Shown here: positions 1 to 17,681 of the stretch, one piece after another
Numbering within the stretch: position 1 is the first letter of the stretch
Layout of the letters: each line of letters begins with the position of its first letter
Source of the DNA: Chloroflexota bacterium
GTDB taxonomy: Bacteria; Chloroflexota; Dehalococcoidia; Lucifugimonadales; JACQTT01
NCBI GenBank assembly: GCA_016210665.1
Contig: JACQTT010000013.1
Coordinates: 1-17,681 of the forward strand
Length of the DNA stretch: 17,681 bases
Reading direction: 5' to 3'
Translations under genes and position numbers: made by a program
The notes under the pieces: generated by a model
The model's input: only the letters and a program-made list of their open reading frames with translations
Database searches by the model: none
What the model was told of the DNA's origin: nothing

Positions 1-284
1 CCCAGGTCGAGGTCGGAACCGAATGTATAAATAACTATCAAATATGAAATGTAAATAGCTTCCCATCCCATCACGGATCCCACCAAGCCCTCACCGGAAT
101 CATCAAAAAAAGCGGGCAGAAAAAAGGACGATACGAATAGCACCACCGGGACTAGCGCAACTGCAAAATAGGCCAAGGCGCTTAACCTCCTCTCTTTAAG
201 CTGATTCGAACGTTGTCTAAGGCCAATCGCAATCGCTCCCAGAGCAGCGGCTACCAAGATGATGCCAAGAATAAGCATTAACAT
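1..284 (-). CDS. Polytopic membrane protein, 5' part only (runs off the window start). The N-terminal ~30 codons, RBS and promoter are duplicated from the flotillin gene. The remainder is paralogous to the 2572-3288 membrane protein.
   Basis: I reverse-complemented 1-300 by hand. ATG at 282-284 is preceded by GGAGAAGGGAACG (strong SD) and there is no stop through position 1. The translation is MLMLILGIILVAAALGAIAIGLRQRSNQLKERRLSALAYFAVALVPVVLFVSSFFLPAFFDDSGEGLVGSVMGWEAIYISYLIVIYTF... The first 22 aa are near-identical to the flotillin N-terminus (MLTLILGIILVAAALGAIAIGLGQ). From RRLSA onward it aligns with the 2572-3288 protein (RRRWAAGLSLPLLGLILASFFLPTISVCEGSG), sharing the SFFLP and SG motifs. 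It is not in the ORF track because it lacks an in-window stop. Confidence 0.5.
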   Translation of the reverse strand, partial: MLMLILGIILVAAALGAIAIGLRQRSNQLKERRLSALAYFAVALVPVVLFVSSFFLPAFFDDSGEGLVGSVMGWEAIYISYLIVIYTFGSDLDL

Positions 285-383
285 CGTTCCCTTCTCCTAG
301 CATGTTCGAGTCATCACTATTGTCATGGAAGAGCGCCCTTTCCAGCAGGTGCAAATGAGCTGTTTGTGTATGGTACCGGCTAC
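285..383. promoter_or_regulatory. Copy A of a triplicated intergenic regulatory module, upstream of the 1-284 membrane-protein gene.
   Basis: Positions 190-383 match 2055-2240 (copy B) at about 85-90% nucleotide identity, including the motif CAGGTGCAAATGAGCTG at 345-361. The motif lies 61 bp upstream of the ATG, the same spacing as in copy B. Confidence 0.6.
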
Positions 384-393
384 GAAGCAAGAT

Positions 394-425
394 GGCAAGG
401 CAGCCAGCTTACCGACCGCCTTGCC
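394..425 (-). terminator. Candidate hairpin terminator downstream of the flotillin gene.
   Basis: A perfect 8-bp inverted repeat GGCAAGGC (394-401) / GCCTTGCC (418-425) with a 16-nt loop lies 29 nt past the flotillin stop on the minus strand. It is followed by AUCUUGCUUC, which is only moderately U-rich. The loop is long, so the call is weak. Confidence 0.25.
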
Positions 426-453
426 ATACAAGAAACCGCCTCTACCTCTCCTC

Positions 454-2148
454 CTATTTGTCCTGACTAGAAAACAACGTTCCTTTTGCCAGGTTGCTAG
501 CTCCTCCGAGGATTGCCGCAAAGCCCTCCATTCCCGTAGAGCTTCCTTCGACCATGATGACGGGAACCTTCACGATGTTAGGGTTCTCGATGGCTGCCTC
601 AAGGGTCTTGATTAGCGCTTCAAGTTGTAACACCCTGTCCTGGCCAAGCACCTTAACCTGGGCGTCCTGTCCCCGTGCGATGGCAGTCAACTCGGCCTCG
701 CGGCCTTCACCGCGAAGCTGTGATGCCAGTTTGTTCTGTACCTCGATTTGCACACCTACCTGAGCAGCCACCAGTTGGTCCTGCTGGTCAGCAGTTGCCC
801 TGGCCTGTTCCGTCAGAACCCTCTGTTCTTGCGCCCGCTGCTCCCGTGCATAGGTCTTTTCTAGCTCCTCGGCCAGTTGCCTGCGAGCGAGGGTCACCAG
901 CAACTCTGGCGGGATGACAGGGTCGCCAAAGCGGACCTCCTTGACAGAGATTCCCGCCTTTCTTCCTTCCGGGATGATAGTCTGTTTCACGAGTTGCTCA
1001 AGTTCTGCCCGTTGGTCCTGAAGCTCAAGCACCTTTCTGCCCCTCTCCCCAATCACATTGCGGACCACGCTTCCCAAGGTCCGAGTCAAGATCCTTTGCT
1101 CCACTTCAGTCAAACCCCCGACTGCGGCAACAACAAAGGGCGCATCCTCAGGCGCTATCTGAACGATCAATCGGACCTCAATCGGGACCGTCCAGCCCTC
1201 GACTCGGACAGGAATTGCGCCTTCGACGGCCGTTGGTGGAACAGGAACATTTTGCTTGACCTCATCCTGAGTGATCCTACCTTCCTGATCCAGCTTCAAG
1301 TTAATAACTCGCCTCTCGTATCCACCTGAGTACTCCCACGCATAGACCCGAGTACTTATGTTAATCACCTCGTAAGCATTCGCGTTCAGATAATACCTCC
1401 CAGGTAACAGCGGCTCGTTCCATACTCCAATGCACCCTTTTGGTACCAGGGGAATCGCCAGAGTTTGCTCTTGAGGTTGTGGTACCGGTATGCAGTTGTC
1501 AGACGTCTGAACGTTCGACTTTACCACGCCCACACTACCAATCGCAATGTTGGTGACTGGCTTTACTACGACATCGAACAGGTAGCGATGTACGCGATAC
1601 TTCCCAGGAGGAAGAACTGACAGTTGGGGTCCTTTCTGTCCGCCGTTGTGTAGGAAATACTCCGCTTCAAGCATTTTCTCGAACTCTGCTTCAGGCCATT
1701 CATCTGCCAGGATCTGTCCCGGGCGGAGGGGGGCTCCGTCCCGGGCTAACAGCAACCCGTATGAGTCAACGGGGATCTCGACAACTGAAAACTTTTCCAC
1801 CTTGTACAGCACGTTGAGAAGGGGACTGAACTTAAATCCAGGTGATAATACTTCCGCTTGAGGTCCAGCCTGCCCCTTGAAGGCTATGATCTGCCCAGGA
1901 GGCATCGATAAGCCACCGTAGACGCGCTTCAAGTGTCCCATTTCATCGGCTCCAACGACCGTGAAAGACGTCCCCAGCAGGAGCCCCAACCCCACTAAGC
2001 CAAACAAGACGACACCAACTGAAACACCGTATAGCAGCCAGACCTGGATATCCTTATTTACAAGCCTATTCAAACGTTGTCCAAGGCCAATAGCAATCGC
2101 TCCCAGGGCAGCGGCAACCAAGATGATGCCAAGAATAAGCGTTAACAT
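454..2148 (-). CDS. Flotillin-family SPFH/band-7 membrane protein (YqiK/FloT-like).
   Basis: A 564-aa ORF with ATG at 2146-2148 preceded by AAGGAGGGAACG. It has two N-terminal hydrophobic helices. SPFH-like segments are present (PGFKFSPLLNVLYKVEKFSVVEIP; RLIVQIAPEDAPFVVAAVGGLTEVEQRILTRTLGSVVRNVIGER). The long Glu/Ala/Gln-rich coiled-coil tail (AEELEKTYAREQRAQEQRVLTEQARATADQQDQLVAAQVGVQIEV...) is typical of bacterial flotillins. Confidence 0.85.
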   Translation of the reverse strand: MLTLILGIILVAAALGAIAIGLGQRLNRLVNKDIQVWLLYGVSVGVVLFGLVGLGLLLGTSFTVVGADEMGHLKRVYGGLSMPPGQIIAFKGQAGPQAEVLSPGFKFSPLLNVLYKVEKFSVVEIPVDSYGLLLARDGAPLRPGQILADEWPEAEFEKMLEAEYFLHNGGQKGPQLSVLPPGKYRVHRYLFDVVVKPVTNIAIGSVGVVKSNVQTSDNCIPVPQPQEQTLAIPLVPKGCIGVWNEPLLPGRYYLNANAYEVINISTRVYAWEYSGGYERRVINLKLDQEGRITQDEVKQNVPVPPTAVEGAIPVRVEGWTVPIEVRLIVQIAPEDAPFVVAAVGGLTEVEQRILTRTLGSVVRNVIGERGRKVLELQDQRAELEQLVKQTIIPEGRKAGISVKEVRFGDPVIPPELLVTLARRQLAEELEKTYAREQRAQEQRVLTEQARATADQQDQLVAAQVGVQIEVQNKLASQLRGEGREAELTAIARGQDAQVKVLGQDRVLQLEALIKTLEAAIENPNIVKVPVIMVEGSSTGMEGFAAILGGASNLAKGTLFSSQDK

Positions 2149-2357
2149 CGTTCCCTCCTTCTAATATATTCGAGTCACCACTATTCTCATGGCAGAGAGC
2201 CCTTGCCAACAGGTGCAAATGAGCTGTTTGTGGGTGGTACACGCTACTGCTTTTTCGTGGTACATCTGAACCTGGTATCGCGGGCTGCCCTGCGATGTAC
2301 AATGGATGGCACAGAGGTCTCTTGTCTCCGAGTTATGCACCGCTGAGGCAATGGGCT
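2149..2357. promoter_or_regulatory. Copy B of the regulatory module. It is a divergent promoter region: the left half matches copy A and the right half matches copy C.
   Basis: 2055-2240 matches 190-383. 2200-2527 matches 3322-3652 at about 92% identity. The motif CAGGTGCAAATGAGCTG at 2210-2226 lies 62 bp upstream of the flotillin ATG. A -10-like TACAAT at 2298-2303 faces the plus strand. Confidence 0.6.
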
Positions 2358-2527
2358 ATGGAAAAGAGTTCAGCCCCCAATTACGCCGTGTTTGAGGACT
2401 ACCGCTCCAGCCAGGGCATCGCCGTGGTGGTTCGGTGGTTTATGCTGGCAACCTGGCTCACCCTCATCAACATCCGTACCCAGGAGTCTAACCTTCCCTA
2501 TCTCAACACTATGGGCACGGCCCTGTC
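2358..2527 (+). pseudogene. Truncated remnant (about 57 codons) of a paralogous DesK-type sensor kinase gene.
   Basis: Track ORF 2295-2609 gives MYNGWHRGLLSPSYAPLRQWAMEKSSAPNYAVFEDYRSSQGIAVVVRWFMLATWLTLINIRTQESNLPYLNTMG... This is co-linear with the N-terminus of the kinase at 3478, including the RBS and ATG. Homology stops abruptly at about 2527 and the ORF then reads into unrelated sequence that overlaps the 3' end of the minus-strand gene. Of 12 nucleotide differences from the intact gene, 8 are synonymous. Confidence 0.6.
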
Positions 2528-2571
2528 GGTGACATGCCTCAACCTGAATCAGAGAACTGCCTATGGATCCA

Positions 2572-3288
2572 TCAGTCCTTTCCTAACCAACTCGCGCAAG
2601 GCACGATGAACAGTAAGATTAGTACGGCTGCCCCAAACATGTCCCAACCGATCAAAAGGCCGCCTATACTCCCCACTCCAATTATCGTGAAGAGTACCCA
2701 TGACGCGGCTAGACACCCGTACGCCCCCAGGAAGTAGCTCCAACGGTGCCAGCCACCAACTGTGGCGATTCCTCGTACTAAGAGAAGGCAGGCCATGATT
2801 CCAGTTGTTAGCAGATAGGTGAGAACGAAACCCTCTCGGCCCCAATCGACTTTGTCAAGGTCCTTCAGGGGAACTCCAAGGGTCACCCAGCTGACCCAAA
2901 ACCATGTGCCGAGGGAGAGAACAAGTGCAGCCGAGGCGGCCCCTCCGAAAACGCGCCCAGGACGATGTCGTCGGACCAAGGCCCCTACCGTGGATAGTAG
3001 AAGAATCAGCGCGGCTAAATAAAGAGGATAGCCTTGCCAGTCCAAGTCGTAACCACGAAGTTCAGTAACTCCGCTCCCCTCACATACTGAGATAGTCGGC
3101 AGGAAAAAGCTTGCGAGGATGAGGCCCAGGAGGGGCAGAGACAGGCCTGCGGCCCAGCGTCGGCGGACCTCTGGCCCGCCTGACGGAATGTCCTCCTTGC
3201 CCTCTACTGATGTGGAGGCCCCAACTCCTGTCGTGGGTCCCGTTTCAGCCATCATTGACATCTCCTGGTTCATGTGAGCACCTCGCAT
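2572..3288 (-). CDS. Polytopic integral membrane protein with about 6 TM helices and unknown function. It is paralogous to the 1-284 gene.
   Basis: A 238-aa ORF, almost entirely hydrophobic helices (LPLLGLILASFFLP, YPLYLAALILLLSTVGALV, AASAALVLSLGTWFWVSWVTLGV, GFVLTYLLTTGIMACLLLV, CLAASWVLFTIIGVGSIGGLLIGW, AAVLILLFIVPCASWL). The real start is probably the internal Met at 3273 (GAGGTG-CTCAC-ATG) or a later one. This would put the shared motif at -58, matching copies A and B. Confidence 0.7.
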   Translation of the reverse strand: MRGAHMNQEMSMMAETGPTTGVGASTSVEGKEDIPSGGPEVRRRWAAGLSLPLLGLILASFFLPTISVCEGSGVTELRGYDLDWQGYPLYLAALILLLSTVGALVRRHRPGRVFGGAASAALVLSLGTWFWVSWVTLGVPLKDLDKVDWGREGFVLTYLLTTGIMACLLLVRGIATVGGWHRWSYFLGAYGCLAASWVLFTIIGVGSIGGLLIGWDMFGAAVLILLFIVPCASWLGKD

Positions 3289-3477
3289 AGTGGAACTGTG
3301 CTTATTGTCTGCGAGTCCAGACCCTTCTAACAGGTGCAGATGAGCTGATTATGACCGGTACGGGCTACTGCTTCTTCGTGGTACATCTGAACCTTGTGTA
3401 GGTCTGCCTGCGATGTATAATTGATGGCACAGAGAGGTCTCTTATCTCCGAGTTATGCACCGCTGAGGCAATGGACT
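3289..3477. promoter_or_regulatory. Copy C of the regulatory module, with a sigma70-like promoter for the kinase/regulator operon.
   Basis: Motif CAGGTGCAGATGAGCTG at 3331-3347. A -35-like TTGTGT (3394-3399), a 16-nt spacer and a TG-preceded TATAAT (3416-3421) predict a transcription start near 3428. The RBS GAGG (3464-3467) lies 10 nt before the ATG at 3478. Confidence 0.5.
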
Positions 3478-4722
3478 ATGGAAAAGAGTTCAGCCCCCAA
3501 CTACGCCGTCTTCGACGACTATCGCTCCAGCCAGGGCATAGCCGTGGTGGTCCGGTGGTTCATGCTGGCAACCTGGCTCACCCTCATCAACATCCGTTCC
3601 CAGGAGCCCAACCTTCCCTATCTCAACACGATGGGCGCGGCCCTGATCATACTCAACGGCTACGTCCATTGGAGGATTTGGAGGGGCAGGCCCATTACAT
3701 GGCCCTACGTCCTGGCCCTGAGCCTGATGGACCTCACCATTATCACGGCGGGCATCATGGTCACCAGCAGGTTCGGGAACACCTATTATATCTTTTACTA
3801 TCCGGCGCTTCTGGGCGTAGCCCTCATCTTCCGCCGCCGGGTCAGCTTTGCCATTGTCACCATTATCGCTGGGTTCTATGCCGGCATCAGCCTGACTATG
3901 AAGCCAGGATTAGACACATCGGTGCTCTTTGACGGCGACGAGAAGGAGCTCACCGTCAGGGTGGTATGCATGTTCGCCGTCGTGGTAGCTGCGAATCTCA
4001 TGACTCGGTTGGAGAGGCAGCGGCGAGCCGAGGCGGTGGAGGCGGAACGGATCCGCATGGAGGAGAACCTTCTGCTCCAGCGCAGAGCGGAGGAGGCAGA
4101 GCGGGAGGCACAGGAGGAGCGGATTCGCATCTCCCAGGAGATTCACGACGGGGCGGCCCAGTCGGCCTACATGCTCAGCCTTGGCCTTGAGACTTGCTGT
4201 CACATGGCCGGCCAAGAGGCCCCCCAGCTCCACGACAGGCTGAAGGCACTCCACGCAGAGTCCAAGCAGGCCCTGTTGGAGCTTCGCTATCCAATCAACC
4301 TCGGGCCCCTGTTCGAAGGCAGAGGCCTGACACAGATCCTGGCAGACCACCTGACGAATTTCAGGGCCATAACTTCTATCCCCACGCATTTCTCCATGAC
4401 CGGACAGGAGACGGAGTTGCCACTAGCCACCCAGCAGCGGCTGTTTGCGCTAGCCCACAATGCCCTGACCAATGCCTACAAGTATGCCCAGGCTACCGAG
4501 GTCAATGTGGAGCTGGTCTGCGATGACAAGACGCTAAAGCTTTCCATCAGCGATAACGGGGTGGGCATGGACACTACCGCACTGGCCGCCTCCTCCGGCC
4601 ACGGGATACGGAACATGCGCCGCACCGCAGAGGAGATGGGAGGGGCTCTGGATATAACCAGTGCTCCGGGGAAGGGTACAATAGTGAGCGTAGCCCTCTC
4701 TCTTTCGGGAGGTGCGCCGTGA
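3478..4722 (+). CDS. Membrane-embedded sensor histidine kinase of the HisKA_3 family (DesK/LiaS/NarX-type) with a HATPase_c domain.
   Basis: The N-terminal part has about 5-6 TM helices with no obvious extracytoplasmic domain. It has a coiled-coil linker, an H-box RISQEIHDGAAQS typical of HisKA_3, and C-terminal N/G boxes (LAHNALTNAYKYA ... ISDNGVGM ... GHGIRNMRRTAEEMGG). The track ORF begins at 3421 (TTG). I prefer 3478 because the predicted -10 places the transcription start downstream of the 3421/3424 start candidates. Confidence 0.85.
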   Translation: MEKSSAPNYAVFDDYRSSQGIAVVVRWFMLATWLTLINIRSQEPNLPYLNTMGAALIILNGYVHWRIWRGRPITWPYVLALSLMDLTIITAGIMVTSRFGNTYYIFYYPALLGVALIFRRRVSFAIVTIIAGFYAGISLTMKPGLDTSVLFDGDEKELTVRVVCMFAVVVAANLMTRLERQRRAEAVEAERIRMEENLLLQRRAEEAEREAQEERIRISQEIHDGAAQSAYMLSLGLETCCHMAGQEAPQLHDRLKALHAESKQALLELRYPINLGPLFEGRGLTQILADHLTNFRAITSIPTHFSMTGQETELPLATQQRLFALAHNALTNAYKYAQATEVNVELVCDDKTLKLSISDNGVGMDTTALAASSGHGIRNMRRTAEEMGGALDITSAPGKGTIVSVALSLSGGAP

Positions 4723-5384
4723 GCCCTCTGAGAGTCATGATTGTGGACGATCACCAGGTCGTGAGAGAGGGATTGCGAAAGGTCCTGGAAGTAGAGGAAA
4801 ACATCGAGGTAGTGGGGGAGGCGGGGGATGGGAGGCAAGCTGTGGACAAGGCACAGGAGCTCAAGCCGGACGTGATCCTCATGGACGTAATGATGCCTGG
4901 CATGAATGGTATAGATGCCTGCCAGGAGATCAAGGGTCTCTTACCCCGTACCGCCGTGGTGATGCTCACCGCCTCAGGGCTAGCGGAGTCCGTTACTGCT
5001 TCCCTAGTGGCGGGCGCTCAGGGCTACGTGCTGAAAGTCGTTGGGCGGGACGAGTTGGTCCGCGCCATCAGAGCCGTAGGGCGAGGCGAGTCTATCCTGG
5101 ACCCTTCCGTGACCAGGATAGTCACTGAAGGCTTCTCTCGCCTGGTGGGCCAGGAGAGGCAGCGAGAGGTGGAGCGACTTACCTCCCGAGAGAAGGAGGT
5201 GCTGCTCCTGGTGGCCCGGGGAGAAACCAACAGAGAGGTGGCCGAGCGGCTGGTCATCAGCGAGTTCACGGCAAGAAATACGGTGAGCAATATCCTGGGT
5301 AAGCTTGGGCTGAGGAATCGCTCTGAACTGGTGCGTTGGGCCTTGAACAACAGGGTGGTAATGGAGCCTGGTAACTACTCGTAA
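4719..5384 (+). CDS. NarL/FixJ-family response regulator (receiver domain plus LuxR-type HTH).
   Basis: GTG start at 4719 preceded by GGAGGTG, overlapping the kinase stop by 4 nt. It has an MIVDDHQVVREGL receiver with the conserved D (ILMDVMMPGMNG). The C-terminal LuxR HTH reads LTSREKEVLLLVARGETNREVAERLVISEFTARNTVSNILGKLGL. Confidence 0.9.
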   Translation: MSPLRVMIVDDHQVVREGLRKVLEVEENIEVVGEAGDGRQAVDKAQELKPDVILMDVMMPGMNGIDACQEIKGLLPRTAVVMLTASGLAESVTASLVAGAQGYVLKVVGRDELVRAIRAVGRGESILDPSVTRIVTEGFSRLVGQERQREVERLTSREKEVLLLVARGETNREVAERLVISEFTARNTVSNILGKLGLRNRSELVRWALNNRVVMEPGNYS

Positions 5385-5619
5385 CCGAGCAGAGATGGGG
5401 GGATTCAGACGGAGGAGCGCCGACACCCCCTGGAGCGTCGGACCCAGAACTTATAGGAGATGGGGGCAGCGCGATGGAATCACCTCGAACACATCAGTCC
5501 TTAGCCTCTGAAAAGCCGAGGCATTTCAGACCTAAAAGACATGTTGGAAAGCTTAATTAAGGACAAGGGGGGTAAGAAGCGGGTTGCCAAAACGGCATAA
5601 TAGCCCTCGGTCAGCCCTC

Positions 5620-7158
5620 CTAACGCTGCCACACTATTTCGCCCCCTAACACCGTCATCATCACCCTTATATCCCTTATATGCTCTGGTTCTACCATGGT
5701 GGGGTCTCCATCCAGAAGCGCCAGGTCAGCCAGTTTACCGACCTCTACAGTACCCCGCTCCTTCTCCTGAAATGCGGCGTATGCACCGTTAAGGGTATAA
5801 GCCTTTAACGCCTCCAGGGGTGAACTGGCCTCCTCAGGAGACAGGAGTCGCCCCGTCTCTGCCATTCTCGTGACCGCTGCGTATAACCCTAAAAGAGGAT
5901 TTGGAGGCACCACCGGGGCGTCGGAGCTTGCCGAGGGTGCAAGGCCAGCTTTAGCGAAGGATCCCATCCTGTAAAGCCAGGGCTGCATCTCTTGCGGCAC
6001 TTCGGCAAGATAGCGCTCACCACTGTGATAGATGAAGGCTGGCTGGGTTACGACCAGGAGGGCTTTACCCTTTAGCTCCCTCAAGACCTCTGGCGGACAC
6101 TCCGAGCAGTGTTCGATCCTGTGTCGGTGATCTCGCCTGGGAACCCGCTGGATCGCTTGGGAGAGGGCTTTGCCGGCCGCAAGCACCGCCTGAGCTTCGA
6201 CGGCGTGTATCGCCACCTGAAAACCTTGCTCATGGATTCTAAGAATCGTATGCCATAGCTCATCTTCGGGCGGATTGAGGGCCCCGGAGGTAGCCGTCAG
6301 CACAACCTTGACGGCCCCTAGGCTCAGTTTCTCGTCGCCTCCTTTTACAGCGAGGTCGGCCTCGAGAAACTCCTGGATATGTTTAGCGCCTATCATAAAG
6401 GTAACCCTTGGCAAAAAGATTCCCTCCTCCTTTATTCGGCGAAAGGCGAGCCACCGCTCCAGGGAGTTGGAGGGTGTCGCATCGTGAACCGAGGTAACGC
6501 CAAAAGACAGGAGGCCGCGGTTGGCCTCTCGCAGGCCTTCGGCCATCTGAGCCTCGCCTAAAGGTGGCATTACCCTCTCCATATAATCGTTCATCTCCAG
6601 GAGAAGGCCGGTCGGCTCACCCGTTTGAATGTCCCGCTCGATTACGCCACCGGGAGGCTCCTCGGTCTTGGAAGTGATGCCCGCCAGGGACAGGGCAAGG
6701 CTGTTGAGAACGAGGGCGTGCCCTGAGCGATGGCTCAGGCGAACAGGGCGGTCAGGCGATGCCTTGTCCAGATCCCACCTGGTAGGGTGACGCCGTTCCT
6801 CCAGGTAGAACTCGTTATATCCTGCGCCCCGTACCCACTGGTCAATAGGAGCGGCCGAGGCTCCTTTTCTCAAAGCCGCCTGGATGTCTTCAATGGACCT
6901 GACGGCGGCGGGGCTGCAGTCCATCGCCATAAGACTGGAAGCGTAGGCCAGGACGTGGCAGTGGGCGTCTATAAAGCCGGGTACCAGGGTGTAGCCCTGG
7001 CAGTCTATGGCCCGGGTATTGGGCCCTTTTAGCAGGCTTAGATCGCTCTTCTCCCCGACCCAGGATATGCGTCCGTTGCTGATGGCGACCAGCTCGGTTC
7101 TGGCGTTATCATCCCTTAAAGGGATGACGTTGGCGTTGTAGAGGATGAGGTTGTGCAT
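5620..7158 (-). CDS. Metal-dependent amidohydrolase (amidohydrolase_3 / YtcJ-like family).
   Basis: A 512-aa ORF with GFIDAHCHV metal-binding motif near the N-terminus and a C-terminal ...DLALLDGDP...GGEIVW. It starts 15 bp downstream of the metallopeptidase gene on the same strand, so the two are probably an operon. Confidence 0.85.
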   Translation of the reverse strand: MHNLILYNANVIPLRDDNARTELVAISNGRISWVGEKSDLSLLKGPNTRAIDCQGYTLVPGFIDAHCHVLAYASSLMAMDCSPAAVRSIEDIQAALRKGASAAPIDQWVRGAGYNEFYLEERRHPTRWDLDKASPDRPVRLSHRSGHALVLNSLALSLAGITSKTEEPPGGVIERDIQTGEPTGLLLEMNDYMERVMPPLGEAQMAEGLREANRGLLSFGVTSVHDATPSNSLERWLAFRRIKEEGIFLPRVTFMIGAKHIQEFLEADLAVKGGDEKLSLGAVKVVLTATSGALNPPEDELWHTILRIHEQGFQVAIHAVEAQAVLAAGKALSQAIQRVPRRDHRHRIEHCSECPPEVLRELKGKALLVVTQPAFIYHSGERYLAEVPQEMQPWLYRMGSFAKAGLAPSASSDAPVVPPNPLLGLYAAVTRMAETGRLLSPEEASSPLEALKAYTLNGAYAAFQEKERGTVEVGKLADLALLDGDPTMVEPEHIRDIRVMMTVLGGEIVWQR

Positions 7159-7173
7159 TGAAAACCAGCGATG

Positions 7174-9036
7174 TTACGGAAGCCGATAATTGAACTCGAT
7201 GCTGTTTATGGCTCTCAGAACCATGCTTTCCCGGGCACTTATCTCTGGGATCATCCCATTGGCAGCGATGTGTTTGGAATCGTCGCGGCTCTCCTGGTAT
7301 CGTAGCTCAAGGGTAAGCCACTGAACAAATTTATCCATAAAGTTGGTTACCTGACTATGGGTCTCGACCATGTTAGATGGAGGCTTGATCTTGGAAATCT
7401 GGATTTGCAGCGTCTGGGCCTTAGAGACCAGGGGTAAATAGTCCGCCGCCTGCGCGCCTTGCAGTATCTGTGCCCTTCGCTCAGAAACCGATTGCACCTC
7501 TTTCATCACCAAGTCGATCTCCGTAACGTAAGTCTTAACCTCTAAACGTAGGGGGTCTTCCCACGACGTTAGCCCCAGGAGGAAGTTCTTCTCAAACTGC
7601 TCGTATGATACGCCCGTTGAGGATTGAATCGCTGCGCTTAAACTATCTCCCATTCGCAGTCTTTCTAGAAGAGAAACCAGAGCCTTCTCGCCGAACCTTT
7701 CTATTAGGTAGCGAATGACCATATATGCTTCCGAATACTGAAGACTCACCTTTTCTTTGTCCGTTTGCTTGTTCCATGTGCGTTGGTCCTCAATCTCACG
7801 CAAGGGAAAGATAGTCCCTTTGGCTGCTGCAACCTTGACTCTGTCTGCCTTAGTGTATATATCACGCCTTACCACATCGGGTCTCTGGGACTCAAGCCCC
7901 AGAGCCACTTCATAGAAGGTGGCCGCACCCTCGTTGACCCAGGCCGGAAGGGTAGTATTCGGGAAACTCTCGTCCAATAGGAGGTGCACGTACTCGTGGG
8001 TGACAGTCATTTGCGCCGCACTCCTGAAAAAGTCCGTTCGGACGTAGATCCCCCTTCCAGCCGCTCCGCGCCAATAAAAACCGGCTTCCCAAGTCACATC
8101 AGTTCCTATCGAGGTGCCGGCCTGCTTCAGCAGGTTCTCGTTGCCAAGAAGGTACAAATCTGGGATTGAGGTGCTGGACAGGCCGAGTATCTGGCTGAGA
8201 CGTTCTACGACTAATGCCAGATGTCCTTGAAGGTCGAGGGCCAGAGAAGCCGGTACCAGGGATGAATAGTACGAATCTGTCACAAGTCCGTCATAGCGTC
8301 GAAACTCCACTCCCGCCGCCTTCAGCTCCCTTACCTCTAGCTGCAACTGGGATACAGGGTAGGTAGCGCTGAAAACCTCTTCTCCAACGGTCAAACGCAT
8401 GTTCCATATACCCTCACGATCCTTGGTGGCAATCCGAGTCAAAAAAGCCGACCCGGCAGCATCGGCCCAATAATCCCGCTTGGTCACGGGCTTTCCATTG
8501 ATCTGGGCAAATGTGGCTTCATTTTCTGTAACCCACTCAGCGGATACTCCGTTGGGCTCTACGAACTCCGCGGTGAATCGTTGCCACGGCTGTAGGCCTC
8601 TAAGAGTAAACACTATGTCCCGACCCGCAATCGGCCTACCTGGCTCTATTTGCAGCGTCAGGGATTTGCCCAGGGAGGTGGAGGCGATCCCCGATGGGGG
8701 AGGAACTAACGCAATCAGCGCAGGCAATTGAACTGGGGTAGGTGTAGGCTGTGGGGTGGGTCTCGGTTGGGCAGTGGCTGTGGGTTGCGGCGTCGGTGTG
8801 GATTGCGGTGTGGGCGTTGGAGCGGGCGTGGCCGTAGGTTGAGGCGTAGGCATAGGTTGAGACGTCGGTGTGGGTTGCGGCGTGGGCGTTGGAGCAGGAG
8901 TGGCCGTAGATATGGTAGCCTTTATCAAGGCAACCACTGTGAGTGGAATATCGGGAGTCGGCGTGGGTTCGCCAGTATTACAGGCAACGAGAATACCCAA
9001 TAGTAAGAAAAACCCTGGTAGGCGGTGAAATTTCAT
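7174..9036 (-). CDS. Secreted lipoprotein zinc metallopeptidase, gluzincin / peptidase-MA-like (M1-type HExxH...WxNEGxA), with a Pro/Thr-rich linker.
   Basis: The track ORF extends to 9102. I place the start at ATG 9034-9036 (MKFHRLPGFFLLLGILVAC, a classic lipoprotein signal peptide with lipobox LVAC). The mature protein begins with a TPxPTPxP linker and then a domain containing MTVTHEYVHLLLDESFPNTTLPAWVNEGAATFYE. This is HEYVH plus WVNEGAA, which resembles the M1 motifs HExxH-x18-E and WLNEGFA. Confidence 0.75.
   Translation of the reverse strand: MKFHRLPGFFLLLGILVACNTGEPTPTPDIPLTVVALIKATISTATPAPTPTPQPTPTSQPMPTPQPTATPAPTPTPQSTPTPQPTATAQPRPTPQPTPTPVQLPALIALVPPPSGIASTSLGKSLTLQIEPGRPIAGRDIVFTLRGLQPWQRFTAEFVEPNGVSAEWVTENEATFAQINGKPVTKRDYWADAAGSAFLTRIATKDREGIWNMRLTVGEEVFSATYPVSQLQLEVRELKAAGVEFRRYDGLVTDSYYSSLVPASLALDLQGHLALVVERLSQILGLSSTSIPDLYLLGNENLLKQAGTSIGTDVTWEAGFYWRGAAGRGIYVRTDFFRSAAQMTVTHEYVHLLLDESFPNTTLPAWVNEGAATFYEVALGLESQRPDVVRRDIYTKADRVKVAAAKGTIFPLREIEDQRTWNKQTDKEKVSLQYSEAYMVIRYLIERFGEKALVSLLERLRMGDSLSAAIQSSTGVSYEQFEKNFLLGLTSWEDPLRLEVKTYVTEIDLVMKEVQSVSERRAQILQGAQAADYLPLVSKAQTLQIQISKIKPPSNMVETHSQVTNFMDKFVQWLTLELRYQESRDDSKHIAANGMIPEISARESMVLRAINSIEFNYRLP
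8735..8912. repeat. Degenerate tandem nucleotide repeat that encodes the Pro/Thr-rich linker of the metallopeptidase.
   Basis: Reiterated GGTGTGGGTTGCGGCGTGGGCGTTGGAGC(A/G)GG(A/C)GTGGCCGTAG-type units, for example 8806-8838 and 8868-8910. They encode PTPTPQPTATPAPTP-type repeats on the minus strand. Confidence 0.7.
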
Positions 9037-9146
9037 TCTGAATTCACCCTGTTCAAGCTGGTAGCGCAAGACGTAAAGAGTGGAGGCAAATGACTGAATC
9101 ATATCACATCCCTACTAGCCCAAGGCATCGAAGAGCTCCTGTTCCC

Positions 9147-9175
9147 TTGCAGAGGATGGCCTTCTTTTGTAGTAT
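9147..9175 (+). promoter_or_regulatory. Candidate sigma70-like promoter for the LLM oxidoreductase gene.
   Basis: TTGCAG (9147-9152), 17-nt spacer, TAGTAT (9170-9175), about 45 nt upstream of the ATG at 9220. Confidence 0.3.
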
Positions 9176-9219
9176 AAACTGCATCACGAATCGGCATGGG
9201 TAGAAAGGAGAAAGTTGCC

Positions 9220-10263
9220 ATGGAGATGGGCGTTGGCCTGGACGCCACCCTGAACCTCACCTGGGATGAGCAGGCCCGGGTTGCCCAGGAGGCGGCAAGG
9301 CTGGGCTACACCAGCATCTGGACAAACGAAACCGCCGGACATGACGGCTTTCAGGTCTGCGTCCACCGCTGGGCGGCGTCGAAGGCTACCATTGAGAGAG
9401 GGCTGACCACAGGCATAGCCGTCTCACCTGTCTATCTGCGAACCCCTCTAGCCCTGGCAATGAGTGCCGGGACTACAAGCGAGTTGACGGGAGGGAGATT
9501 TATCCTGGGCATTGGCTCTGGTAGTATCTATCGTGCGGCGATCCGCCGTTCTTTAGGATTGCCACAGCTCGCAACCCTATCTCTTATGAAGGACTACCTG
9601 ACCATACTCCGGGATCTGTTGGGAGGCAAAAACGTGACCTACGAAGGCAAGGCATTGGCCTTGCAAGGCGTAAGGCTCGCCCTCCAGCCATCGCCCAACA
9701 CACCCATCTATCTTGGCGCCCTGGGGCCGAAGATGCTTCGCATGGCGGGCGAGCTCGCCGATGGAGCGGTCCTTAACTGGTGCACCCCTGAGCAGGTCTC
9801 CTGGAGCCGGGGGCAGATCTCCGAAGGAGCTGCCCGAGCCGAGCGTGACCCATTCAACGTAAAGGTAGTCGAATATATCCGGGTGTGTATAGACGAGGAT
9901 ATAGACCTGGCACGGCACTCCCTGGCCAGGTCTGTTATACCTTATGCCCTTTCTCCCCGCGGCGCTACCGAGGGAGAAAGGGGGCTGGGATATAGGGCAC
10001 ACTTCGAGCGCATGGGCTTTGGCAAGGAGCTGTCCAACCTGGAGAGGATGAGAGACGGAGGAGCACCCTCCGAGAAGGTGGCCGATGCCTTTCCTCCCGA
10101 TCTTTTGCAAAAGGTTGGCTATTATGGTTCATCAGCCGGGGCCGCTAAAGCATTGAAGAAGCTGGCAGAAGGTCTGGATGTCGCCATAGTTCGCGTCGTC
10201 GCGGCTCGCCCCGGGGTGAGCTCGGTGCTTTCCGCCCTCCACGCCTGCGGCCCGGTCTCGTAA
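9220..10263 (+). CDS. Luciferase-like monooxygenase (LLM) class flavin- or F420-dependent oxidoreductase.
   Basis: The track ORF starts at 9196, but AAGGAG (9206-9211) sits 8 nt before ATG 9220 (MEMGVGLDATLNLTWDEQ...). It has the LLM signature GGRFILGIGSGS and a TIM-barrel-like length of about 348 aa. Confidence 0.8.
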   Translation: MEMGVGLDATLNLTWDEQARVAQEAARLGYTSIWTNETAGHDGFQVCVHRWAASKATIERGLTTGIAVSPVYLRTPLALAMSAGTTSELTGGRFILGIGSGSIYRAAIRRSLGLPQLATLSLMKDYLTILRDLLGGKNVTYEGKALALQGVRLALQPSPNTPIYLGALGPKMLRMAGELADGAVLNWCTPEQVSWSRGQISEGAARAERDPFNVKVVEYIRVCIDEDIDLARHSLARSVIPYALSPRGATEGERGLGYRAHFERMGFGKELSNLERMRDGGAPSEKVADAFPPDLLQKVGYYGSSAGAAKALKKLAEGLDVAIVRVVAARPGVSSVLSALHACGPVS

Positions 10264-10343
10264 GACCCTAGAAAACTGGACAAGGAAGCTCAGAAACTTA
10301 TAGTCGAGTGATTGCTGGTAGCTATAGAAAGAGAGGAATATCT

Positions 10344-11051
10344 ATGGTTGAACAGGAGATGTATCGCCGAGCGATGGTAGTGGTTGCCCACGCCGATGAC
10401 GCGGAGTTCGGGTGTTCAGGCACGGTGGCCCTTTGGGCGCGACAAGGAGCAGAGGTAATCTACGTCATATGCACGGACGGAAGCAAAGGAAGCGGCGATC
10501 CTGAAATGACCTCCTCCCGTTTGGTGGAGATACGACGCCAGGAGCAACTCGACGCTGCCAGGGTCCTGGGAGTAAAGGAGGTAGTATTTCTAGGCTACGA
10601 AGATGCCATACTTCAGCCCACCCTTGAGTTGCGGCGAGATATTTGCCGGCAGATTCGCCGATACAAGCCTCAGGTCCTGATCTGTATGAGCCCGGTAAGA
10701 GATCTGGAAAGCGCCAGCTACCTGGGTCACCCGGACCACTTCGCCTCAGCAGAAGCGGCCCTGTCGGCGGTGTTCCCCGCAGCCCGGGACCGATTGACCT
10801 TTCCTGAACTCATGGAGGAGGGTCTGGAACCCCATAAGGTAGAAGAGGTGCTGGTGATGAGCAGGACTAACCCTAACAAGTGGATTGATGTTACCGATAC
10901 CCTAGATATCGCCATGGAGGCCATCAAATGCCACCGCAGCCAAGTGAATCCCGAAGACGTCGGGAACTTTCTGCGAGGGTGGCGAGAGGAGATGGGAAAA
11001 GAGAGGGGCATGAAATACGCCGAAGCCTTCAGACACTTTCAACTGCGCTGA
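10344..11051 (+). CDS. PIG-L / LmbE-family zinc-dependent N-acetyl-glucosaminyl deacetylase (MshB/BshB-like).
   Basis: Motifs MVVVAHADDAEFG (the AHPDDE motif) and GHPDHFA (the HxDH motif). The track ORF starts at 10308, but GAGAGGA (10331-10337) precedes ATG 10344. Confidence 0.8.
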   Translation: MVEQEMYRRAMVVVAHADDAEFGCSGTVALWARQGAEVIYVICTDGSKGSGDPEMTSSRLVEIRRQEQLDAARVLGVKEVVFLGYEDAILQPTLELRRDICRQIRRYKPQVLICMSPVRDLESASYLGHPDHFASAEAALSAVFPAARDRLTFPELMEEGLEPHKVEEVLVMSRTNPNKWIDVTDTLDIAMEAIKCHRSQVNPEDVGNFLRGWREEMGKERGMKYAEAFRHFQLR

Positions 11052-11094
11052 AAAGACACCATGGACGGGACGGTGTAACAGACTCTGTAGGAGC

Positions 11095-12090
11095 TTACAA
11101 AAACAGCTCTCCTAGCTTCTCAAAAGCTGCTCCTAACAATATACAGAAGGGAAAAGTCACTATCCATCCCATGACAACCCCCCTCACTACCCCCCAACGC
11201 ACCGCCGAAAGGCGCCTAGTACCCCCCTGGCCCATGATGGTGGAGGAGATGACGTGAGTTGTACTAAGGGGAAAGCCGAGTCGGGTTGCAGCCTCAATGA
11301 CGAAAGCAGCAGCGCTCTCGGCGGCAAAGCCGTGAATAGGCTGCATCTTTACAATGCGAACCCCTAGGGTCCTCACTACACGCCATCCTCCTGCGTAAGT
11401 TCCCAGAGCCATCACCAGGGCAGACAGGAGCTTGACCCACAAGGGGATGTGGAAGGTGTCGATGGCTCCCCCGACGAACAGGGCGAGGGCAACAACCCCC
11501 ATGGTCTTCTGGGCATCATTAGAACCGTGGCTGAAGGCCATGGCCGCGGCAGAAAGGATCTGTAGTCGTCCAAAAGCGCCGCTTATGAGGGAAGGACTGC
11601 GGCGGCGTAAAACCCAGTAGAGGCCCAGCATGACCAGATAACCTATGCTAAATCCTATGAGGGGTGCAAAAAAGAGGCCCAGTAGTACAGTCCTAATCCC
11701 AGCAGGCTGTAAGGCACCTAGCCCTGCCGTGCTAAATGCCGCCCCCACTAGACCCGCTATGAGGCTGTGGCTGCCGCTGACGGGCATTCCCAAACGAGAG
11801 GCGAGGAAGACCCATACTGCCGCCGCCGCCACCGCCGCTGCAATAGTCGTCAAGGTGATCTCTTCGGGCGATATGATCCCCTTGCCTACCACCTTGGCCA
11901 CGGCCGTCCCCGAGAGGGCTCCGACTAGGTTCAACGACGCCGCCATGACAACGGCTAGTATGGGTGACAAGACCCGCGTGGAGACTACTGTGGCAATAGC
12001 ATTGGCTGCATCGTTGAAGCCGTTAGCAAAATCGAAAATGAGGGCAAGGACAATGACAACTATCAGAAAGACTGTTGAGGTCTCAGTCAC
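11095..12090 (-). CDS. pit: Inorganic phosphate transporter, PiT (PHO4) family.
   Basis: Both PiT signatures are present: GFNDAANAIAT near the N-terminus and GSNDAQKTMG in the second half. It has about 10 TM helices. The start codon is GTG: the forward strand reads CAC at 12088-12090 and is called M by the track. Confidence 0.85.
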   Translation of the reverse strand: MTETSTVFLIVVIVLALIFDFANGFNDAANAIATVVSTRVLSPILAVVMAASLNLVGALSGTAVAKVVGKGIISPEEITLTTIAAAVAAAAVWVFLASRLGMPVSGSHSLIAGLVGAAFSTAGLGALQPAGIRTVLLGLFFAPLIGFSIGYLVMLGLYWVLRRRSPSLISGAFGRLQILSAAAMAFSHGSNDAQKTMGVVALALFVGGAIDTFHIPLWVKLLSALVMALGTYAGGWRVVRTLGVRIVKMQPIHGFAAESAAAFVIEAATRLGFPLSTTHVISSTIMGQGGTRRLSAVRWGVVRGVVMGWIVTFPFCILLGAAFEKLGELFL

Positions 12091-12448
12091 TTCTCGTCAC
12101 ACTCGCACATACGAGGAGAATACACCAGTTCTTCCCATTACTCAAGCTCTGGCTCCAAAGCAACCTCTCCTCCGTTATTCACAAAACTCTGGAGCGTATC
12201 ATAGGTTCGCCGCTCTGTCAACCACTCCCTATTCTCGATAATTGATCAATTTGAACGGTCATGTGCTGGTGAAACTGACCCACTACCTAACATAACCTTG
12301 GTTTGACAGGCCTTGCCCTTTGACAAGCTCTAGGTGAGCGGTAGTTTGTCCGCTCGTGGTGAGCCTGTCGAACCATGAGTCTTCTCTTAATGTCCTAAAG
12401 GAAAGCCATGTGCTTGTTTTGGAATCCCCCCTCGAGAGGTCTAAGAGG

Positions 12449-13774
12449 CTACTGAGCAGGAGGCGGCAGCACCTTGCGCGCCTGGCGGATGACGCCTAGT
12501 AAAAGAAGGGCCACTATAACAGCGACCACGCCAAGGGCCGCAGGTAAGAGCCAGGGGAACCGCTCGCTGACGGGAGGCCTCTTCTCCACATAGTCGGGAT
12601 TGGTGTTCTGGGGACCCAGGGCAGCTTGCGCCAACTCCTCGGTCTCGAGGTAGGGAAAGACCCGCTCGATATCATAAGAAGGCCGCCGGGCTTCGAGATT
12701 ACCGTAGTAGAGCTTGTACAACTGCCCGGGGTCTGTCGTGTAGAGGAGGCTGCGACGATAGCTCCATGCATCTACACCTTCGATATGAAGAGGCGGGCTG
12801 TCCTCGTCGTGGATGACCAGGCGTAGATAGCGTAAGGTGGTCTCGGGATAGACGATGGCGAGGTTACCTCCAACAAACTTCGGGGTGTCGTAGGCGTAGA
12901 TGCCAGCCCTCGACTGGGCGGTGCTCCACTCCTTACGGTCAGCACTCTCCTCTATGGTGACCTCTCGATAGAAGTTGACCTCGGACACCCTAACCTGAAC
13001 GCGATGGCTAGGAAGCCCTGGGCTACCCGTGTCCATCTCCACGAGGGTGGCGCGGCGATCTCTGTCGTAGCTAGTGCTTACCATAGATACGGGCCAGGAC
13101 ACCTCTTGTGCTGGGGTAACCTTTATAAAGAAAGTGGTAGCGCCGAGTACGTCCAGGGGGCCTTCACCCTCGTCGGCGACCTTAACCCGCAGATAACGCG
13201 CCGTGCTGGCTGGATACCCTATCCTTGTGTTGCTGGCGCTAAAGTTTCGCTCCTTGACGGTGAAATCATAGATTTCCTGCTTGCCTACCTCAGCCCATGT
13301 ACCTCCATCGTTACTGGTTTCCACGGTGGCTGTACGGCGGAAGTTGATGGCGGGAGTCTGGAACTCGATCTCGTTGTGTAGGAGTCCATCGCGCCCCAGG
13401 TCGGCGATGAATGTGGTGTAGAGGTCAGGAACGTAACCCTTGTCCTGTAAGGTCACTGGGAAGGACGTAAACTGACGCTCGCCCCTACTGACCTGGAACT
13501 TGTACGGAACCTCCGTGCCAGCGGTGGAGATGATGCGAAGGTCAACCAGGCCGAGGGCCGAGCCAGCAAACACCTCGCGATCTGGGACGAGCTCCACAAG
13601 ACCCTTGCTAAGGAGGTTAGAAGGGGAAGCAATGGGCTTGAAGTACTGCCAGTCACGGAGTAAGAAGTCAGCCGCCACGCTGGAGGCGAGCAAGGCCGTC
13701 AGAACGACGGCAGCGGTGATGGATCTGGCAACTAGAGCGACCCTACTTCTCAACCAGGAACCCCCTGATGGCAC
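12449..13774 (-). CDS. DUF3999-like protein: N-terminal signal/anchor, a large beta-rich extracytoplasmic domain, and a C-terminal TM anchor.
   Basis: A 441-aa ORF with N-terminal hydrophobic segment ITAAVVLTALLASSVAA and C-terminal anchor FPWLLPAALGVVAVIVALLLLGVI followed by RQARK. The overall length and topology match my recollection of Pfam DUF3999. It overlaps the upstream DUF2339-like gene by 32 nt, so the two are probably translationally coupled. The family assignment is from memory and is not searchable here. Confidence 0.65.
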   Translation of the reverse strand: MPSGGSWLRSRVALVARSITAAVVLTALLASSVAADFLLRDWQYFKPIASPSNLLSKGLVELVPDREVFAGSALGLVDLRIISTAGTEVPYKFQVSRGERQFTSFPVTLQDKGYVPDLYTTFIADLGRDGLLHNEIEFQTPAINFRRTATVETSNDGGTWAEVGKQEIYDFTVKERNFSASNTRIGYPASTARYLRVKVADEGEGPLDVLGATTFFIKVTPAQEVSWPVSMVSTSYDRDRRATLVEMDTGSPGLPSHRVQVRVSEVNFYREVTIEESADRKEWSTAQSRAGIYAYDTPKFVGGNLAIVYPETTLRYLRLVIHDEDSPPLHIEGVDAWSYRRSLLYTTDPGQLYKLYYGNLEARRPSYDIERVFPYLETEELAQAALGPQNTNPDYVEKRPPVSERFPWLLPAALGVVAVIVALLLLGVIRQARKVLPPPAQ

Positions 13775-15704
13775 GACTGTAGCGCTGGTAGAGATAAGCG
13801 CTAGCTAGCAGGATGACCCCCAGACCCATGAAGGCACCTATGCGGTAGACACGCTCCAGGGCAAATATGTCGTAAACAAACACCTTGGCGATGGGGATAA
13901 GGAGAAGACCCAGGGCGGCCAGACGAATCGGGCGTGAGCGCTTGACTATGCCAATAACCAGGGCAATGGCGGCGTAGCCGGCCCATATAGCGGTGAGGGA
14001 GAGATTCTGAGCGTTTCTGAGGTTGTCGTCGGTACCCCTAAACCTCTCAAAGCGGGGCAGCTCTGTAAACCTGCTGTCGAAGTAGCTGAGCGCCTCCGCG
14101 CTGAGGATCCAGAGGGAGAAGACGTTGGCAGCCAATATAAAAATAGGATACACGAACCAGGCGTTCCTCTCCCACTCGTCCAGTGACCCTCTTTCACGCC
14201 AGAGAAGGCGTGCGGCGATGTATATGGAGGCGATGCTTACCAGAAACGCTAGAAAGCGCTCGTTGAGCACCGGGCGGAAAGTAGCCAAATCTACATAATC
14301 AATCGGCGTGTCGAAAAAGAGCAGTCGCACGGCTACGAGAACGAAGGCGGCGTAACTAAAGATGCGGGTTCGAGGCATCTGCAACGTAAACGATAGCCAC
14401 ATAAGCACTGTACCCTCGGCTGCCCAGGCAATAGTCGTCCAGGCCCTATCGCCTAACTGCACTGGGATGGCGATGGTAAGAAACACCAGGGCGATGCCCA
14501 GGGCCAGGAAGCTGAGCCTCACATTTTCGGCGCTACGTTTAAGGGCGACATAGGCGAGGCCGCCGTAGAACAGGGCCAGGAGGATAGAGAAGCCCCCCAT
14601 CCATAGTCTGAAGTCATCCCACAAAAGCCCATAGCTTATCCCAAAGTAGGCACCCGCGTTGATAATCATGAGAGCCTGGTCGAAAGCCTGGGGAGCACGA
14701 CGCCAGACGATGTGATAAAGGGTCGTGGCTCCTACAAAGATGAGGAATATCAGGGTCAGGCCACCCTGGGATGTCAGCAGGCTCGCTTCGTTGCCAAACT
14801 CGCTATACCATCCCCCGAAAGCCACCAGAGTCGCCAGGAGCGAAAGAAGGGTGAACCAGCGCCAGTTGCGGAAGGTGGACAACGCTAGGACACCCAGGTC
14901 AACTACCATTATGTAAACCAGGAGTTGTATGCTCTCGCCGGCCTGGGCAGCCCCACGCGTCTCTGGTGCAAAGCCACCAAGGATAAAGGGTGCGCCGAAG
15001 GCCCCAAGGATACCGATTATCGCCAACGCCGTGGAATCGTGGCGAAGGGCCAGGGCCGCCGAGGTCACACTGATCAGTAGCAGGAAACCGACGGCGGGAT
15101 TCAGGGTAATCAGGTTAAAGATGGCAAAGGCGGCGAAGATAGCCAGGTATAGGAGGGCAATGCCGCCTCCCATCAGGGCCTGGGCGTAGGCTGGGTATCG
15201 TTTTTGCCAGTACTCACCGGCTCCTAGCATTGCCAGCCCAGCTATGATTCCCAGGACTACACGCCCTGTCGGGCCTATCCAGTTGTTGTCGAAGGCTAGC
15301 TTGAGGAAGAAGGCAACGCCAATAATAATAGCAAGAACCCCAATCCTGGCTAGCCAGTTGCCGCCAAAGATCTGCTCCCAGTCCCACTCCTTCATTCTCT
15401 TGAAAATGTCTCCATCAGGTGGTGCTGGAGTTTCTTCGGCTAGACCAGGGACCTCTCCGGCGGTAACCGAGGCGACCTCTAGCGCAGGTGTCGGCTGGAG
15501 AGGCGGTGCGGCGACTCCTCGTACGCGTTCAAGGGCAGCCAGACGCTCGTTCATAGCCACAAGGTTACCCCCTAAGCGGCGCACCTCGGCCTGGAGCGCT
15601 TCTATCTGCTGAGCCGAGGTTTCAGGTGCTGCAAGAGCGGTGCCACAGGAGATGCAGAACCGACTGTTCGGGGTGTTCTCGTGCTGGCAGTTGGGGCAGC
15701 GCAT
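13743..15704 (-). CDS. DUF2339-like large polytopic membrane protein with an N-terminal zinc ribbon and coiled coil.
   Basis: A 653-aa ORF with ATG at 15702-15704 preceded by GGAGACAGGA. It has CPNCQHEN...CISCG (zinc ribbon) and QQIEALQAEVRRLGGNLVAMNERLAALER (coiled coil). About 18-20 predicted TM helices then begin at FGGNWLARIGVLAIIIGVAFFLKLAF, which is typical of DUF2339 proteins as I recall them. Confidence 0.65.
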   Translation of the reverse strand: MRCPNCQHENTPNSRFCISCGTALAAPETSAQQIEALQAEVRRLGGNLVAMNERLAALERVRGVAAPPLQPTPALEVASVTAGEVPGLAEETPAPPDGDIFKRMKEWDWEQIFGGNWLARIGVLAIIIGVAFFLKLAFDNNWIGPTGRVVLGIIAGLAMLGAGEYWQKRYPAYAQALMGGGIALLYLAIFAAFAIFNLITLNPAVGFLLLISVTSAALALRHDSTALAIIGILGAFGAPFILGGFAPETRGAAQAGESIQLLVYIMVVDLGVLALSTFRNWRWFTLLSLLATLVAFGGWYSEFGNEASLLTSQGGLTLIFLIFVGATTLYHIVWRRAPQAFDQALMIINAGAYFGISYGLLWDDFRLWMGGFSILLALFYGGLAYVALKRSAENVRLSFLALGIALVFLTIAIPVQLGDRAWTTIAWAAEGTVLMWLSFTLQMPRTRIFSYAAFVLVAVRLLFFDTPIDYVDLATFRPVLNERFLAFLVSIASIYIAARLLWRERGSLDEWERNAWFVYPIFILAANVFSLWILSAEALSYFDSRFTELPRFERFRGTDDNLRNAQNLSLTAIWAGYAAIALVIGIVKRSRPIRLAALGLLLIPIAKVFVYDIFALERVYRIGAFMGLGVILLASAYLYQRYSRAIRGFLVEK

Positions 15705-15880
15705 TCCTGTCTCCTTACCCTAGTCTTCGTAGCTTACTGCACCCTCGCAGCCTCGTCAATCATTATGTCTTCAAGCAAGATAAAAACAATCGCCCCTTGA
15801 TGCGATTCACGGGGCGGTTGCCTTTAAGAATGGATGTCTGTTTGGGGATTATATACTTGTCGGGGTTTGAGTGGTAGACT

Positions 15881-16603
15881 ATGGTGGGCGGCATGAACGC
15901 CCGCCTCGCACTCTACATAATTGGGACAATTCTTATCGTGCTAAGCGTCATCGAGAATGCGCTGCCGGAGGCTATCGGAGGCATACTTGCCGGGCTGCTT
16001 ACCATCTTCACAGTTGCTGTCCTATCGCATTGGCGCCTGCATCGCCCTTTCAATTTTAGATTCTCCCTTGACCCGTATCGTTTTAGTCCGCAACTAGTCA
16101 GGGAGCGCAAACATGCAACGCATTGGGAGATCGCAGTCAATCAGGAAGCGGAATTACTACTGAGAATCATGCCCAGGAAGGGAACTCACTTCACTCGCGT
16201 AGGCGTTCGCTGTGTGGAACGGTACTTCACATGGAGATGGGACATTCTGCGCCCGCGAGTTTGGGCATGGCGGAATGCTCCGACATCAGCAATTGAGATT
16301 AGAGCGGTGCGCGACATTGACTCCGAAAGCATCAATTCGGCGACCCACCAATTAGGTACGCAGTTCAGGACTTGGCCTGATGGCGTGGGTGGAATGTGGG
16401 GAGAATATCACCCACCTTACCATCGGACTATGGAGGACTCGTTATGGCTCTGCGTCAAGTTGGTCGCATACAGACCATGGACGGGGCACATATCCTTCCA
16501 GGGGCATATTGATGAGGACCATCGTGCCTATAGCCGTCGAGCGCTTTGGGCTATTGAGCAACCAGACGTTCATATGGCAAGTTATCACTGCCTAGAAGCC
16601 TAG
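15881..16603 (+). CDS. Hypothetical passenger protein inside the IS. It has an N-terminal 2-TM hairpin and a W/R/H-rich soluble domain of unknown function.
   Basis: A 240-aa ORF lying entirely between the inverted repeats. It has TM segments LALYIIGTILIVLSVI and IGGILAGLLTIFTVAVL and no recognisable family motif. Its 3' end overlaps the convergent transposase gene by 53 nt. The true start may be the second Met at 15893. Confidence 0.4.
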   Translation: MVGGMNARLALYIIGTILIVLSVIENALPEAIGGILAGLLTIFTVAVLSHWRLHRPFNFRFSLDPYRFSPQLVRERKHATHWEIAVNQEAELLLRIMPRKGTHFTRVGVRCVERYFTWRWDILRPRVWAWRNAPTSAIEIRAVRDIDSESINSATHQLGTQFRTWPDGVGGMWGEYHPPYHRTMEDSLWLCVKLVAYRPWTGHISFQGHIDEDHRAYSRRALWAIEQPDVHMASYHCLEA

Positions 16604-17441
16604 TGAGTGTATCCCGAAACAGATACGGGTTCTTGCGATTGTTGAACCGCCATTCTAATTCATCCAGGTAAGCATCAAGGTGTTTGGCAGAGAGCTTATG
16701 ATAAGAGCCAGTGATAGACCGCTTGAAGAGACTCCATACCCCTTCTACAGTGTTGGTGTGAACATCGCCCCTTACCCATTCCTCTGCCCGGTGATTTACC
16801 GTCTCATGGCTCGTATCCTCATCGGAAATCCCTCTGTATGCAGGCCATTCGTCCGTGATGATTCTCCGCACCCTGGGGTCTGTGCTATTGTGGATAAAAT
16901 CATGGAGTGTCTGCCTGTCATTGCCGTCAACGACCTGAAGAACAACATCCCCACCACGTTGCATCGCTCCTGCCACGATAGTCTTGTTACCTTTATAGCC
17001 ATGCCCCTTCCCTCGAACCTTCCCACCTATATAGGTCTCATCCACCTCGATAGTGCCAGAGAGAGTGTTTGCTTCGGCCATAGCAGCCCTTATCCTGTGG
17101 CAGAGATACCATGCTGTCTTGTAGGAGACTCCCAGGGTTCTCTTGACCTGATTGGCCGAGATACCCTTTTTGGCCTCGACCATCAGCAAGACAGCCATGA
17201 ACCACTTGCGGAGCGGGAGTTTGGTATCCTGGAAGATAGTCCCAGCAAGAGCGGTGAAGCCATAGCCACAGCCGTAGCAGTCATAGCGGTAGGTCTTGGA
17301 GTCGTAGCCATGTTTAGTACACTTGCATCGTGGACACTCTGCGCCATTTGGCCAGCGAAGCCGAGCAAGAGTATCATGGCAAATATCCTCCGAGTGGAAC
17401 ATCTCGGTGAGTTGGAGTAGGTCAATCTTTTTGGTAGGCAT
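16551..17441 (-). CDS. IS1595-family (ISXO2-like) DDE transposase with an N-terminal zinc-ribbon domain.
   Basis: The N-terminus reads LARLRWPNGAECPRCKCTKHGYDSKTYRYDCYGCGYGF (transposase zinc ribbon). The hallmark IS1595 motif TIEVDETYIGGK is present, with D, D and E residues spaced as in DDE_Tnp_IS1595. A strong AGGAGA SD sits 5 nt before the ATG. Confidence 0.9.
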   Translation of the reverse strand: MPTKKIDLLQLTEMFHSEDICHDTLARLRWPNGAECPRCKCTKHGYDSKTYRYDCYGCGYGFTALAGTIFQDTKLPLRKWFMAVLLMVEAKKGISANQVKRTLGVSYKTAWYLCHRIRAAMAEANTLSGTIEVDETYIGGKVRGKGHGYKGNKTIVAGAMQRGGDVVLQVVDGNDRQTLHDFIHNSTDPRVRRIITDEWPAYRGISDEDTSHETVNHRAEEWVRGDVHTNTVEGVWSLFKRSITGSYHKLSAKHLDAYLDELEWRFNNRKNPYLFRDTLTRLLGSDNLPYERLVAQ

Positions 17442-17453
17442 TGGAGTCTCCTA

Positions 17454-17621
17454 TGACTAAGCGTAAGAAGAAAGACGTAACTGAAATGACGACGGACGAA
17501 CTAGCCCGCCATGTATTCCCAAAGAAGGTTGTAGCTGAGCTAAAGCGGGTCGCTCATCAAGGAGATGAGAAGGACGATTCGGAGGGGAAACCTGAGCAAA
17601 GTGCATCATCACGCAGTTAGT
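17454..17621 (+). CDS. Possible small basic protein (55 aa) encoded divergently inside the transposase leader. Very tentative.
   Basis: ATG at 17454 preceded by GGAG (17443-17446). The translation is MTKRKKKDVTEMTTDELARHVFPKKVVAELKRVAHQGDEKDDSEGKPEQSASSRS. It is below the 60-aa cutoff of the ORF track and has no recognisable family. Confidence 0.2.
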
Positions 17622-17681
17622 GTATCACAGGTATTATACCCTGTCAAGTATATAAGCCCCCTTGTATCATTGGTTTAGAGG

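Follow-up and report, generated by a model that had tools for sequence, protein, structure and literature searches.

The window analysed here (the whole of contig JACQTT010000013.1, 17,681 nt, from the metagenome-assembled genome of a Chloroflexota bacterium) carries genes for a flotillin-like protein, two membrane proteins (memA and mem238) and a sensor histidine kinase/response regulator pair (Table 1). The flotillin-like protein is 84% identical to its orthologue in the closest relative, L001, whose kinase is 81% identical. The kinase, which is identical to the NCBI protein HY666_00825 (from a Chloroflexi metagenome-assembled genome), has, by hydropathy, five to six hydrophobic segments joined by short loops, N-terminal to HisKA_3/HATPase_c. 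The regulator, with its receiver and GerE domains, belongs to the NarL/LuxR-family class assigned to it in a preliminary description of this locus, and its closest solved structures are VraR (the best, E=1e-43), NarL, DevR and DesR.

Codon comparison shows that codons 1-29 of memA (198-284) derive from the flotillin leader helix, while the remainder, orthologous to the 155-aa protein mem155 of L001, has 40% identity to it from about residue 25 (tblastn). The memA product has three hydrophobic segments and gave no match in Pfam and NCBIfam searches, as did mem238 in Pfam; the latter is 62% identical to mem245 of L001 (blastn aligns 2572-3273 with L001 1217-1920). Additionally, a truncated relic of the kinase gene is present (89.7% identity over 58 aa, tblastn), in which homology stops abruptly after codon 56. 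Beyond this point the reading frame continues for another 27 codons, unrelated to the kinase, before it terminates, and it overlaps the 3' end of mem238; the predicted product of 83 aa would have a single membrane helix (one hydrophobic segment). Eight derived substitutions have accumulated in the relic, of which 5 are synonymous and 3 nonsynonymous, whereas the functional copy has 2.

Table 1. Features of the locus, in window coordinates (promoter elements are predictions).
Feature	Position	Strand	Sequence	Remarks
memA, membrane protein gene	1..284	-		ATG 282-284; extends past contig end
Copy A	198..383			flotillin-type leader codons, 5'UTR, promoter, box 1, secondary half-site (pairwise homology)
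Predicted -10, memA promoter	319..324	-	GACAAT	predicted start near 312
Box 1, copy A	348..361		GGTGCAAATGAGCT	2 mismatches to GGTnCAnnTGnACC
Secondary half-site, copy A	372..383		GGTACCGGCTAC	begins 24 nt after box 1 start
Terminator-like hairpin after flotillin stop	394..425	-	GGCAAGGC...GCCTTGCC	L001 hairpin at same place, about 2077-2109
SPFH/Band_7 (flotillin-like) protein, 564 aa	454..2148	-		PF01145, E=1.3e-11; N-terminal membrane helix
Copy B	2062..2525			divergent flotillin/kinase intergenic region and kinase codons 1-56; position collinear with L001
Predicted -10, flotillin promoter	2183..2188	-	GAGAAT	predicted start near 2176
Box 1, copy B	2212..2225		GGTGCAAATGAGCT	
Secondary half-site, copy B	2236..2247		GGTACACGCTAC	
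Box 2, copy B	2259..2272		GGTACATCTGAACC	perfect match to dyad
Truncated kinase relic	2358..2609	+		codons 1-56 (to 2525) homologous to kinase
mem238, polytopic membrane protein	2572..3288	-		likely start 3273; orthologue of L001 mem245
Predicted -10, mem238 promoter	3304..3309	-	GACAAT	predicted start near 3297
Box 1, copy C	3333..3346		GGTGCAGATGAGCT	
Secondary half-site, copy C	3357..3368		GGTACGGGCTAC	
Box 2, copy C	3380..3393		GGTACATCTGAACC	perfect dyad
Predicted kinase promoter	3394..3421	+	TTGTGT (-35), 16-nt spacer, TATAAT (-10)	
Sensor histidine kinase, 414 aa	3478..4722	+		HisKA_3 + HATPase_c (Pfam)
Response regulator	4719..5384	+		receiver + GerE (LuxR/NarL-type) helix-turn-helix (Pfam)

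The repeated core and its predicted promoters

The homologous module with a common core, described earlier as present three times, is indeed so: the 17-mer CAGGTGCARATGAGCTG matches exactly at 346-362, 2210-2226 and 3331-3347, always on the plus strand, with no further match in the window when up to three mismatches are allowed (shuffled sequences give a mean of 0.12, and three matches were reached in none of 200). Copies A (198-383) and B (2062-2247) are 87.6% identical over 186 nt (90.8% in the 29 codons, 82% in the 5'UTR and promoter, 89.5% in the core), and B (2200-2525) and C (3322-3645) are 88.7% identical over about 328 nt (92.3% in kinase codons 1-56, 87% from box 2 to the ATG). The overlap common to all three is only ~45 nt long (340-385, 2204-2249 and 3325-3370), and immediately beyond the limits of the homologous stretches identity is 39-53%. 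The distance from the core to the minus-strand start codon is 61 nt in both A and B and 57 nt in C (to Met 3273), in agreement with the earlier values of 61-62 and 58. The first ~22 codons said to be common to A and B are largely so (one amino acid and three synonymous differences), whereas their ribosome-binding sites, said to be identical, are similar but different (ctaggagaagggaacg and ttagaaggagggaacg).

The half-sites had been read as CAGGTG and CAGCTC with a 5-bp spacer; what relatives conserve is instead a 14-bp dyad, GGTnCAnnTGnACC (GGTnCA-nn-TGnACC). The box 1 copies of the window are poor palindromes of it, with two mismatches in the right half, and the secondary half-site is kept as GGTAC-N3-(C/T)(T/C)AC in all five copies of the window and L001. 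Box 1 may act as the primary site and GGTAC-N3-CTAC, 24 bp from its start, as a secondary half-site, together forming a conserved ~40-nt block of the size expected for two regulator dimers. Box 2 had been overlooked in the preliminary description.

In five of five copies of the two genomes, box 1 is followed after 23 nt (+/-1 nt) by (G/A)A(C/G)AAT, a spacing that is fixed although the spacers of C and of L001-M2 are otherwise dissimilar, and its centre precedes the predicted start of memA, flotillin and mem238 alike by ~42 nt. All these promoter elements are predictions and the -35 regions are weak. In copy C, box 2 abuts the predicted kinase -35, with its centre near -41.5 relative to the predicted start; box 2 also directly abuts a predicted -35 in L001 (AGTACATCCGAACC TTGTAT-N17-CATAAT) and in L023 (AGTTCGGATGAACC TTGACC). 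On the 3' side of the copy-B box 2, TGGTAT, a 19-nt spacer and TACAAT (2298-2303) would be a weakened duplicate of the kinase promoter. The proposal that B and C both face the kinase promoter holds for C, whereas B faces the truncated duplicate of kinase codons 1-56.

Recognition of the core

In about 430 kb of loci, perfect GGTnCAnnTGnACC sites were found only at window positions 2259 and 3380, L001 2030 and L005 7862, none of them more than about 140 nt from a promoter of this two-component system; shuffles predict 0.015 sites in the window, where two are seen. With up to two mismatches allowed, the 300-nt regions preceding 32 orthologous kinases contain 19 boxes, whereas 6.4 would be expected from the remainder of these loci (binomial p=4.4e-5), an enrichment that is only threefold and uses a pattern partly derived from these loci. 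The core recurs upstream of orthologous operons with other neighbours (L004, L005, L007 and L023): in L004 it lies in front of a Ser/Thr-kinase/VWA gene, the first of a kinase-kinase-regulator operon, and in L005 in front of the kinase itself, both with the pattern box, 23 nt, CAGAAT (in L005 the box is farther from a strong TATAAT promoter than in the window). At some orthologous loci, such as L006, no box was found. A flotillin gene is nearby only in L001-L003 among the relatives' loci compared, and the module appears linked to the kinase/regulator pair rather than to flotillin. In line with the regulon signature proposed earlier, the core behaves as a conserved cis-regulatory element which follows the kinase/regulator pair (in the two unrelated L001 intergenic regions and in the four more distant loci) and which keeps a fixed distance to a -10-like hexamer, but without flotillin as part of the conserved link.

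Based on these comparisons, the adjacent response regulator, which is of the NarL/VraR type, most likely uses the shared core as its operator within activator-dependent promoters. It is unlikely that another transcription factor recognises the core, with the kinase/regulator pair a mere neighbour, or an alternative sigma factor, with the block itself (GTACC ... CATTTGCAC) as a -35/-10 pair. The weakness of the predicted sigma-70-type -35 elements, the recurrence of GGTAC/GTACC words around the box and the poor palindrome of the window box 1 would agree with such a recogniser; nevertheless, the element follows the kinase/regulator pair into the unrelated contexts of L004, L005, L007 and L023, its best copies are clean 14-bp palindromes (fitting a dimeric helix-turn-helix protein, not a sigma factor), and a -10-like hexamer lies at constant distance downstream.

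Origin of the three copies

L001 carries the core twice (2022-2067 and 3881-3926, sharing 87% identity over a 39-nt block), in two intergenic regions that are unrelated outside the core and without any duplicated coding sequence, and its mem245 sits between the flotillin gene and the 155-aa gene. Window 340-2516 is collinear with L001 2022-4211, and 3381-5359 with 3958-5934; additionally, 3324-3370, the core of copy C, matches the L001 copy upstream of mem245 (2021-2067), and 229-376 matches 3770-3917. At its right edge, copy A passes into sequence whose orthologue in L001 lies downstream of the flotillin gene. The older order was likely memA <- mem238 <- (box) flotillin <- (box) -> kinase, regulator, with two operator copies, and the window is most likely a rearranged derivative in which local duplication and rearrangement multiplied the core.

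This process would have produced four new junctions in this lineage, two of them inside operator cores, a position that points to homologous exchange between both operator copies, and two illegitimate: at 2525/2526 kinase codon 56 is joined to DNA 46 nt past the mem238 stop, and at 197/198 flotillin codon ~29 is fused in frame to memA at about codon 9. As an outcome, mem238 would have come to lie beside the kinase and memA would have gained its own promoter and an extra N-terminal helix, with the truncated kinase relic remaining. To account for the rearrangement, four or more events are needed, or else a single complex template switch. The right half of copy B is a kinase gene relic, which argues for duplication at the DNA level, not regulatory design. 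Of the copied promoter-RBS-leader-helix cassette proposed earlier, copy A remains as such a unit, fused in frame to another gene; rather than a self-copying cassette, the copies appear to be the residue of local duplication and recombination of a two-operator arrangement.

Segmental duplication and unequal recombination between short repeats are known to leave gene relics and fusion genes, and the window fits this pattern: its paralogous stretches remain collinear with an unrearranged relative, it has a truncated gene copy that diverges faster as well as an in-frame gene fusion, and two junctions lie inside pre-existing repeats of about 40 bp. Here the repeats used are operator sites, so that one regulated promoter would have been redistributed to each gene of the probable mem238-memA transcription unit.

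The kinase and flotillin gene fragments in copies B and A show that DNA was copied regardless of function, and the three copies could be mere leftovers of a recent segmental duplication, with a core that has no function of its own. We regard this last reading as improbable: L001 has the core twice with nothing else duplicated, the ~40-nt block being preserved while the surrounding intergenic DNA has diverged beyond recognition, and related boxes occur in more distant orthologous loci. It is just as improbable that the arrangement is an assembly chimera of related metagenome strains, the triplication existing in no single genome. The rearranged order is known from a single contig of a short-read metagenome assembly, which ends inside memA, and three independent assemblies (L001-L003) have the unrearranged order; against this, the copies differ by 7-12% and are thus separate sequences rather than collapsed repeats, the partners at 197/198 and 2525/2526 share no sequence, so that a k-mer graph would not be expected to connect them, the reading frame is kept across the memA fusion, and each gene is intact exactly once. 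Least probable of all is that a small mobile element (MITE-like or a site-specific recombination cassette) which spreads promoters uses the core as its end or its recombination site: despite a short conserved block at several places, two new junctions inside it and an IS1595-family transposase on the contig, no terminal inverted repeats or target duplications were found around the copies, no further copies occur in the contig or, in the collections, beyond the L001/L002 relative, the core position relative to the -10 hexamers is fixed, and the insertion sequence lies 12 kb away with different ends.

Known systems and proposed regulation

The locus resembles the LiaR/VraR/CesR-type envelope-stress regulons of Firmicutes (LiaFSR, VraSR) in its receiver + GerE regulator, with VraR the best solved match, its HisKA_3-type kinase, and an operon that is apparently positively autoregulated with few adjacent membrane-protein targets. 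It differs in its phylum, Chloroflexota, in its targets (an SPFH protein and two unnamed membrane proteins, not PspA-like LiaH or LiaX), in the lack of a LiaF-like partner in the scanned ORFs, and in its kinase, with five to six membrane segments against two in LiaS and VraS. Like LiaR-type operators, the site combines an inverted repeat with a central C-N4-G and an adjoining secondary site, together about 40-46 nt; GGTnCAnnTGnACC, however, matches T(X)4C(X)4G(X)4A only at that central C-N4-G. The LiaR footprint spans 44-46 nt, with a consensus and an adjoining secondary site bound by a tetramer (PMC4482077), and the CesR motif is TCAGHCTnnAGDCTGA, as quoted in PMC4447274.

The DesK/DesR membrane-fluidity system of Bacillus subtilis is also comparable: there, as here, a multi-pass, membrane-embedded kinase has a HisKA_3 core and lacks a large external domain, the regulator is NarL-type and the target promoter adjoins the operon. 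DesK appears among the solved-structure matches of the kinase here (similarity only in the catalytic core, residues 190-399), and DesR among those of the regulator. No desaturase gene was found in the window. Since the main target here is a flotillin-like protein, a membrane-state signal as in DesK/DesR is plausible. As in bacterial flotillin operons (floT/yuaG with the NfeD-type yuaF; floA with yqeZ), an N-terminally anchored SPFH/Band_7 protein is followed by small same-strand membrane-protein genes, but these lack NfeD or other Pfam matches, and a flotillin gene linked to the kinase is seen only within a narrow lineage (the window together with L001-L003). The floT gene of B. subtilis belongs to the SigW regulon, whereas control here is predicted to pass through a two-component operator.

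Overall, we consider it fairly probable that the core serves the cognate NarL/VraR-type regulator as operator, through which this regulator would activate three membrane-protein genes and its own operon, the copies having arisen by duplication and rearrangement of an older two-operator order. The preliminary description knew of no earlier account of the arrangement, but its type is well known: a two-component operon that regulates itself and shares an operator with target promoters placed divergently or next to it; as a regulator site with its promoter, already placed before two genes in a close relative and then multiplied locally, the core is a real but fairly ordinary regulatory feature. 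With box 1 near -42 and box 2 near -41.5, the regulator, once phosphorylated, would activate its own operon at the same time as the three membrane-protein genes, in response to a signal which, given a kinase with six membrane segments and no sizeable external loop, may be a membrane or envelope perturbation.

The repeat and the genes around it

The preliminary description held that one module is present three times in the window, and this is borne out: the 17-mer CAGGTGCARATGAGCTG matches exactly at 346, 2210 and 3331, always on the plus strand, against a mean of 0.12 matches expected by chance (shuffled sequence), and no fourth match was found in the window with up to three mismatches allowed. 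The limits of the copies (A, B and C) were set by a repeat finder, a three-way alignment and self-BLAST. A (198-383) and B (2062-2247) are 87.6% identical, and B (2200-2525) and C (3322-3645) 88.7%; directly beyond these limits identity is 39-53%. The A/B homology spans flotillin codons 1-29, the 5'UTR, the predicted promoter and the core, and that of B and C runs from the core across the predicted kinase promoter into kinase codons 1-56, so that all three have in common about 45 nt around the core and nothing more. The distances from core to start codon also hold (61 nt in A and B, 57 nt to Met 3273 in C). A 23-mer scan of representative genomes (a collection without the source genome) gave no match, and a strict 31-nt pattern run against metagenome contigs matched only the contig of L002, one of three assemblies of the closest relative.

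The coordinates of the features are collected in the table. The window kinase is identical to NCBI protein HY666_00825, from a Chloroflexi metagenome-assembled genome of which the window is one entire contig, and an exact look-up of the flotillin and regulator proteins returned no database record with those start choices.

Features of the window, with their counterparts in the closest relative (L001)
Feature	Window position	Strand	Remarks
memA	1-284	-	membrane protein, runs off contig
Flotillin-like SPFH/Band_7 gene	454-2148	-	564 aa
mem238	2572-3288	-	polytopic membrane protein, no family match
HisKA_3 histidine kinase	3478-4722	+	five to six hydrophobic segments
Receiver/GerE response regulator	4719-5384	+	PF00072 E=2.4e-31, PF00196 E=1.6e-15
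Duplicated flotillin codons 1-29	198-284		
Duplicated kinase codons 1-56 (relic)	2358-2525		then 27 unrelated codons, stop at 2607-2609
Box 1 (candidate)	348-361, 2212-2225, 3333-3346		copies A, B, C
Box 2 (candidate)	2259-2272, 3380-3393		copies B, C
Left part of A	229-376		L001 3770-3917: flotillin 5' end, M1
Collinear segment	340-2516		L001 2022-4211: M2, flotillin, M1, kinase 5' end
mem238 segment	2572-3273		L001 1217-1920
Core of C	3324-3370		L001 2021-2067: M2
Kinase/regulator segment	3381-5359		L001 3958-5934: predicted kinase promoter, kinase, regulator
Junction J1	~197/198		memA ~codon 9 fused in frame to flotillin ~codon 29; deletion-type
Junction JA	within core of A		M1 left side, M2 right side; duplication-type
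Junction J2	2525/2526		kinase codon 56, DNA 46 nt past mem238 stop; duplication-type
Junction JC	within core of C		M2 left side, M1 right side; deletion-type
Peptidase_MA_2 protein gene	7174-9102		642 aa; N-terminal membrane anchor, then long proline/threonine-rich low-complexity stretch (TPTPQPTPTP repeats)
DUF3999 gene	12449-13774	-	
Zinc-ribbon/DUF2339 membrane protein gene	13743-15704	-	overlaps DUF3999 gene
Probable IS1595-family insertion sequence	15844-17660		
Its 23-nt inverted repeats	15844-15866, 17638-17660		87% complementary
240-aa ORF	15881-16603	+	no family match; 3' end overlaps transposase gene
Transposase, DDE_Tnp_IS1595 and zinc ribbon	16551-17441	-	

The closest relative (81% kinase identity) is present in three independent assemblies, L001 to L003. 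In L001, the divergent kinase-regulator and flotillin genes are separated by an intergenic region, and the flotillin gene is followed on its own strand by genes for a 245-aa protein (mem245) and a 155-aa protein, orthologues of mem238 and memA, respectively. This comparison suggests that the L001-type order is the older one. L001 has two copies of the core, M2 (2022-2067, in the gap that separates the flotillin stop from the mem245 start) and M1 (3881-3926, in the divergent flotillin/kinase region). They have a 39-nt block in common (87% identical), the flanks beyond it are unalignable and no duplicated coding sequence accompanies them, which marks the core as a conserved element rather than a mere by-product of duplication.

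A candidate operator of the response regulator

The copies of the box in two more distant relatives, L004 and L005, point to GGTnCA-nn-TGnACC as the dyad kept across relatives. The preliminary description had read the half-sites as CAGGTG and CAGCTC, a choice that we rejected since L001 M2 fits these at three of six positions, as against five of six for GGTGCA/GGTTCA. In about 430 kb of loci, the perfect form GGTnCAnnTGnACC is found only at window 2259 and 3380, L001 2030 (in M2) and L005 7862, and the window copies of box 1 have two mismatches to it. In B and C, box 2, overlooked earlier, has its start 47 nt downstream of that of box 1 and adjoins without a gap the -35 element of the predicted kinase promoter (GGTACATCTGAACC TTGTGT-N16-TATAAT); the same layout occurs in L001 (AGTACATCCGAACC TTGTAT-N17-CATAAT) and in L023, another orthologous locus (AGTTCGGATGAACC TTGACC). 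A further conserved element, GGTAC-N3-CTAC, is present in all five copies of window and L001, beginning 24 nt past the box 1 start, and forms with box 1 a block of about 40 nt.

On the minus strand, 23 nt after box 1, the hexamer is GACAAT in A, C and L001 M1 and GAGAAT in B, with AACAAT one nucleotide further in M2; between box and hexamer, C and M2 are otherwise dissimilar. L004 and L005 likewise have CAGAAT 23 nt from the box. If these hexamers are -10 elements, box 1 would be centred near -42 and box 2 near -41.5, which is the classical position for an activator contacting the polymerase at the -35 region. A further box-like site, GGTTCATGTGAGCA (3267-3280, two mismatches), covers position 3273, the likely start codon of mem238. 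It is 66 nt away from box 1 and downstream of the predicted mem238 transcription start, and may be a chance match or another regulator site.

The comparative evidence thus supports in substance the earlier reading of the core as a regulator binding site, with the half-sites redefined: the core is a candidate operator of a response regulator of the NarL/FixJ(LuxR) type. The best matches of the regulator among solved structures are VraR (E=1e-43), NarL, DevR and DesR, and the kinase core matches VraS and DesK. Enterococcal LiaR protects 44-46 nt, comprising an inverted repeat T(X)4C(X)4G(X)4A and an adjoining secondary site, is bound there as the activated tetramer and autoregulates its operon (PMC4482077); the lactococcal CesR box, as quoted in PMC4447274, is TCAGHCTnnAGDCTGA. 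The candidate operator shares with these boxes the architecture and the central C-N4-G, whereas the outer bases differ.

Around this candidate operator, the characteristic partners of the known systems were not found: no LiaF/VraT-type accessory protein among the window proteins scanned (Pfam, NCBIfam), the L001 kinase being likewise preceded only by the divergent flotillin gene; no fatty-acid desaturase gene, the target of DesK/DesR, among the window ORFs; and no NfeD partner adjoining the SPFH gene, as none of memA, mem238 and the L001 155-aa protein matches any Pfam or NCBIfam family (E<=0.01). The predicted system would work like the LiaFSR/VraSR, DesK/DesR and flotillin-NfeD families while being a member of none, and our literature search on two-component control of flotillin genes found no directly comparable case among the papers listed.

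Two other readings of the core were rejected, and a third is very unlikely. A promoter of the sigma-54 or ECF type does not agree with the absence of a GG/GC pair at -24/-12 spacing, nor with the palindromic form of the best copies (judged by eye). A structured RNA (riboswitch or leader) was dismissed because an Rfam search of window 1-6000 (E<=1) was empty; the core also lies upstream of predicted -10 elements on both strands. A transposable element or MITE is disfavoured by the lack of inverted repeats or other transposon-like features flanking A, B and C, and by the distribution, with three copies in the contig and none elsewhere in the collections scanned apart from the L002 match.

Conservation with the kinase/regulator pair

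Orthologous loci were gathered by a protein-guided scan of representative genomes. Among them, a flotillin gene lies near the kinase only in L001 to L003, and elsewhere related boxes adjoin the kinase/regulator pair among different neighbours. L005, whose kinase is 69% identical, has GGTTCATTTGTACC at 139 nt upstream of the kinase gene. In L004 (70%), a Ser/Thr-kinase/OpuAC/VWA gene stands at the head of a kinase-kinase-regulator operon, and AGTTCGTTTGTAAC, itself preceded by GGTAC words, comes 74 nt ahead of this gene. Within 300 nt upstream of 32 orthologous kinases, we counted 19 boxes (up to two mismatches) where 6.4 were expected, a threefold enrichment (p=4.4e-5) obtained with a pattern derived partly from the same loci. 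This shorter dyad pattern was more informative than a weight matrix of the full 46-nt block, which recovered one distant copy only (in L004).

Several of these loci have features of their own. The L004 unit (1714-8787) has two kinase paralogues in tandem, with 56% and 70% identity to the window kinase, before a single regulator, the protein at its head, downstream of the box module, is 1181 aa long, and a further box AGTACATCTGCACC with a AGTACACCCTAC element (8966-9005) lies downstream of the regulator gene, without a convincing adjoining ORF. In L007, a gene for a 90-aa two-helix membrane protein (5459-5731), divergent from the kinase, is preceded by two boxes (AGTACATCCTACCA and GGTGCAGATGTAAC, 9 nt apart), about 60 nt ahead of its start. 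Divergent membrane-protein genes seem to be present at several other orthologous loci; the mechanical survey of such ORFs upstream of the kinases was too crude for counting, and was left out of the evidence because its output was mixed and partly spurious. The motif TACCAAC-N4-5-GGTGGTA, which looks like another inverted repeat, recurs near the box in the more distant orthologues L007 (5805-5830), L031, L025, L032 and L068, 150-250 nt upstream of the kinases, and is often followed by GGATGTACTAT. In L019 (9632-11951), the gene for a 748-aa DUF2339 homologue, 4.7 kb from a kinase orthologue, likewise has two boxes (GGTTCATGCGACGG and AGTACATTTGCACC, separated by 8 nt) some 60 nt ahead of its start and may be a regulon member there; no box was found upstream of the window DUF2339 gene.

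Rearrangement of the locus and its meaning

A BLAST map of the window onto L001 passes through the L001-type region three times, with four new junctions, and the coding fragments (kinase codons 1-56, flotillin codons 1-29) have abrupt ends and are collinear with the unduplicated L001 sequence. The copies are therefore a segmental duplication with gene relics, in an arrangement known from a single contig. In one scenario that fits the four junctions, the stretch reaching from the mem238 3' flank to kinase codon 56 would have been duplicated in tandem, the two operators would have exchanged sequence, and a single deletion would have kept the reading frame, these steps being named here in no order of time. 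Since the copies differ from each other by 7-12%, and the window from L001 by about 20%, these events took place after the split from L001, yet not very recently. Instead of a promoter-RBS-leader-helix cassette copied onto different genes, as first proposed, we favour a locus with two operators to begin with, which was then locally duplicated and recombined.

The B/C homology reaches over the first 56 kinase codons, so that part of copy B is a truncated duplicate of the 5' end of the kinase gene, which the preliminary description had missed. With L001 as outgroup, this relic has eight derived substitutions (five synonymous, three non-synonymous) and the functional kinase two, both synonymous, an excess that fits relaxed constraint, in counts too small to exclude use of the 83-aa product. 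The predicted relic promoter (TGGTAT with a 19-nt spacer, against TTGTGT and 16 nt in C, and TTGTAT and 17 nt in L001) appears to be decaying; a perfect box 2 lies upstream and the frame of the one-helix product is open. The last 38 nt of the frame (2572-2609) also lie over the 3' end of mem238, a convergent gene, and transcription of the relic, if it occurs, would produce an antisense overlap between the two transcripts. The duplicated leader (codons 1-22) differs between A and B by three synonymous changes and one non-synonymous change, which is compatible with translation of both. As a measure of selection, the synonymous to non-synonymous ratios (5:3 in the relic, 3:1 in the leader) come from counts too small to decide.

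The rearrangement left behind one fusion gene and one gene relic, and indicates that two 40-bp operator copies can mediate shuffling of genes within a locus. Neither this nor the predicted operator is a new principle: autoregulation of two-component operons through shared operators is well known, as is segmental duplication. A bolder reading, which we consider improbable, is that the operator copies served as recombination substrates and so rewired the regulon, the relic product possibly being kept as a kinase decoy or modulator; operator-mediated rewiring and a retained kinase-derived mini-protein are both unlikely. If this reading were true, what had been one mem238-memA transcription unit would have become separate genes, each under its own regulation; memA would have acquired a new signal-anchor helix, and an 83-aa one-helix protein, the kinase relic, would have arisen. 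This would be a natural example of regulon evolution through binding-site-mediated recombination, in the setting of an uncharacterised six-helix kinase family controlling flotillin in Dehalococcoidia-like Chloroflexota.

What is gained from the preferred reading, of a candidate operator multiplied by local duplication and recombination, is a testable predicted operator, GGTnCAnnTGnACC together with a secondary half-site at a distance of 24 bp, and a small predicted regulon, in which the two-component operon is joined by the genes for the flotillin-like SPFH protein and two unnamed membrane proteins. Operator and regulon alike are part of a two-component family, widespread among uncultured Dehalococcoidia and SAR202 Chloroflexota, of which no member is known to have been studied. 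A flotillin gene under the control of a membrane-embedded kinase would be in keeping with a response to membrane stress, but this link is restricted to a narrow lineage.

Follow-up and report, generated by a model that had tools for sequence, protein, structure and literature searches.

A chimeric membrane-protein gene at a Chloroflexota contig end, probably formed by duplication of the 5' end of an SPFH gene onto a neighbouring gene

Envelope-stress modules of the LiaFSR type consist of an intramembrane-sensing HisKA_3 kinase and a NarL-family regulator that control adjacent membrane-stress genes, for example liaIH. Genes of the SPFH superfamily (stomatin/prohibitin/flotillin/HflKC) are found paired with genes for partner membrane proteins, as in the SPFH-NfeD operons. 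In the E. coli long-term evolution experiment, the rnk-citT module reportedly arose through promoter capture by local duplication. The literature also describes promoters that were captured through duplication or deletion (PMC6614815), and composite or fusion genes are known to occur in prokaryotes (PMC6769587). In this study we describe a locus of a Chloroflexota bacterium in which an SPFH gene, small membrane-protein genes and a two-component system lie side by side. The gene at its edge illustrates in nature a mechanism that is already known, namely local duplication leading to promoter capture and gene fusion, and does not represent a new class of system. As is said of rnk-citT, a duplicated segment would place an existing promoter before a gene without one of its own while the donor stays intact. 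Here, however, the duplicate also gives a ribosome site and 27 codons, resulting in a protein fusion, and the event is old (about 12% divergence), natural and embedded in a three-gene reshuffle around a repeated motif. Like other composite genes, the edge gene is built from parts of two unrelated genes, but the donated part is one transmembrane helix plus regulatory DNA and not a folded domain, and donor and recipient are neighbours. The two-component system resembles LiaFSR in its HisKA_3 kinase, whose multi-transmembrane sensor has no large extracellular domain, in its REC+GerE regulator and in the adjoining membrane-protein genes (putative targets), each behind the same conserved box. In contrast to LiaFSR there is no LiaF, LiaI or PspA/LiaH homologue here, and the main putative target is an SPFH protein; the best NCBIfam similarities of kinase and regulator (MctS/R, MadS/R, LiaS, NarL) are all below cut-offs, with the LiaS, MctS and MadS scores far below. 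As in the SPFH-NfeD operons, the SPFH gene is accompanied by genes for small polytopic membrane proteins. However, these partners (the 155-aa and 227-aa proteins introduced below) match no family in Pfam or NCBIfam, NfeD included, and distant SPFH homologues do not have these neighbours.

The window, i.e. the whole stretch of DNA analysed here (17,681 nt), is a complete NCBI contig (JACQTT010000013.1), so that the ORF at its edge is truncated by the assembly and not by the window. P1 and P2 denote the promoters before the SPFH gene and before the 245-aa gene, respectively, in the closest relative (contig L006). The window contains the following features:

1-284, minus strand: chimeric ORF of 94 codons, ATG at 284-282, open up to the contig end
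1-203, minus strand: recipient-derived part of this ORF, orthologous to the gene for the 155-aa membrane protein (P0121/P0122) and starting near codon 5 of that gene
204-284, minus strand: donor-derived part of this ORF, codons 1-27, a copy of the first SPFH transmembrane helix and the GL(R/G)QR(S/L)N loop
285-383, minus strand: promoter-region copy a, with AGGAG 9 nt before the ATG, -10-like AATAGT, weak -35-like CTGGAA and the motif; 84% identical to 2149-2247
346-376, minus strand: motif copy a, GTACCATACACAAACAGCTCATTTGCACCTG, a putative operator located by pattern match
392-427, minus strand: terminator-like 16-bp hairpin just past the SPFH stop codon (RNA fold z-score -3.7)
454-2148, minus strand: intact donor gene for an SPFH/Band_7 protein of 564 aa with two N-terminal transmembrane helices (NCBI HY666_00810; P0001)
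2149-2357, minus strand: copy b, which is the divergent intergenic region in full, from the SPFH gene to the kinase fragment, with the motif at 2210-2240
2358-2525, plus strand: kinase-gene fragment, the first 56 codons duplicated, about 93% identical to 3478-3645
2572-3255, minus strand: gene for a membrane protein of 227 aa, or of 238 aa with the ATG at 3288 as start; it is orthologous to the relative's second gene (245 aa)
3289-3477, minus strand: copy c, a hybrid intergenic region whose kinase side is like copy b and whose motif (3331-3361) and gene-proximal side are like the relative's P2
3478-5384, plus strand: genes for a HisKA_3 histidine kinase (414 aa, multi-transmembrane N-terminus) and a REC+GerE regulator of the NarL/LiaR type (4719-5384) (Pfam, NCBIfam)

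The edge ORF is a mosaic, and each of its pieces is orthologous to part of an identifiable gene. Very probably it is a real, moderately old chimera in which a 5' cassette of the SPFH gene was duplicated onto an orthologue of the 155-aa gene. Its translation begins MLMLILGIILVAAALGAIAIGLRQRSNQLKERRLSALAYFAVALVPVVLFVSSFFLPAFFDDSGEGLV, that of the SPFH gene MLTLILGIILVAAALGAIAIGLGQRLNRLVNKD. Positions 198-383 and 2062-2247 form a direct repeat of 186 nt with 88% identity, which was returned by blastn (E 5e-63) and by the repeat finder and is far beyond chance; it extends over about 100 nt of upstream DNA, the ribosome site and the first ~27-29 SPFH codons. Anchored on both ATGs, the identity amounts to 84/100 nt upstream, 62/66 nt in codons 1-22 and 79/87 nt in codons 1-29, and it drops to 37% beyond codon 29. 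These counts bear out a sequence-only reading of the window, which had described the start of the ORF and its upstream DNA as nearly identical to those of the SPFH gene; the four nucleotide differences it had listed for the shared helix (M3T and the synonymous changes GTA/GTT, GCT/GCC and GCG/GCT) are exact. In the codon table the edge copy tracks the SPFH gene through AAT (codon 27) and thereafter the 155-aa gene (CAG CTT against CAG CTC), which places the junction at codon 27/28, about nt 203, corresponding to about codon 5 of the 155-aa gene.

Less than 300 nt separate the feature from the end of a MAG contig, and the locus is rich in repeats, a setting in which a contig end might be mis-joined via the repeat or between related strains of the metagenome. 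Such an assembly chimera is very improbable here. Copies a and b differ at about 12% of positions, distributed over their whole length, and the longest exact matches between repeat copies, 24 and 36 nt, are too short for a mis-join; collapse of a repeat is excluded by both observations. Moreover, the SPFH/155-aa junction has microhomology of only a few bases, and the region past the SPFH stop codon is collinear with L006 up to the motif. The divergence of the copies also dates the true duplication. Synonymous divergence (dS) is 0.15-0.18 for the SPFH 5' duplicate and 0.28 for the kinase fragment, against about 0.59 between the window and L006. As the value for the SPFH 5' duplicate is about a quarter to a third of the latter, the duplication took place after the split from the L006 lineage, yet it is not recent. 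In the codon table both window copies of the SPFH 5' piece have many derived states in common relative to L006.

Beyond the junction, residues 25-92 of the edge ORF match residues 3-68 of P0121 with 40% identity (BLASTP, E 9e-12), and window positions 109-161 are 78% identical to L006 7446-7393 at the nucleotide level. P0121 (155 aa) is encoded by the third gene of the locus in L006, and its only other detectable relative is P0122 with 82% identity. It had been considered that the orthologues in relatives might all carry the N-terminus of the edge ORF. Instead, both intact orthologues start with a short soluble N-terminus, MVNSSQ(L/S)SPRLQ.TVQ, which leads directly into a VP.VLFVVSF.LP helix, and the SPFH-like N-terminal helix is absent from both. 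When metagenomes were scanned with the 155-aa alignment, the contig already known was the only one returned. For the 94-aa edge protein, an index of 5.8 billion proteins gave no homologue and the metagenome contigs gave no locus. With a pLDDT of 48, the AlphaFold model of the 155-aa protein is too poor for a fold comparison.

The sequence-only reading had named a different recipient, a paralogue of the protein encoded at 2572-3288. It described correctly that this protein has a different, soluble N-terminus (a hydrophilic tail of ~33 residues ahead of the first transmembrane helix). The resemblance of the edge ORF to it past RRLSA is real around SFFLP but weak, with 7/17 identities and a BLASTP E of 0.10 in a single comparison. 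The 2572-3288 protein corresponds to the 245-aa protein of the relative (62% identity, E 2e-97), and an exhaustive HMMER search yielded six representatives of this family, in which FFLP, P110, W180, R182, W183 and G214 are invariant. If the recipient were a member of this family, N-termini would have been exchanged inside one gene family. In favour of this, both families open with a basic (R-rich) stretch, a first transmembrane helix and SF[FC]LP, which hhalign aligns over 29 columns; the two genes are neighbours in L006, and there is a second weak local match (KRYGP against RRHSPG). However, the hhalign probability is 17% (E/P 0.0015, 29 columns only, with three sequences for the 155-aa family) and the full-length orthologues of the two families (P0121 against the 245-aa protein) give a BLASTP E of 0.12. 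In addition, P0121 has no WxRW and no collinear counterpart of P110, W180-x-R182-W183 or G214, and the number of transmembrane segments between the two weakly shared motifs differs (two versus one). The edge ORF itself contains SFFLP and ends before the region of the remaining invariant residues. Since the 155-aa gene is a much closer and specific match to the edge ORF (E 9e-12 versus 0.10), we regard the recipient as its orthologue and an exchange within one family as quite unlikely, although the 155-aa and 227/245-aa families may share a very distant kinship. The model of the 227-aa protein is marginal (pLDDT 64), and a search of PDB folds with it yielded nothing above noise (best E 0.19, TM below 0.4); distant members of its family stand in unrelated gene contexts. 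Of the 5'-cassette swap that had been proposed, the chimeric gene with a diverged copy of the SPFH promoter region, ribosome site and first transmembrane helix thus stands, but the recipient has to be replaced by the 155-aa gene.

The donor protein matches Band_7 (PF01145) at residues 317-441 with 45.3 bits, compared to a Pfam cut-off of 23.6 (E 1.3e-11). Databases use the names 'SPFH domain-containing protein' or HflC-like, and HY666_00810 itself is listed as 'hypothetical protein'. The label 'flotillin' that had been applied to it is a loose one: the protein belongs to the SPFH superfamily, without a flotillin-specific match in Pfam or NCBIfam and without a PDB relative by sequence. An alignment of homologues had been suggested as a way to find the ancestral carrier of the N-terminal helix, and we found the helix in 21/21 SPFH homologues read (19 database matches and two genomic loci, 50-84% identity). 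The N-termini read were those of 19 homologues with 50-72% identity, of P0002 (84%) and of the gammaproteobacterial genes in L001 and L005; the source names comprise Planctomycetota, Desulfobacterales, Hyphomicrobiales, Gammaproteobacteria and a CPR bacterium among others. In these homologues the helix occupies residues ~3-22 and is followed by a basic loop and a second transmembrane helix. Because all SPFH N-termini read have the helix, it represents the ancestral state in the SPFH family and a derived one in the edge gene, and the transfer went from the SPFH gene to the edge gene. The opposite direction, in which the SPFH gene borrowed its extra first helix from the small-membrane-protein family, had been offered as an alternative; it is excluded by the helix in 21/21 SPFH homologues, set against both intact 155-aa orthologues, which do not have it.

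A comparison of gene order places the chimera in a larger rearrangement. The closest SPFH relative, P0002, occurs on contigs L006, L007 and L008. In L006 the histidine kinase and response regulator genes run in one direction, and the SPFH, 245-aa and 155-aa genes follow one another in the other; a check of synteny hence finds the 155-aa gene in third position and unfused. In the window, the kinase gene is divergent from the 227-aa gene, followed by the kinase fragment, which is divergent from the SPFH gene, and finally by the promoter copy and SPFH 5' piece fused to the 155-aa gene. Positions 340-2516 are collinear with L006 6412-4223, comprising the SPFH downstream region, the SPFH gene, the intergenic region and kinase codons 1-56. 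Positions 2572-3273 represent the 245-aa orthologue, and 3381-5359 the kinase side of L006 together with the kinase and regulator genes, while 3324-3370 best matches the motif before the L006 245-aa gene (P2). The locus in the window is rearranged relative to its closest known counterparts. In an alignment of five copies, copy b equals P1, copy c combines the distal part of P1 with a P2-type motif and proximal part, and in copy a the distal part of P2, including the hairpin, is followed by a motif and proximal part of the P1 type and then by SPFH codons 1-27. The switch lies at the GTAGC..GTACC edge of the motif in both hybrids, a pattern expected from reciprocal exchange. The kinase fragment differs from the kinase gene by 9 synonymous and 4 nonsynonymous changes, and its open frame runs on to 2609, where it overlaps the end of the next gene in antisense; it looks like a pseudogene. 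It was probably duplicated together with the SPFH 5' piece, as both duplicated coding pieces have diverged to a similar extent, in keeping with a single duplication.

A second fusion is found in L014, a contig of 1,038 nt that is about 91% identical to L006. Here L006 6316-6487 is joined directly to L006 7343 onward. The first segment carries the hairpin and the P2 motif together with the ribosome site and start codon (ATG) of the 245-aa gene, and the second is the 155-aa gene, beginning at its ATG. The two meet in a shared ATGG.GAA, with no 245-aa gene in between and no residues gained, and the deletion begins just downstream of a motif copy. To judge from this arrangement, L014 appears to be an independent, parallel fusion of the 155-aa gene to a motif-bearing promoter. 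The 155-aa gene hence lies behind a motif-bearing promoter in 3/3 layouts (L006, L014 and the window); in L006 it would be served through co-transcription with the 245-aa gene. The polarity of the ancestral layout is based on one related lineage and a contig of 1 kb, and an outgroup with this locus was not found: SPFH homologues with 72-57% identity have unrelated neighbours, and a scan of GTDB genomes with the SPFH protein returned only gammaproteobacterial genes of ~50% identity, which are not in such a locus.

The motif can be described by the 31-nt pattern GTACCNNNCANANACNGNTCATNTGCACCTG. Against an expectation of 0 matches, the window contains exactly three (346-376, 2210-2240 and 3331-3361), each on the minus strand. 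Each L006-type locus contains two matches, before the SPFH and 245-aa genes only. The motif abuts a weak -35-like hexamer and the -10-like hexamer AATAGT, a position that would fit an activator site. A consensus scan detected a promoter-like site in copy b (TTGGCA-18-AATAGT, 2209-2180) and no sigma-70 promoter at the equivalent position of copy a, which we treat as a putative promoter on the basis of its sequence. In copy a the original GGAGG has mutated to GAAGG, but AGGAG arises three bases upstream, so that a Shine-Dalgarno-like ribosome site is kept. The hairpin at 392-427 separates the SPFH gene from the promoter copy of the chimera and has equivalents in L006 and L014. A search of positions 1-3700 against Rfam gave no match and hence no known leader RNA for the conserved upstream block. 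The genes for the HisKA_3 and HATPase_c kinase and the REC and GerE regulator adjoin the putative target genes, and the same pair adjoins the SPFH gene in L006. This co-occurrence of pair and motif is the basis on which the adjacent two-component system presumably regulates the three motif-bearing promoters.

Is the chimera a functional gene or the scar of a rearrangement? In the latter case the edge ORF would be decaying, the gene dispensable, the frame open by chance and the product absent or irrelevant. Several observations could be taken this way. Between L006 and L014 the 155-aa gene shows pS 0.119 and pN 0.118 (dN/dS about 1); this almost neutral pattern indicates that the gene may be of marginal importance. 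Its part in the edge ORF is only 40% identical to the orthologue, compared to 84% and 62% for the SPFH and 245-aa proteins, respectively, and the locus holds another obvious fragment, the truncated 5' end of the kinase gene. Finally, the substitutions are too few to prove constraint. It had been argued that the mostly synonymous differences in the helix show both copies to have been kept as coding sequence. The count is correct (3 synonymous versus 1 nonsynonymous in the borrowed helix codons), but the inference is weak with a one-sided p of about 0.07, and as the kinase-gene fragment shows the same bias, a synonymous pattern does not prove function.

On the other hand, the fusion is in frame and 94/94 codons are open despite the divergence of the duplicates by about 12%, and the edge ORF is the only open frame among the six in its stretch, the five others being closed. 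Its codon usage is typical of real genes: past the junction the score is 0.26, compared to 0.22 +/- 0.12 for in-frame genes and a mean of -0.43 off-frame on this contig, and none of the off-frame windows tested reaches this score. The ribosome site AGGAG was retained although the original GGAGG mutated. The tail of the edge ORF differs from the orthologue with dN 0.56 and dS 1.4, a ratio of about 0.4, and in the 155-aa family a central block is invariant and the ORF is intact in two other lineages. Taken together, we consider a mere scar unlikely. An internal AGGAGG-N9-TTG can be read directly from the sequence at codon 36 of the edge ORF, and this TTG could start a helix-less product.

Returning to the chimera as a real gene, the shortest history we could construct has three steps, the order of which is deduced. 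First, a copy of ~460 nt, reaching from kinase codons 1-56 over P1 to SPFH codons 1-27, would have been inserted between the 245-aa and 155-aa genes, creating both novel junctions and joining the gene for the fast-evolving 155-aa protein in frame at about its codon 5. Second, the SPFH gene would have left its place, either by excision or by unequal exchange between the motifs of P1 and P2, and third, it would have re-entered at the third motif copy. The net effect of such recombination among three motif copies would be a swap of the SPFH gene and the 227-aa gene. Amplification followed by deletions might have led to the same end state. Each of the three membrane genes would now lie behind its own motif-bearing promoter copy, presumably driven by the adjacent NarL/LiaR-type system, and the chimera would be translated from the borrowed ribosome site. 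The protein would gain one N-terminal transmembrane helix. Hydropathy analysis shows no basic N-terminal segment before this helix and RQRSNQLKERR after it; following the positive-inside rule, the helix is predicted to insert with its N-terminus out and its C-terminus in. The basic loop RQRSNQLKERR would stay cytoplasmic, at the site of the native N-terminus of the 155-aa protein, and the remaining topology would be preserved.

In our view selection favoured the capture of promoter and ribosome site, and the helix was mainly tolerated as a passenger, with the 27 borrowed codons regarded as the price of an in-frame join. The main reason for this view is that a motif-bearing promoter serves the 155-aa gene in all three layouts. 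A bolder idea would be that the motif-bearing promoter (~31-45 nt) is a portable recombination module that reshuffles the membrane genes of the regulon, and that the helix is an address tag into the ring of SPFH transmembrane helices. We think this very unlikely. As a side observation in support of a module, three close lineages have three layouts, and the switches of both hybrid copies fall at the motif edge.

In conclusion, the edge gene provides a natural record of how, in a single step, a bacterial gene gains both new expression signals and an additional membrane helix. The donor, the recipient and the junction can be identified along with a plausible ancestral layout, and there is a parallel event in a sister lineage. 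The locus suggests that the repeated operator/promoter boxes of one regulon can act as recombination substrates that re-order its genes. Finally, it points to an uncharacterised pairing in Chloroflexi, in which an SPFH protein and two orphan membrane proteins go together with a two-component system of the membrane-sensing type.

In the short contig L014 (1,038 nt), the small membrane-protein gene encoding 155 residues, which is the orthologue of the post-junction part of the chimeric ORF, has a different start context from that in the related locus L006.

L014 1-172 joined to 165-1034 (Logan SRR12113401): promoter/start fusion to the 155-aa gene

In L006 the 245-aa gene is preceded by a promoter, a ribosome site and a start codon; in the L014 lineage, which lacks that gene, these elements are joined to the 155-aa gene at its own ATG. 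The join is located at an ATGG.GAA microhomology. Either L014 lost the stretch from one start codon to the other, or L006 gained it by insertion. Between L006 (7343-7810) and L014 (165-632) the 155-aa gene differs without stops or indels, and this comparison of two lineages gave a pS of 0.119, a pN of 0.118 and a dN/dS of about 1. Residues ~60-92 of the protein are unchanged. The gene is an unusual mixture of near-neutral and constrained segments.

A duplicated gene start was found in the window itself.

2358-2609 (+): histidine-kinase gene fragment, its first 56 codons duplicated (similarity to 3478-3645)

The two copies are ~93% identical, with nine synonymous and four nonsynonymous differences, and the fragment retains the promoter-like TAYAAT box of the kinase side. 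Its frame stays open for 84 aa from the ATG and enters the 3' end of the membrane-protein gene 2572-3255 antisense. The fragment may encode a small membrane peptide, give rise to an antisense transcript or be a pseudogene.

Further genes lie towards the opposite end of the contig.

12449-13774 (-): DUF3999 protein
13743-15704 (-): DUF2339 membrane protein with N-terminal zinc ribbon
15881-16603 (+): unannotated 240-aa ORF
16551-17441 (-): IS1595/ISXO2-like transposase gene (DDE_Tnp_IS1595, E 1e-40)

The DUF2339 and DUF3999 genes overlap by 32 nt (12449-15704, -) and look like a conserved pair. The transposase gene, close to the contig end opposite the chimeric ORF, overlaps the 3' end of the 240-aa ORF.

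Directly 3' of the SPFH stop codon we noted a further element.

392-427 (-), L006 6326-6358, L014 11-43: GC-rich hairpin of 15-16 bp

Three lineages share it, and the sequence differences between them preserve the pairing (z-scores -3.7 to -5.3); the U-tract 3' of it is poor. The SPFH protein (454-2148, -) belongs to a family of >1,300 members from many phyla, for which neither a curated NCBIfam model nor a solved relative was found; the ~250 residues from TM2 to the Band_7 match gave no Pfam family match. Because two N-terminal TM helices enclose a basic loop, the positive-inside rule predicts that the large SPFH and coiled-coil part would lie outside the cytoplasm.

Follow-up and report, generated by a model that had tools for sequence, protein, structure and literature searches.

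Upstream from an intact sensor kinase gene in a Chloroflexi genome lies a short reading frame that starts as the kinase does and then abruptly stops resembling it. The question raised by this locus is whether the fragment is what is left of an older second two-component system, as an earlier note on this DNA had proposed, the by-product of a rearrangement, or a small gene that has been kept for a function of its own. We addressed this question in the window, by which we mean the whole stretch of 17,681 bp that was analyzed, together with the corresponding regions of relatives. The features concerned are collected in Table 1.

Table 1. Features of the window that bear on the origin of the kinase fragment
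Feature	Position	Strand	Remarks
Window	17,681 bp		Entire contig from an NCBI-deposited Chloroflexi MAG, locus tags HY666_
memA, 5′ part of a membrane-protein gene	3..284	-	Cut by the contig end; translation
Copy A: flotillin-type codons (198-284), 5′ UTR and promoter (285-345), core (346-376)	198..392	.	Repeats
Flotillin 3′ flank with terminator-like hairpin (413-394)	393..453	-	Terminator scan
Flotillin-like SPFH/Band_7 gene, 564 aa	454..2148	-	Pfam PF01145; ancestral position
Copy B, flotillin promoter side	2149..2257	-	Core 2210-2240
Copy B, duplicate of kinase promoter and 5′ UTR	2258..2357	+	Three-way alignments
Truncated kinase ORF, 83 aa, HY666_00815 / MBI4298287.1	2358..2609	+	GenBank "hypothetical protein"
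Junction J2 (2525|2526)	2526..2571	.	Weak alignment to the flank of the L052 245-aa gene
mem238, membrane-protein gene, 238 aa	2572..3288	-	Lies between fragment and intact kinase
Copy C: mem238 promoter and kinase promoter/5′ UTR	3289..3477	.	Core 3331-3361; TATAAT 3416-3421
Intact sensor histidine kinase, 414 aa, HY666_00825	3478..4722	+	Pfam HisKA_3 and HATPase_c; hydropathy
NarL/LuxR-type response regulator, 221 aa	4719..5384	+	Pfam Response_reg and GerE; annotation

A repeated kinase start and three promoter modules

The intact kinase has a multi-TM N-terminal domain according to hydropathy, which contains the sensor motif P-x-YAVF-x-DYRSSQRIAVVVRWF, and a HisKA_3 domain at residues 214-270 (Pfam). 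No Pfam model was found for the multi-TM sensor domain, and no NCBIfam equivalog for the kinase/regulator pair scored above the cut-off; the pair is a generic HisKA_3/NarL-type system. Pfam domains were likewise not found in the fragment, memA, or mem238, and an Rfam scan of the whole window returned no match.

A repeat search of the window revealed that positions 2310-2525 repeat 3430-3645 at 93% identity, and blastn widened the repeat to 2200-2525 versus 3322-3645 (328 nt, 88.7% identity, E=2e-117). The repeat reported in the earlier note, with its -10 box, 5′ UTR, ribosome binding site, and start codon, is therefore real and far beyond chance. The homology between the fragment and the intact kinase is colinear and in direct orientation within the same locus. 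Identity is 92.3% over the 168 nt of the coding part (2358-2525 versus 3478-3645) and 87.9% between the duplicate of the kinase promoter and 5′ UTR and its counterpart at 3385-3477; it is much lower beside the minus-strand genes and falls to background level past 2525. The fragment keeps the 5′ UTR, a GAGG Shine-Dalgarno sequence (2345-2348), and the ATG at 2358, and its -10 box reads TACAAT (2298-2303) against TATAAT (3416-3421) for the intact kinase.

These alignments confirm that the fragment is a paralogue of the kinase 5′ end, cut short but complete with promoter, ribosome binding site, and start codon; its limits differ slightly from those first given. Homology covers kinase codons 1-56 (2358-2525), and not 57 codons, since codon 57 already lies at the breakpoint. 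The repeat was said to start at 2295; it begins about 95 nt further upstream and includes the core at 2210-2240 and 3331-3361, and the ATG at 2295 sits within the -10 region and is not a homologous start. The 13 nucleotide differences in the coding part fall in 12 codons, 8 of which are synonymous, while the others give D13E, S41T, P44S, and A54T, so that our recount agrees with the 8 synonymous and 4 conservative substitutions reported before. Outside 2358-2525, no other remnant of kinase residues 57-414 or of the regulator was detected in the window (tblastn, E>3).

The promoter module is present in three copies (A, B, and C) in the window. Copy A (198-392) and copy B (2062-2256) both comprise the promoter, the 5′ UTR, and the first 29 codons of flotillin, with 87.6% identity between 198-383 and 2062-2247 (blastn); at the nucleotide level, the first 29 codons of memA are 88% identical to the start of the flotillin gene. 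The window has exactly three occurrences of a 31-nt core, CAGGTGCANATGANCNGNNTNTGNNNGGTAC (at 346, 2210, and 3331; 0 expected by chance). Each core is located upstream from a minus-strand membrane gene and beside a sigma-70-like -35/-10 pair, which on the flotillin side of copy B reads TTGGCA-18-AATAGT (2209-2180). We infer that the core is a putative operator of the regulator.

Gene order in relatives and the junctions

The closest relatives, L052 to L056, encode a kinase that is 81% identical to that of the window; the same protein is encoded on all five contigs, which come from NCBI, JGI, and ENA samples. In these contigs, a 155-aa gene, a 245-aa gene, and the flotillin gene are read leftward, followed by the kinase and the regulator, which are read rightward; there is one two-component system, and flotillin is directly divergent from the kinase. 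For the L052 orthologues, amino acid identities are 84% (flotillin), 81% (kinase), and 86% (regulator). The orthologue of mem238 is the 245-aa gene (62% amino acid identity; blastn, 2572-3273 versus L052 1217-1920), which is placed downstream of flotillin in L052 to L055, and that of memA is the 155-aa gene (memA residues 25-92 versus 3-68, 40% identity; blastp). The terminator-like hairpin of the flotillin 3′ flank also has an orthologue in L052, between flotillin and the 245-aa gene.

Positions 340-2516 of the window, which run from the flotillin 3′ flank through the gene itself and the intergenic region into the kinase start, are colinear with L052 2022-4211 (blastn), which places the fragment where the kinase stood ancestrally, next to flotillin. 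The new part of the window is the stretch that separates the fragment from the intact kinase; it contains mem238 with its promoter and the second kinase upstream region. The proposal that flotillin had replaced a lost kinase/regulator pair is thus turned around by synteny: flotillin is ancestral and mem238 is the newcomer, with the ancestral gene order assumed from one outgroup lineage.

An intact second kinase/regulator pair at this position, which the earlier note had suggested looking for in related genomes, is absent from L052 to L056; each has one pair. A genome-collection scan, a metagenome scan with the kinase N-terminus, and a protein search returned no relative nearer than the 81% clade and thus no intermediates, and among 5.8 billion sequences the kinase itself was the only protein to exceed 81% identity. 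Neither the flotillin-kinase nor the mem238-kinase adjacency is present in the 64-70% relatives P0009, P0012, P0018, P0003, and P0020. Related kinases have Band_7, DUF2339, and RDD genes as neighbors.

In the relatives, the 31-nt core occurs twice per full-length contig, upstream from flotillin and upstream from the 245-aa gene, and these two promoters are ~84% alike; direct repeats able to recombine therefore preexisted. The core motif was not found in more distant relatives. In the window, copy A is a hybrid, in that 229-376 aligns with the L052 flotillin promoter and 340-453 with the L052 region downstream of flotillin; its hybrid nature is firm. The promoter of copy C is 80% identical to both L052 promoters, which leaves its origin, from flotillin or from the 245-aa gene, ambiguous.

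At J1, between copy A and memA, the first ~27 codons of memA derive from the flotillin gene and are fused in frame near AAT|CAGCTT, at about 200-212, giving an in-frame chimera; the memA homology begins at about codon 3-5 of the 155-aa gene. At J2, the sequence past the breakpoint can be aligned weakly with the 3′ flank of the 245-aa gene, clearly from 2557 and perhaps already from 2526; it probably represents the mem238 3′ flank. Neither the kinase and regulator nor the sequences flanking them matched positions 2526-2571, and the stretches 2520-2575, 151-205, and 3274-3325 gave chance matches only when compared with the window and the relatives. A reading of the junction stretches as "filler" was dropped, as closer alignment suggests diverged native flanks.

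With a short-read MAG contig whose arrangement has been seen only once, an assembly artefact has to be considered, that is, a chimeric contig of related strains or species in which the repeats did not stand together in one genome. We consider this highly improbable. The copies differ by 7-12%, with longest exact matches of 36 and 24 nt, and the junctions join nonhomologous sequences, so that there is no shared k-mer path along which an assembler could have crossed. The flanking genes are intact and single copy, one of the junctions is an in-frame fusion, and three separate wrong joins would be needed.

The fragment is probably the scar of a lineage-specific segmental duplication followed by rearrangement, rather than the remnant of an old second two-component system. 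The ancestral order would have been memA, mem245, and flotillin on one strand, divergent from the kinase and regulator on the other, with flotillin and mem245 carrying paralogous promoters with the same 31-nt core. In a first step, a tandem duplication of ~3 kb, reaching from just downstream of mem245 to kinase codon 56, would have given rise to J2 and to a promoter-bearing kinase 5′ end that was truncated at birth. In a second step, recombination between promoter cores could have deleted the second flotillin copy, which would yield copy C and place mem238 directly ahead of the intact kinase. In a third step, another core-mediated exchange and a microhomology deletion may have removed the first mem245 copy, leaving copy A, in which the flotillin promoter and the first ~27 codons are fused in frame to memA. 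The net outcome would be three membrane genes, each with a promoter module, an intact kinase and regulator, and two gene-start scars, with all genes back to a single copy. The hybrid-flanked copies, together with the presence of the core twice in the relatives, fit a duplication resolved by recombination between promoter copies. We infer the order and number of events from the final arrangement; the path of three to four events is not unique, and other orders are possible.

Age of the copy and possible selection upon it

A second, more distant outgroup, the Logan contig L067, was available in addition to L052. Over the 168 nt of the coding part, the fragment (B) and the intact gene (C) differ at 13 positions; differences to L052 number 25 for the intact gene and 32 for the fragment, those to L067 number 37 and 38, respectively, and L052 and L067 differ from each other at 29. 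Four-point distances favor the grouping ((B,C),(L052,L067)), with a sum of 42 versus 63 and 69. The fragment and the intact gene thus group as sisters, and their duplication postdates the divergence from both relatives; on these distances, it is lineage specific. An older duplication of the whole block, as had been envisaged, is at odds with this relationship (13 differences versus 25-38) and with the lack of any other remnant.

When L052 served as the sole outgroup, 9 changes were assigned to the fragment branch (6 synonymous and 3 nonsynonymous) versus 2 to the intact branch, both synonymous (Tajima test, p=0.035), and two were ambiguous. With two outgroups, the secure changes were reduced to 6 on the fragment branch (4 synonymous and 2 nonsynonymous) versus 2 on the intact branch (p=0.29), and the relative-rate test was not relied on alone because its significance was lost in this way. 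In the adjacent noncoding 100 nt, the ratio is reversed, with 3 fragment-branch changes versus up to 7. Comparison of the coding and noncoding branch ratios gave a Fisher p of 0.03 with 9:2 and of 0.15 with 6:2. The substitution patterns suggest a relative acceleration in the coding part of the fragment, which is what constraint on the intact gene alone would produce.

The formal dN/dS count called for in the earlier note returned a low pairwise value, as anticipated there (Nei-Gojobori, 0.18; Fisher p=5e-4), but it does not follow that the copy evolved under purifying selection as a real gene. First, the mutational spectrum favors synonymous change: 8 of the 9 fragment-branch changes strike C (six C-to-T and two C-to-G), and 33 of the 62 C's of the segment are at codon position 3. 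When changes were placed according to this spectrum, a mean of 4.05 of 9 was synonymous and 6 or more were reached with a probability of 0.15, compared with p of about 0.005-0.006 for 6 synonymous changes of 9 under a uniform null. Second, some of the divergence between the copies lies on the branch of the intact gene. The low dN/dS is for both reasons not decisive, and the likelihood of 6 of 9 is 0.25 at an omega of 0.2 versus 0.12 under spectrum-matched neutrality, a two-fold preference only.

There are weak hints that some constraint may have acted on the fragment. Its 168 nt contain neither indels nor stops, whereas indels are present in the adjacent 100 nt; stops would be expected in only 28-39% of simulations. 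C's mutated at 7 of 33 sites at codon position 3 versus 1 of 29 at positions 1 and 2 (p=0.057), and the three securely or nearly polarized replacements are all to residues seen in other family members.

A different history, a recent form of the one in the earlier note, would also fit, namely, a recent duplication of the whole block, a full second system under purifying selection, and a later deletion from codon 57 to the mem238 3′ flank. This history would account for the pairwise dN/dS and for conservative replacements found elsewhere in the family; the 6:3 branch ratio fits an omega of ~0.2 about twice as well as neutrality (0.251 versus 0.116), and the fragment has no frameshift or stop. 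Tandem kinase paralogues also occur in the family, as in L057, where a kinase-kinase-regulator arrangement comprises two full-length kinases of 415 and 438 aa that are 56% and 70% identical to the window kinase. It would, however, take one event more than a duplication that ended inside the kinase, and neither kinase residues 57-414 nor a second regulator has left a trace. A single system is present in the closest relatives, and apart from itself the kinase had no match above 81% identity in the sequences searched. Neutrality of the fragment branch is not rejected once the C-to-T bias and the C-rich third positions are modeled (p=0.15), and the accompanying statement that flotillin took the place of the lost pair is contradicted by synteny. 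On balance, we regard a lost full second system as unlikely and retain the duplication that ended inside the kinase.

The truncated reading frame and known systems

The remaining question is whether the truncated reading frame does anything now. Past the homologous part, the 83-aa ORF ends in a tail of 27 codons that is unrelated to the kinase and shares 38 nt with the 3′ end of mem238. The peptide was described in the earlier note as a 2-TM microprotein; Kyte-Doolittle hydropathy leaves one TM segment (residues 21-39), since the breakpoint interrupts the weak second helix of the kinase. Pfam and NCBIfam gave no match on the fragment, which thus contains neither the HisKA_3 phospho-acceptor domain nor HATPase_c.

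A conserved microprotein family was considered and rejected. The 90% protein cluster of the fragment is a singleton, and a word-index search for a stand-alone peptide family returned only the fragment itself and L067. The truncation in L067 arose independently; it lies at codon 105, beyond which come unrelated DNA and a tRNA-Leu. An exhaustive HMMER search produced 48 matches, none of which shows a conserved stand-alone peptide family; the short ones are contig-end truncations or frameshifted or rearranged pieces with differing breakpoints and unrelated tails.

A function could nevertheless be imagined along two lines: an 83-aa single-pass peptide that titrates the sensor bundle of the kinase, or an antisense transcript that runs into mem238. 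The -10 box, Shine-Dalgarno sequence, and ATG have all survived, and they precede an open reading frame that GenBank annotates. Within the sensor domain, conservation across 33 homologues is highest over the N-terminal 40 residues; the peptide would carry the highly conserved N-terminal motif together with TM1 and would be coexpressed from the retained kinase promoter. No terminator is predicted between the 83-aa ORF and the convergent mem238, into whose 3′ end it runs, and the weak signs of constraint could be read in the same sense. Against this, there is no conserved stand-alone family, the tail past codon 56 is unrelated and TM2 is destroyed, the -10 box has changed from TATAAT to TACAAT, and the coding part seems to evolve faster than the intact gene. 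Retention of the fragment for a function therefore seems very unlikely to us. The same low expectation applies to the wider proposal of a self-derived kinase modulator, made as an 83-aa peptide from a retained and probably autoregulated promoter, or of an antisense effect on mem238, with memA newly drawn into the regulon by the copied promoter modules. If it were true, a peptide with the N-terminal cytoplasmic motif of the kinase and TM1 might insert or compete in the sensor helix bundle and so provide feedback, and only if the peptide were active would this be an interesting case, that of a kinase giving rise to its own regulator. As the scar of a duplication, the fragment would now be nonfunctional.

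LiaFSR, VraSR, and DesKR are pairs of a HisKA_3 kinase and a NarL/LuxR regulator that act as membrane- or envelope-stress systems. The intact pair of the window resembles them in its HisKA_3 and HATPase_c domains on one side and REC and GerE on the other, in its membrane-protein neighbors, which include an SPFH/flotillin gene, and in a promoter motif common to neighboring genes. Flotillin-type proteins are recurrent partners of membrane/envelope-stress systems (PMC11237479). Unlike those systems, the window pair has no NCBIfam equivalog above the cut-off, and the fragment has no defining domains; nothing that defines a kinase, or a second two-component system, is present in it.

Small membrane proteins are known to modulate sensor kinases, with MgrB and SafA acting on PhoQ and MzrA acting on EnvZ. 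The fragment ORF is like them in being short, in having one TM segment, in its position beside a kinase, and possibly in being under the same regulator. MgrB, SafA, and MzrA are, in contrast, conserved dedicated genes whose sequences are unrelated to their kinases, whereas the fragment is a unique truncated kinase copy with a random tail and no conserved family. L057 offers a likeness of another kind, as kinase duplication occurs there in the same family, with the difference that both of its kinases are full length and only 56 codons were duplicated here.

Judged by its sequence, the fragment has the structure of a duplication remnant and is a known kind of feature. Like partial-gene pseudogenes at the junctions of tandem or segmental duplications that deletion has later resolved, it is colinear with the 5′ part of its neighbor, forms a direct repeat with it, and ends at an abrupt breakpoint; like duplication remnants, it is sister to the intact copy and has no catalytic domains, and its coding part may evolve faster. 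Partial gene copies at rearrangement junctions are common, and the fragment matters very little as it stands. It does carry a caution, in that past function of a truncated copy is not proven by a low pairwise dN/dS to its parent gene. The locus as a whole is also a neat natural example of how a small regulon can be reshuffled when paralogous promoters recombine, in which a promoter is handed to a new gene and an in-frame chimera is made. It is in these respects that the fragment departs from the usual duplication remnants: a bidirectional promoter region was carried along with it, it keeps apparently usable expression signals, and the rearrangement that left it behind gave promoter copies to two other genes as well as the in-frame chimera.

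Promoter core and membrane-gene fusion

Each neighbouring membrane gene is preceded by -35 and -10 elements with a conserved 31-nt core immediately upstream, for which the minus-strand consensus is GTACC-N3-CA-N-AA-N-C-N-G-N-TCAT-N-TGCACCTG. The core is a candidate operator for the NarL-type regulator; it was not found in more distant relatives, being confined to the window and the clade of L052, a contig of the closest relative. The membrane-protein gene at the left end of the window (memA) is a chimera, to which the flotillin gene contributed about 27 codons (one TM helix), the RBS and the promoter, while the portion orthologous to the relatives' 155-aa membrane gene begins at approximately codon 3 to 5. 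Through this in-frame fusion, memA gained an N-terminal TM segment, and it is now probably driven by a flotillin-type promoter.

Features in the window and on contigs of relatives
Feature	Contig	Position	Strand	Remark
31-nt core	window	346-376, 2210-2240, 3331-3361		
31-nt core	L052	2028-2058, 3887-3917		
memA chimera	window	3-284, with 198-392	-	flotillin 5' part joined in frame to 155-aa-gene orthologue
Conserved kinase N-terminus	window	3478-3600		
Membrane-protein gene pair	window	12449-15704	-	DUF3999 + DUF2339/zinc ribbon
DUF2339 gene	L069	804-3944		immediately upstream of kinase in 64%-identical relative
Direct repeat (family D4)	window	11039-11069, 16455-16485		31 nt, 71% identity
IS1595-family transposase gene	window	16551-17441	-	close to contig right end
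Tandem paralogous kinases	L057	5565-8787		both full-length, then one regulator
Truncated related kinase and DNA beyond its break	L067 (Logan SRR22388005)	1-1525		break after codon 105
tRNA-Leu	L067	1032-1121	-	

Other genes and repeats in the window

The membrane-protein gene pair and the neighbour on L069 hint that DUF2339 is recurrently linked to the family of the window kinase. The transposase combines a DDE_Tnp_IS1595 domain with a zinc ribbon; the D4 direct repeat is probably a chance match.

Conservation, truncation and duplication in the kinase family

Within the multi-TM sensor domain, conservation in the kinase family alignment (A2) is highest in the N-terminal 40 residues, which comprise P-x-YAVF-x-DYRSSQRIAVVVRWF and TM1 and for which Pfam holds no model. 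The truncation of the related kinase gene on L067, which also has TACAAT as its -10 box, is an event independent of the window fragment. Downstream from its break the sequence is unrelated and carries the tRNA-Leu gene as well as a 153-aa ORF; the break may reflect a mobile-element insertion or a chimeric unitig. The tandem kinases on L057, another relative's contig, are 415 and 438 aa long; both are full-length, and duplication of the entire kinase therefore occurs in this family.

What the first reader, a model, noticed from the sequence alone, without database searches (positions are those of the whole stretch)
15844..17661. IS1595-family element with matching terminal repeats carries a passenger gene and sits just upstream of the DUF2339 operon.
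The matching ends (GGGGATTATATACTTGTCGGGG against GGGGGCTTATATACTTGACAGGG) bound 1.8 kb. That is about twice the size needed for the 296-aa transposase, and the remainder is filled by a 240-aa ORF. Passenger-carrying members of the IS1595 family exist, but the cargo here matches nothing I recognise.

The repeat core TTATATAC is TATA-like on both strands. At the left end the minus strand reads TATATAAT (forward coordinates 15848-15855) pointing outward toward the DUF2339 gene 145 bp away. At the right end a TTGACA (17642-17647) and a TATAAT (17632-17637), reading on the minus strand, point inward toward the transposase. The insertion could therefore drive or disrupt the downstream membrane operon.
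Basis: seen in the sequence. Interest (0 to 1): 0.7.

Follow-up and report, generated by a model that had tools for sequence, protein, structure and literature searches.

The report
Cargo-carrying IS1595 insertion sequence
This is a real 1.8-kb jumping-gene element of the IS1595 family that carries, besides its transposase, a small conserved gene and a membrane-protein "passenger" gene; it is a known kind of element and probably does not affect the neighbouring DUF2339 operon.

Summary
Window 15844-17660 (1,817 bp) is a passenger-carrying IS1595-family insertion sequence. Its ends match at 21 of 25 bases, and the same ends bound more than 30 related elements in other genomes, most with clean 8-bp target duplications. 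The transposase is intact (zinc ribbon, D134-D197-E233-K240).

The 240-aa ORF, more likely 236 aa starting at 15893, lies inside the mobile unit. It fills a cargo slot found in every relative: convergent with the transposase gene, overlapping its 3' end, starting 26-82 nt (mostly 40-50) inside the far repeat. Closely related backbones (85-91% identical) carry unrelated cargo. In 29 of 32 elements the cargo begins with membrane helices.

The cargo is not an orphan: 93 remote homologues exist. One is the cargo of another IS1595 element and one sits in an unrelated rve-type IS. Its confident model is a two-helix membrane hairpin plus a generic beta-sandwich; function unknown.

The outward promoter is unsupported. 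A strong terminator and the operon's own conserved promoter region separate the IS from DUF2339. This copy has no target duplication. Verdict: new member of a known kind, moderate interest.

The parts
15844..15868 (.). Terminal inverted repeat on the cargo side (GGGGATTATATACTTGTCGGGGTTT). This is the outer end of the element.
   Evidence: 21/25 match with the other end. The same xGxxA+TTATATACTTGAC terminus occurs in more than 30 related elements flanked by 8-bp TSDs.
17636..17660 (.). Terminal inverted repeat on the transposase side (reverse complement GGGGCTTATATACTTGACAGGGTAT). This is the outer end of the element.
16551..17441 (-). Transposase gene, 296 aa: N-terminal CxxC...CxxC zinc ribbon plus DDE(K) catalytic domain. 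Intact and full length.
   Evidence: PF12762 and PF12760. NF033547 213.7 bits. Relatives match residues 1-295. Family-invariant C36 C39 C55 C58 D134 D197 E233 K240 are all present. NCBI names it IS1595 family transposase.
17453..17620 (+). Conserved small gene, 55 aa, basic N-terminus (MTKRKKKDVTEMTTDELARHVFPKKVVAELKRVAHQGDEK...). It is divergent from the transposase gene (11 nt between the start codons) and reads outward toward the repeat. Function unknown.
   Evidence: tblastn finds it in about 60 of 80 related loci. Among 42 distinct orthologues the frame is open in 42/42, aa identity is 0.49, and codon-position differences are 0.435/0.292/0.641. The other five frames have stops in 18-41 of 42. 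No hit in Pfam, NCBIfam, PHROGs, PADLOC or PDB.
15893..16603 (+). Passenger (cargo) gene, 236 aa from ATG 15893; the 240-aa reading from ATG 15881 is less likely. It encodes a two-helix membrane hairpin plus an all-beta sandwich domain. It is convergent with the transposase gene and overlaps its 3' end by 53 nt.
   Evidence: Family of 93 representatives at E<=1e-3, best 45% identity. Homologues align from the 15893 start. AlphaFold2 with 51 sequences: pLDDT 91.4, pTM 0.85. Only generic Ig/cohesin-like fold matches. The same position and orientation is seen in all related elements.
17619..17647 (-). Inward promoter for the transposase: -35 TTGACA (17642-17647) inside the repeat, 17-nt spacer, TG-extended -10 TACACT (17619-17624). 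Predicted transcription start near 17612.
   Evidence: Best promoter match in the region, 10/12 with TG. The TTGACA-17-TAnnnT pattern sits at IS positions 14-42 in nearly all 33 aligned elements. Function is inferred, not shown.
15872..15880 (+). Extended -10-like motif TGGTAGACT just upstream of the cargo start; candidate cargo promoter.
   Evidence: TGGTA(G/A)AAT lies 6-7 nt before the cargo start codon in many relatives. GAGTGGTAGAAT also precedes the homologous gene in the rve-type IS of L087. Inference only.
15781..15826 (-). Context, outside the IS: intrinsic-terminator hairpin (GC stem CGCCCC/GGGGCG followed by UUGUUUUUAU) on the strand of the transposase gene and DUF2339.
   Evidence: Terminator scan hit. 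RNA fold -24 kcal/mol, z -3.62, 0 of 200 shuffles as stable.
15731..15759 (-). Context: candidate native DUF2339 promoter TTGACG-17-TAAGCT, followed by GGAGAC (15709-15714) and ATG 15704.
   Evidence: Read from the sequence. It lies within the stretch conserved with relative L082, where homology runs to 15762. It has only 3/6 in the -10 and was not flagged by the scan. Inference.
12449..15704 (-). Context: DUF2339 (13743-15704) and DUF3999 (12449-13774), an overlapping gene pair next to the IS.
   Evidence: Pfam. The same gene pair occurs in L082 at 82.6% nt identity.

Best explanation
Window 15844-17660 is one copy of a passenger-carrying insertion sequence (a 'transporter IS') of the IS1595 family. 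Its ends look like the ISNwi1 subgroup.

Mobility. The element moves as a unit. The DDE(K) transposase, with an N-terminal zinc ribbon, recognises the roughly 25-bp terminal inverted repeats. Insertion normally makes an 8-bp target duplication.

Three genes lie between the repeats:
1. The transposase gene. It is probably transcribed from a TTGACA-17-TACACT promoter whose -35 sits inside the repeat.
2. A conserved 55-aa basic protein gene, divergent from the transposase gene. It is probably an accessory or regulatory factor; this is inferred.
3. A cargo gene in a fixed slot between the transposase 3' end and the far repeat. It is probably expressed from an extended -10 motif next to that repeat with a very short leader.

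Cargo. It encodes a membrane-tethered beta-sandwich protein of unknown function. The positive-inside rule suggests the beta domain faces the cytoplasm. Across the clade the backbone is conserved while the cargo is exchanged wholesale.

This copy. It lies 139 bp upstream of the DUF2339-DUF3999 operon. A terminator separates it from the operon, so it is most likely neutral for the operon. It lacks a target duplication, so it is either an old insertion, a product of recombination between copies, or an assembly join.

Shown: the element's ends, family membership, gene content, conservation of the architecture, cargo replacement, and the cargo fold.
Inferred: promoter use, the roles of the small protein and the cargo, and current mobility.
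For: - Ends: IR 21/25. The core occurs twice only, with 0.09 expected.
- Transposase: domains and family model; catalytic and zinc residues invariant and present.
- Relatives: 569 related loci in genome contigs, best 80 kept. In 33 delimited elements the same termini lie about 200 bp upstream of the transposase gene and 1.7-4.5 kb away in inverted orientation. 20 of 32 have perfect 8-bp TSDs.
- Closest backbone: L097 (transposase 85% aa) is complete with TSD AATGCTTT.
- Homologous cargo in a mobile unit: L091 carries an ORF240 homologue (about 37-43% identity) in the same slot, with TSD AACGCATA.
- Cargo slot: a convergent ORF starts 26-82 nt (mostly 40-50) from the end in all elements. 29 of 32 have an N-terminal membrane-like segment.
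- Cargo replacement: L020/L026 are 90.9% identical over positions 3-1054 and then at random level until the last ~45 nt. L015/L032, L051/L072, L024/L055 and WIN/L097 behave the same way.
- Small ORF: purifying-selection signature.
- Promoters.
- Composition: the IS is 50-53% GC, against 57-59% in the flanks.
- Terminator and conserved DUF2339 upstream region.
Against: - This copy has no target duplication: the flanks are GTCTGTTT and CTTGTATC.
- Only one copy is visible. The exact transposase is on record on one contig only.
- The element lies 21 nt from the contig end, so its right-hand context is unknown.
- No empty site could be recovered.
- Four of seven sampled members of the cargo family are not next to any IS, so the gene type also lives outside mobile elements.
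- The distance from the -10-like motif to the 15893 ATG (12 nt) is longer than the 6-7 nt typical of the clade.
- No transcription, transposition or protein data exist.
- The ISNwi1 assignment rests on a consensus recalled from memory, not on a comparison with ISfinder.
Confidence: 0.85

Rival explanations
1. The mobile unit is only the transposase module. The 236-aa gene would be an ordinary chromosomal gene that happens to lie between that IS and a solo or fortuitous repeat at 15844.
For: No target duplication at this copy. Homologues of the 236-aa protein occur as stand-alone genes with no IS nearby.
Against: - No second inward repeat exists next to the transposase stop. The cargo ORF overlaps the transposase gene by 53 nt, exactly as in all relatives.
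- Elements with TSDs enclose the cargo in 20 of 32 cases. These include one with a homologous cargo (L091) and the closest backbone (L097).
- The 11-mer core is far too rare to occur by chance.
- The cargo region shares the lower GC of the IS.
Confidence: 0.05
2. The element is genuine, but this copy is not a simple insertion. Its two flanks would come from different sites, either through homologous recombination between two copies in the genome or through a metagenome assembly join across a repeated backbone.
For: - No TSD.
- The element is at the very end of a 17,681-bp MAG contig, which is the whole record.
- An independent Logan contig (L081) reproduces the left junction but stops inside the transposase gene at 16710. 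That is what would be expected if the backbone is repeated in that sample.
- 9 of 32 relatives also lack TSDs.
Against: The left junction and cargo are confirmed at 100% identity in a second assembly. Nothing shows a second copy. An old insertion with mutated flanks explains the data equally well; the IRs themselves differ at 4 of 25 positions.
Confidence: 0.25
3. The insertion rewires the DUF2339-DUF3999 operon by read-out transcription or an outward promoter in the repeat.
For: The transposase gene and DUF2339 are on the same strand, and the transposase promoter is near consensus. The repeat core reads TATATAAT outward.
Against: - The outward TATAAT has no acceptable -35 and was not flagged.
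- A stable terminator hairpin with a U-tract lies at 15781-15826 on that strand.
- The 58 nt upstream of DUF2339, holding TTGACG-17-TAAGCT and a Shine-Dalgarno sequence, are conserved with the IS-free relative L082.
- Read-out would also have to cross 700 nt antisense to an expressed cargo gene.
Confidence: 0.07

Closest known systems
IS1595 family, ISNwi1 subgroup and its passenger-carrying members (ISfinder; Siguier, Gagnevin & Chandler 2009, cited in PMC8101967 and PMC3129680)
   Same: - DDE_Tnp_IS1595 catalytic domain and N-terminal zinc ribbon.
- Terminal inverted repeats.
- 8-bp target duplications in relatives.
- Ends of the form GGnnATTAT and a DDE-K motif. Both match my recollection of the ISNwi1 entry in the ISfinder table; this is memory, not a test.
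- Size in the range I recall for passenger-carrying members (about 1.75-4.75 kb).
   Different: The family is described as having a single transposase gene (PMC8101967). Here a conserved small divergent gene is part of the backbone, and the cargo sits in a fixed, promoter-equipped slot with wholesale exchange between close relatives. I could not check whether ISfinder or TnPedia already record these points.
Transporter IS (tIS) in general, e.g. ISDsp3 of the IS6 family in Dehalococcoides (PMC7986276)
   Same: An IS-sized element whose repeats enclose one extra gene of unknown function unrelated to transposition, found in Chloroflexi-type hosts.
   Different: Different transposase family. ISDsp3 is reported as a single case, whereas here the passenger position is a clade-wide feature seen in several phyla.
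IS1 (relative of IS1595) with its small InsA regulator
   Same: Related transposase: a weak NF033558 hit, 32.7 bits, below the cut-off. A small basic protein is encoded at the transposase-proximal end, and there is a promoter in the terminal repeat.
   Different: InsA is co-directional with the transposase frame and fused to it by frameshifting. Here the small gene is divergent and shows no sequence similarity to anything known. A regulatory role is only an analogy.
Phage 'morons' and integron cassettes (functional analogy only)
   Same: A fixed position in a mobile backbone where unrelated genes, each with expression signals, replace one another between close relatives.
   Different: No integrase, attC or phage context. 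The exchange mechanism is unknown, and the cargo is restricted to membrane-anchored proteins.

Membership tests
IS1595 family (insertion sequences) | Transposase with the DDE_Tnp_IS1595 catalytic domain | tested here: met
   PF12762 E=1.4e-40 over the full profile. NF033547 213.7 bits against a cut-off of 75. D134, D197, E233 and K240 are invariant in 34 aligned relatives and present here.
IS1595 family (insertion sequences) | N-terminal zinc-ribbon domain (present in all groups except IS1016; PMC8101967) | tested here: met
   PF12760 E=6.9e-10. C36, C39, C55 and C58 are invariant.
IS1595 family (insertion sequences) | Terminal inverted repeats bounding the element | tested here: met
   21/25 match. 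The same termini occur in more than 30 relatives.
IS1595 family (insertion sequences) | 8-bp target-site duplication | tested here: inconclusive
   Absent at this copy (GTCTGTTT against CTTGTATC). Present and perfect in 20 of 32 related elements and in L091 and L097. Loss at single copies is common and does not exclude membership.
IS1595 family (insertion sequences) | Single transposase gene as the only ORF (typical description, PMC8101967) | tested here: not met
   Two further genes lie inside the repeats. This is what separates a passenger-carrying (tIS) member from a plain IS. It is not an exclusion criterion for the family, which is known to include passenger-carrying members (PMC3129680).
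ISNwi1 subgroup of IS1595 | Characteristic ends (ggnnatTAT) and DDE-K motif, as I recall them from the ISfinder family table | tested here: met
   The ends are GGGGATTAT and GGGGCTTAT, and the motif is D134-D197-E233-K240. The reference consensus is from memory. No held paper gave it.
ISNwi1 subgroup of IS1595 | Transposase clusters with ISNwi1-group reference sequences | not testable with these tools
   No ISfinder reference sequences are available.
Transporter IS (tIS) | A gene unrelated to transposition lies between the repeats and moves with the element | tested here: met
   TSD-flanked relatives enclose the cargo, including a homologous cargo in L091. Movement of this particular copy was not shown.
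Composite transposon or solo repeat next to a minimal IS | A second inward-facing repeat adjacent to the transposase stop codon, or two transposase copies | tested here: not met
   No further copy of the core with up to 1 mismatch in the window. Only one transposase gene.
Known anti-phage defence or phage protein families (for the cargo and the small ORF) | Match to a PADLOC or PHROGs model | tested here: not met
   No hit for either protein. No Pfam hit in 51 of 51 cargo-family members.

The most novel reading that the evidence does not exclude
This IS1595 clade has thousands of transposase homologues in Chloroflexota, Acidobacteriota, Nitrospirota, Planctomycetota and Verrucomicrobiota. It may be a dedicated carrier of exchangeable membrane-protein genes rather than a plain IS that occasionally picks up a passenger.

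On this reading it has a three-part backbone: inward promoters in or next to both repeats, a conserved 40-55-aa basic protein, and the transposase. It also has a fixed expression slot in which unrelated genes replace one another even between backbones that are 85-91% identical. Nearly all of these genes encode N-terminally membrane-anchored proteins.

The same cargo family also rides in an unrelated rve-type IS. That points to a shared pool of IS-borne membrane proteins with a common selective role, for example exclusion, defence or envelope variation, or control of the element itself through convergent transcription across the transposase gene.
Probability: 0.3. Interest if true: 0.6.

Novelty: new member of a known kind. 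Interest (0 to 1): 0.4.

Why it matters
For this locus the result is mostly clarifying. The element is a bona fide passenger-carrying IS1595 member with an intact transposase. The neighbouring DUF2339-DUF3999 operon is probably insulated from it.

The wider pattern is the more interesting part:
- A very widespread IS clade in poorly studied environmental phyla carries a conserved, unannotated small gene.
- The clade has a fixed slot for swapped, membrane-anchored proteins with no annotated family (the 10 tested have no significant Pfam match).
- One cargo family is shared with an unrelated IS type.

If this is systematic, these elements would be a simple, tractable vehicle for horizontal spread and rapid turnover of membrane proteins. 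They would also be a source of many 'hypothetical' genes in metagenome-assembled genomes. It would bear on the old question of where insertion sequences end and transposons begin.

Tried and rejected
- Exact-sequence look-ups of the transposase and the 240-aa ORF found nothing.
- The word-indexed protein search returned only a self-hit, suggesting an orphan. The exhaustive HMMER search overturned this.
- L081 turned out to be the same locus from the same population, so it is not an independent copy.
- Single-sequence AlphaFold2 was useless (pLDDT 40.9). The alignment-based model was good.
- Empty-site search: the closest relative, L082, shares only 12450-15762, so no pre-insertion site could be reconstructed.
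- The metagenome scan with the cargo alignment failed once and then gave only two loci, neither in an IS.
- The 51-codon antisense ORF at 17457-17612 starts at the predicted transposase transcription start. I rejected it as a gene because that frame has stops in 18 of 42 relatives and the codon-position pattern fits the outward ORF.
- Common ancestry of different cargos: blastp clusters almost none of them, and hhalign of the ORF240 family against four other cargos gave probabilities of 1.5% or less.
- No Rfam family in the region.
- No PADLOC, PHROGs or PDB sequence match for the cargo or the small ORF.
- Literature: the ISfinder subgroup table and Siguier 2009 are not in the held library. 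The ISNwi1 assignment therefore stays a recollection.
- The direct repeat AGTGAGTGTATC/AGTTAGTGTATC after the two stop codons (D5) was judged to be chance.
Full report
**1. The observation**

The repeat finder reports arms 15844-15866 and 17638-17660, 23 nt, 87% complementary. Aligned from the tips, 21 of the first 25 positions match.

The 11-base core TTATATACTTG occurs exactly twice in 17.7 kb, once at each end in inverted orientation. About 0.09 matches are expected, and none of 200 shuffles reached two.

Between the repeats lie three ORFs:
- 16551..17441(-), 296 aa
- 15881..16603(+), 240 aa

The 296-aa protein matches DDE_Tnp_IS1595 (E=1.4e-40), the IS1595 zinc ribbon (E=6.9e-10) and NCBIfam NF033547 (213.7 bits, cut-off 75). 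NCBI annotates it as an IS1595 family transposase. The window is the whole 17,681-bp contig of a Chloroflexi MAG.

**2. Are these the real ends, and is the 240-aa ORF inside?**

A scan of one genome per species found 569 loci encoding relatives of the transposase, and the best 80 (55-75% identity) were fetched. The core motif lies about 200 bp upstream of the transposase gene in most of them. A second, inverted copy lies 1.7-4.5 kb away.

I delimited 33 elements with the rule 'end = 5 nt outside the core'. This gives perfect 8-bp direct repeats of flanking DNA in 20 of 32 testable elements and one-mismatch repeats in three more. These are therefore the true transposition ends.

In every element the space between the transposase stop codon and the far repeat holds an ORF on the opposite strand. 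That ORF starts 26-82 nt (mostly 40-50) inside the repeat and ends at, or overlapping, the transposase stop. The window's ORF fits this exactly: it starts 37 or 49 nt from the end and overlaps by 53 nt.

Two further elements settle the point:
- L097 has the closest known transposase (85% aa). It is complete with TSD AATGCTTT.
- L091/L092 carries a homologue of the window's passenger in the same slot, with TSD AACGCATA.

By the same rule the window element is 15844-17660, 1,817 bp.

**3. What this copy lacks**

Its flanks, GTCTGTTT and CTTGTATC, are not a duplication. Nine of 32 relatives also lack one. The element ends 21 nt from the contig end.

An independent Logan contig (L081) reproduces 15795-16710 at 100% identity but stops inside the transposase gene. 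The closest related genome (L082, DUF2339 80% aa) is collinear only over 12450-15762, so no empty site could be reconstructed.

An old insertion, recombination between copies, or an assembly join all remain possible. None of them changes what the element is.

**4. The transposase**

The transposase is full length relative to its homologues. It keeps every residue that is invariant in 34 relatives, including C36, C39, C55 and C58 and D134, D197, E233 and K240. The IS is 50-53% G+C against 57-59% for the neighbouring genes.

**5. A conserved small gene**

The 55-aa ORF at 17453-17620 starts 11 nt from the transposase start codon on the other strand and reads outward. tblastn finds it in about 60 of the 80 loci.

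Across 42 distinct orthologues:
- the frame is open in all 42
- amino-acid identity is 0.49
- nucleotide differences at codon positions 1, 2 and 3 are 0.435, 0.292 and 0.641
- the other five frames contain stops in 18-41 of the 42

The consensus is MPrKKKxxxEMTTEELAKRlFPKKVxxELKRVAHEKD. It has no match in Pfam, NCBIfam, PHROGs, PADLOC or PDB sequences. It lies on the same strand as the cargo gene. Its role is unknown. A regulatory or accessory function is an inference by analogy with small IS-encoded proteins.

**6. Promoters**

Aligning the first 80 nt of both ends of 33 elements shows the following on the transposase side:
- TTGACA at IS positions 14-19
- a 17-nt spacer
- a TAnnnT hexamer at positions 37-42, often preceded by TG

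In the window this is TTGACA (17642-17647) and TACACT (17619-17624). It is the best promoter match in the region, 10/12 with TG.

On the cargo side a TGGTA(G/A)AAT motif sits 6-7 nt before the cargo start codon in many elements, which suggests leaderless or near-leaderless transcripts. The window has TGGTAGACT at 15872-15880, and the homologous start codon is ATG 15893. These are sequence inferences.

The outward TATATAAT at the left end has no acceptable -35 and was not flagged.

**7. Effect on the DUF2339 operon**

DUF2339 (13743-15704) and DUF3999 (12449-13774) overlap and form a conserved pair. Between the IS end and DUF2339, on their shared strand, lies a hairpin with a GC stem and a U-tract at 15781-15826. 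Its fold energy is -24 kcal/mol with z = -3.6, and none of 200 shuffles was as stable.

Homology with the IS-free relative reaches 58 nt upstream of the start codon. That stretch contains TTGACG-17-TAAGCT and a Shine-Dalgarno sequence. Read-out from the IS is therefore likely to be terminated, and the operon probably keeps its own promoter.

**8. The cargo protein**

The word-indexed search found only a self-hit. An exhaustive HMMER search of 1.84 billion representatives found 93 proteins at E<=1e-3 and 32 at E<=1e-10. The best is 45% identical, and nearly all are 150-290 aa. None of 51 members has a Pfam match.

With this alignment AlphaFold2 gives a confident model (pLDDT 91.4, pTM 0.85). 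It shows two membrane helices (2-20 and 25-50) followed by an all-beta domain. The single-sequence run had failed.

Genomic contexts of seven family members:
- two are cargo of IS1595 elements (this one and L091)
- one (P0123, eight contigs) lies inside a different IS with an rve-type transposase bounded by 21-bp repeats, preceded by the same GAGTGGTAGAAT motif
- four show no IS nearby

**9. Cargo turnover**

Pairs of elements with similar backbones lose all similarity at the transposase 3' end. They regain it only in the last ~45 nt.
- L020/L026: 90.9% identical over positions 3-1054, then 30-45%.
- L015/L032, L051/L072, L024/L055 and window/L097 show the same pattern.

Cargo proteins mostly do not cluster by blastp. 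Profile comparison of the ORF240 family with four other cargos gives probabilities of 1.5% or less. Nine other cargos have no significant Pfam match.

Yet 29 of 32 cargos have at least one hydrophobic, membrane-like segment in the first 110 residues. The cargo is thus replaced rather than gradually diverged, and it is drawn from a restricted class of proteins. How the exchange happens was not determined.

**10. Comparison with what is known**

The IS1595 family is defined by the DDE_Tnp_IS1595 domain, an N-terminal zinc finger (except in IS1016), usually 8-bp duplications, and a single transposase gene (PMC8101967). Passenger-carrying 'transporter IS' were first described in this family (Siguier et al. 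2009, cited in PMC3129680 and PMC7986276).

The ends GGnnATTAT and the DDE-K motif match what I recall for the ISNwi1 subgroup, whose passenger-carrying members I recall as spanning about 1.75-4.75 kb. I could not retrieve that table, so the subgroup assignment is a lead and not a test.

I file the element as a new member of a known kind. The conserved small gene, the promoter-equipped cargo slot and the bias toward membrane-anchored cargo may or may not already be recorded in ISfinder or TnPedia. No paper in the held library describes them.

**11. Verdict**

- Observation: confirmed.
- Interpretation: partly supported. Identity, ends and passenger are right; the -10 assignment, the outward promoter and the effect on the operon are not.
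- Interest: moderate (0.4). The most novel reading not excluded is that this clade is a dedicated carrier of exchangeable membrane-protein genes.

Noticed in passing
window 17453-17620 (+): A conserved 55-aa basic protein gene, divergent from the transposase gene and reading out through the repeat. It is present in nearly all relatives across several phyla, matches no database family, and is not part of the usual 'single ORF' description of IS1595 elements.
   Followed up: yes
L087 2313-4102 (also L088-L090): A homologue of the window's passenger (P0123, 36% identity) lies inside a different insertion sequence. That element has an rve/IS481-like 324-aa transposase bounded by 21-bp inverted repeats (90% match), and the gene is preceded by the same GAGTGGTAGAAT motif as in the window.
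   Followed up: partly
window 15781-15826 (-): A strong intrinsic-terminator hairpin (-24 kcal/mol, z -3.6) lies 18 nt outside the IS end. The IS appears to have landed between an unseen upstream gene and that gene's terminator.
   Followed up: partly
window 17457-17612 (-): A 51-codon ORF starting exactly at the predicted transposase transcription start, fully antisense to the small gene. It is open here but interrupted in 18 of 42 relatives, so it is probably not a gene.
   Followed up: yes
L054, L058, L098, L035 (cargo regions): Other insertion sequences are nested in the cargo slot of several relatives. L054 has an IS21-like pair, L058 a mutator-type transposase, L098 an IS3-family element and L035 a second IS1595-type transposase gene. 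These account for the largest elements (3.4-4.5 kb).
   Followed up: no
related loci: The 8-bp target duplications of this clade are mostly A+T-rich (AAATATTT three times, TATAATTT, ATTTAATT, AATTAATC). This suggests a target preference. The window's flanks are not of this type.
   Followed up: no
L040-L052 and L057-L065: Two Bryobacterales MAGs each hold at least 9-13 near-identical copies of a related element with the same cargo and different TSDs. This is direct evidence that cargo-bearing elements of this clade transpose as units.
   Followed up: partly
window 15844-17660 against flanks: G+C content is 50-53% across the element and 57-59% in the adjacent DUF2339/DUF3999 genes.
   Followed up: yes
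window 13743-15704 (-): The DUF2339 membrane protein begins with a zinc-ribbon domain (PF13240) and overlaps the downstream DUF3999 gene by 32 nt. The pair is conserved in relative L082, but genes on both sides differ.
   Followed up: partly
window 3421-5384 (+): A HisKA_3 histidine kinase and a LuxR-type response regulator form an overlapping two-component pair. Other window genes are ordinary: a Band_7 protein, an amidohydrolase, an MA peptidase, a luciferase-like monooxygenase, a PIG-L deacetylase and a PHO4 phosphate transporter.
   Followed up: no
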